A stretch of DNA of 64,000 nucleotides from an uncultured Verrucomicrobiae bacterium. Lineage in GTDB: Bacteria > Verrucomicrobiota > Verrucomicrobiia > Chthoniobacterales > Chthoniobacteraceae. Numbering within the stretch: the stretch's first letter is position 1; the number at the start of each line of letters is the position of its first letter. Made by a program: the position numbers and the translations under genes. Below are positions 1 through 64,000 of this stretch, one piece after another. The notes beneath the pieces are model-generated. The model ran no database searches. It had not been told where the DNA came from and saw only the letters and a list, made by a program, of their open reading frames with translations. The stretch lies in the NCBI GenBank assembly GCA_963769025.1, contig CAVYKI010000004.1, forward strand, positions 64,001 to 128,000. Reading direction: 5' to 3'.

Positions 1-860
1 CGTGCAGCCGACCGTCCGCGGTCTGCCCGTGCCCGCGCACGCCGCCGGCGCCAGCTACATGTCGCCCGCGGATGAAGGCGCGCATGAACGAACTCGGCCT
101 GCACGCCGCCGATCTCGCGGGCATCGCCGGCAGCGGCGCGGCGCGGCCGCGTGACCATCGAGGATCTCGAGAAATTTCTTCACCGGCTCGACGAGCACAA
201 GCAGTCGCCCGCCTCCTCGCATGCGCGTCGCCGTGGCCGATGCGATGCGCCGCTCGTGGACGCGCCCGCTCGCCACCGTCGGGCGTGCCGGTCCGCATCG
301 ATGCCGCTGCTCGCACACCGCAAGGCGAGCGAGCCCAAGCCCGGCCCGGCGCTCTACGCCCTGCGCGCGCTCGCCATCGCCCTCGGCGAAAACAGCGCGC
401 CCGCCGGCCGGCTCGTCGGCGACAAAATCGTGCATCCCAAGGCGATCGATGTCGGCTTCGCCGTCGAGGCCGAGGACGGCGTGCTCGTTCCCGTGCTGCG
501 CGAATGCGGACAAGACGCCGCTCGCCGAGCTGCTGCCGCGCTACAACGAACTCGTCGAACTCGCCCGCCAGCGCCGCCTGCCCGCGAGCGCGCAGGGCGG
601 CAGCATCGCGACCGTCACGAACTTCGGCACCTTCGGCCTCGAGTGGGCCACGCCGATTCCGCTGCCGGAGCAGACGCTCGTGCTCGGCACTCGGCGCGGG
701 CCGCGTCGTGCCGAGCTGGGACAAGGAAAAGAACGAGTTCGTCCCGGTCACCGAGGCGGAGCTCACGCTCAGCTTCGACCACCGCGTGCTCGACGGCGGC
801 GCCGCCGGCCGTCTGCTGCGGCGGATCGTCGAACTCCTGCAGCAGCCGGAGAAACTCTGA
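1..860 (+). CDS. 2-oxoacid dehydrogenase E2 (dihydrolipoamide acyltransferase), 5'-partial, frameshifted
   Basis: Pieces in different frames: E3-binding motif 'AGSGAA.GRVTIEDLEKF', 'DVGFAVEAEDGVLVPVLR', 'GGSIATVTNFGTFG' and catalytic 'LSFDHRVLDG'; stop TGA 858-860. Confidence 0.85.
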   Translation, partial: CSRPSAVCPCPRTPPAPATCRPRMKARMNELGLHAADLAGIAGSGAARPRDHRGSREISSPARRAQAVARLLACASPWPMRCAARGRARSPPSGVPVRIDAAARTPQGERAQARPGALRPARARHRPRRKQRARRPARRRQNRASQGDRCRLRRRGRGRRARSRAARMRTRRRSPSCCRATTNSSNSPASAACPRARRAAASRPSRTSAPSASSGPRRFRCRSRRSCSALGAGRVVPSWDKEKNEFVPVTEAELTLSFDHRVLDGGAAGRLLRRIVELLQQPEKL

Positions 861-866
861 CGCGCG

Positions 867-1283
867 CTACGGCTTCGTCTGATCCGTAAACGCGGCGAGG
901 TCGCCCTTCACGCCGGCCTGCTTGAGGATGTCGAACACGGCGACCATCGTCCCCCAAGGGGCTTGCTCGTCCCCCGCGAGCGCGAGGCGCGGCGGGTTGG
1001 GAAGCGCGAGGAGCCTGTCGAGCTCACCGCGCAGCTCCGTGAGCTCCACCTTTTTTGCGCCGAGGAAAATCTCCGCCTTGTTGGAAATGGACAGCTTCAG
1101 CGCCTCGTCGCCCTTCTCGGCGATCACGGCGGTCTTCGCCTCCGGCAGCTTGATCGTCACCGCGGGCTGTTCGCTTTTGAACGTCGTAGTGACGATGACG
1201 AAAATCAGCAGGATCGCGAAGATGTCGATCAGCGAGACGATCATGACCTCGGGCTTCCTCTTGCGGCGTGCGAGGAAGTTCAC
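867..1283 (-). CDS. exbD: Biopolymer transporter ExbD/TolR
   Basis: 'SLIDIFAILLIFVIVTTTF' TM motif, 'IKLPEA', 'LAGDEQAPWGTMVAVFDILKQAG'; start codon overlaps exbB stop. Confidence 0.9.
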   Translation of the reverse strand: MNFLARRKRKPEVMIVSLIDIFAILLIFVIVTTTFKSEQPAVTIKLPEAKTAVIAEKGDEALKLSISNKAEIFLGAKKVELTELRGELDRLLALPNPPRLALAGDEQAPWGTMVAVFDILKQAGVKGDLAAFTDQTKP

Positions 1284-1978
1284 GCCTGCACCTCCGAGGG
1301 AAATTCAAACGAGCCGCGCTTGCCCTTTTGGTTGTAGCACTTCGTGAGCAGGCCGGAGATGAGCAGCTCCATGTCTGCCGCAAGGTTCTCGACCTTCTTC
1401 TGCAGCAGCCCGTGCGCGATGAGCGTCGGGATGGCGATGCCTAGGCCGACGATCGTGGTGCTCAGCGCCTCGGAAATGCCTCTCGCGATGGCGTGCGGGT
1501 CGCTCTGGCTCGCGCTCCCTCCGAATGCGCCGAACACCTGCACGAGCCCGGACACCGCGCCGAGCAGGCCGAGCAGCGGCGCGATGCCGATGATGATTTC
1601 GAGCACGTGCAGCCCATGTTCGAGCCGGCCGACTTCGTGCCGCGCGACAGTCTGCACGGCGTTTTGGTTTTCGTCCTTCGGCTGGTGGAGATTCGACAGG
1701 CCGACCTGTGCGATGCGCCCGAGTATGGACTCGTCATTGCGGACGTAGCGCGTGAGGCGCACCACGGCGTCCGGCGTGTCATTCGGCGCGAGCCGTTCGA
1801 TCTCCCGTTCCAGTTCCTCCGGCACCACGAGGTGCCGCCGCAGCCCTAGACCGCAGACGATGGCGACGGTCACCGCGATGATGGAACACGCGAGCAGCGG
1901 GATCATGAAAAACCCGCCGCCGTGGAAGAAGTCGTAGATTTGGCGGAAGGAGGCGGCGAGGAATGGAAACGCGATCAT
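1280..1978 (-). CDS. exbB: MotA/TolQ/ExbB proton channel
   Basis: 'IAPLLGLLGAVSGL', 'IARGISEALSTTIVGLGIAIP'. Confidence 0.92.
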   Translation of the reverse strand: MIAFPFLAASFRQIYDFFHGGGFFMIPLLACSIIAVTVAIVCGLGLRRHLVVPEELEREIERLAPNDTPDAVVRLTRYVRNDESILGRIAQVGLSNLHQPKDENQNAVQTVARHEVGRLEHGLHVLEIIIGIAPLLGLLGAVSGLVQVFGAFGGSASQSDPHAIARGISEALSTTIVGLGIAIPTLIAHGLLQKKVENLAADMELLISGLLTKCYNQKGKRGSFEFPSEVQA

Positions 1979-1984
1979 GGGTGG

Positions 1985-2398
1985 TCAGAGAATGGTGAAG
2001 GTGAAGGGAATCTCAAGCTGGCCGTCCGTGAGCGCACCGGCGGGCGGGGTTTCAAATTGCGTCTCGCGGACAAACTGCTCGCAGAACTTTTCAAACGCTT
2101 CGTTCGAAGTGTTCGCGACGACGGCGAAGTCCGTCACCTTGCCATCGGCGTCGAGCTTGAAGGTGACCTTCATGTTTCCCTGCGAAAACTCGGTCATCCG
2201 TGGCTCTAGCGCGGCGGCCCAGCGGGCGGCGAGTGCGGCTTTGACCTTCGGCATGTAGGCGGTGAGCAGTTTTGCGGACCCGGCGCCTTTGGGATTCTTC
2301 GGCGTCGCTTTCGTCTTGGTGCGTGAGTCGGCGGCCATGGCGGGAGGATGCGTGGCCAGCAGCGCGGCGGTAAGGAGAAGGAGAGTGCGGATGAACAT
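1985..2398 (-). CDS. Secreted stand-alone TonB/TolA C-terminal domain protein
   Basis: Signal peptide followed by 'GNMKVTFKLDADGKV..F.V..NTSN', paralogous to the C-terminus of the adjacent gene. Confidence 0.7.
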   Translation of the reverse strand: MFIRTLLLLTAALLATHPPAMAADSRTKTKATPKNPKGAGSAKLLTAYMPKVKAALAARWAAALEPRMTEFSQGNMKVTFKLDADGKVTDFAVVANTSNEAFEKFCEQFVRETQFETPPAGALTDGQLEIPFTFTIL

Positions 2399-2404
2399 GT
2401 GGGG

Positions 2405-3781
2405 CTAGAGAAGGTGGAAACTCATCGGGTAATCGAACGTGCCGTTGCGCAGCGCCTCGGGTGGCGGCGGATCGAACTCCGCTTCGCGCACGCACTGCTC
2501 GATGAGCGAGGCGTGTGCGGGGTTGGAAGTATTTTCCTCCACCCGGAAGCTCCGCACCTTGCCGCGCGAGTCGAGGGTGAATGTCACCGTGATTTTTCCC
2601 GTCTGGAGCAGGCTCATGCGCTGCTGGATGTAATAGTTCCACCTCGAACCGACGGCGGAACTGACGGCTTTCCGGTAACGCCCGAGCGGCGTTGCGACGG
2701 AATCCACGCCATCCTCGCCCTCGGGCAAATTCGTCCCGTTCACTTTCGTGCGGCGCATTTGCGGCGAGTAGCCGGGGTTCGGGACCGGCCGCGGCTGGTT
2801 GTTTTTGAACTCGAGCTTTGCAGCCACGATGACGGATTGCGGGCGCGTGGGCGCCTTCGCTTGCGTGTCCTGCGGGGTGGGTGTCGGGAGGTGCGCCGGT
2901 GTCGGGCGGGCGGTGGCGAGCGGTGTCGGTTTCGGTTCCGGCGTCGCGGTGGGCTTGGGCGTCGGCTTGGTTTCCGGCTCAGGCTGCTTGTTCGCCATGT
3001 CCTTCGGCGCATTCGGGTCGATGCGGCGATTCAGATACATGGGAATCTGGTCCTCATTTGCCTCCTGCACGGAGAGGATATTGGGCGGAGGAGCTGCAGT
3101 CGCGACGAGCATCGGCGTGGGTGTCGGCGTCTGGACCGGGCGGGGCGTGAGGCGCGGCAGTGCGGGAGTCGCGGGTTCGGGCGGCGTCTGCGCATCGGGG
3201 TCCACCGGCTTCGGCTTGAAAAGCGGCGAATTCTCCGGTCGCGGAGGCTCCGCGGGATCTTCCGGTTTGCCGAGACTCACCTCCCGGTTGGCCAATTGCG
3301 TGAACGGCATGTTCTCGAGTCCATCGAGCGTCGGCAAAGGATCGGAACCTGTGCCGCGCTTGCGGCTGCCGGCGACGCTGTCCCGCCAGCTTTCGAGCAG
3401 CGCCTTGGTGGAGGTGTTCTTTTTCCGGGCGAGTCCCTCGACGTCGATGTACTCGCGCTGCTTTTCGGGAGGGAGCTGCGCAAAAAGTTCCTTCAGCAGC
3501 TCTTCGTCCTGTTTGGCCAGTTTTTCGGGCACAGGCGTCGGCTTCTCCGCGACCTTGGGCGGGGGCGTCGGCGTGTAGAGGACGATTTCGAGTTTCTTCG
3601 GCTCAGGGGTGGGTTTTGGGGCGGGGAGCAGCGAATACCGCGTGAGCAACTGCCCGACGAGCGGCAATGCCATGAAGAGCAGCAGCACGAACGCGTGGAC
3701 CAGCAGCGCGATGAGGACAGCGAGCGGCAGCTTGATGCGGTCGGGAAATGCGACGAATGCATCAAGCCATCGGCGGAACAC
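2405..3781 (-). CDS. TonB/TolA-like energy transducer (TM anchor, Pro-rich linker, TonB C-domain); start approximate
   Basis: 'ALLVHAFVLLL' TM with His, long TP/EP/KP-rich linker, C-terminal 'GKITVTFTLDSRGKV...FDPPP'. Confidence 0.8.
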   Translation of the reverse strand: MFRRWLDAFVAFPDRIKLPLAVLIALLVHAFVLLLFMALPLVGQLLTRYSLLPAPKPTPEPKKLEIVLYTPTPPPKVAEKPTPVPEKLAKQDEELLKELFAQLPPEKQREYIDVEGLARKKNTSTKALLESWRDSVAGSRKRGTGSDPLPTLDGLENMPFTQLANREVSLGKPEDPAEPPRPENSPLFKPKPVDPDAQTPPEPATPALPRLTPRPVQTPTPTPMLVATAAPPPNILSVQEANEDQIPMYLNRRIDPNAPKDMANKQPEPETKPTPKPTATPEPKPTPLATARPTPAHLPTPTPQDTQAKAPTRPQSVIVAAKLEFKNNQPRPVPNPGYSPQMRRTKVNGTNLPEGEDGVDSVATPLGRYRKAVSSAVGSRWNYYIQQRMSLLQTGKITVTFTLDSRGKVRSFRVEENTSNPAHASLIEQCVREAEFDPPPPEALRNGTFDYPMSFHLL

Positions 3782-3804
3782 GGTCGGGCTGGACTCGGCT
3801 GGGC

Positions 3805-4509
3805 TCAAAGGCTGCGGATAATTCCGCCATCCATCGCACCAATCGCGCCAAAACGCGAGAGTTGAGCACACCACTCGATTTGATCCGTCCAGCCCCGTGC
3901 GGCGAGGGCGCGTCCATTTCGCGCGGCGCGCAGGCCGTCCAGCGGCGTGGCGAACTGCCGGGCGGTGGCGAGCGCGGATACGGCGGCGTCGGTCAGCTCA
4001 GCCTCGGGGAACTCCGCCGCGAGCAGTCCGGCGGCGATGGCATCCTCGAGGGCAAATGTCTCGAACGTCCCTGCACACACGAGCAGCACCTCGGCCGTGC
4101 GCGTGCGCGTGAGTTCGTCGCGGAGCGCGGCGAGGTTCAGCAGCGCGCCGACGAGCACGCGGCCGGCGCGCTCGCAGGCCCGGAGGGCCAGCGTGCCATT
4201 CGTGGTCGTGCTGATGATCCGCTTTCCGGCGAGCGCCGTGTATTCGAACGGATTGTTACCAAGGTCGAAGCCTTCGATGCGTTCGCCGTGCCGCTCTCCT
4301 CCGAGGAGCGCATCGGGCATCCGTTTTCGCAGCTCGATCGCCTCTTCGATCGTCTTTGCGGGGAAGATTTCCGCGGCGCCATTTGCCAGCGCGGTGGTCA
4401 TGGACGACGTCGCACGGAGGATGTCGAACACGACGCACGTCGTGGCGCTGAGGTCGCGCTCCGGCAGGCGGCTGATGTCGGCGGGGGTGAGGGCTGCGTC
4501 GAGTTTCAT
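3805..4509 (-). CDS. comB: 2-phosphosulfolactate phosphatase family
   Basis: 'VVFDILRATSS', 'LLGGERHG', 'GFDLGNNP', 'TTTNGT', 'FALEDAIAAG'; ATG 4509 overlaps upstream stop. Confidence 0.88.
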   Translation of the reverse strand: MKLDAALTPADISRLPERDLSATTCVVFDILRATSSMTTALANGAAEIFPAKTIEEAIELRKRMPDALLGGERHGERIEGFDLGNNPFEYTALAGKRIISTTTNGTLALRACERAGRVLVGALLNLAALRDELTRTRTAEVLLVCAGTFETFALEDAIAAGLLAAEFPEAELTDAAVSALATARQFATPLDGLRAARNGRALAARGWTDQIEWCAQLSRFGAIGAMDGGIIRSL

Positions 4510-5363
4510 TTGGATTTCCGGCCCCGCGGCTGGGTCGTGCGCGCGTGGTGAAAGAGATACTGCTGCGCGTAGCCGCCGTATGGGCCGAAATAGCGCGCGG
4601 AGAATTCCCGGAGCCGTTTCGGTGTCACCTTGCGTTTCTTTGCAAAGTAGATGCTCCGCAATACGCGCTCGATCCACACATCGATCGGGAATGCAGCGAG
4701 CCGTTCAAAGCTGAAAAGCAGCGCGCAGTTTGCCACCTTCGGCCCGACGCCGGGCAGACGCTGCAACGCTTCCGCTGCCTCGCCGTCGGGAAGGCGGGCG
4801 ACACCCGGGAGGTTCACTTCGCCGGAGGCGACCATGCGCGCCGCACCGAGAAGATTTTTGGCGCGGTAGCCGAGCGCGCATGCGCGGAGGTCGGCCTCCT
4901 CCAGCGCGCCGAGCGCAGCCGGCTCGGGATAGGAAAACAGGCGTTCTCCATTCCACTCGAAGGCGCGTCCGTAACGCTGCCGCAGCACATGCGAAATCTG
5001 CGCGATGTGGACGACCGCCTTTTGCGCGCTGGTGATGAACGTGGCCACGCATTCCCAATGCGGCTGCCGCACCAGCCGCAGTCCGCGGCATGTCTCCGCG
5101 GCCAGGGCCATCGCAGGATCGTCCGGGAAAGTCGTGCGCATCTCCGCGAGCGGATGATCGAGCGCGAAGTAGCGAGCCGCGGTTTCCTCCATGCCCCGAG
5201 GGACGAGCAGCATCCCGCCGCGCTGCTCGGCGTAGCACGGCGAATCGCCGATCATCCCCAGCCAGCCCGCGCCATGCCTCCGCCAATGAAAGACCTGGCC
5301 GCAGCCGAGCGTCAGTGAGAGGTCGAATTCCGGCGCGGCGAGTTCCGCGAGCGCACGGCTCAT
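4506..5363 (-). CDS. 8-oxoguanine DNA glycosylase (Ogg1 family, HhH-GPD)
   Basis: 'LTLGCGQVFHW', 'LGYRAKNL', HhH 'LPGVGPKVANC', 'AFPIDVWI', 'GYAQQYLF'. Confidence 0.9.
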   Translation of the reverse strand: MSRALAELAAPEFDLSLTLGCGQVFHWRRHGAGWLGMIGDSPCYAEQRGGMLLVPRGMEETAARYFALDHPLAEMRTTFPDDPAMALAAETCRGLRLVRQPHWECVATFITSAQKAVVHIAQISHVLRQRYGRAFEWNGERLFSYPEPAALGALEEADLRACALGYRAKNLLGAARMVASGEVNLPGVARLPDGEAAEALQRLPGVGPKVANCALLFSFERLAAFPIDVWIERVLRSIYFAKKRKVTPKRLREFSARYFGPYGGYAQQYLFHHARTTQPRGRKSK

Positions 5364-5980
5364 TTCACGAAGTAGCTCAGACTCTCGAGCTGGATGGCGA
5401 GATCCACGTTGTTCACGGCGATGCGTTCCGGCACATGCAGCACCGCGGGCGCGAAATTCAAAATGGCCTGCACGCCGCATTCGATGAGCCGGTTTGCGAC
5501 CTGCTGCGCGACCTTGCCGGGCACCGTGAGGATCGCCAGCTTCACGCCCCGGTCGCGGATGAAAGTGGCGAGCTGTTCCATCGGGAGGATGGGAATGCCG
5601 ATGTCCCGGGGACGTTTGCGATCCACGTCCTCGTCGAATGCCGCCACGACCTCGAATCCCTCGCGCGCGAATCCGCCGTAGCGGAGCAACGCCGTGCCGA
5701 GCTGGCCCGCGCCGACGAGGATCACCGGTTGCAGTTTCGCCATCCCGAGGACGCCGGTGATGGCCGTGCTGAGTCCCTCGACATTGTAGCCGAGCCCCCG
5801 CGTGCCCCATTGCCCGAAATACGTGAGGTCCTTGCGAAGCTGCGTCGGCTTCACCCCCGCTGCCGTGGCGAGCGCGTCGGAACTGACCGTGCTGACCCCA
5901 TTCTCACGCAGCCGCTGAAGCGCCCGATTGTAGATCGAAAGACGGTAGATTGTTTTGCGGGGGATGTCGGCCTTTTGCAT
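5360..5980 (-). CDS. rex: Redox-sensing transcriptional repressor Rex
   Basis: 'TIYRLSIY.R.L', 'QLRKDLTYFG..G.RG.GY', 'LVGAGQLG.AL', 'AILNFAP'. Confidence 0.96.
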   Translation of the reverse strand: MQKADIPRKTIYRLSIYNRALQRLRENGVSTVSSDALATAAGVKPTQLRKDLTYFGQWGTRGLGYNVEGLSTAITGVLGMAKLQPVILVGAGQLGTALLRYGGFAREGFEVVAAFDEDVDRKRPRDIGIPILPMEQLATFIRDRGVKLAILTVPGKVAQQVANRLIECGVQAILNFAPAVLHVPERIAVNNVDLAIQLESLSYFVK

Positions 5981-5984
5981 CGGC

Positions 5985-6006
5985 TTGTGAAATTGTGTGT
6001 GAAATT
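5985..6006. promoter_or_regulatory. Two Rex-box-like half sites (TGTGAAATT x2, direct) just upstream of the rex start
   Basis: TGTGAAATT at 5986-5994 and 5998-6006; matches only half of the TTGTGAA-N4-TTCACAA consensus. Confidence 0.3.
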
Positions 6007-6140
6007 AGCAGAAGGTCACCGTCTCGCCAGCGGAATGCGGCGATGACTTCGCACCGCGAGACCCGGCGTCCAGGCGCTGGACGCCATTCAAAAACGAAGA
6101 TCGTTGTTTGCTCCGCAGCGCGCGTCCGCTATTTCGCGGC

Positions 6141-6737
6141 ATGAGCAATGTCCGACCCGACCGCACCATCGAGCACGACTGGTCGCCGCGTCGTGTCCCG
6201 GAGAATGTCACGTGGGGCGAGGGCTTTTACTGCGAGAGCGCGCAGTGCTTCCTGCATTTCAAGGGCAGGCGGCAGCCTGCGATCGAAATCGGAAACCACG
6301 TGAGCATTTACGCGGCCTGCCAGTTTGCGGTGGCGGCGGATGCGCACGTGACCATCGGGGATTTCACGCTGCTCGTCGGCGCGCTGATCACCTCGGACAC
6401 GCGCGTGGAAATCGGCTCCCACTGCCTCATCTCCTGGGGCGTAGGAATCGCGGACAGCGACTTCCATCCCGTCGGCGCTGCGCAGCGGATGATCGATGCG
6501 GAGGCGCTCGCGCCTTACTTTGAAAACAAACCCGCGCGCCCGCTCGAAGCGGTGCGCTCGAAGCCGGTGAAGATCGGCAACAACGTGTGGATCGGCATGA
6601 ACGCCATCGTGCTCAAGGGCGTGACCATCGGCGACAATTCCGTGGTCGCCGCCGGGGCCGTCGTGACGAAGGACGTGCCGGCGGGCACCATCGTCGCGGG
6701 CAATCCTGCGCGGTTTGCAAAGAGGGTTCCGGAGTGA
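6141..6737 (+). CDS. Hexapeptide-repeat (LbH) acyltransferase
   Basis: '[47 protein letters not shown]'. Confidence 0.92.
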
Positions 6738-7909
6738 TGAAAAAAAAGCGCATCATCGTCATGGGCTTCATGGGTGGCTGTCCGATCGCGGGCGTCATCT
6801 GGCAGCACATCCACTACATCGTCGGTCTCCAGCGCCTCGGGCATGAGGTGTACTACATCGAGGACTCCGCGCGGTATCCGTACAATCCGGTCACGTACGA
6901 GGAGAATGAAAAGTACGGATACGCCGCAGAGGTGCTGGATCGCCTCGCGAGGCAGTTTGGATTCGAGCGGCGGTGGAGCTACTGCGCGCGTTTCATCCCC
7001 GGCGATCCCACCGCGGGGATGTCGCTGAAAAAACTGCGCGAACTTTACCGCACCGCCGACGCGATCCTGAACGTGTGCGGCGCGCAGGAATTCAACGAGG
7101 ACCTGCTCGTCTCGCAGAACATCCTGTACGTCGAGAGCGATCCCGGGGTGGAGCAGATCCGCGTGGATCTCGGGGAGAAAAAGACGCGCGCCTATTTGAA
7201 GCGTCACCGTGCGCTGTTCACGTTCGGCGAACTTGTCGGCACCAAGGATTTTCCCGTGCCGGTGCATCGCTTCCGCTGGATGCCGACGCGCCAGCCGGTC
7301 GTCACGGATTTCTGGAAGACGCGCACCGCGCCGCCCGCGAAGGCGACCTTCACGACCATCGCAAACTGGAACACAAGCGGTCGCAAGGACATGAAGTGGC
7401 GCGGGAAAAAGCTGCTGTGGAGCAAGTCGCTGGAGTTTCTGAAATTCGTCGAGAGCCCGAAGCGCGCCGGGGAGACGTTCGAGATGACGACGAACATCGG
7501 CGATGCGGACACGCGCGCGCTTTTCCTGAAGAACAAATGGCAGCTCGCGCCGCCGGACGACATCAGCATCCACTGGGACAAATACCGCGACTACATCCGG
7601 CGCTCGAAGGGCGAGTTCACCGTGGCGAAGGATCAATACGTTCGCCTTCGCACCGGCTGGTTCAGCGACCGCACCGCGTGCTACCTCGCGAGCGGGCGGC
7701 CCGCCATCACGCAGGAGACGGGTTTCACGAAAATCTACGGCGGCGACAAGGGGCTACTCGCGTTTCAGACCGTCGAGCAAATCGTGGAGCACGTGCGCGC
7801 GATCAACGCCGACTATAAGGCGCACAGCCGCGCCGCATTTGAAATCGCGGCGGAGTATTTCGAGGCGACGAAGGTGCTCGCCGATCTGCTCGGGCGGGCG
7901 GGCGTCTAG
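6737..7909 (+). CDS. Putative GT-B glycosyltransferase-like protein
   Basis: 'GLQRLGHEVYYIED', 'GWFSDRTACYLASGRPAITQETGF'; start overlaps acyltransferase stop. Confidence 0.65.
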   Translation: MKKKRIIVMGFMGGCPIAGVIWQHIHYIVGLQRLGHEVYYIEDSARYPYNPVTYEENEKYGYAAEVLDRLARQFGFERRWSYCARFIPGDPTAGMSLKKLRELYRTADAILNVCGAQEFNEDLLVSQNILYVESDPGVEQIRVDLGEKKTRAYLKRHRALFTFGELVGTKDFPVPVHRFRWMPTRQPVVTDFWKTRTAPPAKATFTTIANWNTSGRKDMKWRGKKLLWSKSLEFLKFVESPKRAGETFEMTTNIGDADTRALFLKNKWQLAPPDDISIHWDKYRDYIRRSKGEFTVAKDQYVRLRTGWFSDRTACYLASGRPAITQETGFTKIYGGDKGLLAFQTVEQIVEHVRAINADYKAHSRAAFEIAAEYFEATKVLADLLGRAGV

Positions 7910-7924
7910 GGAGTTTCGCCGCCG

Positions 7925-10288
<2,364 letters not shown>

Positions 10289-10398
10289 GCAATTCCCCGA
10301 TTTACTCCGCGCGCCGCGGTCGCCTAATGTCGCGGCACGATGAGACTCCCCACGACTCGCAGTTGCCGTTTTGCGGATCCATCTGAACGCAATCCGCC

Positions 10399-10902
10399 AT
10401 GGAACTGATCCACTCACTCGGCTGGCAGGAGCTTTCCCTCCGCCTCGGCAGCGCCGTGTTCGCCGGCGCGGTGCTCGGCCTGAACCGCGAATTGCGTGGC
10501 AAGCCCGCCGGACTGCGCACGAACGCGCTGGTGTCACTCGGCGCGGCCTTGCTCGTGCTTGCGTGTGTCGGCGTGACATTGGGTCCGGACAGCGTGCACC
10601 GGGCCGATGCCATGAGCCGTGTCATGCAGGGCATCATCACCGGCATCGGATTTCTCGGCGCGGGCGTCATCCTTCGCGATACGGGCGGCACGCAGGTGCA
10701 TGGCATCACGACTGCGGCGACCATCTGGCTGACTGCGACGCTGGGCGTGCTGTGCGGCGCGGGGCTGTGGCTCGTGGCGCTGCTCGGCGTGGGGCTTACG
10801 CTCGTGATCCTGATCCTGGGAAGGCCGCTCGATAAGTTCCTTCATCGCAGATTTCCGAAGCTCACGAAACACGACCGCCACGACGTGCCGCCGCATACCT
10901 GA
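10399..10902 (+). CDS. MgtC/SapB family membrane protein
   Basis: 'GLNRE..GKPAGLRT..LV', 'GIGFLGAGVIL', 'GITTAATIW'. Confidence 0.92.
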   Translation: MELIHSLGWQELSLRLGSAVFAGAVLGLNRELRGKPAGLRTNALVSLGAALLVLACVGVTLGPDSVHRADAMSRVMQGIITGIGFLGAGVILRDTGGTQVHGITTAATIWLTATLGVLCGAGLWLVALLGVGLTLVILILGRPLDKFLHRRFPKLTKHDRHDVPPHT

Positions 10903-10905
10903 GTC

Positions 10906-11841
10906 ATGGTCGAAATTGGTGCCATCGACTCCCACACCGGCGGCGAACCCACGCGCGTCGTCGTCAGCGGCGGGCCGGAACTGGGGAGCGGAACCGTCGC
11001 CGAGCGGCTCGACGTCTTTCGCAGGGAGCACGATCGTTTCCGCTGCGCCATCGTGAACGAACCGCGCGGCTCCGAGGTGCTCGTCGGCGCGCTGCTTTGC
11101 GAGCCGTCCGCGCCCGATTGCGCGACCGGGGTCATCTTTTTCAACAATGTCGGTTTTCTCGGAATGTGCGGCCACGGCGCCATCGGAGTCATCGCGACAC
11201 TCGGGCACATGGGCGCGCTTTTCGCCGGCGAGCATCGCATCGAAACGCCCGTGGGCGTGATCACCGCGACACTTCACGCAGACGGCTCTGTGTCGGTCGG
11301 AAATGTGCCGAGCTACCGGAACGCGAGCGCGGTGCGAGTGGCCGTGGAGGGAATCGGAAACGTGACCGGCGATCTGGCGTGGGGCGGCAACTGGTTCTTC
11401 CTCGTCGAGAATCACGGGCTCGCGCTTGAAGCCGGGAACATCGGGCGGCTCACCGATTTCGCGTGGCGTGTGCGCGCTGCGGTGAATGCGCAGGGTTTCC
11501 CCGAGGTGGATCACGTCGAGTTGTTCGGGCCGCCTGCGGGCGGCGGGGATTCGCGGAGCTTTGTGCTTTGCCCGGGCAAGGCGTACGACCGTTCACCGTG
11601 CGGCACCGGCACGAGCGCGAAGCTCGCGTGCCTCGCTGCGGATGGCAAACTCGCCGAGGATACCGACTGGACGCAGGAGAGCGTCATTGGCAGCAGGTTT
11701 GCTGCGCGGTTCCGGTGGATTGATCGTGCGAAGGGAATCATCGCGCCGGTCATTACTGGCCGCGCGCACATCACTGCCGAGACGACATTGATCCTCGATG
11801 AGGCGGATCCTTTTTGCTGGGGCCTGCAGCCGCCGCAGTGA
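10906..11841 (+). CDS. 4-hydroxyproline 2-epimerase (proline racemase family)
   Basis: '[10 protein letters not shown]', '[13 protein letters not shown]' (aliphatic HypE-type), Cys/Cys pair in 'MCGHG' and 'DRSPCGTG'. Confidence 0.88.
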
Positions 11842-13103
11842 GCAAGCGCCTCGTCATCATCGGCGGCGGCGTCATCGGACTCTGCACGGCATACTACGCG
11901 GCAAAGCGCGGGCATCGTGTCACGGTGCTCGAACGTCTGCCGCAGGAACGCGGCGGTTGCTCTTTTGGAAATGCCGGAATGGTCGTGCCCAGCCATTTCA
12001 TCCCGCTCGCAGCGCCGGGAACGGTCGCGCTTGCTCTCCGATGGATGTGGAATCCAGAGTCGCCGCTCTACATCAAGCCGCGTTTCGATTGGGAGCTTTT
12101 CTCGTGGGGCCTGAAATTCCTGCGCGCCTCGACACGCGCGCATGTGCAGCGCGCGGCACCTGTCATCCGCGACCTTTCGTTTGCGAGCCGCGCGTGCTTC
12201 GGCGAACTCGCGGAGACGCTTGACTTTGGCCTCGCAAAAAAGGGGCTCATGATGCTCTGCAAGACACAGCATGCGCTCGACGAGGAGGCAAAGATTGCCG
12301 CGCTCGCCAATGAACTCGGTGTCCCGGCGGAAGTCCTCGATGCGAAGGCTGCCGCGGCTCTCGAGCCGGGCGTGACGATGAATGTCGCGGGAGGTGTCTA
12401 TTTCCCGAAGGACTGCCACCTCTCACCGGGTCGGCTGATGGCTGCGCTGCAGCGCGAACTGGAAGACGTCGGCGTGGAGTTTTGTTTTGAAAGCGCCGTC
12501 ACCGGCTGGAGGACGAATGGCAGACGTATCGAGGCGGTGACCACGAACGCGGGAGACTTTGCAGCTGATGAATTCGTCCTCTGCGGCGGCGCGTGGTCGC
12601 CGTCGGTCGCGCGAGATTTGCTCGTCCGGCTGCCGATGCAGGCGGGGAAGGGGTACTCGCTCACGCTCACGCGGCCGCGGCAGATCCCGGAGATATGCGC
12701 GATATTTTCCGAGGCGCGCATCGCGGTCACGCCGATGGCTGGAGCGAATGCGGAGAACGCGACGTTGCGCTTTGGCGGGACGATGGAGATCGCGGGGCTC
12801 GACGAAGGCATCAACGCGCGCCGCGTGCAGGGAATCATCAATGCGGTGCCGCGCTACTATCCCGATTTCACGGGCGAAGACTTCGCAGGCGTCCAGCCGT
12901 GGAGCGGCCTGCGGCCCTGCTCCCCGGATGGGCTGCCGTACGTCGGGCGTTTCGCGGCTTACGACAATCTCTCGACGGCGACCGGCCACGCGATGATGGG
13001 GCTGAGCCTCGGCCCCGTGACCGGGAGGCTGATGGCCGAGGTCTTGTCCGGCGAGAGTCCGTCGCTCGATATCGCGCTGCTCTCGCCGGATCGCTTTGCG
13101 TGA
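11838..13103 (+). CDS. FAD-dependent D-amino acid dehydrogenase (probable D-hydroxyproline dehydrogenase)
   Basis: 'IIGGGVIG', 'SFGNAG', '[13 protein letters not shown]', '[11 protein letters not shown]'; GTG overlaps epimerase stop. Confidence 0.85.
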
Positions 13104-13114
13104 GCGTGCGTGCG

Positions 13115-13795
13115 CTACAGTCCGAAAGCCCGGAGCGTCGCCGGCAGGTCGCCGAGGTCGTCGAGCAGGACGTCCGGAGTGTGCGGAGCGAGCTTTTCCC
13201 TGCGGAAAATCCCGGTGGCGACCGCGACGACACGGGCTCCGATTGCCCGGGCGCATGAGATGTCGTGAGGCGTGTCGCCGATCACGAACGTCCGCGAAAG
13301 GTCGCACGTGTGGCCGCGCTCGCGGGCGCGGGCGAGTGCGAACGGGCCGAGTTCGTCGCGCAGGTGATGGTCGTCGGCGTATGCGCCGAATTCAAAATAC
13401 TGCCACACGCGGTAGTGGGAGAGTTTGTGCTCGGCACCGCGCGCGACATTGCCGGTCAGCAGCGCGAGCACCACGTCCGTGCGCTGGCGCAGCAGCGGCA
13501 GCAGAGTTTCCACCCCTGGGAGCAGGCGGCCCTGCGCCTCCGGAAGCAGAACCGGGAGGTGGCGCAGATAGTTTCCGAGGAGCGCGGCAATTTCCGCATC
13601 CGTTTCCGGGCGGCCGTATTTGCGGAGCAGTTGACGCGCGATGCCGGTGTCCGTACGGCCCGCGATTTCGATTTCGCGCAGGTCATCCTCGACGCCGAAA
13701 GTGTCGTGCGCAGCCATCCGCAGGGCGCGTTCGCCGCAGCCGCCCGTCGTGAGCAGCGTGCCGTCGATGTCAAAAAGGAGCAGGGTCTTTTCCAA
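13115..13795 (-). CDS. HAD-family hydrolase
   Basis: 'LLFDIDGTL', 'LLTGN', 'VIGDTPHDI'. Confidence 0.9.
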   Translation of the reverse strand: MEKTLLLFDIDGTLLTTGGCGERALRMAAHDTFGVEDDLREIEIAGRTDTGIARQLLRKYGRPETDAEIAALLGNYLRHLPVLLPEAQGRLLPGVETLLPLLRQRTDVVLALLTGNVARGAEHKLSHYRVWQYFEFGAYADDHHLRDELGPFALARARERGHTCDLSRTFVIGDTPHDISCARAIGARVVAVATGIFRREKLAPHTPDVLLDDLGDLPATLRAFGL

Positions 13796-13884
13796 GGCGC
13801 GTGGTTGTCGGAGCGGCGGGCCGCTTCGTCAAGGCGCGAGCGGATGCCTTGCGCGAACTGCCGCGCGTGGCGATAACGTGGCGC

Positions 13885-16476
13885 ATGAGCCGAATCCCCC
13901 TCGCACTCCTCGCGACCAGTCTCGTCGCATTTGCTGAAACACCGCGAACAACGTCCCCGCCGCCGGCGGTCGCCGGGCCGGAAATCCCCGGCCCGCAGGC
14001 CGACGGCACCGTGCTGCTTCCGAACCAATGGTCGCTGCGCCCGGCGGGGAAGCAGATTGTCGTCGGCGATTTCCCGGCGAGCATGGCGATGCATCCCGAG
14101 GGGAAATTCGCGGCGATACTGCACTGCGGTTACGGGCAGCATGAGATCCAGATCCTCGACACGGCGGCGGGAAAAATCATGTCGCGCGTGAATGTCGCGG
14201 AGGCGTTTTATGGCATCGCGTTCTCGCCCGATGGATCGCGGGTGATTTGCAGCGGCTCGGGGGACGAGGTGCTGCATGTGTTCAAATTCAAGGACGGCTA
14301 TCTTGGCGAGCCGACCTCGATCACCCTCCGGCCGAAAGCGGAGCGCGGAGTGCCGTGCGGGCTCGCAGTGTCGGCGGATGGCGCGACGATTTACGTCGCG
14401 AATGTGTGGGGGCAGACGGTGAGCCGCGTGCGGATTCCCGCGGGTGGCGGTGCGGCGGAGGTCACCGAGCTTGCGCTGGCTGCACCCGGCGTGATCGGCA
14501 AGGTCGCGCCGCGCGTGGGCGCTCCGACGGATGACCCGAGCATCACCAAGCGGGCCGAGGCGATCCTGGACACGACCGGGACAGATGCGCCTTTCCCGTA
14601 CGCGTGTGTGCTCGATGAGAAGCGCGGGCGGCTTTACGTGAGCCTTTGGGCGCAGGCGCATGTCGCCGTCATTGATTTGAAGGAGTGGAAGGAAATCGCG
14701 CGCTGGAATGCGGAGGAACACCCGAATGAAATGGTGCTCTCGAAGGGCGGTTCGCATCTCTTTGTCGCGAATGCGAACCGGAATTCCGTCTCGGTGATTG
14801 ATGTCGAGACCGGCAGGACGGTCGAGACGCTCGTCGCGGAACTCACGCCGAATGCGCCGCCGGGCAACACGCCGAACTCGCTCGCGATTTCACCGGATGG
14901 TGAGCGGCTGTTCGTCGCGAATGCGAACATCAACACCGTCGCGGTGTTTGAAATCGAGAAGCCCGGCCACTCGCGTTCGCTCGGGTTCATCCCGAGCGGC
15001 TGGTATCCCACGAGCGTGCGCGTCGTGAAGGACGGGAAACTTCTCATCGCAAATGGCAAGGGCATGGTGAGCCGCTCGAACCGCCACCTCACGCAGCCCG
15101 GCAGGAAGAGTCCGCCGGCGGGCGTGACGGAATACATCGGCGGCATTTTGCAGGGCACCCTGAGCATCGTTCCGCTGCCGGAAGGCGAGGAGCAATTTGC
15201 GACCGAACTGAAAAAGCTGAGCGCGGTCGCGTATTCCTGCATGCCGAAGGCAGCGTCGCGCATTGATGAAGCGGCGCTGAAGGGGAATCCGATCCCGCGG
15301 AAGGTCGGCGATCCGTCGCCGATCCGATATGTGATCTACATCGTGAAGGAGAACCGCACCTATGACCAGGTGCTCGGCGATCTCGGGCGCGGGAATGGCG
15401 ATCCGTCGCTCTGCATTTTCGGCGAGGACGTGACGCCGAACCACCACGCGCTGGCCCGCGACTTCGTGACGCTGGACAATTTCTACGTCGAGAGCGAGGT
15501 GAGCGCGGACGGGCACGAGTGGAGCATGGGGGCGTACGCGACGGACTTCGTCGAGAAGACGTGGCCGCTGAGCTACGGGCATGGGTCGAAGAAATTTCCC
15601 TATCCGAGCGAGGGCGTGTTCCCCATTGCCGTGCCGGCCGGCGGATACCTGTGGGACCGCGCGGCGGAGGCGGGTGTGAGCTACCGGAGCTATGGGGAAT
15701 TCACGACGAGCCCCACGGCGAAGGGCCCCGGCAAGGCGAAGGTGAAGGCGCTTGAGGGGCACTTCGATCCCGAGTATCACACGTTCGACATGAACTATCC
15801 GGATGTGAAGCGCGCCGAGCGGTTCATCTCGGAACTGCAGCGTTTTGAAAGGGAGGGCGAGATGCCGCGGCTGCAGATCGTGCGTCTGCCGAACGATCAC
15901 ACGAGCGGAGCGAGCCCCGGCAAGCCGACGCCGACCGCGCACGTCGCGGACAATGACCTGGCGTTTGGGATGCTCGTCGAGGCGGTGAGCAAGTCGAAGT
16001 TCTGGGCGAAGACGGCGATTTTTGTCGTGGAGGATGACGCGCAGAACGGGCCGGACCATGTGGACGCACATCGCACTGTGGCCTATGCGATTTCGCCCTA
16101 CACCCGCCGCGGCGTCGTGGATAGCACGCTGTATTCGACGGCTTCGATGCTGCGGACGATGGAACTGATCCTCGGGCTGAAGCCGATGTCGCAGTTCGAC
16201 GCTCTGGCGATGCCGATGTTCGCGAGCTTCCAGGAAAAGCCGGACCTCCGCCCCTACGAGCGCAAGATGCCGAAGGCGGACCTCAGCGAGATCACCAAGA
16301 AGACTGCGTGGGGCGTGAAGGAGACGAGCACGATGGACCTGTCGAAGGAGGATGCCGCGGATGACTTGCTGCTGAACGAAGTCATCTGGCGGAACGTGCG
16401 CGGTGCGGACAGCCCGATGCCTTCGCCGGTGCGTCGGGCGTGGGTGCTGGCGGGGGATGCGGACGATCCGAAATAG
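13885..16476 (+). CDS. Secreted YVTN/YncE beta-propeller plus phosphoesterase (alkaline phosphatase-like) protein
   Basis: Signal peptide, repeats 'LFVANAN.N.V.V', 'YIVKENRTYDQVLGD', 'EDDAQNGPDHVDAHR'. Confidence 0.88.
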   Translation: MSRIPLALLATSLVAFAETPRTTSPPPAVAGPEIPGPQADGTVLLPNQWSLRPAGKQIVVGDFPASMAMHPEGKFAAILHCGYGQHEIQILDTAAGKIMSRVNVAEAFYGIAFSPDGSRVICSGSGDEVLHVFKFKDGYLGEPTSITLRPKAERGVPCGLAVSADGATIYVANVWGQTVSRVRIPAGGGAAEVTELALAAPGVIGKVAPRVGAPTDDPSITKRAEAILDTTGTDAPFPYACVLDEKRGRLYVSLWAQAHVAVIDLKEWKEIARWNAEEHPNEMVLSKGGSHLFVANANRNSVSVIDVETGRTVETLVAELTPNAPPGNTPNSLAISPDGERLFVANANINTVAVFEIEKPGHSRSLGFIPSGWYPTSVRVVKDGKLLIANGKGMVSRSNRHLTQPGRKSPPAGVTEYIGGILQGTLSIVPLPEGEEQFATELKKLSAVAYSCMPKAASRIDEAALKGNPIPRKVGDPSPIRYVIYIVKENRTYDQVLGDLGRGNGDPSLCIFGEDVTPNHHALARDFVTLDNFYVESEVSADGHEWSMGAYATDFVEKTWPLSYGHGSKKFPYPSEGVFPIAVPAGGYLWDRAAEAGVSYRSYGEFTTSPTAKGPGKAKVKALEGHFDPEYHTFDMNYPDVKRAERFISELQRFEREGEMPRLQIVRLPNDHTSGASPGKPTPTAHVADNDLAFGMLVEAVSKSKFWAKTAIFVVEDDAQNGPDHVDAHRTVAYAISPYTRRGVVDSTLYSTASMLRTMELILGLKPMSQFDALAMPMFASFQEKPDLRPYERKMPKADLSEITKKTAWGVKETSTMDLSKEDAADDLLLNEVIWRNVRGADSPMPSPVRRAWVLAGDADDPK

Positions 16477-16527
16477 GGCGCGTCAAAGACCGACCGCAGC
16501 CGCGCGTTTCAGATCGCGGTCACGACT

Positions 16528-18984
16528 TCAGGCCGGGATGACGGGCTTCTCACTCTTGACCTTCACCTCGGTGCGGAGGTTGCGGCCGCCGCGGCCGCTC
16601 CACCAGAGCACGATGGGGGCCGCGATGTAGATGGAGGAGAAGGTGCCGACTACCACGCCAATGAAGATGGTGAAGGCGAAGTCGTTCAACACCGGGCCGC
16701 CCAGGAAATAGAGGGCGGCGAGCGCGAGGAGCGTCGTGCCGCCGGTGAGGATGGTGCGGCTCAGCGTGTCGTTGATGCTGCGGTTCATGATCTGCATGAT
16801 GCTCCCGCTTTCACCGTTTCGGATGCCTTCACGGATGCGGTCAAAGACGACAATGCTGTCGCTCACGGAATAGCCGGCGACCGTGAGCACTGCGCCGACA
16901 AAGATGAGCGAGATCTCGTGCCCGGTGAGGGAGAAGATCCCGACGGTGATGAGAACGTCGTGGATCACTGCGACGAGAGCCGAGATGGCGAAGGATACCT
17001 CGAACCGTAAGGCGACGTAGATCATGATCCCCAAGAGGCCGAGGCCGAGCGCGATGAGCGAGCTGTGCATGAGTTCGTCTCCGACGACGCTGCCGACCTT
17101 CTCGGTGGCCTCGGTGCGGAATTTCGCCTCGGGGAATTTTGCCTTCAGGTGGGATTCCACCGTCTGGCCGGTGTCGATGGGCGAACGGACGGTGAGGAAC
17201 TCGGCGGTCGCGGATTTTTCCGTCTGCACCACGCTGTCGGCAAGCTTCAGCTCGTCGAGCGCTTCGCGGACCTTAGAGTCGCTGACCTTGGGACCCTGTG
17301 CCTCAAGCACGAGGCGGTCGCCGCCGCGGAAGTCCACACCGAAATTCGAAGCTCCCCTCATCGCGAAACCCACCGACAGGGCGGCGATGAGGATGACCGA
17401 GGCAGAAATGGCCACCCGGCGCTGACCCATGAAGTTGACATTCGTCTTCCCGATGAGGTCCGCCATGGTGATCTTCTTCAGGATGTTGAAGTGGAACATC
17501 CAGAGGAACAGATTGCGCGTGATGACGAGCGCGGTGAACATCGAGGCCACGATGCCGATGGTGAGCGTGACGGCGAATCCCTTCACCGGACCGGTGGCCT
17601 GCCAGTAGAGGATGGCGGCGGTGACCAGGGTGGTCACGTGCGAATCGAAGATGGCGGAGAATGCCTTGCTGTAGGAGGTGTCGAGGGCGGCCTTGAGCGA
17701 CTTCCCGGCGGCGATTTCAGTGCGGAGGCGCTCATAGATGAGCACATTGGCGTCGATCGCCATGCCGAGGGTGAGGATGGTGCCGGCGATGCCCGGCAGG
17801 GTGAGCACGGCGCCGAACATGGCGAGGATGCTGAAGAGCAGCAGACCCTCGATGGCCAGCGCGATGAGGGCCACGAGGCCGGCCAGCCGGTAATAGAAGA
17901 GCACGGCCACCCAGATGAGCAGCATGCCCACCACGCCGGACCAGATGCCGCTGGAGATTGAATCCGCGCCGAGCGATGCGGACGCGCTGCGCTCCTCCTC
18001 GATCTTCACCGGGTTTTGCAGCGGGTTCAGCAGCGAACTGGCGAGTCCGCGTGCTTCCGCCTCGGTGAATTTGCCGGTGATGCGGCAGCCGCCGCCGGCG
18101 ATGCCGCCATGCACCTGCGTGGTGGGGGCGGAGATGATCTTGTTGTCCAGCACGATGGCAAAGCGATCCGTGCCGACGCGCATGGCCCGCGTGAGTTCGA
18201 AAAATTTGTCTCCCGCCTCCTTGTCGAACTGGATGCTGATGAACCAGCCCTCGAGATCGTAGCCCGCGTATGCGGACTTGATGTGATCGCCCGTGATGTC
18301 GGGCACGCGATGGACGAGCAGCTTGCGCTCCGCAGCCTCGGGATCCTTATCCGCCTTGAACGGCAGAACCGTCCACGTTGGATCGAGAATCCTCTGCTTT
18401 GCCTCAATGGCGGGCAGCAGGGCGCTGCTTTCTGGATGCACCATCCGGAAGTCCAGCTTTGCCACCTCCTGGAGCTGCTTGCGCGTGTCTTCGAGTTGCT
18501 CGGGTGCAAGACCGGGAATCTGCACGAGCACCCGGTCGCCTCCGGACGGCGTGATGACCGGCTCGCCTGTGCCCATCTTGTCCACGCGGGTCCGGATCAC
18601 CTCGACGGCCTGATCGAGCGCCTCACGAGTGACGGGCCGCTTTTCCCCCGTGATCGGGTCCTCGGCAGGCTGAATCCGGATCAGGAAAGTGGTGCCGCCC
18701 TTCAGGTCGATGCCGAGCGGAATCCGACCCTTCTTTTCGATCTTCTCCCTCCCGGTCTCGGGATCGATGATGACCTGGCCGGTCACGGGATCCTTTGCGA
18801 TCACGTCGAACGGCGGATAAACGAAGACCACACCAATCGTGACAGCGAGGACGGTCAGCAACGTCCCGAGGATGCGCTTTGCCCTCTCCCCATCGGTGAT
18901 GAGATAGGCCAAGCAGAGGATTAGCAGTACGAGGCCGTAGGCGAACGTCGCGTACGGATGGGTGAGGGATTCGAGGAACTTCAT
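16528..18984 (-). CDS. secDF: Protein translocase SecDF fusion
   Basis: 'LGIDLKGG', 'GMAIDANVLIYER', 'FGVDFRGG', 'GYSVSDSIVVFDRIRE', 'TLSRTILT'. Confidence 0.97.
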   Translation of the reverse strand: MKFLESLTHPYATFAYGLVLLILCLAYLITDGERAKRILGTLLTVLAVTIGVVFVYPPFDVIAKDPVTGQVIIDPETGREKIEKKGRIPLGIDLKGGTTFLIRIQPAEDPITGEKRPVTREALDQAVEVIRTRVDKMGTGEPVITPSGGDRVLVQIPGLAPEQLEDTRKQLQEVAKLDFRMVHPESSALLPAIEAKQRILDPTWTVLPFKADKDPEAAERKLLVHRVPDITGDHIKSAYAGYDLEGWFISIQFDKEAGDKFFELTRAMRVGTDRFAIVLDNKIISAPTTQVHGGIAGGGCRITGKFTEAEARGLASSLLNPLQNPVKIEEERSASASLGADSISSGIWSGVVGMLLIWVAVLFYYRLAGLVALIALAIEGLLLFSILAMFGAVLTLPGIAGTILTLGMAIDANVLIYERLRTEIAAGKSLKAALDTSYSKAFSAIFDSHVTTLVTAAILYWQATGPVKGFAVTLTIGIVASMFTALVITRNLFLWMFHFNILKKITMADLIGKTNVNFMGQRRVAISASVILIAALSVGFAMRGASNFGVDFRGGDRLVLEAQGPKVSDSKVREALDELKLADSVVQTEKSATAEFLTVRSPIDTGQTVESHLKAKFPEAKFRTEATEKVGSVVGDELMHSSLIALGLGLLGIMIYVALRFEVSFAISALVAVIHDVLITVGIFSLTGHEISLIFVGAVLTVAGYSVSDSIVVFDRIREGIRNGESGSIMQIMNRSINDTLSRTILTGGTTLLALAALYFLGGPVLNDFAFTIFIGVVVGTFSSIYIAAPIVLWWSGRGGRNLRTEVKVKSEKPVIPA

Positions 18985-19002
18985 GGCAGGGGTCGGGGAA
19001 AA

Positions 19003-19344
19003 TCAGGCTGCGGGAGCCGCTTCCTTCGGGAGGACGACGACGACGGACGCCTTGTCCACGGTCAGTTTGCAATTGTCATCCACCTTCAGCACCAGCGTCG
19101 GGCCGTCCTTCACATTCGTCACCACGCCGTGGATGCCGCCATTGGTCACCACCCGGTCGCCCGTCTTCAGCCCCGCGATGCGGGCGATCAGTTCCTTCTG
19201 TTTCTTCTGCTGCGGGCGGATCATGAACAGCCACATGATGACCATGATGGCGCCGAACCAGATGAAGGTATTCCACATCTGGAGGCTCGGATCGCCTCCC
19301 GGTGCCGGTGCCTGCGCGAGGATGTGGGTCAGTGGGATATTCAT
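19003..19344 (-). CDS. yajC: Preprotein translocase subunit YajC
   Basis: 'MIRPQQKKQKE', 'LKTGDRVVTNGGIHG'; directly upstream of secDF. Confidence 0.95.
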   Translation of the reverse strand: MNIPLTHILAQAPAPGGDPSLQMWNTFIWFGAIMVIMWLFMIRPQQKKQKELIARIAGLKTGDRVVTNGGIHGVVTNVKDGPTLVLKVDDNCKLTVDKASVVVVLPKEAAPAA

Positions 19345-19502
19345 AGAGTAAAAAAGGGCGCACAGGCTATGCGGCTCGCGGTGATTGTCCAAGGTTTTCC
19401 GTGGCCCCGCTCGCCTGCGGACCGTGCGGGAGCATCAATGTCGCCATTCCGGCCCTGGGCGTCGCCTCGGGCGTCGTTCGGAATACGCGATGGCGCCGCC
19501 GA

Positions 19503-20716
19503 TCATTTCCCGGAGTCCTTGCCGTCGGTGAGCCATTCGAGGTTGAAGCGCGCGAGCGTGAGCGCGGCGCCTGCGAAGCCGGGCTGTGTGCCGCGGCCGT
19601 AGAAGCAGAGGATGGTGCCGGCGTGCGTGACGGCGATGTCGCTGTACATGCTCGGGCCGGGCTCGATGGGTTTGTTGACGGTCCACGTCCGGCCTTCGTC
19701 GTAGCTGAGCTTCACGGAGACGTTCTTGCGGTCGCGGTTCTTGCCGGGCTCCTCCTTGCCGTCGGCGCGCGAGAGGTTGTCGGGATTGGAAAAGAGGATG
19801 CGGTTTTTGCCTCCGGTGGCTGCGGTGGAGAAGCGCACGATGCCGGCCATGCAGATGGGTTCGAGCAGCGCATCGTCAAATTTCGGCGTCGCTCCAGCCG
19901 GTCGCGCCGTCCTTGCTCGTCGTGACGAGGCGGCGGTGGGCCTTGGATTCGCTGCGCACGTTCAGCATCACGCGGCCGTCGGCGAGTTCGATGGCGACGG
20001 TTTCATTCGGATTGATCCATTCCTCGGTGCAGGGAATGGCGATGTCGCCGGCGTGCCAGGTCGGCGCCGTGGTCGTCGCTGAAGATGGTCGCGGTGACCG
20101 ACGGGCGGTGCGCATTGCCGCCGGTGCCGGTGGAGAGCCACACGGGAACGACGAGGCGGCCGGTGCGGAGCTGGATGCTGTGGTCGGGGCCGGTCGCGAG
20201 GACCTTCCAGTCGTAGGCGGATCTGAATTTTTCAAACGTGCCGGTGATCTCCACCGGCGCGCTCCAGCTCACGCCGTCGTCGGTGCTGCGCTGGTAGAAT
20301 GCGCGCATGTATTCGAGGCAGAAAAGCATGTGCACCGTGCCGTCGCTGTCGGCGATGAGGACGGGGTTGTTGTACGTCACGTCGTTCGGATCCACGTTTT
20401 TCATCCGCAGCGAGAAGGGATTCTTCGCCTTCGGGCCCGGCACGTCGGCGATGCTCTTTGGTTCGCTCCAGGTCTTGCCGTCATCGGTCGAGCGGCGGAG
20501 CAGGATGCGGATGTCGTCCCAGTCGCCGCCTTTCCTGCGCGCCTCGCACCACGCGAGCACGGTGCCCTTCGCGGTCACGACGATGCCGGGGATGTGGTAG
20601 ATCTTATATGCGGGATTGTCGCCGACCGTGAAGAGGTCGAGCTTTTCGATGAAGGGCTCGGCGGCGGTGGCTGCGACGGCGAGCAGGGCGAGGACGGCGA
20701 TGAGGCGGGATTTCAT
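19503..20716 (-). CDS. Secreted sialidase-like GH33/BNR protein, frameshifted
   Basis: 'YHIPGI', Asp-boxes 'STDDGKTWS', 'STDDGVSWS', 'SDDHG', 'SKDGATGWS', 'SYDEGRTW' across 3 frames. Confidence 0.85.
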
Positions 20717-20847
20717 GGCGGAGCAGCGTGTGCGGACGGTTGGGGTTTTGACTCGGAGACGCAGAGAGGGGATGGAGAGGCAGGCGGAGGAAAGAAGAAA
20801 AATGAGTCCCGCGATGACGAGCGGAAGGGCGTCGCGTTACACGCACT

Positions 20848-20996
20848 GCGCCTTGGACTGCGGCGGCTTGCCGCCGCTTTGTGGTCGGCGAGCCTTGGCG
20901 AACGTGGGGGGGCATCGGGACACACGGGATCGCTCGCCATCTTCTCGGCAAGCCTCGAAGCGGAAAGCGGCGGCAAGCCGCCGCAGTCCAGGGCGC
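20848..20996. repeat. Inverted pair of 33-bp REP-like palindromes
   Basis: GCGCCTTGGACTGCGGCGGCTTGCCGCCGCTTT at 20848-20880 and its reverse complement (1 mismatch) at 20964-20996. Confidence 0.85.
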
Positions 20997-21006
20997 CAGT
21001 CGCGCG

Positions 21007-21771
21007 TCACCACTCGCCGCCGCGCTTGAACTTTGCCTTCGCGTTCTTCCCAAACTGCGCGGCGGCGGCACCGATGCCGCTGAGGATTTCCTGCAAGCTG
21101 AAGCCGGCCGTGTCGCGGGCGGCGGGGATGATGGTGTCGCACTCGTTGGCGTCCATGAATCGCGCGGCATCGAGCAGACCCGCCTGTTCCTCGGGCGCGA
21201 CGACGAGGAAGCCGTGCTTGTCCGCGTGGATCAGATCGCCGGGCGACACCTTGCGGCCAAAGACCTCGACCTCGCAGCCCCAGCGCACCGGATGCGAGAA
21301 CGCGTGCCCCACGCACATCCGCCGGGCGAGCGCCTTGAAGCCGGCGTTGGTCATTTCATCGACGTCGCGAATCGCGCCGTCGGTGATCGTGCCGACGCAG
21401 CCGAGCGCGCGGTGGATGTTGCTGTTCACCTCGCCCCAAAACGCGCCGATCATGCGCGGCTTGTCGAGGTCCTGCACGACGACGATCTTCGGCCCGGGCG
21501 CCATCGCGACGTATTCGCGATACTCGGTCCACGCGTTCGGGTTCGTGTCGCGGTGCGCCTTCTTGCTCGGCTCAAAGACGACGGTGACGGCGTAGCCGAC
21601 CATCGGGCCCATCTGCGGCATGAAGTCGCGCGTCTCCTCGAGATTGAACGCATCGGCGGCGGGGTCGTGTTTGGTGATTTGCTCCCAGCCGTTGTAGATG
21701 GTGGGCGTATTCCAGCGTTTGAGCTGGAGGAGGTCGGCGTGGGAAAGGCGCGCGGGGGTGTCGTTGCTCAT
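21007..21771 (-). CDS. RraA/HMG aldolase family protein
   Basis: 'GPMVGYAVTV', 'AFWGEVNS', 'GTITDGAIRDVDE', 'PGDLIHADKHG'. Confidence 0.85.
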   Translation of the reverse strand: MSNDTPARLSHADLLQLKRWNTPTIYNGWEQITKHDPAADAFNLEETRDFMPQMGPMVGYAVTVVFEPSKKAHRDTNPNAWTEYREYVAMAPGPKIVVVQDLDKPRMIGAFWGEVNSNIHRALGCVGTITDGAIRDVDEMTNAGFKALARRMCVGHAFSHPVRWGCEVEVFGRKVSPGDLIHADKHGFLVVAPEEQAGLLDAARFMDANECDTIIPAARDTAGFSLQEILSGIGAAAAQFGKNAKAKFKRGGEW

Positions 21772-21871
21772 GGCTGCGCGCATTCGTCCACATTTCCACA
21801 GCACCGCACAAGCCGGAGGTCCCGCTGTTTTCACTCCCCGGGTTCCCAATCGGCGGCCTGGCAGCCGGGCC

Positions 21872-22426
21872 TTACTTGGCCTGGAGGGCCTTCAAGGCAT
21901 TGAGCCCGCCGGGGGCGCTCGCAGCGCTCGTGGCGGCTCCGCGGGTCGCCTTGCGAACGGCGTTGTCGAATTCCTTGTCCATCGGATGGCCGCTGAAAAT
22001 GAGCGCGCCGGTCGTGTCGAAAATGAACGCGTGCGGGATGCCGCTGAATTTCACGGGTCCGCTGACGCCGCCGGTAATCGTATAGGCGAGCTGGTTCTTC
22101 TTCACCACCTGCTTCACCTCTTCATCGCTTGCGTTCTGCGAGTGCGCTCCAAAGACGACCATCTTGCTCTTCTCGCGTTTCGCGATGGAATTGATGTGCG
22201 GGAGGCTGGCGATGCACGGGCCGCAGTGCACGCCCCAAGCCTCGATGAGCACGGCCTTACCTGTTGTGTCCGCGAGGCTCGTCTGGGGGCCCGTGATGAA
22301 ACTGCCCAGTTTGAACTCGCTGAGCGTGTGCGGCGGCGCGGAACCCGCGGATTTCTTGGTGTCGGCGGCGATGAGCGCGCCGCATGTGAGCAGGAACGTG
22401 AGTCCGATTCCGGGAAGGGTTTTCAT
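21872..22426 (-). CDS. Exported TlpA-like thioredoxin-fold protein
   Basis: Signal peptide, 'WGVHCGPC', 'GIPHAFIFD..G'. Confidence 0.85.
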   Translation of the reverse strand: MKTLPGIGLTFLLTCGALIAADTKKSAGSAPPHTLSEFKLGSFITGPQTSLADTTGKAVLIEAWGVHCGPCIASLPHINSIAKREKSKMVVFGAHSQNASDEEVKQVVKKNQLAYTITGGVSGPVKFSGIPHAFIFDTTGALIFSGHPMDKEFDNAVRKATRGAATSAASAPGGLNALKALQAK

Positions 22427-22574
22427 GGCGGCAGGGAGGGTGATGCGTCCGCGTACCGGGTTCAAGTCACGATTCCGTGCATCCTGGGCGTGCCCCGCTG
22501 CCCGGCAGTGGTGGCGGAAGCGGGCCGCTCCTCTCGCGGGACGCAGCCCCTCGGAATTCGGATCGTGATTCCCG

Positions 22575-23731
<1,157 letters not shown>

Positions 23732-23990
23732 GGGAGTGGGTGGGTTTTGGGTTTGAGAGGGGCGGGAGTTCAGCAAAGCGCCGCGCGTGTTGCAATCGCC
23801 GAGCGGCATCATTTTGCAGGATTGCGCGGGAGCGCGGGCGGCGGGGGGAAATCTCACGTTTGGCAGGCGAGGCGGGGTTTGCGTGCCGGGGACTCCGTCA
23901 CGAAAATCTCGCGCTGCAGATGAGTGCCGGACAAACCTGCGGCTTCAATGCCGATTTCCGTTTCGACGATCTCCGCACACCACGAACCAC

Positions 23991-24890
23991 ATGCAAAATC
24001 TTAACCGGACCGACATGCCCGCGCCGATGCCGGTGATCGTCGGTGCCCCGCGCTCGGGCACCACGCTCCTGCGGCTGATGCTCGATGCGCACCCGGACCT
24101 CGCGATTCCGCCGGAGACCGGATTTTTCTGCGGGCTGCCGGAAGCGGGCGGGCCTTCCGGATGCACGCGGGAATGGTTCATGGATTTCATCACGACCTGC
24201 CCGCCCGGCGCGCCCGCGTGGGGCGACTTCGGCGTGTCGGCCGACGCTTTGCGGGAGAGCCTGGAAGCGATCCAGCCGTTCAATCTTGCGGATGCTTTTC
24301 GCTGCTTCTACCGGCTCTACGCCGAGCGGCACTCAAAGCCGCGCTCGGGCGACAAGACTCCCGTCCACGCCCTCCACATCGCTGCCATTGCGCGGTTGCT
24401 GCCCGAAGCACGCCTCGTCCATCTCATTCGCGACGGGCGCGACGCCGCGCTTTCCATCCGCCCGCTCTGGTTTGCACCGGCGCAGGACTTCGCCGGGCTC
24501 GCGGCGCATTGGCAGCACATCGTCCGCACGACGCGCAGCCAGGCAAGGGAGTGTCCGCACTACCGGGAGGTGCGGTACGAGGACCTCATCCGCAAACCGG
24601 AGCGGGAGCTGCGGGCGCTCTGCGAATACCTCGAGCTGCCATTTGATCCCGCGATGCTCGCTTATCACGAGCGCGCCGGGGAGCGCCTGCGCGAACATCG
24701 GGATCGCAGTGCAGCCGACGGGACGCTGATCGTCTCGCATGAGACTCGCAGGAGCACGCACGCACTCACGTCGCGTCCGCCGGACGTCACGCGGATCGGC
24801 GTGTGGCGCTCGGAGATGCCGCCGGAAGCGCAGGCCAAATTCGGCGCGGTGGCAGGCGATCTTTTGCGGGAACTCGGCTACGGCGACTGA
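23991..24890 (+). CDS. Sulfotransferase family protein
   Basis: PAPS motif 'IVGAPRSGTTLL', 'GDKTP', 'IRDGRD.ALS', 'RYEDL'. Confidence 0.9.
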   Translation: MQNLNRTDMPAPMPVIVGAPRSGTTLLRLMLDAHPDLAIPPETGFFCGLPEAGGPSGCTREWFMDFITTCPPGAPAWGDFGVSADALRESLEAIQPFNLADAFRCFYRLYAERHSKPRSGDKTPVHALHIAAIARLLPEARLVHLIRDGRDAALSIRPLWFAPAQDFAGLAAHWQHIVRTTRSQARECPHYREVRYEDLIRKPERELRALCEYLELPFDPAMLAYHERAGERLREHRDRSAADGTLIVSHETRRSTHALTSRPPDVTRIGVWRSEMPPEAQAKFGAVAGDLLRELGYGD

Positions 24891-24941
24891 TAAACGATCG
24901 CCCCGTTGCATTGGGGAGTTTGCACCTTATGGTGCGCGTGA

Positions 24942-25739
24942 ATGACCGACATCGAGTTTCCGTGGCAGCAACGCAGGGCGGCGCTCGTCGTGGCTCATCC
25001 GGGGCACGAACTGCGTGTGCATCATTGGATGGAACTGGCGCGGCCGCTCGTACTCGTGCTCACGGATGGCTCGGGCCGCACGACGCAGTCGCGCCTTTCC
25101 TCGACGACGCGAGTCATGGACGCGACCGGGGCCAGGGCGGGGGAAGTGTACGGCCGTTTCACGGATGCGGGGATCTACGCGGCGGTGCTGAACGGCCGGC
25201 AGGAGGAGTTCACGGGCGTGATGCGCGAGATGGCGCGGATCTTTGATGGTGAGGGAATCGACTATGTCGCGCACGACGCGATAGAGGGCTACAATCCGTC
25301 GCACGATCTTTCCTGGCACCTCGCCGGTGCGGCGACCGCGCTGGCGCGGAAAATCAGCGGCCGCGAGATACGGCGCTTTGATTTTTTGCTGACCGGGCGG
25401 CCCGATCAGTGCCCCGCGGAAGCGCAGCCGGCGGCCATTTGTGTCACGCTCGACGATGCGGCGCTCGAACGGAAACTGTCCGCCGCGGAGACGTATCCCG
25501 AGCTGAAGACCGAGGTGGACGCCACGCTCGGAAAATTTGGGAAGGCACCGTTTGCGGTGGAATGGCTGCGGCCCGCACCGGACGCGGCACCGGATCTCGC
25601 GGACCTGGATGAAATTCCATTTTACGAAAGCCACGGCGAGGCGCGCGCGGCGTCGGGCCATTATTCGGACGTGATTCGTGAGCGGGAGCATGTGCTGCCG
25701 ATCGCCAGGACGCTGTGGAGAACCGCCATGGAAGGCTAG
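24942..25739 (+). CDS. PIG-L/LmbE-like protein with a variant metal motif
   Basis: 'VVAHPGHE', 'LTDGSG', 'EGYNPSHD'. Confidence 0.6.
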   Translation: MTDIEFPWQQRRAALVVAHPGHELRVHHWMELARPLVLVLTDGSGRTTQSRLSSTTRVMDATGARAGEVYGRFTDAGIYAAVLNGRQEEFTGVMREMARIFDGEGIDYVAHDAIEGYNPSHDLSWHLAGAATALARKISGREIRRFDFLLTGRPDQCPAEAQPAAICVTLDDAALERKLSAAETYPELKTEVDATLGKFGKAPFAVEWLRPAPDAAPDLADLDEIPFYESHGEARAASGHYSDVIREREHVLPIARTLWRTAMEG

Positions 25740-25743
25740 GGGC

Positions 25744-26913
25744 ATGCGGGTTCTCCTGACCAACAATACGCTGGGTGCGCGTGCCGGGTCCGAGATGTAC
25801 GTGGTGGATGTCGCCCGGGAATTGAAGCGGCTCGGGCACGAACCGGTGGCCTACAGCCCGAGTCTGGGCGCGGTTGCGGAGGTGCTCCGCGAGGCCGGCA
25901 TCCCGGTGGTGGGAAATCTCGCGGAACTGCCATTCCGGCCGGATGTGATTCACGGGCATCACCACCTCGAGACGATGACGGCGCTGGCGTCGCTGCCCGG
26001 CGTGCCGGCGGTTTACTTTTGCCATGGCGCGAAGCCACTCGAGGAAATGCCGCCGGTCTTTCCGCGGATCCTGCGCTACGTCGCGGTGGACCTGGCGTGC
26101 CGGGAGCGCGTGGCCCGCGAGACGGGAACGCCGGAGGAGGCGATCCGGATGGTCCTGAATTTTGCGGACACCGGCCTGTTCAAGCCCCGGCAGCCGCTGC
26201 CCGAGCGCCCGGCGCGCGCGCTTGTCTTCAGCAACTACGCGACGGAGGCGAACTACCTGGCGCCGGTGCGCGCCGCGTGCGCGCAATGCGGCATCGAAAT
26301 CGACGTGAGGGGCCAGGGCGTAGGGAACCAGACCGACGAGCCGCAGAAACTGCTCCCGCAATACGATCTCGTTTTTGCAAAGGCGCGTGCGGCGATCGAG
26401 GCGATGGCGGTGGGGTGCGCAGTGGTGTTGTGCGACGGGACGGGGCTCGGGCCGATGGTCTCCACTGCAAACTTCGCGGAACTGCGGCCGGACAACTTCG
26501 GTTTCCGCACGCTGCGCGATCAGCCGACGGTTGAAAACGTGATGGCGGCGATCCGCGCTTACGACGCGCGGGATGCGGAAGCGGTCGGCGAACTCGTGCG
26601 CGCTCAGGCAGACATGAGGAATGCCGTCGGCGAAATCGTGCGGATTTACGAGGAAGTCGTCGCGAAGAACGCCGGACGTCCGACCGATGAAGTTGCGGAA
26701 TTGCGGGCGGCTGGGGCGTATTTGCAGACGCTCGATACGGTCATCAAACACGTGCCCTTCAAGACGCCGATCATCGTGCCTGCCGAGATGATTCCGGATG
26801 CCGTCGCTCTCCCGCCGGTCGTGAAAAAGTCGTGGCTGGAACGACTGCTGGGCAAGCCGAGAAAGCGGCCACGCACGGTGGCCGGTGCCGCCGGGCGGGA
26901 TGATCGCGGGTGA
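25744..26913 (+). CDS. GT-B (GT4-like) glycosyltransferase
   Basis: 'GSEMYVVDVARELKRLGHE', 'PDVIHGHH', 'AAIEAMAVGCAVV'. Confidence 0.85.
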   Translation: MRVLLTNNTLGARAGSEMYVVDVARELKRLGHEPVAYSPSLGAVAEVLREAGIPVVGNLAELPFRPDVIHGHHHLETMTALASLPGVPAVYFCHGAKPLEEMPPVFPRILRYVAVDLACRERVARETGTPEEAIRMVLNFADTGLFKPRQPLPERPARALVFSNYATEANYLAPVRAACAQCGIEIDVRGQGVGNQTDEPQKLLPQYDLVFAKARAAIEAMAVGCAVVLCDGTGLGPMVSTANFAELRPDNFGFRTLRDQPTVENVMAAIRAYDARDAEAVGELVRAQADMRNAVGEIVRIYEEVVAKNAGRPTDEVAELRAAGAYLQTLDTVIKHVPFKTPIIVPAEMIPDAVALPPVVKKSWLERLLGKPRKRPRTVAGAAGRDDRG

Positions 26914-27000
26914 ACGCTTTCCGGCAAGCCCGGCTCGCTCCGCGGAGGGGCGGCCTGTGATCGCCGGGGCTTGCAGCAAGCGCGGTTGCGCGGCTTCATC

Positions 27001-28365
27001 ATGCGCATGCGCTCCACGTTGCTTCCCGCCGTGTTCGTCCTGTGTTTCCAAGCGATCGTCTCCGCGGCCGATGTCGGAGACTACGGTGCCATCGGCGATG
27101 GCGTGGCGGATGACACCCATGCGATCCAGGCGGCGGTGGACGCGGGGGAGGGGAGCGTCCGTTTCGACAAGGGCATCTACCGGCTGACAAAGACGATCAC
27201 CGTGAAGCTCGACGACCTTGGCCCCACTTCGCTCGTCGGCGATGGCACCGCGCGAATCGTGATGGCCGGGGCGGGTCCGGCATTTCACATCATCGGCACG
27301 CATGGCGGCACCGCGGACCCGGCTTCGGTGAAGCCCGAGGTCTTCGAGCGGCAGACGATGCCGATCGTGGACGGGTTGCAAATCGTGGGCGCGCACGCCG
27401 AGGCGGATGGCATCGAGGCCACGGGCACGATGCAGCTCACGATCACGCGCGTGAACATCCGCGACTGCCGCCATGGCATCCGCCTCACGCAGCGCAACCG
27501 CAACGTCATCATCTCAAACAGCCACGTGTACAAAAACCGCAGGATCGGAATTTTCTACGACGCGGTGAACCTGCACCAGTCGAACGTCACCGGCTGCCAC
27601 ATCAGCTACAACGCGGGCGGCGGCATCGTCTCGCGCGGCGGCGAGGTGCGGAACGTTCACATCACCGGCTGCGACATCGAGTCGAACATGTCGGCCGACG
27701 GGCCGCCTTCGGCGAACGTCACCCTCGACAGCCGCGGCGGATCAATCGCGGAGGTCGCCATCACCGGTTGCACGCTCCAGCACACGGGCAAGGCGCCGGG
27801 TAGCGCGAACGTCCACATCATCGGCCCCGGCGACGACAAGCGCGTCACCTCCGAGTCCGGCGAAGGCAAGACGCGCGAGGGAAACATCAGCATTTCGAGC
27901 AATGTCTTCAGCGACGTGCGCATCAACGTCCACATCCAGCACGCGCGCGGAGTCGCGATTCTCGGCAACACCTTTTGGGAAGGCTTCGACCACGATCTGC
28001 TCGTGGAGAGCAGCAGCGATATCGCCGTGACCGGCAATGTATTCGATCGCAACCCGCGCTATGCGCTGTGGCAGAAGGAGGCGCCGAAGCAGGGGATTCT
28101 CTTCCGTGACAGCGCGGACTGCACGCTCAGCGGCGTGCATATCAACGGCGTGCGCGGGCATCCTGCCGCGCTCCATTTGAAGGACTGCAGCCGCTTCCTC
28201 ATCACGGGCTGCAGCATCCTCGACAGCGACGGCGCCGGCATCCTCCTCGATAATGTCCGCCGGTCGCGCATCGGCGCGTGCCTGATCGACGACGCGAGGC
28301 GCAAGGGTGAATACCGCGGGATCCACGAACGCGGCGGCGGAGGCAACGTCGTGGACGTTCGCTGA
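27001..28365 (+). CDS. Secreted right-handed beta-helix (pectate lyase-like) protein
   Basis: 'DYGAIGDGVADDTHAIQAA', repeated 'ITGC.I..N' units. Confidence 0.85.
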   Translation: MRMRSTLLPAVFVLCFQAIVSAADVGDYGAIGDGVADDTHAIQAAVDAGEGSVRFDKGIYRLTKTITVKLDDLGPTSLVGDGTARIVMAGAGPAFHIIGTHGGTADPASVKPEVFERQTMPIVDGLQIVGAHAEADGIEATGTMQLTITRVNIRDCRHGIRLTQRNRNVIISNSHVYKNRRIGIFYDAVNLHQSNVTGCHISYNAGGGIVSRGGEVRNVHITGCDIESNMSADGPPSANVTLDSRGGSIAEVAITGCTLQHTGKAPGSANVHIIGPGDDKRVTSESGEGKTREGNISISSNVFSDVRINVHIQHARGVAILGNTFWEGFDHDLLVESSSDIAVTGNVFDRNPRYALWQKEAPKQGILFRDSADCTLSGVHINGVRGHPAALHLKDCSRFLITGCSILDSDGAGILLDNVRRSRIGACLIDDARRKGEYRGIHERGGGGNVVDVR

Positions 28366-28371
28366 GCCCCG

Positions 28372-29298
28372 CTACTTCTTCGGCTCGAGTTTTCCGAGCA
28401 GGTAGAGCTTCGCGAAATCCACGATGCCGTCGGCCACCTTTTCGGCGACGGCGTTGATCGAGTCCTTCATTCGGAAATCCATCCCGAACTCGAACTGCAC
28501 GGCGCCGATGCCGGCGTGTTTGCCGTAGGTCTGCACGATGTGCCCGCCCGTGAAGCCGGCGGCCTCAGCGCTCGTGTCGGTGGGCTTCATGCTGATGCCG
28601 CGCGCGTTCAGCAGGCCGGCGAGGCTCTGCGGACCGGCATGCACTTTCGCGCCGAACAGCTTTGCGAGCATCGCGTCGGTGCCCCCGTTCTGCGTGCCGC
28701 GAAATACGGTGTCGCGCGCGGAAGCCTGGCCGTGGACATCGATCAGCAAGCCGCGGCCGAAGTGCGTGTGCACGTCGTCGCAGAATTTCGCGAGCGTGCC
28801 GCGGTAAAGGTCGTACACCTCGCGTGCCCTCGGGTGCTCGACGGCGATTTCCGGCGGGCGGTTCGCGTCGATGTATTTTCGGTGAAACCGGGCGATGACG
28901 AAATGCGGCTTCTTTCCCAGGCGCGATTCGAGCGCGCGTGCGATGGCCGCGGTGAGCAGTTCGGTGTTTTCGTCACGCCCGGTGAAGAACCCTGCGCCTC
29001 CTTTTTTCATCCCTTCGCCGACGCGCACCGGCACGCCGGGAATCGGCAGCAACCCGCCATGCGGCGCGGACAGGATGATCGGCAGGTCGCCGTGCTGGAC
29101 GGAGATGAAATCGGCTGCGGCGAATTCCGTCCCGTCTGCCGCAATCGCGGCGATGCGAAGCAGCGGCGCGGCGATCAGCGCGGCGATGGAACGTCGAAAT
29201 AATGCGCGCCTGGAGAGGGGCCGGGGGAGTGCGCAGGCAGGACGGGAATTGCTCACGGTGGTGTCGTGTACCGGCAATGCGCCGGGGCGTGAAGCCAT
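28372..29298 (-). CDS. N-formylglutamate amidohydrolase-like protein, possible Tat signal; start uncertain
   Basis: 'ILSAPHGG', 'HRKYIDANR', 'LIDVHGQ', 'QFEFG'; 'SRRALF'. Confidence 0.75.
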   Translation of the reverse strand: MASRPGALPVHDTTVSNSRPACALPRPLSRRALFRRSIAALIAAPLLRIAAIAADGTEFAAADFISVQHGDLPIILSAPHGGLLPIPGVPVRVGEGMKKGGAGFFTGRDENTELLTAAIARALESRLGKKPHFVIARFHRKYIDANRPPEIAVEHPRAREVYDLYRGTLAKFCDDVHTHFGRGLLIDVHGQASARDTVFRGTQNGGTDAMLAKLFGAKVHAGPQSLAGLLNARGISMKPTDTSAEAAGFTGGHIVQTYGKHAGIGAVQFEFGMDFRMKDSINAVAEKVADGIVDFAKLYLLGKLEPKK

Positions 29299-29313
29299 TC
29301 TTCGCGGCCTCGA

Positions 29314-30021
29314 CTACGCCGCCTTGCCGGGCGGGAGCGTGAGGTAAAGCGCGGCGGCGCCGGCTCGGCCCGAAAGGGTTGAGTCGAGCACCGGGATCGG
29401 TTCAAAGCCGGCGGCTTTCAGCGCGAGGTAAGTCTCGGCGGCGTCCTTGGCGACCGGCAGTTCCGGGACGGCGAGTTCGAGGGCCTTGCTCGCGGCGCCG
29501 GGGGCGACCGCGTCCGGCCCGTGGACCGTCCAGCCTGCGCCTTCGAAGATTTCCTTGAACCATGCGGCGTGCGCGCCGGCGATGGAATCGCCCGCGGGGA
29601 TTCGAATGGTGATCTCCTTCGTCGTCACAGTGCCCAGATTGTGCGCGAGGGCGCGGGCGCGTTCCGGTGAAAATTCCTGCGCCTGATCCGTCGCGCCGGC
29701 AACCCATTGGAGTTTTTTCCGGTCGATGACAACTTCCGGGCCGGGCGTCGCGGCGGGCGTGCCTGCGAGGGTTGCTTCGATCGCGGCGACCCGCGCTTCG
29801 AGGGCTTCGATGCGGGCGTGATCTTTCGCCGGGTCTGGTGCGGGGGCCGGGCGCTGCTTCTTTGCCGGCTCCGGCTCGGGAAGGTTCTCGATGATCACCA
29901 CCTCGCGGCATTTCGGGCATTGGACCCGACGGCTGCGCGGGGACGGCGGCGTCTTGATCACGGCCCCGCACGATGGGCAGGTCACCTCGCGGTTGTCGGG
30001 CGGAGTGTAAGTCTTGACCAT
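29314..30021 (-). CDS. Hypothetical protein with N-terminal zinc ribbon and short coiled coil
   Basis: 'CPSCG...CPKC', 'RIEALEARVAAIEA'. Confidence 0.7.
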   Translation of the reverse strand: MVKTYTPPDNREVTCPSCGAVIKTPPSPRSRRVQCPKCREVVIIENLPEPEPAKKQRPAPAPDPAKDHARIEALEARVAAIEATLAGTPAATPGPEVVIDRKKLQWVAGATDQAQEFSPERARALAHNLGTVTTKEITIRIPAGDSIAGAHAAWFKEIFEGAGWTVHGPDAVAPGAASKALELAVPELPVAKDAAETYLALKAAGFEPIPVLDSTLSGRAGAAALYLTLPPGKAA

Positions 30022-30027
30022 CGGGCG

Positions 30028-30483
30028 CTAGGAAACCGCCCCGGGATTCGCCATTGTCGCTTCGCTCAGAAATGCAATCTCGTCCTCGCTGAGTTTCAGC
30101 GCCGCCGCGCCGCCAGTTGCGGACGCCTTGCGGACCGGCGGCGTCTCCGCTTCATCGCCCATGTCCGCCCAGCGAAGACCCGCAGACCACCTAGGGACGC
30201 CGATCTTTTCGCTACAGACCGGGCAGACCACCGAACGGCCTTCCCAACGCGCATCCGCTCGGAGCCGGTGGTTGCACGAGCTGCAAAGGAACTTCACTTC
30301 CAGATCGAGGACCTCGGGCGGGAAGACGGGCGGGCAATGCGAGAGCCGGCTTGTGAGACCCACGGGCCCGGGCACCGGTACAGACCGCGAGCAGGACGGG
30401 CATTCGACGATATTTTTCGGCGAATCCGACGGGGCGTGGAGCGCGGTCCCGCAGATGACACAGAAGAAACGGATCGTGGGCAT
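30028..30483 (-). CDS. Double zinc-ribbon protein
   Basis: 'CVICG...CPSC' and 'CSSCN...CPVC'; C-terminal 'LSEDEIAFLS'. Confidence 0.75.
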   Translation of the reverse strand: MPTIRFFCVICGTALHAPSDSPKNIVECPSCSRSVPVPGPVGLTSRLSHCPPVFPPEVLDLEVKFLCSSCNHRLRADARWEGRSVVCPVCSEKIGVPRWSAGLRWADMGDEAETPPVRKASATGGAAALKLSEDEIAFLSEATMANPGAVS

Positions 30484-30658
30484 TGGGATGAAGCTCGAAT
30501 CTGGGCGCGGGAGAAAACGCCCATCGGGCTTGACTCTGGGAGAGTGTCACGCCATTACTAGCGGTCAAGGTGAAACTATCACCACCACATCTTGTGGTCG
30601 CCACTCGCGAAACCAATCTCGCCACCGCGAGATTTCGGCTGCCTCCACCACCCATCCC

Positions 30659-31690
30659 ATGACCAGTCCCGCGCCCTCTCCCGCCATATCGCACACCACC
30701 ACCCCACCGCGCCTGATTGGGCAGGCGCAGGCCCAATTCATCGAGCAGACTTTCGGTGAATTCCTCGGCGAAGCGCGCCCGGACGATCGTTCCGTGGGCG
30801 CCCGCCGCGCCGAGCTCGTCCGCTGGATTCACCACCGGCTGTTCGAGGATCGCGTCTCCGTCTCCACCGTGCGTTCGGAGTTGCAGAAAGCCCGCAAAAA
30901 CACGCGCATGATCGCGGTGACGAGCGGCAAGGGCGGTGTCGGGAAAACCACCTTCTCCGTGAATCTCGCGGTCGCGTGCGCGCAGCTCGGGCGAAAGGTG
31001 CTCCTCTTCGACGCCGATCTCGGCATGGCGAACGTCCACATTTTCGCCGGCGTAAATCCGACCGCGACGCTGCTCGATGTGGTGGATGGCCGCTCGGCGC
31101 TCGACGATGTGATCACTCCGGGGCCGTGCGGCGTTCACCTGATCTGCGGTGCATCCGGGATCGGCCGCATGGCGGAACTCGGCGCGCCGGTGCTCGAAGC
31201 CCTCGGACGCGAACTGCTCCGCGTCGCCTCGGAATTCGACGTCCTCATCATGGACACGGGCGCGGGCATTTCGACGGCCGTCACGCATTTCCTCGCGCTC
31301 GCGCAGGACACCGTCGTCGTGGCGACGCCGAACCTCGCGTCCACGCTGGACGCGTACGGCGTCATCAAGCTCGCGCACGAGAGCCAGCTCGCGACGCGCA
31401 TCCACGTACTCATCAACCAGGCCGAGAACGAACACCAGGCGGCGCGCGTGATGGACCGGATCGCCGGCTGTGCAAACCGTTTCCTGAATTCCTCGCTCGG
31501 CACGCTCGGATTCCTCGAGCGCGATCCGTCCGTCGAGCAAGCCAACCAGAGCCGGCGCCCGCTCGCGCTGACCGATCCAGGCAGTCCCAGCGCGCTTCGC
31601 ATCGCGGCGATCGCGGCGCGCCTCACCGGTCAGGAAAATCATCCCGGAGCCTCGGCAGACGGGCACGCCGCGGAGCACGCCGCGGCGTGA
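30659..31690 (+). CDS. FlhG/FleN-like MinD-family ATPase with N-terminal extension
   Basis: 'AVTSGKGGVGKT', 'DADLGMANV', 'DTGAGIS', 'DAYGVIK'. Confidence 0.88.
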   Translation: MTSPAPSPAISHTTTPPRLIGQAQAQFIEQTFGEFLGEARPDDRSVGARRAELVRWIHHRLFEDRVSVSTVRSELQKARKNTRMIAVTSGKGGVGKTTFSVNLAVACAQLGRKVLLFDADLGMANVHIFAGVNPTATLLDVVDGRSALDDVITPGPCGVHLICGASGIGRMAELGAPVLEALGRELLRVASEFDVLIMDTGAGISTAVTHFLALAQDTVVVATPNLASTLDAYGVIKLAHESQLATRIHVLINQAENEHQAARVMDRIAGCANRFLNSSLGTLGFLERDPSVEQANQSRRPLALTDPGSPSALRIAAIAARLTGQENHPGASADGHAAEHAAA

Positions 31691-31727
31691 CGCACCACTC
31701 GCTTTTCAACCCGCCATCCACAACGCC

Positions 31728-32681
31728 ATGACGCCACAATCCCAGCCACACGACCATTCGCCAGCACAGCCATTCCAATTGCCATCCTCCGGCGGTGATC
31801 CGCTGATGGACCTCATCGGTGCCTCGCCAGCATCCGCGGAGGGTCCGGACATCGTCCAATTCGCACCGGCGGGAAATTTCGTGAGCCAGTTCGGGCTGAA
31901 GGAAAACCCCTTCGCCGACTGCGTGCATCCGGCATTTTTCTTCCGCACCGACAGCCACGCGGAGGCCTACCGCAGCATGATGCTCGCCGTGGATTTCCGC
32001 GCTTCGCTCGGCCTCGTCACGGGCCCCAGCGGCACGGGCAAGACGCTCGTGAGCCAGTTGCTGCTCCAGCATTTCGACGAGGCAAAATGCCGCGTCGTGC
32101 TCGTGCTCGTCACGCCCGGCCTCAGTAAGACGGGGCTCCTGCGCGAGATTCTCTCCGAGCTGAACCTCGCGCTGCCCGTCGGCATCCCACGCGTGCAGGA
32201 TCTCGTGAAGCAGCTCGGCAACCACATCATCGAGCTGCACGAGCAGGGCCGGCGCCTCGTCGTCATCGTGGATGAATCGCATCTCCTCTCGGCGGACTGC
32301 CTGCACGTCATCCGCACGATCAGCAACATCGAGACGCCGCAGGAAAAACTCACGACCTGCCTGCTCTTCGGCGAGTCGCGCCTCGCGAGCCGCCTCGATC
32401 ACGCGAGCTACGCGTCGCTGCGCAACCGCATCTACATGCGCAGCGAGCTCCAGCCGCTCACGGTTGAGGAGGTCGCGCAGTACGTGAAGTTCCGCCTGAT
32501 GACGGCGGGCCGTCTTGACGACCTCTTCACCGAGCCCGCGCTCAAGGCCATCCACGAACACGCGGGCGGCATCTGCCGCAGTGTGAATAAGCTCGCGATG
32601 CTCAGCCTCATCGAGGCCGCGGACCGGCACAGTCCCGTCATCGACGACACGATCGTCCACGTCGCGGCAAAGCGGATGTGA
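31728..32681 (+). CDS. ExeA/GspA-type AAA ATPase (ATPase domain only)
   Basis: 'FGLKENPF', Walker A 'GPSGTGKT', 'VIVDESH', 'YVKFRL..AG', 'GGICRSVN'. Confidence 0.88.
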   Translation: MTPQSQPHDHSPAQPFQLPSSGGDPLMDLIGASPASAEGPDIVQFAPAGNFVSQFGLKENPFADCVHPAFFFRTDSHAEAYRSMMLAVDFRASLGLVTGPSGTGKTLVSQLLLQHFDEAKCRVVLVLVTPGLSKTGLLREILSELNLALPVGIPRVQDLVKQLGNHIIELHEQGRRLVVIVDESHLLSADCLHVIRTISNIETPQEKLTTCLLFGESRLASRLDHASYASLRNRIYMRSELQPLTVEEVAQYVKFRLMTAGRLDDLFTEPALKAIHEHAGGICRSVNKLAMLSLIEAADRHSPVIDDTIVHVAAKRM

Positions 32682-32884
32682 TGTCTGCCCATCCTCACCC
32701 TGCCGGCCGCTCGAAGACCGATCTCCGGCGCGGCCGTTTTACTCCGTCGAATCCGGTGGCGCCGGTGCGCGTCGCCCATTCGGCGCCGAAGGCGACCACC
32801 CACGCCGAGCAGGCGCTGCTGTTCAATGAGGCTGCATTGCCGGAAGCCAGTGGCGAGGCGCGTCCCGCCCGCAAGCCGCGCTGA
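32678..32884 (+). CDS. Small hypothetical protein
   Basis: 68-aa ORF overlapping the ExeA-like stop; no recognised domain. Confidence 0.35.
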   Translation: MMSAHPHPAGRSKTDLRRGRFTPSNPVAPVRVAHSAPKATTHAEQALLFNEAALPEASGEARPARKPR

Positions 32885-32929
32885 CACGGCCGTCGGCGTA
32901 CCGTGCGGATTTCCGTTCCGACGGAAAGG

Positions 32930-35560
32930 CTACCTCGCGGTGGAGTTCTCGATCCCGATTTCGTCCAGCCAGCAGTTCGCGGATTCCTTTCCGGGGCTGC
33001 TGAAGCCGAGCCAGTCGATCTTCTCCATGTGCGTTCCCGCGAACGGGAGCTTCTCAAACCGCAGCGGCTCTCCGCCGGGCAGCGTGAGCGCAAGGTCGAA
33101 CGTATTCTCGCGGCCCTCGCCGAGATTTGCGGTGAGTTCCACGTGCAGCCACGCGTTCGCCGGGTAGTCCGCGAGCTTGCGCGCGCCGATCATCAGCGCG
33201 CCCTTTTTGAATTCGATCATCGGCCCGGTCTGATACGCCTTCCCCGCGAGCGGCGTGTTGTCGCGCCACTCGTGGATGAGGTGGTAGTTCGCGTCCAGCT
33301 TCACATCGAATGCGACGCGCGTGGTGCCCTGCTCGTGATTCGGGACGTAGTAAAAGTGCGGCTCATACGCGGCCGGGAGATCGGCGTTGTCGGTCAGTTG
33401 CAGGCAGTGTGAGTCTTTCGAAGCGCCTTCGCCGACGATGCGGATGATGTCGCCCTTTTTGTAGTGCCCCTGCGTCTGCGAAGGTTTGCCGCCGACAGGC
33501 GTGCCCTCGAAGCCCTCCGCGAGTTTCAGTGGCAGCGGCTTGGGCTTCATGCCGTATTTCATGGGGCCGAAATCCTTCGCCGCGAGCTTGCGCCACGCGT
33601 CATCCCCCGTGACTCCGGCGCTGCGCCAGTCAAACGGCTTGAAGCCCAGCTTCAGCGCGGGCGACTCGGGGCGCAGCGTGTAGTCGCCCTTTTCCGCGGC
33701 GACGAAAAGAGGATCGGCGAGCACGCTCTCCGCGTCCTGTCCGAGGAAGCGCCACTCGTCCCAGGTCTTGCCCGCGAAGTCGAACGGTTGCCCGCCGGTC
33801 TTCCAATACACGTTGCGATTCAGCTGCACGCGGCCGTCGAGCCAGTTCTTGTCGAGCTGGCCGAAGAGCTTCCCTTCGCTGAACAGCACGATGTTTTGCT
33901 CGAATGAAAACGCCATGAATTCCTCCGGCTTGCTGCGCCGGATCTGCACCTCTTTTTGAAACGCAAAGATGTTGTTCCGGATGATGTTTCCGCGTCCGTA
34001 ATGCTGATGATACCCGCCGTCCTGCGTGTCGTGGACGAGGTTGTTTTCCCACACGATGCCCGTGCTGCCCTCGTCATTGTACATGCCCCAGCCGCCGTAG
34101 CTCGCGCAGCCGATGTCGTGCATATGGCAGCCGCGAATCACGGTGCCCGGCTGCGGCCCGAGCGTGTACACCGCGCCCATGTCGCTCAGCTCCGCCCAGC
34201 CGAGGTGGTGGAGGTTGCAAAACTCGACCGTGTTGCGCGCGCACGGAGTCGGCTTGTAGCCCCAAGTCCAGCCGATGCTCACGGCGCTGTAGAAAAAATC
34301 ACCGATGTCGCAGTGCCGCAGCGTGCAGTCGCTCGCGTGAAAAATGACCGCGCCGATCCCGGCAGGGAACACGCGTCCACCGCTCTGGATGATGCAGTTT
34401 TCCACGAGCACATGGCTCGTGTGGTCCGGCCCGTCGTTCGACACGGCGGGGTCGCCGATTTTAACGCCTGCCGCGCCGAGGTCGTGGATGTGGCATTTCC
34501 GCACGGTGATGTCCTTGCACCCGCGGCGGAACCACAGCGCGTTCGTCATCGTGTGTGCGAATTCGCAATCCTCGAACGTGATGTCCCGCGCGCCGTCCGC
34601 CTCGATCGCCGCGATGAGCAAAGACTCCGCCTGACCGAATGCCGCGCCGTCCGGCGGAGTGATCCACGCCTGATGCTGGAAGCTCAGCCCGCGGAAAGCG
34701 AGCTTGCTCACGAACTCGTTCTTCTTCGGATCGCCGCGCAGCACGATCCACTGCGGCGCGACCGGTGCGCGAACGTCCGTCACCGTCTCGCCCTTGCGCG
34801 GGATGTAGAGCAGCTTGCCGCTGCGATCCACGAACCACTCGCCCGGCGCATCGAGCGCGGCGCGGTAGTTTTCCAGCCGCATGTTGTGGTACGGCGCGAG
34901 CGAGAAAAACGATCGCCGTTGCCCGCCGGTGAATTGCAGCGTGCCGTCGGCGTCGGCGTTCGCCAGCCGGTGGCGGTTGATGTCCCACGTGAAATACACC
35001 AGCACGTTCACGTCGCGCTTTTCCTCGGACGAAAGCCCCGCGAGGTCCTTTGCATACTGAGGTTCGATGCTCAGCAGCGTCTTCCCCGCGTCGCCGGTCG
35101 GTTTCGCATCGCCCGGCGGTTTTTGCGGCTGGCCTGTCGCCTGGATGAAGCCCTCGTTCGGCGTCCGTGCCCGCTGCGCGCGCTTGCCGTTCACCCACAG
35201 TCCCTCGAAGCGCCACGCCGGGTCCACCTGCGCCGTCCACACCCCGTCCTTCATCGCGCCGTCGATCCTTTGCCCGCCGGTGAGGATCACTTTTGCCCCC
35301 GGCGCCGCCTCGTAGATCACGCTGCTGTCCCGCGGCTCAAAGACGACCGGCTCGGCAATGACATACGTGCCGGCGGCGAAAAGCACGCGCGCATCGCTCG
35401 TATCGCCCGCGTCCCGCGCCTTGCGCACGGCGTCGCGCGCTCCCGCGAGGGATGTCTCGGCGCCATCCTTTCCGTCCGGCGATACGCGCACGGTGAGCGC
35501 GTGCGCAGAATGTGTCGCAATCGCGAGGATGCAGGAGACGACCGCGTTGTAGGTTCGCAT
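32930..35560 (-). CDS. Large secreted right-handed beta-helix protein (probable carbohydrate-active enzyme)
   Basis: Signal peptide, 'ALDAPGEWF', 'LSDMGAVYTLG.QPGT', 'GWGMYNDEGS', 'ADPLFV...GDY.L.P.SPA'. Confidence 0.85.
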   Translation of the reverse strand: MRTYNAVVSCILAIATHSAHALTVRVSPDGKDGAETSLAGARDAVRKARDAGDTSDARVLFAAGTYVIAEPVVFEPRDSSVIYEAAPGAKVILTGGQRIDGAMKDGVWTAQVDPAWRFEGLWVNGKRAQRARTPNEGFIQATGQPQKPPGDAKPTGDAGKTLLSIEPQYAKDLAGLSSEEKRDVNVLVYFTWDINRHRLANADADGTLQFTGGQRRSFFSLAPYHNMRLENYRAALDAPGEWFVDRSGKLLYIPRKGETVTDVRAPVAPQWIVLRGDPKKNEFVSKLAFRGLSFQHQAWITPPDGAAFGQAESLLIAAIEADGARDITFEDCEFAHTMTNALWFRRGCKDITVRKCHIHDLGAAGVKIGDPAVSNDGPDHTSHVLVENCIIQSGGRVFPAGIGAVIFHASDCTLRHCDIGDFFYSAVSIGWTWGYKPTPCARNTVEFCNLHHLGWAELSDMGAVYTLGPQPGTVIRGCHMHDIGCASYGGWGMYNDEGSTGIVWENNLVHDTQDGGYHQHYGRGNIIRNNIFAFQKEVQIRRSKPEEFMAFSFEQNIVLFSEGKLFGQLDKNWLDGRVQLNRNVYWKTGGQPFDFAGKTWDEWRFLGQDAESVLADPLFVAAEKGDYTLRPESPALKLGFKPFDWRSAGVTGDDAWRKLAAKDFGPMKYGMKPKPLPLKLAEGFEGTPVGGKPSQTQGHYKKGDIIRIVGEGASKDSHCLQLTDNADLPAAYEPHFYYVPNHEQGTTRVAFDVKLDANYHLIHEWRDNTPLAGKAYQTGPMIEFKKGALMIGARKLADYPANAWLHVELTANLGEGRENTFDLALTLPGGEPLRFEKLPFAGTHMEKIDWLGFSSPGKESANCWLDEIGIENSTAR

Positions 35561-35669
35561 GCGGCGTTTCTACACGGCGTCACCGCTGCGCGACAATGGC
35601 GGGTATGGTCTCCGTCGCTCCACATCCGCTCAACTTTCGCCCCATGGCGATGCCCACTTTCCTGAAAAG

Positions 35670-35761
35670 TGGCGGAGAGAGAGGGATTCGAACCCTCGAT
35701 ACGGTTTAACCCGTATGACGCTTTAGCAAAGCGTTGCTTTCGACCACTCAGCCATCTCTCC
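35670..35761 (-). tRNA. tRNA-Ser(GCT)
   Basis: Reverse complement GGAGAGATGGCTGAGTGGTCGAAAGCAACGCTTTGCTAAAGCGT...GGTTCGAATCCCTCTCTCTCCGCCA; long variable arm, G discriminator, encoded CCA. Confidence 0.97.
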
Positions 35762-36015
35762 GGTTGCAGTGGTGCGGCGGAGTAAAGCGGCATGAATTCG
35801 GGGCGTCAAAGGGTTTTCCTCCCGCGCGATTTCGCCGGCAAGCTACGGCCCATTTCATATCACGGGAGGTGAAGGTTCAGTCTTGCCCTTCGCGATTTGA
35901 TGTGGTGAAAGCCGCACGTGTACGCCCGCTCCGCTCCTCCTCGCGAAGGTCGTAGTGGCGGGCTTGCGCACTGAGACAAATCGCAGCCCAAAACCAAATC
36001 ACGGAGATCCAGAGT

Positions 36016-37518
36016 ATGGCACCTCGGAAAAAATCAGCCCTCACCACCCCCAAGGCAGCCTCGGAGTCGGACTATCCCGGGTCGCAGCCGGATACGGCTC
36101 CAACTGCGCGCACCGCGTCCCTTTACGAAGGAACCGCGTGCATCATCACCTGTCACGATTATGGCCGCTACCTCGCAGCCTGCCTCGAATCCTGCCTGAA
36201 GCAGACGGCGCCGTTTGCGAGCATCGTCGTCGTGGATGACGCGAGCAGCGACGACACCGCGGAGGTGGCGCGTCGCTTCGAGGCCCGTGGTGTGCGCTAC
36301 GTGCGGGGCGAATGGCGGAACTACAGCGCGGCGCGCATGGCGGGAGTCGAGGCCGCTCCACGCACGCCGTTCCTCCTTTTTGTGGATGCGGACAATGTGC
36401 TCGCGCACAGCTACCATGAGCAATTGCGCGCCACGATGAACGAGCCGAACCTCGGCGCGGCCTACGGCCACCTGCTGCGGTTCGACGAAAGCGGAACGCT
36501 CGGCTTCAGCGTGAGTGTGCGGCCTTTCGACCGGGATGAGCTGCGCCGCGGAAATATCGCGGATGCGTGTTCGCTGGTCCGGCGCGAAGCGTTCGACCAG
36601 GTCGGCGGCTGGAAGACCAACAGCTTCCTGACCGACTGGATGATGTGGCTGGATATGACGCGCCACGGCTGGCAGCTCCGCCACGTGCCGGAGGCCGTCC
36701 TGAACTACCGCGTCCACGGCGCACAGATGTCGCACGTCCGCTACGGCAACTGGGACATCCACGTCACGCCGCTGCGGATGTCCTGCATGGTCGCCATCGT
36801 GACGCTTTTTTCCGGGCGGCGCTGGGCGCTGGACCGCTACTTCGACTGGCTCGACCAGATCGACTGGCAGCGTGAGAACCTGCACATCGTCGCGCTCGAC
36901 AATTCCAACGACCCGGAATTTTCCCGAGAGCTGAAGGCCCGGCTGGCGGAGCGCGACCTGGCCTACAGCTATGCGCGGGACCGCAGCCAGGCGCTGACGG
37001 AGGTGGGTGCGGCGGACTTTGCGGGCAGCCGCGAACAGCGCAGCCGCCACTCGTACACGCTGGCGACACACCTCGCGCGGCTATACTCCGTGGCGCGCCA
37101 GCACGTGCCTGACGGTGCGGATTTCATCTGGTGCGTCGAGGACGACATCGAGCCGCCGCCGGGTGCGCTTCATGATCTGTGCAAGGGGCTCCTCCGTTTC
37201 CCGAAAGCCGGCGCCATCACCGGTTGCGCGCGGTCCCGGTTCGAGGATCAGTGGATCCTGTGGCGCAATGGCCGCGCATTCACCGAGCCGCCGCAGCCGG
37301 AGGAATACACGCCCGTGGACGCGACGGGCTTCTACTGCACGCTGCTGCGCCGCCCGGTGTTCGACGCGCTCGCGTTTCGGCCGACGCGCGACTGGTCCTT
37401 GAAGAATTGCGCCTACGACTGGGCGGCCATGCACGACATCGTGCAGGCTGGCTGGGAGGTGCGTGCGTCGGGCAGCGTCCGTTGCAAGCACTGGCAGGCC
37501 GACGGCAGTTTCCTATGA
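36016..37518 (+). CDS. Two-domain GT-A (GT2-like) glycosyltransferase
   Basis: 'VVVDDASSDDT', 'LFVDADN', second domain 'WCVEDDIEPP', 'DATGFYCTLLRR'. Confidence 0.85.
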   Translation: MAPRKKSALTTPKAASESDYPGSQPDTAPTARTASLYEGTACIITCHDYGRYLAACLESCLKQTAPFASIVVVDDASSDDTAEVARRFEARGVRYVRGEWRNYSAARMAGVEAAPRTPFLLFVDADNVLAHSYHEQLRATMNEPNLGAAYGHLLRFDESGTLGFSVSVRPFDRDELRRGNIADACSLVRREAFDQVGGWKTNSFLTDWMMWLDMTRHGWQLRHVPEAVLNYRVHGAQMSHVRYGNWDIHVTPLRMSCMVAIVTLFSGRRWALDRYFDWLDQIDWQRENLHIVALDNSNDPEFSRELKARLAERDLAYSYARDRSQALTEVGAADFAGSREQRSRHSYTLATHLARLYSVARQHVPDGADFIWCVEDDIEPPPGALHDLCKGLLRFPKAGAITGCARSRFEDQWILWRNGRAFTEPPQPEEYTPVDATGFYCTLLRRPVFDALAFRPTRDWSLKNCAYDWAAMHDIVQAGWEVRASGSVRCKHWQADGSFL

Positions 37519-38093
37519 GTCCTGCCGCAGGCCTTTTCGACAGCGTCGCCGAGATCCCGTTGCTCGCCGCGAGCCTGATCGATCTCCCGGGCAAAGCCGT
37601 GCTGGCGAAACTCTGCGCCCGCGCGAAGGTGCGCACGGTCATCGAGGTGGGGACGTTTCTCGGGCTTGGCTCGACGACCGTCTTCCACGACGCGCTGCCG
37701 CCCGATGGCCGTTTGTATTGCGTCGATACCTTCTCCGTAAACATGGTGCGCTACCAGCGGCCGCAGGATCCGCATTACCACGCATTCCTCTCGAACATGA
37801 AGCAGAAGGGCATGAGCTCCAAAATCGTCCCGGTGCGCATGACGTCGCTCGAAGCCAGCCGCGCACTCGCCGTGACGGCGGATCTGATTTTCATCGACGG
37901 CGATCACAGCAAGGCCGCCGTGCTGGCGGACATCGCCGCGTGGCTGCCGCACGTGCGGCCCGGCGGCATCCTTTGCGGCGACGACTACCACACCCCGCAA
38001 TGCCCCGATGTCGCGCCGGCTGTGCGGCAAGCGATGCCGGGGCATCAGGCCGACGGTCGCATCTGGTGGGTGGAAACTCCCGTGAACCAATGA
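37515..38093 (+). CDS. Class I SAM-dependent methyltransferase (Methyltransf_24-like)
   Basis: 'IEVGTFLG', 'DLIFIDGDHS', 'PGGILCGDDY'; ATGA overlap. Confidence 0.88.
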   Translation: MSPAAGLFDSVAEIPLLAASLIDLPGKAVLAKLCARAKVRTVIEVGTFLGLGSTTVFHDALPPDGRLYCVDTFSVNMVRYQRPQDPHYHAFLSNMKQKGMSSKIVPVRMTSLEASRALAVTADLIFIDGDHSKAAVLADIAAWLPHVRPGGILCGDDYHTPQCPDVAPAVRQAMPGHQADGRIWWVETPVNQ

Positions 38094-39871
38094 GCGGCAT
38101 CGACGGCCGCGTGCTCGGTGAATTCAAGATCCTGACCAAGATCGGCCAGGGCGGGATGGGCACGGTGTACCTCGCCGAACAACCCGCGCTGAACCGCCGC
38201 GTCGCGGTGAAGGTGCTGCTCGCATCCCTCGCGAGCGATGCGGATTTTCCGAAGCGCTTCAAGCGCGAGGCCATGCTGGCGGCCAGCATCAATCACCCCG
38301 GCCTCGTGCAGGTCTATGCCGCCGGTGACATCGAGGACATCTATTACATCGCGATGGAATACGTCGATGGCGAGTCCCTGCAGCGCCGCCTGGAGCGCGA
38401 GGGCCGCATCAAGCCCGAGGAGGCGCTGGACATCATCCTCCGTCTCGCCCAGGCGCTCGACCATGCGTGGCAAAAGGTGCGCCTGATCCACCGCGACGTG
38501 AAGCCGAGCAATGTGCTCCTTTCCACCGACGGCGATGTGAAGCTCGCCGACTTTGGCATGGCCAAGAACGCCGAACTCGACAGCACGCTGACCTCGACCG
38601 GCATGCACATCGGCACGCCGCTCTACATCAGCCCCGAGCAGGCGCGCTGCCACAAGGTCCTCGATTTCAGCACCGACATTTACAGCCTCGGCTGCACGCT
38701 CTACCACATGCTGTGCGGTCGCACCCCTTACAGCGGCGAAGCGGCATTCACCGTCATGCTCCAGCACGTGACCGAACCCGCGCCGACCATCCGCACCCAC
38801 ATGCCGGAGTGCCCGCCGGCCATCGTGAAGCTGCTGGACCGGATGCTCGCGAAAGATCCCGCGTCGAGGCACGCAAGCTACGCAGAGTTGATCGAGGAGT
38901 TGAAGCTTGCGCGCGGGAACATCGGCAAGCCGCCGAAAAACCTGCGCCGCGCCCACCTCGTCGCAGCGCTAGCGACCATCGTGATCGCTGTGGTCGGGTG
39001 GTGGAGTGTCGCGAAGATGAAGGCGCCACCGGCTCCGGCGACGTCGCTGGCGGTCGCAGGATCTCTCACCCCAGCTCCGACGAAGCCCGTCGTGCCGGCA
39101 AAAGACGCGGCTTTTCTGGAGGCCGTGGCGGCGCTGCCCGCCGAGGCGCAGGCCCGGCGCGTGCTCGAGAAGCTCAAGGAGCTCAATCCTGGCTTCGAAC
39201 CGGAAAGCGCGACGTACGTGGTCCGGGATGGCGTCGTCGTCGAACTCGTGCTGAGCATCACCGCGATCAGCGATCTGGCACCTGTGCGTGCGCTCGCATC
39301 GCTTGAGCGGTTGCGCCTCGGCCAGCCTGGCCAGACCGGCGCCCTCGAAAGTCTCGAAGCCTTGCGCGGCCTGTCGCTCACCTGGCTCGAATGTCACAAT
39401 TCCCCGATCGGCGACCTCGCCCCGCTGCGCGGGATGCCGCTCACGTGGCTTGTTTGCCCCGGCGCGCACATCACCGATCTTTCCCCGCTGAAAGGCAGCC
39501 CGATCGAGGCTCTCGGGATCAATAACACAGGCGTCACCAGCCTCGAAGCCCTCGCCGGCCTGCCACTCAAATTCCTGAACTGCGGCTACAACCCAATCCG
39601 AGATCTCTCGCCGCTGGCCGGGATGCCGTTGATCGACCTGAATTGCTCCCATACCGAGGTGCGTGACCTCACGCCTCTCAAAGGCATGGCTATGACGCGG
39701 CTGATTTGCAGCCACGCTTCCATCGAGGATCTGAGCCCGGTGGCGGAGATGCCGCTCAAGGAACTGGACTGCGATTTCCGGCGCGAACGCGACGAAAAAA
39801 TCCTGCGCGCCATTCCCACGCTCGAGAAAATCAACGGCCTCGCCGCTGAGGATTTTTGGCGGAGCCTGTAG
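38090..39871 (+). CDS. Hanks-type Ser/Thr kinase with TM helix and C-terminal leucine-rich repeats
   Basis: 'GQGGMGTVY', 'HRDVKPSN', 'DFG', 'GTPLYISPEQ'; repeats 'I.DLSPL.GMPL..L.C'; ATGA overlap. Confidence 0.93.
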   Translation: MSGIDGRVLGEFKILTKIGQGGMGTVYLAEQPALNRRVAVKVLLASLASDADFPKRFKREAMLAASINHPGLVQVYAAGDIEDIYYIAMEYVDGESLQRRLEREGRIKPEEALDIILRLAQALDHAWQKVRLIHRDVKPSNVLLSTDGDVKLADFGMAKNAELDSTLTSTGMHIGTPLYISPEQARCHKVLDFSTDIYSLGCTLYHMLCGRTPYSGEAAFTVMLQHVTEPAPTIRTHMPECPPAIVKLLDRMLAKDPASRHASYAELIEELKLARGNIGKPPKNLRRAHLVAALATIVIAVVGWWSVAKMKAPPAPATSLAVAGSLTPAPTKPVVPAKDAAFLEAVAALPAEAQARRVLEKLKELNPGFEPESATYVVRDGVVVELVLSITAISDLAPVRALASLERLRLGQPGQTGALESLEALRGLSLTWLECHNSPIGDLAPLRGMPLTWLVCPGAHITDLSPLKGSPIEALGINNTGVTSLEALAGLPLKFLNCGYNPIRDLSPLAGMPLIDLNCSHTEVRDLTPLKGMAMTRLICSHASIEDLSPVAEMPLKELDCDFRRERDEKILRAIPTLEKINGLAAEDFWRSL

Positions 39872-39971
39872 CGCACCGCGTTTAGCCTCGCGCGCCGCGG
39901 TGACGGCAGATCGCAGGACGTTATTGCCGGGGTGAGCAAAGGTCTCGGTCCCGGATTCGGATCCGCCAAAC

Positions 39972-40139
39972 TTAAAACGGAGTGCGCCGGCTGGAAATCT
40001 GCGCGGCTCCGGGCGACTGAATCTGGACTCCGACGCTGCCGTGAAGAATATCGTCGTCGTGCGATCCTTGCCGGGCCGCGCAGCCGGACAGAATGAACGC
40101 AAAGCCGATTGCCACGAGGGGAAGCAACCGTTGGCTCAC
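39972..40139 (-). CDS. Small putative lipoprotein
   Basis: GTG start, hydrophobic stretch and lipobox 'LSGC'. Confidence 0.5.
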   Translation of the reverse strand: MSQRLLPLVAIGFAFILSGCAARQGSHDDDILHGSVGVQIQSPGAAQISSRRTPF

Positions 40140-40152
40140 AGCCTTTTCGCGA

Positions 40153-40581
40153 CTAGTTCTTTTTTGCGGTCGGCGCGGGTCCACCGCTCTTTTTTGCCGC
40201 CTCCCAGCGCGCTTTCATTGCAGCTGCCAGCTTTGCCCTCACTTCGGGAGACATCTTGCGTTTCTTTTTCGCTGGAGCTGCTGCTGCTTTGGGCTTTTCC
40301 GGAGCCGCGACCTTCGCCTTCGCGGCGGCTGGCGCTTTGTCGCCGGCCTTGACCTTCGCCCAACGCTTTTTCTGAGCCGCCCTGATGTTGGCAATGGCCG
40401 TGGGTGACAGCTTGCGTCGCGCGGTTTTGGCGGCCTTGGCAGGCTTGGCGGCGGGTTCTGCGACACGGGATGCTGATTGCGGCTGGCTGCCGAGAATGGC
40501 TGCGAGTTCCTTTTCGAGTGCCGCGATCTGTTCGGCGAGCTCGAGACCGCGCTGCCATTGAGAGAGGGTGGGGATATTCAT
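40153..40581 (-). CDS. Small basic Lys/Ala-rich protein (candidate nucleoid-associated protein)
   Basis: N-terminal coiled coil; two 'RK(L/M)SP....(I/L).AA.K.RW' repeats. Confidence 0.75.
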   Translation of the reverse strand: MNIPTLSQWQRGLELAEQIAALEKELAAILGSQPQSASRVAEPAAKPAKAAKTARRKLSPTAIANIRAAQKKRWAKVKAGDKAPAAAKAKVAAPEKPKAAAAPAKKKRKMSPEVRAKLAAAMKARWEAAKKSGGPAPTAKKN

Positions 40582-40678
40582 GGGGCTGACAGGTATTGCC
40601 TAACTGAAAAATAGCAAGCGGCGTTGCAAATGCCCGTGCATGGCCTTGCTTGGAGTGCGGCTGTGAAAGGAGGTTGAT

Positions 40679-41437
40679 TCACTGGGCCGTCCAGCCGCCG
40701 TCGATGACCACATCGGTCCCTGTGACGAAACCTGCATCTTCCGAGCACAGGTAAAGCGCGAGCTTCGCGATCTCCTCCGGTTTGCCCCAGCGGCCGAGCG
40801 GGATCTTTGCGAGGAATTGTTCCCGCAGCTCCGCGTTTTGCATTAGCGGTACGTTGATTTCCGTGTCGCACACGCCGGGGCTGATACCATTGACGGTGAT
40901 TTTTTCCCCCGCGAGTTCGAGCGCGAGCGCACGGTTGAATCCGAGCAGTGCCGTCTTGCTGGCTGAATAGGCGGTGCGGCCCGGCAGGGAGATGTGGGAC
41001 ATCATGGAGGTCATGTTGATGATGCGCCCGTAACCTTGCCCGGTCATCATGGGGACGAATGCGCGGCAGAGCAGAAACACGCTGGTCAGGTTGGTGTTCA
41101 GCACGCTGTTCCACTCGGCGAGTGTGAAGTCGGTGACGGGTTTGCGGATGTTGATCCCGGCGTTGTTAATGAGGATGTGCAAGTGGGCGCCGATCCGGGA
41201 GGCGAATGCATCGTGCACACCGGCGACCTGAGTTTCGTCGGTGACGTCGGCGACGAAGACCTCGGCGTTGCCGCCGTTGCCCCGAATCTCCGCGGCGACA
41301 TCATTCAGCTTCGGTCCGTCGCGGGAGACGAGTGCGACGGTCGCGCCAGCCTCGGCGAGGGCGAGCGCCATCGCCTTGCCAAGGCCCTTGCTGGCTCCGG
41401 TGATCAGTGCGGTTTTGCCGTGAAGTGGTCGAGTCAT
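40679..41437 (-). CDS. SDR oxidoreductase (gluconate 5-dehydrogenase-like)
   Basis: 'TGASKGLG', 'NNAG', 'YSASK', 'DGGWTAQ'. Confidence 0.92.
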   Translation of the reverse strand: MTRPLHGKTALITGASKGLGKAMALALAEAGATVALVSRDGPKLNDVAAEIRGNGGNAEVFVADVTDETQVAGVHDAFASRIGAHLHILINNAGINIRKPVTDFTLAEWNSVLNTNLTSVFLLCRAFVPMMTGQGYGRIINMTSMMSHISLPGRTAYSASKTALLGFNRALALELAGEKITVNGISPGVCDTEINVPLMQNAELREQFLAKIPLGRWGKPEEIAKLALYLCSEDAGFVTGTDVVIDGGWTAQ

Positions 41438-41621
41438 GGCCGGACAATACGGAGTGAACCTGCCGACGTGACACAAAAAACACGCTGGCCAGCCCGGATG
41501 CTGGCGGGCAACGTGCGGCAGTGAACGCGCCGTCGAGACAGTCCCCGCCAAGCCGGACGGTACCGGACCGCTGTGCTCCGGCCGCTTTCTGCGAGATACT
41601 CGACATCGAAAGGAGACAGCG

Positions 41622-42209
41622 GTGTCCGAACTCCTAGTCAGGGATCGCTGGTATGCGCTGATCGTCGCCGGGCCGAGCGGCTCGGGAAAGAGCGTGGTGG
41701 CCGAGCATGTCGGGCGGGAGCTCAGCCTGCCGGTGATTGATGCCGACGATTACCATAGCCGGGAAGCGGTGGAGCTCATGAAGCGCGGGACGCCGCTTGC
41801 GGACGAATATCGCGAGAGTTGGGCGGAACGCATCATCGGCGGGATGATCGCCTGGCGTCGGCGCGGTGAGAGCGTGGTCATTGCATGCTCGTGCATCCGC
41901 CGCCGCACGAGGGATCGTTTTCGCACCTATGTGAACGAGGCGCGAATCGTGGGCGGTCAGGTGGTCATCGCATGGCTGGATGTATCGCCGGAGGTGCTCC
42001 GGACGCGCCTTCTGCGCCGGGAGGAGGAGCAGACGCACTTCTTCCCTGCGTCGCTGCTTGGCTCTCAGCTCAATGCCGCGCAGCCCCCGGATCCGCAGAG
42101 CGAACCCGGGGTGATACGGATCGCAGTCGGACCGGAGGCGCCCGACGCTGTCGCTCGAAAGGTTTGGGAATCCGTACCGGCACTTCATCCATTCGTTGCC
42201 CGCGCCTGA
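41622..42209 (+). CDS. Gluconokinase (GntK/IdnK type)
   Basis: 'GPSGSGKS', 'DADDYH', 'G.PL.DE.R', 'IACS', 'HFFPASLL.SQ'. Confidence 0.82.
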   Translation: MSELLVRDRWYALIVAGPSGSGKSVVAEHVGRELSLPVIDADDYHSREAVELMKRGTPLADEYRESWAERIIGGMIAWRRRGESVVIACSCIRRRTRDRFRTYVNEARIVGGQVVIAWLDVSPEVLRTRLLRREEEQTHFFPASLLGSQLNAAQPPDPQSEPGVIRIAVGPEAPDAVARKVWESVPALHPFVARA

Positions 42210-42351
42210 CACCGCGGTGGTCAAACGCACGAGGAGGGGCGGATGCCATCAGGAACCGTCTGGATGAGTCCAGACGGATGCCTTCACCCACACATGGGGA
42301 CTGCGACTTCCGGCGCGTCAGAATGTACGGCTGCGGCCGAAGGACTCCGCG

Positions 42352-43026
42352 CTAGCTTGCCAGGCGGTAGTGTCCCGGGCCGACCTTCTTGATATCCTTG
42401 AAGTTCTTGCCGGTGGTCGAAAACCACACAAACAGGTTGCGGGGGTTCATGCCAAATTGCTTCGCGAGATCACCGACGCGGGCACCGTCCTTGCCAGCGG
42501 CCTTCAGCGCGTCCTGAATGCCCGCTGACAGCTCACCGCGCTTGGATCCGACGGACTTCAGCGCCTTGGGAGCCGCCTTCGCAGGCGTCGGGGCCGCAGG
42601 CGCCGCGGCGGGCACGGGTCCGACGAGGCGGTAGCGGCCCTTTCCAGCCTTGCGGATCGCGGGAATGGTCTTCCGCGCAAATTGAAACCAAGAATGAAGG
42701 GCTTCGGGCTTTGCGCCAAGTTCCGCCGCAAGGTCCCGCACACGCATGCCGGCTTTTCCGGCCGCGCCCAGCGCTGCGAAGATGCGTCCTTTCAATTCAC
42801 CCCGCGGGGCGCGTCCCGGTGTCACTGCCGGGGCCGCTTTGCCCGCGACCGGCGCGGCTTTTTTCGCGACCGGAGTCGCAGCGGTCACTCCGCTGTCGGA
42901 AAATAGTGCGTTCTTGATGCGTTCCAGGCGGGCCAGCACTTGATCGAGCTTGCCTTGCAAGGCGGCGCGCTCTTTTTCAATGCTCATTGCTTCTTTGAAC
43001 AGGTCGATTCGGGATGGTGAGGACAT
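42352..43026 (-). CDS. Coiled-coil plus tandem winged-helix-like DNA-binding protein; start approximate
   Basis: Two ~62-aa repeats 'RGEL...I..AL.AAGK.G.RV.DLA...G..P..L..WF.......I.K.G.G.YRL'. Confidence 0.7.
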   Translation of the reverse strand: MSSPSRIDLFKEAMSIEKERAALQGKLDQVLARLERIKNALFSDSGVTAATPVAKKAAPVAGKAAPAVTPGRAPRGELKGRIFAALGAAGKAGMRVRDLAAELGAKPEALHSWFQFARKTIPAIRKAGKGRYRLVGPVPAAAPAAPTPAKAAPKALKSVGSKRGELSAGIQDALKAAGKDGARVGDLAKQFGMNPRNLFVWFSTTGKNFKDIKKVGPGHYRLAS

Positions 43027-43180
43027 AGGGCTGGATGCTTCATCCATACTCCCGATATTCTCAAGTATTATCTTGCTAGCGTCAGATTGCGGCACGTCTG
43101 GTGGCTTGGTGTGCGCGGACGGCGGAGCGGGCTTCCTGCCCGCGGGACAAGTGCCTTCCCGGATGTGGATCACGATTCCT

Positions 43181-43208
43181 TTGCAAAAACCTCCGCCAGC
43201 GCTATCGT
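43181..43208 (+). promoter_or_regulatory. Putative sigma70 promoter of the L,D-transpeptidase gene
   Basis: TTGCAA-N16-TATCGT, 11 nt before ATG 43220. Confidence 0.35.
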
Positions 43209-43219
43209 CCCCAGCCTCT

Positions 43220-43792
43220 ATGGAAAAACGAAACTTCAGCAGCCTGATTCTTGCCCTCGTTGCAATCGGCGTGCTCGCTGGGTGCGCAACAAAACCGCCG
43301 CCGCCGCCGCCCACGCCAACCCCTGCCAAACCCGCTCCGCCCTATACCTGGAATGACACCGGCGCCACCGGCGACCCGAGGATCGTGGTGAACGTCTCGA
43401 GGCAGCGAGCTTACTTCTTCCGCGGGAACGAATGTGTTGGCGACACGCGGTGCAGCACGGGCAAGAAGGGTTTTGCAACGAAGCTCGGTGCTTATGCCGT
43501 GACGCAAAAGAACAAGGACCATGTCTCAAATCTATACGGCAACTTTGTCAACGAAGCGGGAGAGGTCATCCAGCGCGACGTGGACATGAGCAAGATGCAG
43601 GTTCCGGAAGGCTGTTCGTTCCAAGGTGCGAAGATGCCATACTTCATGCGCTTCACAGGCGGATACGGGCTGCATGCCGGAAAAGTGCCGAACTACCCTG
43701 CGTCGCACGGTTGCGTGCGGCTCCCGCGGGTGATGGCGGAGCGCTTCTTCGTGAATAGCAGGATCGGCACGCCAGTCCTGGTTGAAGAATAG
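43220..43792 (+). CDS. L,D-transpeptidase (YkuD) lipoprotein
   Basis: Lipobox 'LAGC', 'MPYFMRF', 'GLHAG.VP.YPASHGCVRLP'. Confidence 0.92.
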   Translation: MEKRNFSSLILALVAIGVLAGCATKPPPPPPTPTPAKPAPPYTWNDTGATGDPRIVVNVSRQRAYFFRGNECVGDTRCSTGKKGFATKLGAYAVTQKNKDHVSNLYGNFVNEAGEVIQRDVDMSKMQVPEGCSFQGAKMPYFMRFTGGYGLHAGKVPNYPASHGCVRLPRVMAERFFVNSRIGTPVLVEE

Positions 43793-44193
43793 GCGGCGCT
43801 GGGGGCGGAGTGCCACGTCCTCGCGCCGTGCCGGCTTGGACGGACGCCGCGAGCGGGTGAAGGCCGACGGGCGCGATGCGGCGGGGCTGTGCCAGCGGCT
43901 GTCGCGCTTTGTGAACGGCAACCGCAGGGAACTGGCTGTCATCAGCGTGGAACGTGGCGCGAATCCGCAGCCTGACCGGCACTCGGTCCGCACGAAGTGC
44001 GACGCCATATTCGAGCGGAGCGAGAAAGACTGGCCGCAGGCCAGCCCGGAGGGTGACGCCGGGAGGCGTCATCAAATTGGACCGCGCCCCGTTCCGCTTC
44101 ACCCGCCGCATCCGTCATACGGTGCTGTCCGCCCTGCGGCCAGGCTCAACTCAGTTCACCAAACTTCCATCTTCACCACTTTCATAGGGGGTG
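43793..44193 (+). pseudogene. Degenerate IS110-family remnant (transposase fragment plus structured non-coding tail)
   Basis: 'ALGAECHVLAP' then frameshift to 'RERVKADGRDAAGLCQRLSRFVNGN..ELAVISV' (KxDxxDA motif); ends at the trailer of the adjacent cassette. Confidence 0.6.
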
Positions 44194-44203
44194 GGCGTTG
44201 CGG

Positions 44204-44731
44204 TCATTCGGGATTAAGTGCTGCGATAGCTGCCTCATGCAGCCACGCGCGCTGATAATGCTCGGCGTAGTAAGCGGAAATATTGTCGTCGCCGCGATTG
44301 AGGTTGCGTCGCTGCGCCTCCTCGATGTCGCAGGTGATGCCCTGCATCTCGACGCCGTTGCCGATAGCGCGCATGGCGTCGATGAGTGCCTTGGTGGGCT
44401 CGAAGTCAGAGCCGATAAGCTCGGTGACGATGTGCCGTCGCTCGTCGATGGCCTGGCTCGCGATGATCGGTCCGATAACGTCGAGAAACTCTGCGAAAGG
44501 GCCGGGAAAGTCGAAATACTCGCCACGGCTGAGACTGAGAAACACCTCGGCGGCGTCCACGAGAACATAGCCGGACGAAAAGCGTTGCTTGCGGACGGTG
44601 GTCTTGCCGGCGGCGGGGCCGCCCATGAGGATGACAATGCGCGGCTGAGTGCCGTTCGAGAGTGATGAGTCGTCGAAGTAACGGTCAATCTCGGCACTGA
44701 TGTCGAACTGGAAGACGCGTTCTTCTGGCAT
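44204..44731 (-). CDS. Gene cassette: P-loop kinase-like protein (zeta-toxin/AAA_33-like)
   Basis: 'PRIVILMGGPAAGKTT', 'VLVDA.E', 'EEAQRRNLNR'; preceded by core GTTAGCC. Confidence 0.7.
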   Translation of the reverse strand: MPEERVFQFDISAEIDRYFDDSSLSNGTQPRIVILMGGPAAGKTTVRKQRFSSGYVLVDAAEVFLSLSRGEYFDFPGPFAEFLDVIGPIIASQAIDERRHIVTELIGSDFEPTKALIDAMRAIGNGVEMQGITCDIEEAQRRNLNRGDDNISAYYAEHYQRAWLHEAAIAALNPE

Positions 44732-44754
44732 GGCTTTCAGGATGCGCGAGCAAC

Positions 44755-44796
44755 GGCTAACGCACCCAAGCTCAGCGACCACGGAGCGGTTCGCTG
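44755..44796 (-). other. attC site, distal half (end of L'', central stem, L', R')
   Basis: Minus strand CAG-C-GAACCGCTCCGTGGTC-GCTGAGC-TTGGGTGC-GTTAGCC. Confidence 0.85.
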
Positions 44797-44865
44797 AGTC
44801 GCCGTTAATCGTGGGGTGAACATTGCTGCGGAGCGTATCGCTTCGCAGTGCGAAGATCAAATCCC

Positions 44866-46040
44866 ATGAAGACGAAACTCCAACCCAAACCACCAACCAA
44901 GAACCCGAAGTATTCCGTCTATGCCGCCCTCGATTTGCACAGCGCCCGCAGCGTGCTCGGCGGCATGGACCATGACGGGAACGAACTCGGCCAGTCCCGG
45001 TTCCCGACCGATGCCGAACATCTCACGCAGGCCGTGCGCTCCCTGGGCGGCACCGGCGTGTGCCTGACCATGGAGGCCAGCTCGCTGACCCGCTGGGCCG
45101 CGGGGCTGGTGCGGCCACTCGTCGAGCGGCTCGTCATCTGCGAGCCGCGGCGCAACCGGCTCATCGCCGAGGACCCGAACAAGAATGACGGGCAGGACGT
45201 CACCAACCTGTGCTTGCTTCTGCGCATCAACCGGCTCAAGGAAGTCTGGATGGGCGACGACCGCCAGCGCCAGATCCACCGCGAACTGGTCTATGAACTC
45301 CTGAACTGGCGCGACGCCCAGCGCGAACTCAAGGCGCTGCATCAAAGCCCGCTACCGGCAGTGGGGCGTGCTGCGCGTGGAGGGCACCGGCGTCTTTTCG
45401 CGCACGCAACGCGAGCGTTATCTCAGCCAGCTCCCCGGCGAGGAGGAAAGGAGGATGCTGCTGCGCGTCTATGCCCAGCACGACCACGCCATCGACCAAT
45501 GGAAGAACACCCTGCGCGAAGTGCTGCCGCGTGGGCCGCCAGTTCTGGGAGGTGGGCGAGTTCAAAAAGATCCCCGGCATCGGCATCATCGGCGCCCACG
45601 TCTTCAGCGCCATCATCGAGGACCCGGCCCGCTTTGCCACCCGGCAGAAGCTCATGAAGTATGCGCGGCTGGCGATCACCGGTCGCAGCAGCGACGGCAA
45701 GCCGCTGGGCTACGAACGGCTCGAACGGCGCGGCCACCGCGAACTCAAGACGCTGAGCTATCACGCCTGGCGCACCGCCTGCCGCAGCACCACGCGCGAC
45801 AACGCCGTGCAGCGCTTCTACCGCGCCAGCCTCGAGCGCACCCACGACGTGCGCCACGCCCGGCTCAACACCCAGCGCAAGATCCTCGCCGCCATGTGGC
45901 GCATGTGGCTCAAACGCGAGGCATGGAAGCCCGAACTCTTTTTCACAGCCACCGACCCGGACGCGACCGCGACCGGGCGAAGCCAGCCTGAGAACGCCGG
46001 CCCGCGTAAAGAGGCACCGCCTCACGCGGCTCAGGGTTGA
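44866..46040 (+). CDS. IS110 DEDD recombinase/transposase, two frameshifts (~45340, ~45525)
   Basis: 'AALDLH', 'MEAS', 'KNDGQD', 'IPGIG', 'RF.TRQKL..YA.L', serine loop 'SSDGK', 'RRGHRELK'. Confidence 0.9.
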
Positions 46041-46044
46041 CGAC

Positions 46045-46320
46045 CCCGGCGTCCGCAGCGCAGCGGACTGGGAAAACGCCGGCCGCACACACCCGGCCAT
46101 GCGCTTGGGCGGTCTCGATTCAAGGGGGGAACTGCCCCCGCGGGCCCAGCCCCGATTCGCATGAATGGTGCGGCCGGCGACATTTCCGCCAGTTCCCCAA
46201 GGATGACCCTGGGCGGCCAAGTCAGCAAGTCAGCAAGCTAATAAGCTGACGAGTTAGCAAGTGAGCACAAAGGCCAGCTTCCAAAGCCTGCATGGAACCC
46301 CGACACGTCATCGCAGTCCG
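46045..46320 (+). ncRNA. Candidate bridge/seekRNA of the IS110 element; ends approximate
   Basis: Perfect 12-bp stem 46077-88/46168-79 enclosing an internal loop with CCATGCGCT (46097-105), the reverse complement of target 46481-89; AAAGCCTG (46283-90) identical to IS right end plus core. Confidence 0.65.
46219..46266 (+). repeat. Six degenerate tandem 8-mers in the IS right end
   Basis: aagtcagc aagtcagc aagctaat aagctgac gagttagc aagtgagc. Confidence 0.75.
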
Positions 46321-46476
46321 CCGTCCCGCCGCAGACGCCCGTCCCGCCAGCACCCCAAAGGCACTCCGCCCATCACATCGCCCGGACTCCGGACGACAAA
46401 CCCCGATAGTCATCAAAGAAAAATGACGCCACTAACGGGGCGCGTCCCCCCATGCTTTTATGACTTGATTAAAAGC

Positions 46477-46495
46477 CTGCAGCGCATGGTTCGGC
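46477..46495 (-). other. attC site, proximal half (R'', spacer, L'')
   Basis: Minus strand GCCGAAC-CATGC-GCTGCAG, 34 nt after the SnoaL cassette stop. Confidence 0.85.
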
Positions 46496-46529
46496 GTTGC
46501 GGTCACTTGGGATTTTTGCGTCGCGTCGC

Positions 46530-46856
46530 TCACGGAACAATGCGCAATCTCGCGATTTTGCCGTCTCGAAGTGTGAAGGTGTAGTGAAGCGGAATCGGAC
46601 TTCCGGGAAAATTGCCGCTGACGGTGGCGGTAACGACCGTATCGTTACCCGCATGTGACAGGTCGGTTACTTTGGCAATTGGTTTGGCTTCCGCAGTGGC
46701 GCGTTCAATCCATTCTTTGATGGCGGTGCCGCGATGATCCTTTGATTCATCGGTGACGTGGGCATCGGCGGTGAACAGCGAGAGGAAATCTGCAAACTCT
46801 CGTGTGTTGGTGGCGTGGAAGAAGGCAGCGATAACCGGTGGGAGTAATACGTTCAT
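46530..46856 (-). CDS. Gene cassette: SnoaL/NTF2-like protein
   Basis: 'F..DA.V.DE', 'VSGNFPGSP..L.Y.F.L.DGKI..L.I'; flanked by GTTAGGC core and attC. Confidence 0.85.
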   Translation of the reverse strand: MNVLLPPVIAAFFHATNTREFADFLSLFTADAHVTDESKDHRGTAIKEWIERATAEAKPIAKVTDLSHAGNDTVVTATVSGNFPGSPIPLHYTFTLRDGKIARLRIVP

Positions 46857-46921
46857 GGCTTTCTTGTGGATGTTAGTGTCGAGCGAATTCTTGTTCGTTC
46901 TGTGGTGGAAGCGCGAGCATC

Positions 46922-46945
46922 GCCTAACATTTTGATTGAGCCGCA
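46922..46945 (-). other. attI-like recombination site
   Basis: Minus strand GGCTCAATCAAAAT-GTTAGGC: perfect GTTRRRY core preceded by an A-rich tract, without an attC L' box. Confidence 0.55.
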
Positions 46946-47296
46946 GGGGTGCGGCATATCCACGCGATCTAAATGCGGCATTTGCGGAGTGGAGCGGGGG
47001 CGGTTTACTCGGGCAAGCGGAAGTTTTTCCGGCTGCTGGAGGCCGTCGGCGCGGGGTGGAAGGGTCGTCGCGCTCGGCTCGTTCGGTGTGCTTGTTTCGA
47101 TCGTGCAGGTTAATCCGGCCCGCACGCCCGACACCGTCCGCGAAACTGACGCGGGCTCATTGGTCGGGTTTCCGGGAGCGTGTTTGGATTGGGGTTTGCG
47201 TGATTTTCGGAACGTCTGATTCCACCGGCTCCCGGCCGGCGCATGGGCGCGCTTTTTTTACTCGCACCGGGAGGGCGAAGCGTTTCGAGTCGGAGC

Positions 47297-49303
<2,007 letters not shown>

Positions 49304-49378
49304 GTCCTTTGTGCAAAGGTGGTGCATCGGTACCACCGCTTGAGCATTTGGGAGTTCTGGACCATCGTTCGCGCCAAC

Positions 49379-50389
49379 ATGAAACGTCTCGCGCTGTACC
49401 TCCTCCTCGCAGTGGCCCTCCTCGGTGTCTCCCAAGCCGTCATCAAGCGCGACTCGATGGACGTGCTGCGCGAAAGCCAGGAGGCATTTGAAAAGCGCGA
49501 CTTTGACCGCGCGGCGAAGCTCCTCACGGAGGCGATCGAGGCGAATCCCAAGCTGGTGCCCGCCTACGTGCTGCGCGGTCTCGCGAATGCCTCGCGCAAC
49601 AGGTTCGACGACGCGATCGCCGACTACTCGAAGGCCATCGAACTCGCGCCCGAGGACGAGCGCCCGCGGCTGCTGCGCGCGGCGATCCACCAGATCCGCA
49701 AGGAATACGACAAGGCGATCGCGGACCTCGATTTCGCGCTGAAGAAGGAGCCTGGAAACTCGGAGCTGCTCGCGACGCGCGGAATCTGCCGCGCGCAAAA
49801 GGACGACGACGAGGGCGCGCTGAAGGACTTCGATGCCGCGGTGAAGGCGGACCCGAAGAACGTCCATGGCTGGCAGCTCCGCGGCTCGGCCTACTCGGAG
49901 AAGGGCGAAAAGGACAAGGCGCTCAGCGATTTCAAGGAGGCCATCACGCTCGACCCGAACAACGCCGCGACCTATCTCTACCGCGCCCACCTTTACCTCG
50001 TGGAATCCGAGCCGGAATCGGCGCTCTCGGACCTCGAGGAAGTGATGCGCCGCGCGCCAGATTTCCCCGGCGCGGCCAATGACTACGCGTGGACGCTTGC
50101 GACAAACCCGAAGGACTCCGTGCGCAACGGACACAAGGCCGTGGAGTTCGCGAAGAAGGCCTGCCACGAGACGGACTACAAACACGCGCCCACCGTGGAC
50201 ACGCTGGCCGCGGCCTACGCCGAGGCGGGCGATTGGGAGCAGGCGGTGAAGTGGCAGCAGGAAGCCATCACGCTCGCTGAGAAAACGCACCCGGACGACG
50301 TGAAGGGCATGAAGGAGCGGCTCGCGCTCTTTAAGGAAAAGAAGCCCTTCCGCGAAGTGCCCGTGCGCGACAGAAAGCCGAAGCCGTAG
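49379..50389 (+). CDS. Secreted TPR-repeat protein
   Basis: Repeats 'AIADY.KAIEL.P'; 'AW.LAT.P...RNG.KA', 'DTLAAAYAE.G'. Confidence 0.9.
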   Translation: MKRLALYLLLAVALLGVSQAVIKRDSMDVLRESQEAFEKRDFDRAAKLLTEAIEANPKLVPAYVLRGLANASRNRFDDAIADYSKAIELAPEDERPRLLRAAIHQIRKEYDKAIADLDFALKKEPGNSELLATRGICRAQKDDDEGALKDFDAAVKADPKNVHGWQLRGSAYSEKGEKDKALSDFKEAITLDPNNAATYLYRAHLYLVESEPESALSDLEEVMRRAPDFPGAANDYAWTLATNPKDSVRNGHKAVEFAKKACHETDYKHAPTVDTLAAAYAEAGDWEQAVKWQQEAITLAEKTHPDDVKGMKERLALFKEKKPFREVPVRDRKPKP

Positions 50390-50409
50390 GCGGCTGGCTC
50401 GCCTTTGTT

Positions 50410-50554
50410 AAACGCAGAGACGCAGAGACGCGGAGGGAAATGCAGTCGGGATCAGAGCCGCGTTGATGAGGGGCCGCAGTGTGGCTTCCGCGGTGCGACG
50501 TCGTGCATTTTCAAAAGCTGTCTCTTACCTCTGCGTCTCCGCGTCTCTGCGTTT
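50410..50554. repeat. Inverted repeat built from ACGC(A/G)GAG units between convergent genes
   Basis: AAACGCAGAGACGCAGAGACGCGGAGG 50410-36 versus CCTCTGCGTCTCCGCGTCTCTGCGTTT 50528-54. Confidence 0.8.
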
Positions 50555-50598
50555 TCCCATGTCCATTCTTTGCGCAAGTCGGGCTGGGCAGCCCGAAG

Positions 50599-51597
50599 TC
50601 ACGCCTCCACCGGCACGAGCTTTGCGACTTCCTCCACAAGGCCCGGGACGCTGAGGTTCTCCGCGAGGCCGTCGTAGTTCAGCAGGACGCGGTGCGCGAG
50701 GACTTCGGGTGCGAAATGGCGGATGTCCTCGAACGCGACATGCGCCCGACCTTCCGCGAGCGCACGCACGCGCGCGGCGCGGATGAGCGCCTGCACGGCG
50801 CGCGGCGATGCGCCCCATTTCACGAATTTCCTCACCGTGTCGCCGCTCTCGGTCGCCTCGGGATGCGTCGCGAGGACGAGGCGCACGGCGTAGTCGCGCA
50901 ACGGATCGGCGACGACGACTTTTTCGAGCACGGTGCGGAGTTCCATGATGCGGTCGCCACTCATGATGCGCGGAACGTCCGCGTTGCCGCCGAGCGTGGT
51001 GCGGCGGACCATTTCATTCAGCTCGGCGCGGTTGAGGAAAGGGACGTTGAGCTTGAACATGAAGCGGTCGAGCTGCGCCTCGGGGAGCGGATATGTGCCT
51101 TCCTGTTCGAGCGGATTCTGTGTCGCGAGCACGAAGAACGGCGGGCGCAGCACGTGCGTCTGCCCGCTGGCGGTGACGCTTCCTTCCTGCATCGTCTCGA
51201 GCAGCGCGGATTGCGTCTTTGGCGTCGCGCGGTTGATCTCATCCGCGAGCAGGAGCTGCGTGAAAATCGGCCCGCGTCGGAACTCGAACTGGTAGCGCCC
51301 GTCCGGTCCCGCGCTCATGACCGTGGTACCGATGATGTCCGCCGGCATGAGATCGGGGGTGAACTGGATGCGGCGGAAATCGAGGTCGAGAGCGCGTGCG
51401 AGCGTCTTCACCAGCTCCGTCTTGCCGAGCCCCGGCACGCCTTCGAGCAGCACGTTGCCGCCAGCGACGATCGCGGTGAGCACGCCGTCCACGACGCGCT
51501 GCTGCCCGACGATGACGCGCCCGACGCTGTCGCGCAGCCGCTGGAAGTCATCGCGGAATCGTTGTGCTTCGGCCTGGAGTTGTGCGGTGTCGGACAT
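50599..51597 (-). CDS. moxR: MoxR AAA+ ATPase
   Basis: 'EGVPGLGKT', 'RIQFTPDLMPADI', 'DEINRATPKTQSALLE', 'YPLPEAQLDRF'. Confidence 0.95.
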   Translation of the reverse strand: MSDTAQLQAEAQRFRDDFQRLRDSVGRVIVGQQRVVDGVLTAIVAGGNVLLEGVPGLGKTELVKTLARALDLDFRRIQFTPDLMPADIIGTTVMSAGPDGRYQFEFRRGPIFTQLLLADEINRATPKTQSALLETMQEGSVTASGQTHVLRPPFFVLATQNPLEQEGTYPLPEAQLDRFMFKLNVPFLNRAELNEMVRRTTLGGNADVPRIMSGDRIMELRTVLEKVVVADPLRDYAVRLVLATHPEATESGDTVRKFVKWGASPRAVQALIRAARVRALAEGRAHVAFEDIRHFAPEVLAHRVLLNYDGLAENLSVPGLVEEVAKLVPVEA

Positions 51598-51621
51598 GGG
51601 TGTGGGTCGGTTGATTGTGGA

Positions 51622-54600
51622 TCACTTCTCGCCGTCTTGTCGCTTCCGTTTCCGTGCGAGGAGGCGCTCGGTCGTGGATTGCTGATCGTCGGCAGCGGCG
51701 GGTTCGTCGGGTTTCGGCTGTGGCTTTGAATCGGGATCGGCGGGCCGCGTGACTCCGCCTGCCTTCGCCGGAAGGATGACGGGCTTCGGTCGCTCGGCGG
51801 GCATGGTGGCGGCCTGCACTTCCTTTTTGCGCTGAAGGAGCGCGCCCATCGTCTCAGTCGAACCGGCTTTTCTGCCGAATCCGAACCAGCCTTTGATCAC
51901 CTGCCAGTCGAGCTGCACGCGCCGCAACCCGACATCGAGCGGGATGAGGCACGCGAGCGCGATGAGGAACCAGTCGAAGACCGGCCGCGAGCTTTCGCGC
52001 GTCGAGCGTGGCGGATGAAAGAGGTCGATGTCGGAAGGCGACAACACGCGGCCGCCGGTGCGCTCGGCGATTTGTTTCAGCGCGATCGGGTTGCTTTTGA
52101 AGCGCAGGTATTCCGGCGAATACGGCACGGCGAATCCGCCGAACGCCTGCTCGTTGCGCTTCACCGTCTTCTCGCCTGTGCCACTGATGCCCACGCCGAC
52201 GGCGGCGACCTGATACCGGCCTTTTCCCGAGAGCGGAAATTCGCCCTGGTACCGCCGCGGTGCGACTTGCTTCAGCGGCACTTCGAGCGTCTCGCCGCGC
52301 GGACCGCTCACGCGCGCCTTCAGTTCGAGGAAGCTCTCGACCTTTGCGAAATCCTCGACGGTCACGATGCCCTGGCTGCCGGACGCAAATGCCGACATCG
52401 TGAGATCGCTGCGCTGCTCGACGCGCGACACTTCGGTGGCGAGCTGCTTCACGAATGCGCGGTATTTTTCCCAGCCGACCCAGTCGCGCGCCCAGTTCGG
52501 CGCGAGGTCGCTCGTCCACGCGGCGGTCGTGCCGAGGCCGTAACGCCACGTCGCGAGCACGGGGTCCGGCGAATCGCCCGCGGCTGTCTCCTGGGCGTCT
52601 GGCGGCGCCTTGAGGACGACGCTCGCGCGAGGCTTCGGCGTCGTGAGCACGAAGCCGTGCAACGGCGGCAACGCGTCGATGCCCTTGAGGATGGGCGAAG
52701 GGAATTCGACCTGCGCGCTGAACGTCTTGTTCTGCAGCATCGAGCGCTTCAGCGTCTTCGCCTCCTTAATGAAAATGCTCGGGAGCTGTGACGGGTCCTG
52801 CGGGTAGTAAAAGCGGCCGCCGGTCTTCTGCGCGATGCCTTCCATGAGGTCCACCGTCTGGCCGCCGTGCGGATTGATCGCCACGGTGGAGACCGTGATT
52901 TTCTCCGCGAGAAACTGATCGAGCAGCGCGGGTTGCGGCGGCGCGGGATCGCCGTCGGAAATGATGATGCAGTGCTTCATCGCCGCGTCGCTCGCCTTCA
53001 GCCCCGTGAACGCCATGGACATGATGTTGTGAAATGCCGGCATGTCCTCAGGGCTCGCGGCGTTGATGAGCGGGATGAGTTTCGTCTCGAACTGCTTCGC
53101 CTTCGTGAGCGGGAACACCCACTGGTCGCCCTTCACGAGTTCGAAATCGAGCAGGCCGACTTCGTCTTCGCCGCCGAGCACGCGGATGGCTTCCTTCGCG
53201 ATGCGCTTCGCCCACGTGTTGCCCTCGGCGAACTCGCAGGTGTGCAGGATGATCGCGAGCGCGCCTTTTGGCAGCACCTTCTTCTGCGTCACGTCCATCG
53301 TCACCGGCAGCGCGTCCTCGACGACGCTGCGGTGATAGCCGCCGGGGCCGAATGTCTGGGAACTGCCGAGCATGATGAAACCGGTGCCCTGATTGTACAC
53401 CGCATCGTGCAGCGCCTGTAGTTGCACGGCGTCGAAGCCGTCGGCGGGCGCGTTCGGGATGATGATGAGATCGTACGGCAGCAGCGAGAGCGGGTCGCGC
53501 GGGAACTCGTACGCCATGCGCACCTGCACGATGCGCTCGCCCTGCTTGAGCGCGGCGACGAGCGATTCCCAATCGCGCGCATCGCCGCGGGCGTCGGTGA
53601 CGACGAGCACCTTGCCCTCGCCTTTCAAAAACAGGTCGCCCATCGCGACATTGTTCTCCGCCCACGAGTCGTCGCCCTTCGCGGTCTCAATGGTCGCGAC
53701 GTACTCGTAGTAGCCCGGCCCCCGCTGCGGCAGCGGCAGCGAGAAGCGGTTCTTCCCCGCCTGATACTCGACCTCCCTTTCGAAGATGTTCTTCCCGTTC
53801 TCGGCGAAGCGCAGCTTGCCCTTGCCGGCCTGCAGCGAGGAAAGCAGCACGGTCGCCTCGTAAGTCTCGCCCTGTTTCACCACGCGCGGGAGGTCCAGCC
53901 GTTCGAGCCAGACCTCCTTTGCAAAATCAAACGCCACCGGCAGCACATCCACCGCGACGCCGCGCGATTTCAATTCATCGAGCACGGCCGTGACGTTGCT
54001 GTCCGTCTCGTTGCCGTCGGAGATCACCACCACGCGCCCCTGATTCCCCTCCGGCAACATCGCCGCCGCGAGGCTGAGCCCCTTCGCGAGGTCCGTGCCG
54101 TCGCGGTTCACGCGGGAATTGATTGTTTCAAAAGGGAACGACTTTCGCGGCGGCAGTTCCACCGCCGCGTCGCTGCCGAACACCACCAGGCCCGCCTCGT
54201 CCTTCTCCGGCTTCTGCGCGACGGATTTCAAAATCCACTCCATGGACTTGTCCGAGATTTTCTCGCCCATCGAGTCCGACACATCGAGCGCATAGACCAT
54301 CGAGAGCGTGTCCGACTTGCGCACCGCGCGCGGCTCCGCCAGCAGCGCTGCGAACGTGCCGACGAGCAGCAACCGCGAGATCAGCGCCGCCTGCGAGCGC
54401 CACCCGCTCAGCCCGCTCCAACCTGCAAAGTGCATCCACCAGATCCACGGCGTCGCGAGCATCAGCCAAAACGCCGGCTTCCACGTGAACCGCACCAGCC
54501 CGCGCAGCTCGCAAACGATCGCTGCGGTCGCGAACACCGCCAGAAACACAAGCAGCGGCAGCAGCGCGAGCAGCGTCACCGGACGTCGTGCGGTCGGGAA

Positions 54601-54624
54601 GAAACTCTGGAGGACGCGCTTCAT
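51622..54624 (-). CDS. Membrane protein with two VWA-like domains and a GATase-like domain
   Basis: MIDAS 'DVSDSM', 'VISDGNET', 'GPGGY', 'IIISDG', 'LATWRYGLG..AAWTSD'. Confidence 0.85.
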   Translation of the reverse strand: MKRVLQSFFPTARRPVTLLALLPLLVFLAVFATAAIVCELRGLVRFTWKPAFWLMLATPWIWWMHFAGWSGLSGWRSQAALISRLLLVGTFAALLAEPRAVRKSDTLSMVYALDVSDSMGEKISDKSMEWILKSVAQKPEKDEAGLVVFGSDAAVELPPRKSFPFETINSRVNRDGTDLAKGLSLAAAMLPEGNQGRVVVISDGNETDSNVTAVLDELKSRGVAVDVLPVAFDFAKEVWLERLDLPRVVKQGETYEATVLLSSLQAGKGKLRFAENGKNIFEREVEYQAGKNRFSLPLPQRGPGYYEYVATIETAKGDDSWAENNVAMGDLFLKGEGKVLVVTDARGDARDWESLVAALKQGERIVQVRMAYEFPRDPLSLLPYDLIIIPNAPADGFDAVQLQALHDAVYNQGTGFIMLGSSQTFGPGGYHRSVVEDALPVTMDVTQKKVLPKGALAIILHTCEFAEGNTWAKRIAKEAIRVLGGEDEVGLLDFELVKGDQWVFPLTKAKQFETKLIPLINAASPEDMPAFHNIMSMAFTGLKASDAAMKHCIIISDGDPAPPQPALLDQFLAEKITVSTVAINPHGGQTVDLMEGIAQKTGGRFYYPQDPSQLPSIFIKEAKTLKRSMLQNKTFSAQVEFPSPILKGIDALPPLHGFVLTTPKPRASVVLKAPPDAQETAAGDSPDPVLATWRYGLGTTAAWTSDLAPNWARDWVGWEKYRAFVKQLATEVSRVEQRSDLTMSAFASGSQGIVTVEDFAKVESFLELKARVSGPRGETLEVPLKQVAPRRYQGEFPLSGKGRYQVAAVGVGISGTGEKTVKRNEQAFGGFAVPYSPEYLRFKSNPIALKQIAERTGGRVLSPSDIDLFHPPRSTRESSRPVFDWFLIALACLIPLDVGLRRVQLDWQVIKGWFGFGRKAGSTETMGALLQRKKEVQAATMPAERPKPVILPAKAGGVTRPADPDSKPQPKPDEPAAADDQQSTTERLLARKRKRQDGEK

Positions 54625-54667
54625 CCGTGCAGGAAATCGTCAGCGTCCGGCGATGTGCGGCCCGTGG

Positions 54668-55606
54668 TCACAGTTGCAGGGATACAATGCGGCGGTTCAT
54701 CGTGTCAGCCACGGTCACGCGCATCCGGGAGTCCATGGTGAGGCCCCAAGGTGTCGCGAATTCCGCGTCGCCCCGTCCGGAACTGCCATAGCGGCCGAGC
54801 AGCCGGCCCTCGGTCGAGACGCGCGTGAGGCGGCCCGCGCCGTATTCGATGACGTAGAGCGTGCCATCGGGCGCGAGCGTGATGTCGTAGGGCAGGTTAA
54901 AAGCGGGAGGCTGCGTGCCGCCGAGCGGTCCGATGAATTTCCCCGCGTCGCTGAAGACGAGCACCCGGTTGTTGATGGCGTCGGCGACGAACACTTTCCC
55001 CTCGTGCCAGACGAGCCCGCTCGGTCGCTGGAACTGCGCCTCACCCGTGCCGGGGCCGCCGAATTCGCGCAGCCATTCGCCCTCGCGCGTGAAGACCTGC
55101 ACGCGATCGTTGCCGCCGTATTCGCACACGTAGAGATTTTCCGCCGCGTCCTTGCAGATGCCGACCGGGTAGATGAATTCGCCGCGTCCCTTGCCGTGCG
55201 TGCCGAGCGTCTTGAGCACGCGTCCCTGCTGGTCGAACCACACGAGCCGCCGGTAATGCGTGTCGCACACGACGATGCGGTCGTCCTTCAGCCACACGAT
55301 GCCCTCCGGTTTCCCAAATCGGACATCGAGCATTTTCCACTGCCGCAGCAGCGTGCCGTTCGCGTCGTAAATGAGCACGCGCCCCGCGGTGTCCATCACT
55401 GCGAGCTGGTCCTGCGGTCCGGCGGTGAGACTGCGGGGCGTCGGCTGCAACGCGCCGTCGGCCGGGAGCATCCACGAGCGCGAGGATTTGACGGTGATGA
55501 CGGGTGCCTCGCTGCGCTGCTTGCAGGCGGAGAGCGAGAGCATCGCAAAAAGGACGAGCATTGCGGTGAATGCGAACCGCTGTGGATGAGTGGGAGCAGT
55601 CGTCAC
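54668..55606 (-). CDS. NHL-repeat beta-propeller lipoprotein
   Basis: Lipobox 'LSAC'; repeats 'G...GEF..P.G'. Confidence 0.85.
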   Translation of the reverse strand: MTTAPTHPQRFAFTAMLVLFAMLSLSACKQRSEAPVITVKSSRSWMLPADGALQPTPRSLTAGPQDQLAVMDTAGRVLIYDANGTLLRQWKMLDVRFGKPEGIVWLKDDRIVVCDTHYRRLVWFDQQGRVLKTLGTHGKGRGEFIYPVGICKDAAENLYVCEYGGNDRVQVFTREGEWLREFGGPGTGEAQFQRPSGLVWHEGKVFVADAINNRVLVFSDAGKFIGPLGGTQPPAFNLPYDITLAPDGTLYVIEYGAGRLTRVSTEGRLLGRYGSSGRGDAEFATPWGLTMDSRMRVTVADTMNRRIVSLQL

Positions 55607-56535
55607 GGGGTTTCGTTTTCTATCCCAAGGTGAATCTGCGCCCCCGCCGGGAGGGGTCCTGGCGGACGATGAATGAACATCCGGACGGTGCCGTTCGATG
55701 CCCGGAGTTCCGTCTCCGCATACGTGCCCAAGAATCGCGAGGACACCACACTGGCACCGGTGTTGGCGGGCGAAATCGTCAGCCGCTCCGGGCGGATGCA
55801 GCGCGCTGCGGGCCACGCCGCGCCGAGCCACGCGGCCGCGTCCGCGGGGGTGATCCAGTTCGCGGGGCCGAGGAAATTCGCGAGTTCCTCAGAAGCGGGG
55901 TGGTCGTAGAGCTGCGAGAGTTTTCCGGTGAAGAGGACCCCGCCATTCCGCAGGCAGATCGCGTGCTCCGTCTCGGCGAGCGCGATCTCCGCCGAGTGCG
56001 TGGCCAGCACGAGCGACGCTCCTGTCCGGGCGACATGCTCCCGGATGGCACGCCAGTATTTTGCAGCGCGCGCGGTGTCCACGTGGGCCAGCGGCTCGTC
56101 CATCACGATCACCGGTGCCTTTTGCGCCAATGCGCGCGCCACGCTGAGGCGCGCCGCTTCGCCGAGGCTGAGGGTCCCTGCGCGGGCCTCGCCGGCACCC
56201 GCGAGATCGAATGCCCCGAGCAGCGCATCGCGTTCCGCTTCCGACGCGCCGACGAGCGTGAGATGTTCGCGGACGGTGTGCGCGTGCCATAGCCCGTGAT
56301 CCTGCGGCACCCATGCGAGGCGCGACGGGGCGCGAACCGCGCCACCGTGCGGCTTGTTGAGGCCGGCCAGCACTTCAATGAGCGAGGTTTTGCCCGCGCC
56401 GGACGGTCCCAGCAGCGCGGTGCGTCCGGGCGGGATTGCAAGGTCGATCGGCTCGCGCGGCCAGAGGGTCGGCGGGCCGAAGAAGCGCACACCGGAAAGT
56501 TGCCAGAGGGAATCAGCGGACACGGCGGGCGACAT
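55603..56535 (-). CDS. ABC transporter ATP-binding protein (FbpC-like)
   Basis: 'GPSGAGKT', 'LSLGE..R', 'MDEP'. Confidence 0.88.
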   Translation of the reverse strand: MSPAVSADSLWQLSGVRFFGPPTLWPREPIDLAIPPGRTALLGPSGAGKTSLIEVLAGLNKPHGGAVRAPSRLAWVPQDHGLWHAHTVREHLTLVGASEAERDALLGAFDLAGAGEARAGTLSLGEAARLSVARALAQKAPVIVMDEPLAHVDTARAAKYWRAIREHVARTGASLVLATHSAEIALAETEHAICLRNGGVLFTGKLSQLYDHPASEELANFLGPANWITPADAAAWLGAAWPAARCIRPERLTISPANTGASVVSSRFLGTYAETELRASNGTVRMFIHRPPGPLPAGAQIHLGIENETP

Positions 56536-57838
56536 AGAGGCGCAGCAGGAGGCGGGTCAACCCGAGACACAGCAACGGCGTGGCGACGGCTACGAAGAGC
56601 GTCGCCGAAAGCACCGCGCCCTGCCCGTAGTGCATGAGATTGAAGATGCGCACGAACACCGTCGTGAATTGCGGCGGCGCGAGCAGCGTGCTCGCCGTGA
56701 AGTCGCTGTACGCGACTCCGAAGAGCAGCAGCACCGCGCCCGCCGCCGGTCCGCGCGAGAGAGTCCATTCCGCCGGGCGTGCCCCGGTGCTGCGCGCGAT
56801 GTGGAGGGCCGTGCGGTCGGTGCCGGCGGCAAGCAGTGCGCGCAGGAGCAGTGCGAGTGGCAGAAGTTGGAGCACGATGGTGAGCACCAGCGGGAGCGCA
56901 GTGCGGCCAATCGCGCCGGCGTGCTGTGCCGCGGCGGCCACGAGGAGCGCGAGCAGCAGCGGGCCGAGCAATCCGGGAACGGCGATCAGGATCGCCATTC
57001 GCCGGCCCGCAACTGCTGCGAGCAGCCACGCGAGCAGTGCGCAGGTGACCGCGAGCACGAGACTGTTCGTCATCTCGCGGGCGAGCGTGAGGTTTTGCAT
57101 CCACGCCGCGAAGCCATCGAACCCCAGCCGCAGGACGAACCACGCGGGCAGGACCACGAAGAGGATCGGCGCGGCGGAGTATTGGAGCAGCGCCGCCCGT
57201 GAGCTGTGCAGGAGCCGACGCTCGCGCACTTTCCTGCGCGGCTGGAGAGCGCGGACGCAAAGGAGCAGGAGCGCGATGACGCCGAGTTCAACGCAGAGCG
57301 CGGGCAGTGCGAGGCGAAGAGATTGGCCGAGCGCGAGCCCGCCGATCTGCGCATCGAAAAGCGCCACGGTCCACGAGCGGATGCCCCAGCTTGTCGCGAG
57401 ATCGAATTCCTGGAACGCAAACAGGAACACCACGCCTCCGGCGAGCCACGGCGCTGCGCCGAGCTCGCGCATCCGCCAGCGCCAGCCGCCGCCGTCGGCC
57501 AGCCGCACGCAGTGCGTCGCCGTCGCTCCGGGGCCGGGATTTGCGAACCACAGGGCGAGCGCCGCGATCGGCACGAAGCGCGCCCAGAGCATCGCGCAGT
57601 AGAAGATTTCTCGCGCAGCCGAGCCGCCCGGCCAGCGTGCGACCGTCGGCAACCACCCGTAGCCCGCGAGCATGGCAGGCGTGAAAAAGACGAGTGCCGT
57701 CGCGGCGAATGCGGTTCGGACGGCAAGGGGCGACAGCCCGCGCAGCCATCGGAGCGCAGCGAGTGCGGCAGGTATTGCGAGCAATGCGATCACGCACGCG
57801 CGCAGCGCCGCAAGGGCAGTGGGGTTCGCGAGAGTCAT
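56513..57838 (-). CDS. ABC transporter permease (FbpB-like)
   Basis: Multi-TM protein with two repeated halves, between binding protein and ATPase. Confidence 0.75.
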   Translation of the reverse strand: MTLANPTALAALRACVIALLAIPAALAALRWLRGLSPLAVRTAFAATALVFFTPAMLAGYGWLPTVARWPGGSAAREIFYCAMLWARFVPIAALALWFANPGPGATATHCVRLADGGGWRWRMRELGAAPWLAGGVVFLFAFQEFDLATSWGIRSWTVALFDAQIGGLALGQSLRLALPALCVELGVIALLLLCVRALQPRRKVRERRLLHSSRAALLQYSAAPILFVVLPAWFVLRLGFDGFAAWMQNLTLAREMTNSLVLAVTCALLAWLLAAVAGRRMAILIAVPGLLGPLLLALLVAAAAQHAGAIGRTALPLVLTIVLQLLPLALLLRALLAAGTDRTALHIARSTGARPAEWTLSRGPAAGAVLLLFGVAYSDFTASTLLAPPQFTTVFVRIFNLMHYGQGAVLSATLFVAVATPLLCLGLTRLLLRLYVARRVR

Positions 57839-57881
57839 GCGGTGCCGTCGCGGGACGGGCGGTCCGTCATCGTGCGGAATT

Positions 57882-58895
57882 TCATTTCAGGTATTCGCCC
57901 TTCAGCCATGCAAGGCATGTATTGCGCGCTTCAAGCAAGCCCGTGAGCGGATAAGCCTGCGCGGCGTGCGCGCGGAGGGCGCGGACCTCGGCGGGGAGCT
58001 GCGATTCGTCCACGGGGCCGAGCGGGATCTGGCGCGACTTCGAGCGCGCGAGGGCGAGCTCGGTCTGCGGCGAGAGGAGGAAGTCGGCGAGCTTCCTTGC
58101 GTCTGCCGCGTGTGGCGCGCCGCGGATGATGGCGACGGTGTTGGGAATGCAGATCGTTTGTCCGCTATCGAGCCGCACGGGATGCATCGTCACCGGCTTG
58201 CCGTCGTCTTTTGCCTCGAAAAAATCATCCGTGTCGGTGAATGCGGCGTCGCACACGCCCGCGGCCACGGTGTCTTTCGATTGCGCATTTCCCGGCACTT
58301 CGCGCAAGCCGCGTCGGCGTGCGTCGGCGTGCCATTGCTTCAAGCGGGTCGCGCCCCACTCGTGCCACAGCACGGTGTAATGCGTGAGTGTCGTGCCATA
58401 GAGCGGCTTCGCCATCGCGAAGCGGCTGAGGTCGCCTTCGTGCAGGCGGCTGTCGCTCCATGCGGGCGCGTCCTCTTTCTGGATGACCACGCGCAGCCGT
58501 GCGGCGAAGCCGGTCCAGCGTCCGTCGGGATCGCGGAATTGCGCGGGGATGCGCTGCCAGCCCGTGCCCTTGTGCGGTTCGAGCAGTCCGCGCGCGGCGA
58601 GGTCGAGCGTCCCGAGCAGTTCGTTGTTCCAGAAAATGTCGCAGCGCGGATGCGCGCCCTCGCGGACGATCTGCTCGGTGAGGCCGAGGGACTTCGTGGC
58701 CTCGGTGTCAAACTTTACGACGACCGGGATGCCGCTCTGCCCTTCAAAGTCGCGCAGGATCGCCTCGGCGAAGCCCGCGTCGTGCGCGCAATAGACAGTG
58801 AGCCGGTCACGGTCGAGCGCCTGCCAGACGAGGAAGCCGACGCCGAACAACGCCACAAGAAGGAGATAGCGTTTGGTTTTGCCGAGGTCCTGCAC
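57882..58895 (-). CDS. ABC substrate-binding protein (Fe3+/FbpA-like)
   Basis: 'LTVYCAHD', 'DIFWNNE', 'W.GFAARLRV', 'PNTVAII.GAPH'. Confidence 0.85.
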   Translation of the reverse strand: MQDLGKTKRYLLLVALFGVGFLVWQALDRDRLTVYCAHDAGFAEAILRDFEGQSGIPVVVKFDTEATKSLGLTEQIVREGAHPRCDIFWNNELLGTLDLAARGLLEPHKGTGWQRIPAQFRDPDGRWTGFAARLRVVIQKEDAPAWSDSRLHEGDLSRFAMAKPLYGTTLTHYTVLWHEWGATRLKQWHADARRRGLREVPGNAQSKDTVAAGVCDAAFTDTDDFFEAKDDGKPVTMHPVRLDSGQTICIPNTVAIIRGAPHAADARKLADFLLSPQTELALARSKSRQIPLGPVDESQLPAEVRALRAHAAQAYPLTGLLEARNTCLAWLKGEYLK

Positions 58896-58980
58896 GCGGG
58901 AGCTTTGGCGGAACGGTTGCGGCGCGGCAAGTGCGCGAAGGGCGGCGTCCGACTCGCGGTCCGCGCGGGCACCCCCCCGG

Positions 58981-60621
58981 CTACGGCCTTTTCTCCGGGA
59001 GCCTGTCGAAGTATTTCTGGATCGCGCCGTGGTATCCGGGCGGCACGCGCTCGTTCCGGATGGCCTCGGCGACGCCCTGTTTCACAGCGCGGATCGCGTC
59101 GTTGTAGTCGCCGGCCTTCCTGCCAGTTTCACCGACGCCTTCCTCCTTCCATTCCATGAGCAGCTTGCCCGCGCCGAGCTGGATTTTGTCCTTCTCCTTC
59201 TTGAATTTGGACTCCGCGCTTTCGTCTTCGCCGACCGTGCCGCCCTGTCCGATGCCGGGGTTCGGGCCCGATTTTCCACGTCCGCCCTGGCCTTTGCCCT
59301 GTCCGTCCCCGGTGCCTTCCCCCGCTTCCGCGATGCGGCGCATCGCTTCGTCGTAGAGCTTTTGGTAATCCTGCTGGCTGTTTGCGCCGGCGTCCTGCGC
59401 GTCCTTGCCGTCGAGCTTGCCGAGCTCGTTGAGCTGCTTCGCGGCGGCGAGGTTCTTCAGGGCGTCCTCGAGGTTTTCCATGTCCTTGAACATCTCTGCC
59501 ATGCGCTGCGCTTCCTCCTTGCTGAGGTTCAGCGACTCGTTCGCCGCGTCGAGGGCGTCTTTGGAAAGGCCCTTGCCCTTTGCCATCCCGAGCTGTTCCG
59601 CGGCACGGGCGAGCGCTTCGTTCAGCGCCTTGTCGCCGAGCTGTTCGCGGAGCTGATTCGCCATCTGGCCGAGTTCCTTGGCGAGCTTCTCGAGTTGCTC
59701 GTTTTTCTCAGCGCCCTCCGGTTGTTTCGCGATTTGCTCCATCTGCTGGCGCAGCTTTTCCATCGCCTGCTTGAGGCCCTCGGCGTCGCCTTTTTTTAGC
59801 TTGTCGAGCAGTTCCTTCATCGCCTGCCGCTGCTGGGTGTCGCCAAATTGCTGCGCGGCCTTTTCCAGCGCGTCCTTTGGAATTTGCGCGGCGGCCTTCT
59901 TCCAAAGCTCGCTGAAATCCTGCGCCTCCTCGTTGAGCTTCTTCGCATTCAGCTCGCGCTCCTGCGGTTTCACTTCCTTGAGCGTCTTGTCGAGTTTTGC
60001 GAGCGCCTGATCGACCTGCTCGGAAAGCGTATCGCCTTTCTCCTTCAGCTCCTCCTTGCGAATGGCAGTGATCTTTTTCGTCTCCGCCAGCCGGGCTTCC
60101 TGCTTGGTCACCTCGTTGCGCTTCTCGTCCATCTTGAAAGGATCGAGCCGTGGCAGCCACACAGCGCCTGCGACCAGCACGGTCAGTGCGAGGGCGATGT
60201 TGCGGGCGCCGGGCAGCCAGTTCAGCGGGAAAAGGCGTGGAGCCTGGAGCGTCGCGGCGCGTTCCTCCGCCTGCGAGAGGACGATGTCGCGGTACTCGCC
60301 GGGCGATTTTTCGATGAGCGCGGCGGTGAGAAAGAGTTCCTTGCTTTGCGCCCGCGCGTCCAACGTCCGGGCAACGAGCGGTGGTGCGGGCTTGCGCATG
60401 AGGATCACGGCCACCGCGAGCGCGAGCGCGGGGACGGCGCAGACCGTGAGCGGCGTGAACCACGCATTCGGCAGCAGCGCGAGCAGCCGCGCGCAGAGCA
60501 GCGCAGCGAACATGAGGGCCGAGAGCGCGAGCGCGGAGACATGGAGCCGGCGGCCAAACGTGGCAGTCTGCATCCGCATGGCGGCGGAGCGCAGGAGACG
60601 GTCGGTGGCGCTGGGAATCAC
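58981..60621 (-). CDS. Membrane-anchored long coiled-coil protein; start uncertain
   Basis: N-terminal TMs, EKQ-rich coiled coil, Gly-rich tail, 'VPPGY...I.KYFD'. Confidence 0.8.
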   Translation of the reverse strand: MIPSATDRLLRSAAMRMQTATFGRRLHVSALALSALMFAALLCARLLALLPNAWFTPLTVCAVPALALAVAVILMRKPAPPLVARTLDARAQSKELFLTAALIEKSPGEYRDIVLSQAEERAATLQAPRLFPLNWLPGARNIALALTVLVAGAVWLPRLDPFKMDEKRNEVTKQEARLAETKKITAIRKEELKEKGDTLSEQVDQALAKLDKTLKEVKPQERELNAKKLNEEAQDFSELWKKAAAQIPKDALEKAAQQFGDTQQRQAMKELLDKLKKGDAEGLKQAMEKLRQQMEQIAKQPEGAEKNEQLEKLAKELGQMANQLREQLGDKALNEALARAAEQLGMAKGKGLSKDALDAANESLNLSKEEAQRMAEMFKDMENLEDALKNLAAAKQLNELGKLDGKDAQDAGANSQQDYQKLYDEAMRRIAEAGEGTGDGQGKGQGGRGKSGPNPGIGQGGTVGEDESAESKFKKEKDKIQLGAGKLLMEWKEEGVGETGRKAGDYNDAIRAVKQGVAEAIRNERVPPGYHGAIQKYFDRLPEKRP

Positions 60622-60748
60622 AGGCAGAAACCTAGGGCCGCCCGCGTCGGCGGGCAATGTCGCTTTGCCAGCCGTGCAACGCATCCTGCGGGGAGGCATT
60701 CGACACTTCCTTCTGTCCATGCGCACCGCCGCATTTTAGCTTTTTCTC

Positions 60749-62051
60749 ATGACCGCTCTCTCCCACATCGCGCCCGAAGGGACAAATCTTTCCACGACGC
60801 AGGCCCGCGAATTCATCGCGAAGGCGTGTCCGCCTGACGAATTCCGCGGGAAGAAAGTGCTGCTGATCGTCCCCGACGCCACGCGCACGTGCCCGCTGGA
60901 CGTCATGTTCGCCGGCGTCTTTGACCAGATCGGCGGCGTCACCGCGGCGCTCGATGTGATGATCGCGCTCGGCACGCACCAGCCGATGAGCGAGGAGGCG
61001 ATCTGCGAGCGCCTCGGCATCACGCTGGAGGAGCGCCGCTCGATTTTCGGCAGCGTACAGCTTCTTCAACCACGAGTGGGACGACGAATCGCGGCGCTGC
61101 GGAAAATCGGCAGCATCAGCTGGAGGAAAGCGCGCGAGCTGAGCGGCGGGCTGCTCGAGATGGAAGTGCCGGTCGAAGGTGAACGCGCGCGTCTTCGACT
61201 ACGATCAGCTGCTCATCATCGGCCCGGTGTTTCCGCACGAGGTCGTCGGATTCAGCGGCGGGAACAAATACCTCTTCCCCGGCGTGAGCGGTCCGGAGGT
61301 GCTGAACTTTTTCCACTGGCTCGGCGCGCTCGTGACGAACCCGATGATCATCGGCAACAAGTGGACGCCCGTCCGCAAGGTCGTGGATCACGTCGCGTCG
61401 CTGGTGACGGTGCCGAAGCTCTGCTTCTGCATGGTCGTGCGCCCGGCGATCACGCGCACGGCGGCGGCGCGGCGCTCTTCATCGGCGACCCGGAGGGCGC
61501 GTGGGATGCGGCGAGCGAGCTCTCGAAGCGCGTCCACATCACCTACAAGGATCGCCCGTTTCACACCGTCCTCTCGTGCGCGCCGAAGATGTACGACGAG
61601 ATGTGGGTCGGCGGAAAATGCATGTACAAGCTCGAGCCCGTCGTGGCCGACGGCGGCGAACTGATCATCTACGCGCCGCACATCCACGAGATCTGTCCGT
61701 CACGCACGGGCAGCTACATCCGCGAGATCGGCTACCATTGCCGCGACTATTTCATCGACGCAGTGGGAGCGTTTCGCGCACATCCCCGCGGGGTACATCG
61801 CCCACAGCACGCACGTCCGCGGCATCGGGACGTATGAGGACGGCGTGGAGAAATGCCGGGTGCAGGTGACGTTCGCGACCGGGATTCCGGAGGATGTGTG
61901 CAAGGCGATCAACCTCGGCTACCGCGACCCGCGCAGCATCAATCCCGCGGACTACGCGAATCGCGAGGACGAAGGCATCCTCTACGTCCCGAAGGCGGGC
62001 GAGATGCTCTACCACCTCAAGCAGCGCCCGGCGTGGGCGCGGGAGATGTAG
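60749..62051 (+). CDS. Lactate racemase (LarA) domain protein, multiple frameshifts
   Basis: 'VPDATRT', 'ALGTH', 'FPHEVVGFSGGNKY..PG', 'KLEPVVADGG'. Confidence 0.8.
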
Positions 62052-62153
62052 GTAGGGCGCTTTCGCCGAAAGCGCCCTTTCAGTGAAGCCGTGGCGACCA
62101 CGGAATTCTTTTGAGTCAGGCCGTTGTGGGCGCTTTCGGCGAAAGCGCCCTAC
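62052..62153. repeat. Inverted pair of GTAG-type REP elements
   Basis: GTAGGGCGCTTTCGCCGAAAGCGCCC 62052-77 and exact reverse complement 62128-53. Confidence 0.9.
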
Positions 62154-63165
62154 CCTCGATGCGTCCTCGCGCCCAATGCGCGTGCTCGGCGATGAGCGGG
62201 TCGGGATCCTGTGCGGCGCATTCGAGCGCGGGCAGGTCGTCCGCGGTGCCGGTGTTGCCGAGCGCGACGCACACATTGCGGAGGAAGCGCGCGCGCTTGA
62301 TGCGCTTGATGGGCGAGCCGCGGAAGAGCGTGCGGAACGCCTCGTCGTCGAGCGCGAGGAAATCGCGCAGGAGCATCCCGACAAACTCCCGCGCGGCAAA
62401 GCGCGCCTCGTGGGATTCCTGCGCAAAGCGGTTCCACGGGCACGCGTCGAGGCAGTCGTCGCAGCCGTAGATGCGGTCGCCGAGCAGCGGGCGGAGATGC
62501 TCGGGGATGGGGCCCTTGTTTTCGATGGTGAGGTAGGAAATGCAGAGGCGCGCATCGAGCTTCTGCGGCGCGGTGATCGCGCCGGTGGGGCAGGCGGTGA
62601 TGCAGCGGGTGCATTTGCCGCAATGGTCGTGGGACGGCTCGTCCGGCGGGAATTCGATCGTCGTGAGGATCGTCGCGAGGAAGAGCCACGTCCCGAGCTT
62701 CGGGTGGATGAGCATCGTGCTCTTGCCATGCCAGCCCGCGCCGGCGCGCGCGGCAAAGTCGCGTTCGAGGACCGGGCCGGTGTCCACGTATTGCCGCTGC
62801 CTGCCGCCGTGAGTCTGGAGCCATGCATCGAGCTCCCACAGGCGCGGCTCGATGATGTCGTGGTAGTCGTCTCCCCAAGCGTAGCGCGCGATCCGGCCGG
62901 CGGCGGAGTGCGGCGCGAGGTCGCGCTGCCAGTAGTTCATTCCGAGCACGATGATGCTGCGCACGCCGGGCAGGACGAGTTGCGGGTCGGTACGGCGGTC
63001 TGCGTTTCGCGCGAGCCACGCCATGTCGCCGTGTTTTTCCTCGCCGAGCCATTCGCGAAACTCCGCAGCGTGCGGCGGCTTTTCCGCGGAAGCCACGCGG
63101 CACACGTCGAATCCCCGCGAGCGTGCCTCCGCGAGGAGTGCCGTCTTCAAATCCGTCGCGTTCAT
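62116..63165 (-). CDS. queG: Epoxyqueuosine reductase
   Basis: 'ARYAWGDDYH', 'DTGPVLER', 'CGKCTRCITACPTGA', 'CISYLTIE', 'GCDDCLDACPWN'. Confidence 0.96.
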   Translation of the reverse strand: MNATDLKTALLAEARSRGFDVCRVASAEKPPHAAEFREWLGEEKHGDMAWLARNADRRTDPQLVLPGVRSIIVLGMNYWQRDLAPHSAAGRIARYAWGDDYHDIIEPRLWELDAWLQTHGGRQRQYVDTGPVLERDFAARAGAGWHGKSTMLIHPKLGTWLFLATILTTIEFPPDEPSHDHCGKCTRCITACPTGAITAPQKLDARLCISYLTIENKGPIPEHLRPLLGDRIYGCDDCLDACPWNRFAQESHEARFAAREFVGMLLRDFLALDDEAFRTLFRGSPIKRIKRARFLRNVCVALGNTGTADDLPALECAAQDPDPLIAEHAHWARGRIEGRALSPKAPTTA

Positions 63166-63171
63166 CGGCCT

Positions 63172-63738
63172 TCAGGTCCGTGTGGGCTTCGGCCAGCGGA
63201 AGACGTTGCACGCCTCGTCCACGATTTTCGCGGTCACGTCCTCGTGGCGCAGCCGGGTGCTGTCCACTTGGAAATGCGCCACGCTTTCGTAAAGCGGCTG
63301 GCGTTCGGCCATCATGTCCAGCACGCGCTTGCGCGGATCCTCGACCTGCAGCAGCGGGCGTTCGGAATTTCGCGAAACGCGGCGGTAGATTTCCTCCGGG
63401 TCGGCCTTGAGCAGCACGACTAGTCCGAGCGCGCGCAGCAGCGGGATGTTCCCTGGCACGGTCACGATTCCGCCGCCGGTCGCGAGGATGTGCCCCTGCA
63501 AACCGCGCACGGAATCAAGCGCCGCCGTTTCGCATTCGCGAAAATGCGCTTCGCCGCGCTGCGCGAAAATCTCGGGGATGGTCATGCCTTCGCGTTCCTC
63601 GACGAGCTTGTCCGTGTCGAGAAACCGGAACCGGAGTTGCCGAGCCAGCATGCGGCCGACGGTGGACTTGCCGCTGCCCATGAATCCGACGAGGACAATA
63701 TTCTCCGGCAAATCCGGGTTGTTCGTTGCGTCGGTCAT
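63172..63738 (-). CDS. aroK: Shikimate kinase
   Basis: 'LVGFMGSGKSTVG', 'GEAHFR', 'ATGGG', 'RPLL'. Confidence 0.95.
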   Translation of the reverse strand: MTDATNNPDLPENIVLVGFMGSGKSTVGRMLARQLRFRFLDTDKLVEEREGMTIPEIFAQRGEAHFRECETAALDSVRGLQGHILATGGGIVTVPGNIPLLRALGLVVLLKADPEEIYRRVSRNSERPLLQVEDPRKRVLDMMAERQPLYESVAHFQVDSTRLRHEDVTAKIVDEACNVFRWPKPTRT

Positions 63739-63842
63739 CCGCGCAACATTCCGCGAGGCGCGCCGGGTGACTAGGGGAAAGTGAGCGCCCTGCCTGATGT
63801 ATGCGGTCCTGATGGCGGAAGCGGGGCATGCGAACATGGGAT

Positions 63843-63871
63843 TTGAGAAACACGCGCGCATTTGCGATAAT
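63843..63871 (+). promoter_or_regulatory. Putative sigma70 promoter, probably giving a leaderless mRNA
   Basis: TTGAGA-N17-GATAAT with TG extension; ATG starts 7 nt after the -10. Confidence 0.5.
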
Positions 63872-63877
63872 GTGCGC

Positions 63878-64000
63878 ATGGGATCTCCAAAGCGCATTCT
63901 CGGCGTCGAAGGCGGCGGCACCAAGACCGAGTGGATGCTGCTTTCCGGGGAGGCCGACGAACACCGGATCCTGGACGAAGGCAAGCTGCCGGGCTCGAAC
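63878..64000 (+). CDS. BadF/BadG/BcrA/BcrD (GlcNAc-kinase-like) ATPase, 3'-partial
   Basis: 'ILGVEGGGTKT...LPGSN'. Confidence 0.75.
   Translation, partial: MGSPKRILGVEGGGTKTEWMLLSGEADEHRILDEGKLPGSN

Follow-up and report, generated by a model that had tools for sequence, protein, structure and literature searches.

An attC site of a Verrucomicrobiota genome is interrupted by an insertion sequence (IS), and the locus raises the question of how a mobile element came to lie at so exact a position within an integron recombination site. The site lies in the window, a term used here for the whole 64,000-nucleotide stretch of DNA that was analysed. We consider it very likely that the insert is an RNA-guided IS1111-type element that entered, site-specifically, the L'' arm of the attC site of a cassette remnant. 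The locus is probably a decayed two-cassette integron remnant and its host probably a member of the Chthoniobacterales; an RpoB piece from this genome is 91% identical to the RpoB of a Chthoniobacteraceae MAG.

The split attC site and its cassettes

Removal of positions 44797-46479 and joining of 44755-44796 to 46480-46495 restored, on the minus strand, the exact 58-mer that a preliminary description of this DNA had proposed as the original site. To the right of the IS lies the 5' part of the site (46480..46504, minus strand), with the lead-in GACCGCAAC, R'' (GCCGAAC, 46489-46495), the CATGC spacer and the first bases of L'' (GCTG). To its left lies the 3' part (44755..44796, minus strand), in which L'' is completed (CAGCGAAC) and followed by the loop, L' (GCTGAGC, 44770-44776), the spacer TTGGGTGC and R' (GTTAGCC, 44755-44761). 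L'' has one bulged base, with a second bulge further in, when the 58-mer and the sites of its family are folded. The attC core-site consensus is RYYYAAC for R'' and GTTRRRY for R'; GCCGAAC and GTTAGCC each have one mismatch to this consensus.

Sequence models were built from the attC sites of an integron in another genome, G003, which is described below. A sequence HMM of these sites matched the sequence without the IS (E 8e-4, 836 bases searched) and gave no match to the IS-containing sequence as it stands, in agreement with the attC geometry claimed earlier for the 58-mer. The surrogate covariance model R1, built solely from 23 attC sites of the G003 integron, placed the attC 3' part as its top match within 38000-52000 (19 bits, E 4e-4), aligned jointly with the left end of the IS. 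In this alignment GATTAAC..GGCGACT of the IS left end occupies the 5' arm of the model; such mimicry of R''-L'' was treated as chance because most relatives have AAT instead of AAC. The fold energy of the 58-mer as single-stranded DNA was no better than that of shuffled sequences (z -0.5 for the top strand, 0.0 for the bottom strand). It is homology that places the 58-mer beyond chance, and fold energy alone does not single out the site. At Rfam gathering thresholds a tRNA was the sole match in the window; attC and seekRNA are covered by no family.

The trinucleotide CTG is present at both IS junctions, at 44794-44796 and 46477-46479. The 3-bp CTG core proposed previously was correct as to what stands at the junctions and too long by one base as a core: comparison across the family showed that the third base of the right junction is derived from the target and that the conserved crossover core is CT. 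Under a CT-core convention the IS can equally be written as 44796-46478.

The cassette that owns the split attC begins with GTTAGGC (46922-46928, minus strand) and carries a SnoaL_2 ORF (46530..46856, minus strand; PF12680, E 8e-10). The next cassette (44194..44733, minus strand) contains an ORF at 44204-44733 that has a P-loop-like motif and matches no Pfam family; the cassette ends in the lead-in GACCGCAACGCC (44194-44205), beyond which its attC is lost. As had been described, the IS is oriented opposite to the cassettes, with the transposase on the plus strand and both the SnoaL_2 ORF and the next ORF on the minus strand. The insertion explains one split attC in this genome. The divided site would no longer be usable by an integrase, and it is plausible that excision of the cassette is blocked, as the preliminary description had supposed.

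The inserted element and its transposase

The IS1111-type IS occupies 44797..46479 on the plus strand and measures 1683 bp including one CTG. Its left end (44797..44813, plus strand) consists of the 7-nt extension AGTCGCC followed by the inverted repeat (IR) GTTAATCGTG (44804-44813), and its right end (46464..46479, plus strand) of the IR CTTGATTAAA (46464-46473), the 3-nt extension AGC and CTG; the count of 7 and 3 nt leaves CTG out. The short subterminal IRs noted before were found again. They are imperfect, with complementarity at about 7 of 10 positions, and short against the criterion of roughly 11-13 bp for subterminal IRs of IS1111 elements. The same IS ends are common to the loci L006, L007 and L099, and diverged forms occur at about 80 further loci.

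The transposase is split over three frames, that is, by two breaks. Piece 1 (44866..45339, plus strand, frame 1) is the DEDD/RuvC-like N-terminal part and is 67% identical to residues 7-147 of the intact 368-aa protein of L006. Its match to PF01548 (E 0.004, 17.4 bits) lies below the cut-off of 29, and PF01548 was likewise absent from the matches of the intact relatives L006 and L011 at E 0.001; NF033542 matched piece 1 at E 1e-8. Piece 2 (45341..45529, plus strand, frame 2) is the middle part and aligns to L006 residues 145-208. Piece 3 (45531..46040, plus strand, frame 3, stop codon at 46038-46040) is the C-terminal Transposase_20 part, which corresponds to L006 residues 210-366 and matches PF02371 (E 1e-12, 48.6 bits vs a cut-off of 21.3), as do the intact relatives L006 (47.7 bits) and L011 (41.7 bits). 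On intact relatives NF033542, named "IS110 family RNA-guided transposase", spans all of its 343 positions (1-343) at 77 bits, below its curated cut-off of 140. Residues D12, E59, D97, D100 and S264, which we take to be catalytic, are invariant in seven intact relatives.

Non-coding sequence extends for 69 nt before the transposase start and for 439 nt after its stop. A long non-coding region downstream of the transposase gene is described for the IS1111 group (PMC11187229, PMC11208160), as are extensions of 7 nt on the left and 3 nt on the right beyond the IRs (PMC11187229). By its sequence features, the insert is classified as a divergent IS1111-type member of the IS110 family.

The frame breaks bear on whether this copy is alive. 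Indel errors appear to be common in the assembly, since its rpoB, an essential gene, is broken into nine pieces by eight frame changes and the window contains another split gene, for an FAD-oxidoreductase; the two breaks in the transposase may therefore be assembly errors. Were they instead real mutations, the window copy would be a dead relic, mobile only with protein supplied from another copy, and the attC would be permanently split. Contigs from all four public runs have one base fewer at 45339 and one fewer at 45523 or 45525, and the fact that they do without the extra base at both places speaks for such a relic, as does the occurrence of the transposase in three frames; at most 31% of sampled words were present in any one run. 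The long ORFs elsewhere in the window are unbroken, which points the same way, whereas the state of rpoB and of the FAD-oxidoreductase gene, together with the fact that two breaks per 1.2 kb fall within the indel rate of the assembly, points to error. No other copy in the assembly is complete: the only one (C6:19231-19921) is truncated by an IS3-family element, which also fits a relic. On this evidence a dead copy is possible, if rather doubtful. The right flank of the truncated copy is identical over the same 17 nt, so that the one other copy in the genome shares the target type, as anticipated in the preliminary description.

A predicted guide RNA and its proposed pairing with attC

Relatives of the element were collected from genomes and metagenomes, about 86 in all. 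Relatives in other genomes show the same junctions, and nearly all relatives lie at the identical attC position and antisense to the cassettes. A TGGTTAG-like complement of R'' was found in 65 of 70 distinct right flanks. The R'-L' motif was found in at least 43 of 68 left flanks, compared to 5 of 204 control stretches; this count, from the third pattern used, is a lower bound, and two stricter patterns gave 21/68 and 26/68.

The non-coding region downstream of the transposase gene would encode an RNA that aims the element at attC, as in the seekRNA and bridge-RNA mechanism, which experiments have established for other elements of the IS1111 and IS110 groups, for example ISKpn4 and ISPst6 (PMC11187229). 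The predicted target-binding module (46077..46179, plus strand) has a 12-bp closing stem, formed by 46077-46088 with 46168-46179, and an inner hairpin. Of the two strands of its loop, one is the complement of the attC sequence on the right side of the crossover; the other has the sequence of the left flank, its guide UUCGC (46156-46160) being identical to TTCGC. The 5' strand of this loop would pair with the top strand right of the CT core, across the attC spacer to the edge of R'', and the 3' strand with the bottom strand left of the core, in the inner L'' stem. The predicted donor-binding module (46193..46298, plus strand) has a closing stem, an internal loop of about 13+13 nt and an inner hairpin, which here contains a 46-nt insertion. 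In this second loop the element's own right end and core would be repeated: in its 3' strand, AAAGCCUG(C) (46283-46291), the right end is followed by the CT core and the first base of the left end. A conserved AUGAC in the donor loop was considered as a guide for the left end, since some left ends have a fitting GTCAT or GTCGT; its covariation was unconvincing and it was set aside. The sequences of the window element and of its relatives predict a top-strand guide that precedes the bottom-strand guide in the 5' to 3' direction, the order described for IS1111 seekRNAs (PMC11187229).

With the RNA made and bound, the DEDD recombinase would insert the 1.68-kb IS into the L'' arm between the SnoaL cassette and the second cassette, and the element would move via a circle. 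Within the window the guide match by itself is not significant, as 140 of 1000 dinucleotide-shuffled sequences also had a 9-nt match to the 40-nt target; 30 of 1000 had a target match and a donor match at once.

Across the relatives, guides and flanks co-vary. The guide base fits a G/T-variable position of the right flank in 60 of the 66 elements in which guide and right flank are both present (Fisher 1.7e-9) and in 25 of 29 distinct guide-flank combinations (p 3e-4). When seven lineages were permuted, 104 of 5040 arrangements matched the observed fit. Among the 39 elements with 9-nt guides, 26 are complementary at 9/9 positions and the rest at 7-8; guides of 10-11 nt need a bulge for pairing. 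In 59 of 69 elements the 5-mer of the left guide is identical to the left flank, and in 64 of 71 the right-end guide agrees with the right-end variant of its element. Misfits to the element's own flank occur in 10/69 left guides and 6/66 right guides. The elements are mutually related, so these counts of guides and flanks are not independent events. When the target module was simply aligned with MAFFT, RNAalifold recovered no more than three local pairs, and the module stems were for this reason taken from folds of individual sequences and a permutation test on duplexes. In that test, the closing-stem pairs of each element were more stable than swapped pairs, and none of 2000 permutations reached the observed mean.

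The attC might alternatively be found by the protein, through recognition of the folded hairpin or its sequence, with the non-coding complementarity incidental or serving donor handling only. Short complementary stretches arise easily because attC is structured and partly palindromic, and both the chance-level guide match in the window and the ability of the two guide strands to pair together in single-sequence folds are what such recognition would allow. It would not account for guides and flanks that change together at homologous loop positions, nor for four distinct 9-nt guides that each occur with their cognate flank. The seekRNAs of ISKpn4 and ISPst6, which themselves target attC, are described with top- and bottom-strand matches, and the RNA mechanism was demonstrated for both (PMC11187229). 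Recognition by protein is thus very unlikely, and RNA guidance is the reading retained here.

Integron sites and their parasites

The R''-spacer-L'' 19-mer of the split site occurs uninterrupted (19/19) at C12:520684 in the same genome. Near-identical 19-mers are present at C3:1372398, C12:521894, C6:379450 and C6:380239, and the same L'-R' end follows each. Members of this family have GCCTAAC and GTTAGGC core sites and central parts of 9 nt to about 75 nt, and the point at which their sequences diverge, directly after GTT in R', is where a cassette crossover would be expected. Genome-wide, model R1 found three intact sites in this genome (E 1e-8 to 1e-5). The sites form small clusters, such as three at C12:520684-521912. 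A loose regular-expression scan of the genome gave 143 mostly spurious matches and was dropped.

In G003, a related genome with sites of the same family, the core sites are RYCTAAC and GTTAGRY. An integrase (IntI) scoring 436 bits vs a cut-off of 265 is adjoined there by 25 intact sites in a single orientation and two IS-occupied sites, in an array of 19 kb made up of single-ORF-sized units. Of the 22 pairs in the consensus fold of the G003 sites, 10 show compensatory changes. IntI is above the cut-off in three of four relatives' genomes. In the present assembly, which is 83% complete, no IntI was found, the best match reaching 85 bits vs the cut-off of 265. That the repeats belong to some other palindromic family, and the element to repeat-targeting IS of the kind of the REP-targeting ISPa11, is a very unlikely alternative: it could draw on the missing IntI, the single complete site with remnants in the window, the shuffle-like fold and the core sites each off the consensus at one position, but the same architecture makes up the array adjoining IntI in G003, IntI is encoded in the three relatives' genomes named above, the sequences diverge just where a cassette crossover predicts, and the assembly is incomplete and indel-rich.

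The element thus represents a new lineage of a kind of integron parasite already known, since 2008, from the proteobacterial IS1111-attC group. Tetu and Holmes reportedly defined this subgroup in that year, with transposases said to be monophyletic with those of ISPa21 and ISPst6. Like its members (ISPa21, ISPst6, ISKpn4; also ISPa25), the present element is IS1111-type and has a 3' non-coding region; its position in attC, close to the 5' (R''-L'') end, and its antisense orientation relative to the cassettes are likewise those described for the group (PMC3001079). Insertions of that group are thought, according to PMC11616780, to immobilise cassettes. The present elements differ in their hosts (Verrucomicrobiota, with two MAG contigs labelled Acidobacteriota that also carry relatives), in the attC family and in a very distant protein. 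The preliminary description had placed the recombinase in a different lineage, which is upheld by the Verrucomicrobiota label on 11 of 13 genome loci. By tblastn against 72,556 plasmid records, the best identity to any plasmid-borne IS110-family protein was about 28%, which argues against close kinship with the IS1111-attC subgroup; Pseudomonas and Klebsiella were absent from the ten most frequent genera listed in this search. No copy of the IS was present among 400 genomes of the same phylum, a small sample that says little, and a literature search outside which most subscription journals lay found no report of such elements in Verrucomicrobiota.

Other mobile elements share some of these traits. 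Group IIC-attC introns also home to attC near its 5' end and antisense to the cassettes (PMC3001079); they are retroelements, whereas the present element is without ribozyme and reverse transcriptase. The element shares a DEDD recombinase and a CT core with IS621 and the bridge-RNA recombinases of the IS110 group. In contrast to IS621, where the RNA is in the left end, its predicted RNA lies in the right end with the order of the target guides reversed, as in IS1111, and its right guide is 9 nt long and begins two bases from the core. ISPa11 is an IS1111 member whose seekRNA is aimed at a structured REP repeat (PMC11187229). The present element resembles it in being aimed at a structured repeat by a predicted seekRNA, the target here being an integron site instead of a REP element.

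A separate IS1111-like radiation, mainly in Verrucomicrobiota, may have gained attC targeting independently and re-programmed its guides to follow attC variants, of which at least four 9-nt guide variants, each beside its cognate flank, would be the trace; this is a tentative proposal to which we give nearly even credence.

Integron research has mostly concerned Proteobacteria; there, IS1111-attC elements are suspected of holding cassette arrays fixed. The present results extend attC parasitism to soil Verrucomicrobiota, where the transposase is distantly related and the attC sites belong to another family. The roughly 86 elements, whose guides vary in step with their targets, form a natural series on which the targeting rules of IS1111-type seekRNAs can be tested and from which divergent programmable recombinases can be drawn. 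If the separate radiation is true, soil bacteria would harbour an integron-specific parasite that co-evolves with the integron recombination sites of its hosts.

The insertion and the attC site that it divides

The IS occupies a discrete insert at window positions 44797-46479 on the + strand. Removing it joins 44755-44796 to 46480-46495 and rebuilds, on the minus strand, exactly the 58-nt attC string reported in the preliminary description. A CTG core at both ends had also been proposed. Both window junctions are indeed CTG, and the left junction is CTG in 70 of 71 elements of the set of relatives. The right junction, however, varies across relatives (CTG 32, CTT 26, CTC 13, other 2), which indicates that the third base is supplied by the target. 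The core conserved across the family is therefore CT, and in the window the third bases of the two junctions simply coincide. The core of IS621 is likewise CT (PMC11208160). At four metagenome loci (L038, L040, L041, and L066), the right junction reads ..AACCT CATCG.., where the CT core is separated from the flank matched by the guide by one base less than at most others; this suggests either that a one-base shift is tolerated or that the attC variant differs.

Folded as single-stranded DNA, the 58-mer shows no extra stability over its shuffles (z -0.5 and 0.0). Longer members of the attC family reach z -2 to -4.4, with the bottom strand more stable. Fold energy does not single out the 58-mer; its reading as an attC rests on family membership. 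The R''-spacer-L'' 19-mer is intact (19/19) at C12:520684 in the window's genome and occurs with one to three changes at C3:1372398, C12:521894, C6:379450, and C6:380239. At four of these five sites it is followed by a variable centre, GCTGAGC, a 7-8-nt spacer, and GTT, the exception being the truncated C12:521894. Past the GTT, the copies diverge and an ORF starts. Three attC-type sites, with no integrase in their vicinity, cluster at C12:520684-521912. Two of them are 520684-520810 and 521304-521421; the third is an R''-L'' start (521894-521912) that stops at about the IS insertion position of other loci.

The same architecture is found beside an integrase in G003, an uncultured Verrucomicrobiae MAG. 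Its integron integrase scores 436 bits (TIGR02249 cut-off 265) and is encoded 21.8 kb into a contig bearing 25 intact sites in a single orientation, spaced 258-2636 nt apart and divergent from intI. Two further sites of this array hold the IS. In the RNAalifold consensus of 23 intact G003 sites, an unpaired spacer separates the R box from an L stem in which two bases are bulged; compensatory double changes occur in 10 of the 22 pairs. A covariance model made exclusively from these 23 sites found C12:521304-521421 (43 bits, E 1e-8), C12:520684-520810 (37 bits), and C3:1372294-1372416 (33 bits) in the window's genome. Its best match within 38000-52000 was 44755-44810 (19 bits, E 4e-4), comprising the L'-R' half and the first IS bases. 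A plain HMM of the G003 sites matched the IS-deleted sequence (E 8e-4, 836-base search) and gave no match on the IS-containing sequence as assembled. The earlier observation of an IS within an attC site is confirmed.

In the covariance alignment of 44755-44810 (minus strand), the left end of the IS, GATTAAC..GGCGACT, takes the place of R''-L'', and a hybrid attC-like hairpin is possible. Mimicry of R''-L'' by this end is probably a chance effect, since AAT stands in place of AAC in most relatives.

Other copies and relatives

The window's genome holds a second copy, 100% identical across its last 691 bp (C6:19231-19921). An IS3-family element (OrfA HTH_Tnp_1, OrfB rve) truncates this copy (L022, C6:19231-21424) on its upstream side, at position 993 of the IS; one IS thus sits inside another, which in turn sits inside an attC. 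To its right, the second copy is bordered by the 17 attC nt also found beside the window IS, and beyond them the sequences diverge. Thirteen loci were recovered when one genome per species was scanned, and 11 of them are labelled Verrucomicrobiota (Chthoniobacteraceae, Limisphaerales, Udaeobacter, and others). The remaining two are on Acidobacteriota-labelled MAG contigs, one of them identical to a Verrucomicrobia-labelled locus. At E 1e-10, the IS was absent from 400 sampled genomes of the same phylum. A metagenome scan gave 191 stretches encoding relatives, and 80 were kept.

The proposal that the element targets attC sites is supported across the whole set. A TGGTTAG-like R'' complement lies within 18 nt in 65 of 70 distinct right flanks, and the R'-spacer-L' motif is present in at least 43 of 68 distinct left flanks (≥150 nt), compared to 5 of 204 control stretches within transposase genes. 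Several of the 25 left-flank misses show the motif by eye. Relatives L006 and L007 are 72% identical to the window IS in DNA, with the same ends and flanks but attC centres of different lengths. L007, a 2712-nt contig of a Limisphaerales MAG, opens with an IS right end, and an IS left end resumes 1133 nt on; either a single cassette is flanked by two adjacent attC sites, each holding an IS copy, or the assembly has wrapped a repeat.

In the four public runs, the summed depth of the two attC halves is far above that of the IS, for example 715 and 1442 versus 7.5 in run X6, and the uninterrupted attC site is visible at loose contig ends; the contigs indicate presence only. An RpoB piece of the window's genome has 91% identity to that of a Chthoniobacteraceae MAG and 77-82% to those of three other relatives' genomes. 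Judged from these identities, the host is very probably a verrucomicrobium of the same order as that MAG.

Predicted guide modules and their co-variation with target and donor

The 439-nt region past the stop codon is the best-conserved non-coding part of the IS. It is predicted to fold as two modules of one design, in which a closing stem leads through an internal loop to an inner hairpin that varies. Predicted module 1 (46077-46179) would carry the target guides. The right flank AGCGCATGG has its reverse complement in the 5' loop strand, CCAUGCGCU (46097-46105), and the left flank TTCGC recurs in the 3' strand as UUCGC (46156-46160). In the window alone, the right-guide match is not significant, 9 nt being reached in 140 of 1000 shuffles.

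Comparison across relatives was made with 86 parsed elements, 66 of which have a right flank of at least 12 nt and an A among the first three bases; two mis-parsed guide strings were left out, removing L013a and L018. The guide base fits the G/T-variable flank position in 60 of the 66 (Fisher 1.7e-9) and in 25 of 29 distinct guide-flank combinations (p 3e-4), counts that, like all others given here for the guides and stem, overstate the number of independent events because the elements are kin. With seven hand-typed lineages, the observed fit was reached in 104 of 5040 permutations. Four different 9-nt guides each have an exact cognate flank; guides of this length match at 9/9 in 26 of 39 elements and at 7-8 positions in the other 13, and those of 10-11 nt require one or two bulged bases. 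Among the 69 elements with a left flank, 59 have a left guide 5-mer identical to it. The closing stem is paired yet lineage-specific (CGCCGGCCGCAC/GTGCGGCCGGCG, GATCCGAA/TTCGGGTC, ACCCGG/CCGGGT, TTCCGG/CCGGAA), averaging -12.4 kcal/mol with its own strands versus -8.8 with swapped strands; the mean for own strands was reached in 0 of 2000 permutations. The unoccupied site at C12:520684-520810 is a perfect target for both guides of the IS.

Predicted module 2 (46193-46298) would carry the donor guide. Its 3' loop strand corresponds to the right end, CT, and the first left-end base, and its variants AAAGCCUG, AGAACCUG, and AGAGCCUG match right-end variants in 64 of 71 elements. The strand thus matches the right-end-to-left-end junction and not the integrated right junction, which would fit a circular or synapsed donor. 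For the left end of the IS, no guide was identified. Within the inner hairpin, about 46 extra nt rich in AAGTCAGC-like repeats (46204-46262) are missing in L006 and L007; an insert is present at this position in L099 and, it appears, in the close relatives from runs X1 and X6.

State of the element, its cassettes, and its known counterparts

The IS reading frame (+ strand, start 44866, stop 46038-46040) is divided among three frames. Piece 3 has the Transposase_20 domain (PF02371, 48.6 bits against a 21.3 cut-off), and piece 1 has a weak DEDD_Tnp_IS110 match (E 0.004). NF033542 ('IS110 family RNA-guided transposase', NCBIfam) matches both pieces below its cut-off and gives intact relatives 77 bits against that cut-off of 140. 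Relative to the intact 368-aa L006 and L007 proteins, the frame changes near 45332-45339 and 45523-45528. Contigs of four of four public runs (four studies, 90-99% similarity to the window) are each missing a base at 45339 and another at 45523 or 45525, and have GGC in place of the window sequence between 46001 and 46038.

Assembly indels are the more likely source of these breaks, since other genes of the assembly are also split. The essential rpoB (C3:124523-128279, outside the window) lies in nine consecutive family-model pieces in three frames, with eight frame changes. The FAD_oxidored gene with a Golvesin_C domain (47716-49303, +) is in two frames (47716-48186 and 48140-49303) and misses the first ~130 profile positions. 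That the breaks are real and the window copy a true relic is the less probable reading, though one to be taken seriously. Judged from rpoB, the assembly probably has many single-base indel errors, which bears on its completeness as well. A 783-aa minus-strand ORF (47939-50290) overlying the FAD_oxidored gene has no Pfam match and is probably spurious.

One side of the IS holds the SnoaL_2 protein ORF (46530-46856, -, E 8e-10) and the other a 176-aa ORF (-) with no Pfam match. The SnoaL cassette starts at GTTAGGC (46922-46928, minus strand), preceded by sequence unlike attC. The same lead-in, GACCGCAACGCC (44194-44205), closes the second cassette, whose attC is lost beyond it. This is therefore a two-cassette remnant between chromosomal genes and not a working integron. 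ORFs of ~39900-50400 have third-codon-position G+C of 0.58-0.78 compared to 0.79-0.85 in flanking genes, and there is a tRNA gene at 35673-35761 (-); the region has the appearance of acquired DNA.

Because the IS puts 1.68 kb between R''-L'' and L'-R', the folded attC cannot form as before. It is reasonable to infer, as was proposed earlier, that the SnoaL cassette is no longer excisable. No integron integrase reached the cut-off in the window's genome (best match 85 bits; assembly 83% complete), and there the loss of excision is moot unless the unassembled part holds one.

IS1111 seekRNAs have been shown to be encoded downstream of tnp, with the top-strand match 5' of the bottom-strand match, and to be essential for movement; ISKpn4, ISPst6, and ISPa25 aim at one end of attC sites (PMC11187229). 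In the published bridge-RNA model the core is CT, and IS1111 elements have their bridge RNA in the right end (PMC11208160). ISPa21 and ISPst6 form a monophyletic IS1111-attC subgroup inserted near the attC 5' end, antisense to cassettes (PMC3001079). Such insertions have been suggested to immobilise cassettes, with experimental evidence described as scarce (PMC11616780). The window IS resembles these elements in layout, position, orientation, and, as inferred here, mechanism. It differs in host phylum, attC family, and, strongly, protein sequence, in agreement with the earlier placement in a different lineage. Against 72,556 plasmid records, the intact L006 protein reaches at best ~28% identity, and neither Pseudomonas nor Klebsiella is among the ten genera listed as most frequent for its matches (Rhizobiales, Enterococcus, haloarchaea, and others). 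A literature search, with most subscription journals outside it, found no report of such elements in Verrucomicrobiota. The interpretation as an attC-targeting IS is supported, with the corrections made here. The element is a new lineage of a known kind; its mechanism is not new, and the family provides a useful natural record of guide-target co-variation.

Follow-up and report, generated by a model that had tools for sequence, protein, structure and literature searches.

The attC target group of IS1111 elements was reportedly named by Tetu and Holmes in 2008 and by Post and Hall in 2009. In IS1111-type elements, the seekRNA is encoded downstream of tnp and its match to the top strand of the target lies 5' of its match to the bottom strand; seekRNAs with matches to attC have been described for ISKpn4 and ISPst6 and predicted for ISPa25, and the transposases measure 330-350 aa and carry the motif GL-P----S(T)G (Siddiquee et al., 2024, PMC11187229). 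Excerpts of Durrant et al. (2024, PMC11208160) state that a bridge RNA was predicted in the right end for 93% of IS1111 elements, the donor nucleotides frequently lying in a multi-loop, and give 7-17 bp for the subterminal inverted repeats of the subgroup. Since an attC-programmed guide has already been published for ISKpn4 and ISPst6, the concept is not new, and since the principle was established in 2024, the finding reported below extends known work and does not overturn it. Literature searches returned no published description of the lineage found here, nor of attC-directed bridge RNAs beyond the 2024 papers.

The locus lies in a stretch of 64,000 nucleotides, hereafter the window, from an uncultured Verrucomicrobiae bacterium. 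Its segment 46063-46321 (+ strand) is likely to be the seekRNA or bridge-RNA gene of an RNA-guided IS110/IS1111-type element, which has inserted into an attC-like site within a small cluster of gene cassettes. The element spans 1.68 kb (44797-46479) and is bordered by CTG on both flanks. At the left junction, the core copy CTG (44794-44796, +) was found in 13 of 14 elements, L008 having CGG instead. At the other extremity, the right terminus CTTGATTAAAAGC together with the right core copy CTG at 46477-46479 (46464-46479, +) is conserved in 15 elements, and its motif occurs only once in the window with a match in 0/100 shuffles. The core of 3 nt read by the earlier note thus stands as a duplicated CTG in the window, although the third base varies among relatives. 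The short left non-coding end AGTCGCCGTTAATCG... (44797-44865, +) carries TTAATC, whose inverted counterpart GATTAA lies close to the right end, and the left-end motif CTGAGTCGYCRTTAAT, which occurs a single time in the window, is conserved in 14 elements.

Immediately 5' of the insertion, the sequence reads as the left part of an interrupted attC-like site, GGCTAAC ... GGTTCG (44755-44793, +), and the left flank of the relatives is arranged alike, with GCCTAAC...GGTTSG followed by CTG. The right part, CAGCGCATGGTTCGGCG (46480-46496, +), includes a core-site-like GTTCGGC at 46489-46495, and L011 possesses a second right end with an identical flank, CAGCGCATGGTTCGG. The uninterrupted form of the site would read GGTTCG-CTG-CAGCGCATGGTT; no occurrence of this reconstituted empty site was detected in the window with up to 3 mismatches allowed. 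Related loci contained 18 uninterrupted sites of the form GTTSG-CTN-CAKCG..TGGTTAG, and every one of them shares its strand with the occupied sites. Insertion into attC-like sites occurs in a single orientation, in the window as in the relatives. The cassette-like ORFs of the window lie on the opposite strand; these are a P-loop kinase-like ORF at 44204-44731 (- strand; Pfam Zeta_toxin 3.6e-07 and CPT 1.9e-06, both partial) and a SnoaL-like ORF at 46530-46856 (- strand; Pfam SnoaL_2 8.1e-10). No integron integrase was found among the 12 neighbouring ORFs tested (38969-54624), and the whole element had no match in a plasmid collection searched with blastn in distant mode. Besides, a by-eye impression of a second IS110-like remnant at 43782-44255 was unconfirmed by Pfam, BLASTP and NCBIfam.

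The stop codon of the transposase gene ends at 46040 and the element ends at 46476/46479, leaving 436-439 nt of non-coding DNA downstream of the gene as against 69 nt upstream, which is the arrangement of the IS1111 subgroup. In this right end, the guide-RNA domain (46063-46321, +) comprises an outer stem P0 around two arms, a putative target-binding arm and a putative donor-binding arm. P0 is formed by GCGGACTG (46063-46070) and CAGTCCGC (46314-46321), with 98.1% of cells pairing and 6/6 pairs changing on both sides. The first arm starts with P1 (GGAAA 46071-46075 / TTTCC 46183-46187; 78.8% of cells, 6/8 pairs) and P2 (CGCCGGCCGCAC 46077-46088 / GTGCGGCCGGCG 46168-46179; 94.0% of cells, 6/8 pairs), for which permutation of own and foreign strands reached the observed value in 0/20000 cases. 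It ends in the inner hairpin P3 (46106-46148, +), whose base is TGGGC 46106-46110 / GCCCA 46144-46148 and whose length and sequence vary among relatives; 87.1% of cells are paired in its helix 4 and 80.0% in its helix 5, and 7/7 pairs change on both sides. The second arm is closed by P4 (GATGAC 46202-46207 / GTCATC 46307-46312; helix 6, 74.6% of cells paired, 2/6 pairs changing on both sides), which reads GGTGAT/ATCACC in L008, L014 and L016 and ATGAT/ATCAT in L009/L003 when the alignment rows are compared by eye. It bears the hairpin P5 (46211-46280, +; GGGCGGCC / GGCC-A-GCTT; helix 7, 81.2% of cells paired, 6/6 pairs), whose loop of some 53 nt is particular to the window.

All strings quoted in the earlier note were found where it had placed them. 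The long stem that it had described, i.e., P2 extended by GGAAA/TTTCC and followed by the inner TGGGC/GCCCA, is present, and its fold is conserved with compensatory changes in relatives. The further extension by ACTGG 46067-46071 / CCAGT 46189-46193 does occur in the window but is not conserved in relatives and competes with the conserved P0. Covariation across homologous right ends, which the note had put forward as a check, bore the fold out: among 19 distinct sequences, 33/41 pairs change on both sides and 85.7% of cells pair, versus 60.3% after shuffling and 29-47% with slid partners, any measure being reached by 0/500 shuffles, with pair counts that rest on an alignment fitted to a hand-drawn structure (a homogeneous subgroup aligned, then a covariance model). 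RNAalifold, applied to 18 right ends in their raw MAFFT alignment, predicted 0 pairs. The minimum-energy fold of the window contains P0-P4, with modest folding z-scores of -2.0 and -2.2. The covariance model R1 (220 positions), built from 7 Verrucomicrobial relatives with the window left out, was run against both strands of the 64 kb and returned a sole match at 46059-46327 (57.8 bits, E=4.1e-14, model positions 1-220 of 220). Neither R1 nor the end motifs indicated further copies of the element in the 64-kb window.

The stems could also be supposed to function as DNA, that is, as single-stranded hairpins of the element end comparable to folded attC sites, all the more as the target itself works as folded single-stranded DNA and the stems are G+C-rich. 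This is very improbable. Stems are kept by G-U pairs (for instance, a P1 pair is GU in 7 sequences and a P2 pair is UG in 5), which would be C-A mismatches on the other strand, and since such pairs are abundant the fold is specific to the transposase-sense strand. R1 had no match on the opposite strand, and a two-arm structure of 260 nt downstream of the gene is what known seekRNAs present (PMC11187229). Among the complementary searches, an Rfam scan of 44000-47000 at E<=1 returned no family, the promoter scan found no promoter-like site, and the terminator scan gave 1 terminator-like site, fewer than in shuffled sequence (mean 2.2). RNAalifold, run on the MAFFT alignment, predicted 0 pairs at about 46410-46440, where a hairpin enclosing the invariant A-run close to the right end had been considered.

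The two strands of the internal loop of the first arm were then compared with the DNA on either side of the insertion. The candidate right-target guide, CCATGCGCT (46097-46105, +), lies in the 5' strand of the loop (46089-46105) and is the reverse complement of AGCGCATGG at 46481-46489, i.e., it complements top-strand positions +2..+10 on the right of the core, as had been claimed from the sequence of the window. A complement of 9 nt to the right flank was reached in 37/2000 shuffles of the whole non-coding end. In relatives, the corresponding complement covers 9 nt in L012 and 11 nt, with a changed sequence (CAATGGCGCTG / CAGCGCCATTG), in L001. The longest exact right-flank complement is just 5 nt in 6/14 elements and 3 nt in 1/14, and some foreign pairings reach 10 nt. 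The candidate left-target guide (46156-46167, +) consists of TTCGC (46156-46160), an A, and TGAATG (46162-46167, invariant in 18 aligned sequences), and would read the left flank and the first core base. TTCGC is identical to 44790-44794, as the earlier note had seen; on its own this identity is meaningless, a 5-nt left-flank identity being obtained in 1997/2000 shuffles, but the left pentamer is identical to the own left flank in 10/14 elements (mismatch in 4/14) as compared with 66/182 foreign pairings.

A second proposed check was whether the loop segments vary along with the target of each copy. Own flanks were favoured over permuted ones for the right-flank guide (3/20000) and for the left-flank guide (6/20000), figures that overstate independence because the element clade is related to the host attC type; the Verrucomicrobial subset alone gave a weak signal (438/20000 and 919/20000). 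In L001, both loop strands are changed along with both flanks. The top-strand match (46097-46105, complement) lies 5' of the match in the same sense (46156-46160). The conserved fold, together with loop strands that track the own flanks of the element, supports the reading of a natural attC-programmed guide.

The donor segment AAAGCCTG(CA) (46283-46292, +) occupies the long 3' strand of the loop in the second arm and reads in the sense of the final 5 nt of the element followed by the core. AAAGCCTG at 46283-46290 is identical to 46472-46479, in agreement with the donor-like segment noted earlier in this second domain. The short matches had been called individually weak, which holds for the left-flank pentamer; the donor identity, on the other hand, really extends to 10 nt, AAAGCCTGCA, a length reached in 5/2000 shuffles of the non-coding end. 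The donor pentamer equals the own right end in 15/15 elements versus 66/210 foreign pairings. It occurs as three haplotypes (AAAGC, AGAGC and AGAAC), and about two co-changes (at least two) of donor segment and right end were counted on the transposase tree. For a guide to the left end, permutations showed no preference for the own left end (10764/20000 and 16499/20000). The only recurrent exact complementary run to the left end was CCCCA / TGGGG; it is an exact 5-mer in 8/14 elements, occurs in shifted form in L012 and L017, and is absent in L008. It was considered whether the 5' strand of P4 (GAUGAC) might, with the help of a G-U pair, also read the left end, GTCGTC; this idea is without support since these left-end permutations were null.

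One could argue from these data that the conserved structure guides nothing and is a 3' untranslated or terminal feature which, for instance, stabilises the mRNA, brings about termination or lets the transposase bind at the DNA or RNA end. The short flank matches would then arise because the insertion sites of all these elements are similar attC sites and their end motifs are shared. The left match at chance level in the window, the imperfect cognate matches of many relatives and the failure to find a left-end guide are compatible with such a role, and flanks that are alike everywhere let foreign pairings score well too. We nevertheless consider it unlikely, given the joint change of loop strands and both flanks in L001, the advantage of own over permuted flanks, and the 15/15 donor matches maintained via two co-changes. 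Moreover, the order and arrangement of the matches are those shown experimentally for IS1111-type seekRNAs (PMC11187229). A guiding RNA therefore remains the preferred reading.

Whether the window copy still guides is a separate matter. Its IS110-family transposase gene (44866-46040, +) is broken and extends over three frames (44866-45339, 45341 to about 45523, and 45525-46040). Indeed, tblastn of P0001, an 88%-identical relative, against the window yielded three pieces in three frames with 87%, 76% and 89% identity. As a consequence of these two frameshifts, the copy cannot make its own transposase and would be mobilised in trans at best. We give even chances to the possibility that it is a fossil, i.e., a genuine RNA gene whose guide directs nothing any more, because of the two frameshifts in the transposase gene and of a single-base difference at the left end (GTCGCC, versus GTCGTC in L001, L011 and L012, its three nearest relatives); the lack of a second copy within the 64-kb window to supply transposase points the same way. 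Against this, the RNA domain is full-length with respect to R1 and its guides match the own flanks exactly, the frameshifts could be assembly errors, and siblings of this copy at other places in the genome could help it in trans. Two genomes each contain a copy at odds with its own left flank and a sibling whose RNA would fit that flank (L002/L013, L004/L010).

The assignment to the family relies on several profiles. The C-terminal piece of the window scored 48.2 bits against PF02371 (cut-off 21.3), and NF033542, 'IS110 family RNA-guided transposase', matched both the N-terminal and the C-terminal pieces. P0001 covered positions 1-343 of 343 of NF033542 with E=2.2e-25 and 89.5 bits (cut-off 140), whereas scores against PF01548 (N-terminal) of 17.6-17.7 bits lay under the cut-off of 29. 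The search for protein relatives of the transposase found 657, some of them 80-88% identical. In the 27 aligned relatives, which gave a profile of 370 positions, the candidate D, E, D and D residues (D23, E70, D108 and D111) are invariant or nearly so, and S275 and D276 are invariant; SSDG aligns with SSG in the transposase of L021, one clinical attC-inserted element. Most of the listed relatives are 354-392 aa long, outside the 330-350 aa of IS1111 transposases, and the region corresponding to the IS1111 motif GL-P----S(T)G reads LAITxRSSDG, without the G and P. No entry of the Protein Data Bank matched the transposase profile at E<=0.01.

By analogy with ISEc11/ISKpn4 and IS621, transcription, transposase binding and chemistry can be proposed as follows. 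The RNA would be transcribed with the transposase gene or downstream of it and would fold into two arms enclosed by P0. The first, composed of P1-P2, the internal loop and the hairpin P3, would bind the target: its 5' loop strand CCAUGCGCU would pair with the attC top strand at +2..+10 right of the core, and its 3' loop strand UUCGC, A, UG with the bottom strand of the left flank and core. The second, composed of P4, the asymmetric loop and the hairpin P5, would bind the donor: since AAAGCCUG has the same sense as the right end plus core, its expected partner is the bottom strand of the circle junction. With this RNA bound, the putative DEDD/serine transposase might then recombine the excised circle with attC sites at the CT(G) core. 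Going further, and only tentatively, the window element may represent a deep-branching IS110-like lineage, common in soil Verrucomicrobiota, which independently became a parasite of integron arrays and reads another stretch of attC than the clinical IS1111-attC group does, namely the conserved core-site side plus about 9 nt. Its RNA would read both halves of the target and solely the right-end half of the donor, the left end perhaps being recognized by the protein via the short inverted repeat, and RNAs might act in trans among siblings.

The lineage is a distant one, barely recognised by standard models, and a natural guide RNA with good support can now be assigned to it along with target rules. 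The analysis suggests that guide RNAs target attC outside the clinical IS1111-attC elements as well. Such targeting would also take place at another position of the site, in environmental chromosomal cassette arrays, and these elements may affect both the expression of the cassettes and the stability of the arrays. To developers of tools, the lineage offers a divergent recombinase-RNA pair whose guide positions are readable.

This distance is illustrated by L021, whose transposase is just 24% identical over 213 aa and scores 298.7 bits against NF033542, compared with 89.5 for the window lineage. In this comparison with one example of the IS1111-attC group, neither its insertion point nor a related transposase and RNA was recovered, and R1 had no match in L021. 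The junction of L021, TGAA|TTGTTAGC, lies 2 nt from GTTAG, whereas the window has CTG plus 9 nt before GTTCGGC, so that the window lineage inserts 7 bp further from the attC core. The two target matches of L021 are 6 nt apart with no hairpin between them, whereas those of the window are separated by a hairpin of 43 nt. Its subterminal inverted repeats measure 13 bp; TTAATC / GATTAA, with 6 bp in the window and mostly 5 bp in relatives, stays below the 7-17 bp of IS1111. The orientation opposite to the cassette genes is, by contrast, common to the window and to this clinical class 1 integron example, as in IS1111-attC elements.

With the bridge RNA of IS621, as far as excerpts of Durrant et al. 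(2024, PMC11208160) and Hiraizumi et al. (2024, PMC11208158) describe it, the window element shares two arms for target and donor, a short core that contains CT, and a recombinase with a conserved serine and a candidate DEDD domain. Each arm has a strand that would read the left half, in the same sense, via the bottom strand, and the other strand of the target loop would read the right half via the top strand. Unlike that RNA, the window RNA lies in the right end instead of the left and has a reversed strand order, an outer stem that closes both arms, and a strongly asymmetric donor loop (about 3 nt versus 26 nt) in which no co-varying guide for the right donor half was found. Group IIC-attC introns, according to the excerpted text of PMC3001079, are likewise a mobile lineage inserting specifically into attC of cassette arrays, but they are retroelements with a ribozyme and a reverse transcriptase instead of a DEDD transposase and guide RNA. 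The closest likeness of arrangement is with the seekRNAs of ISKpn4, ISPst6 and ISPa25, in which the RNA also lies downstream of the transposase gene, the top-strand match also stands 5' of the bottom-strand match, and the target is also attC near one end.

The insertion sequence, present as one copy in the window, spans 44797-46479 with CTG at both junctions (44794-96 and 46477-79), and consists of a left non-coding end of 69 nt, a transposase gene (44866-46040) and a right non-coding end of 436 nt. Its end motifs, CTGAGTCGYCRTTAAT on the left and CTTGATTAARAGCCTG on the right, occur once each in the 64 kb, and the subterminal repeat of its lineage is short (5-6 bp). The left end (44797-44812) reads AGTCGCCGTTAAT, a conserved terminal motif that differs by one base from the AGTCGTCGTTAAT of the three nearest relatives (L001, L011 and L012). 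An invariant A-run was also seen near the right end (46395-46445), between apparent small hairpins (here GTCAT...ATGAC). RNAalifold, run on a MAFFT alignment of this region, found no consensus fold. The element is flanked by GGCTAAC...GGAGCGGTTCG followed by CTG on the left and by CTG followed by CAGCGCATGGTTCGGCG on the right, and the adjoining ORFs (P-loop kinase-like and SnoaL-like) lie on the strand opposite to it. Scanning genomes with 27 aligned transposases brought up 20 related loci, mostly from Verrucomicrobiota MAGs, plus a single Burkholderiales and two Acidobacteriota bins. Across these loci the element ends are kept, and the flanking attC sites take the form GCCTAAC...GGTTSG, CTG, element, CTG, CAKCGNNTGGTTAGR. 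The boundaries are fixed by 18 uninterrupted GTTSG-CTN-CAKCG..TGGTTAG sites (from L002, L004, L006, L010, L012, L013, L017, L019 and L020), all on the same strand as the occupied sites and with a cassette-array-like spacing. In L002, a single array holds two element copies (1197-1571 and 2534-4097), separated by about 1 kb. Extra ends were noticed as well, namely left ends at 1330 and 6129 within one cassette array of L015, and a right end at 1-110 of L011 with a flank identical to that of the window.

The earlier note had proposed a 3-nt core, and CTG is indeed duplicated in the window, but the third base varies elsewhere. Among the relatives, 13 of 14 left copies read CTG (L008 has CGG); of the 15 right copies, 12 read CTG and three (L014-L016) read CTT; and at the empty sites (n = 18) CTC was found 12 times, CTG three times, CTT twice and GTG once. 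The certain core is therefore only CT, with a third base that is selected for or else brought in by the element. Tests of 12 ORFs around the element (38969-54624) revealed no integron integrase or tyrosine recombinase. The context therefore counts as a small attC-like cluster, not as a demonstrated integron, and the cluster seems to have no integrase nearby. The neighbours in this interval include a YkuD L,D-transpeptidase, a short-chain dehydrogenase and a large VWA-domain protein.

Judged by its sequence, the window protein is a divergent member of the IS110 family. It matches PF02371 with 48.2 bits (cut-off 21.3), while the DEDD domain model PF01548 reaches 17.7 bits, under its threshold of 29. 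The full-length, 88%-identical relative P0001 aligns end to end with NF033542 ("IS110 family RNA-guided transposase"; E=2.2e-25), at 89.5 bits, below the cut-off of 140. No solved structure matched a profile of the 27 relatives at E<=0.01. Against the window gene, P0001 aligned in three pieces and three frames, i.e., 44866-45339 (87%), 45341-about 45523 (76%) and 45525-45998 (89%). The gene thus breaks near 45340 and 45524, neither position lying within a homopolymer run. Unless both breaks are assembly errors, this copy cannot make its own enzyme, and its transposase gene is probably dead.

The right non-coding end had been put forward in the earlier note as a bridge RNA or seekRNA, and all strings named there were found at the positions given. 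Its ACTGG/CCAGT stem extension is present but competes with an outer stem, P0 (GCGGACTG at 46063-70 with CAGTCCGC at 46314-21), which is the one conserved in relatives. In the raw MAFFT alignment of 18 right ends, misalignment of the variable hairpins left RNAalifold without any prediction. Applied to seven similar, aligned Verrucomicrobial sequences, RNAalifold gave P0, the target-arm helices P1, P2 and P3, and P5 of the donor arm; P4 was added by hand, and a covariance model, R1, was built without the window. A two-strand search with R1 over the window together with the full set of 21 loci (169,875 bases) gave 20 matches, every one full length and on the transposase strand. The window match (46059-46327) scored 57.8 bits (E=4.1e-14), with no second match in the window and none in the clinical comparison element L021. 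Over 19 distinct rows, standard pairs filled 85.7% of 679 cells against 60.3% after shuffling and 29-47% with slid partners, and both sides had changed in 33 of 41 pairs, figures that are biased towards structure because the alignment was fitted to the drawn structure and the sequences are related. None of 500 shuffles reached any of the five pairing measures. By helix, the share of paired cells and the pairs changed on both sides were 98.1% and 6/6 for P0, 78.8% and 6/8 for P1, 94.0% and 6/8 for P2, 87.1% and 80.0% with 7/7 for the two helices of P3, 74.6% and 2/6 for P4, and 81.2% and 6/6 for P5. In an alignment-free comparison, the two sides of the outer stems bound better within than between elements; none of 20000 permutations reached this difference, and within Verrucomicrobia one of 20000 did. 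Because G-U pairs are frequent, the structure is specific to the sense strand. Single-sequence folding gave modest z-scores (-2.0 and -2.2). The P5 loop (46219-46271) is about 53 nt long here and roughly 5-25 nt in relatives, and it carries four copies of the octamer AGTNAGCA (AGTCAGCA twice, AGTTAGCA and AGTGAGCA).

In the target arm, the internal loop has a 5' strand complementary to the top strand immediately right of the core. When the whole non-coding end was shuffled 2000 times, a 9-nt complement to the right flank recurred in 37 shuffles and a 5-nt identity to the left flank in 1997, so that the left match is uninformative by itself, as had been suspected. The longest exact right-flank complements in the 14 elements with a right flank were 11, 9, 9, 8, 8, 8, 8, 5, 5, 5, 5, 5, 5 and 3 nt; foreign pairings gave mostly 4-5 nt, and up to 10 in some. 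The telling case is L001, with loop CAATGGCGCTG and flank CAGCGCCATTG, where the window has CCATGCGCT and AGCGCATGG; on the left, too, it has changed both sides (TTCTC). The 3' loop strand carries TTNGC, and in 10 of 14 elements this pentamer equals the final four bases of the left flank together with the first of the core; foreign pairings do so in 66 of 182 cases. The duplex energies of own flanks were reached by only 3 (right) and 6 (left) of 20000 permutations; the signal is weak without the window's clade (438 and 919 of 20000). Among the four left mismatches, L002, L013 and L004 have a same-genome sibling copy with a matching RNA, and L005 has none. The sibling pairs, each from one MAG, are L002/L013, whose left matches are exactly swapped, and L004/L010, which suggests that guide RNAs may act in trans between sibling copies. 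The loop strands of the target arm (46089-46167) can also pair with each other (CAUGCG/CGCAUG here, CCAA/UUGG in relatives), and several relatives have a perfect 12-nt palindrome, CCAATCGATTGG, as their 5' strand. In the free RNA this loop may stay partly closed.

In the donor arm, the long 3' strand carries a repeat of the last five element bases plus the core; its identity with the right end runs over 10 nt (AAAGCCTGCA), a length that recurred in 5 of 2000 shuffles of the whole non-coding end. RNA and right end agree in 15 of 15 elements, across three haplotypes (AAAGC, AGAGC and AGAAC), against 66 of 210 foreign pairings. As AAAGC and AGAAC each form one clade on the transposase-gene tree, this amounts to at least two co-changes, not fifteen. 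No guide for the left end was found: the sole recurrent complement was CCCCA/TGGGG, and permutation tests showed no preference for the own left end. Many IS1111 elements are described as having donor nucleotides in a multi-loop (Durrant et al., PMC11208160).

Taken together, the finding is real and the guide-RNA interpretation is supported. In IS1111-type elements, a seekRNA encoded downstream of the transposase gene is reported to co-purify with the transposase and to be required for transposition, its top-strand match lying 5' of its bottom-strand match; these features are described for the attC-targeting ISKpn4 and ISPst6 and predicted for ISPa25 (Siddiquee et al., 2024, PMC11187229). For 93% of IS1111 elements, a bridge RNA was predicted to lie in the right end (Durrant et al., 2024, PMC11208160), and the mechanism was described for IS621 (Hiraizumi et al., 2024, PMC11208158). 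In view of these papers, the idea in the earlier note was right and already established in kind. Our full-text literature searches found no published description of this lineage nor, apart from the 2024 papers, any of bridge RNAs directed to attC sites. As a reference we used L021, an IS110-family element from a Klebsiella plasmid, where it occupies the attC of the last cassette in a class 1 integron; its position and 13-bp subterminal repeats suggest the IS1111-attC type. The transposase of the window's lineage is 24% identical to that of L021 over 213 aa and scores 89.5 bits with NF033542, against 298.7 bits for L021. The attC junction lies 9 nt from GTTCGGC in this lineage and 2 nt from GTTAG in L021; the two target matches are separated here by a 43-nt hairpin, whereas in L021 they are 6 nt apart with no hairpin; and R1 has 20 full-length matches in the lineage and none in L021. 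Given the short repeat, the relatives' proteins, which exceed the 330-350 aa stated for IS1111 transposases, and RSSDG at the position of the GL-P----SG motif, the element is not filed under the narrow IS1111 or IS1111-attC group, although by analogy it would work like them. The kind of system is known, and the element is a new and distant member of it, a result unsurprising to a specialist, yet one that makes the guide code of a divergent recombinase lineage readable and points to a second, possibly independent, route of RNA-guided elements to integron attC targeting.
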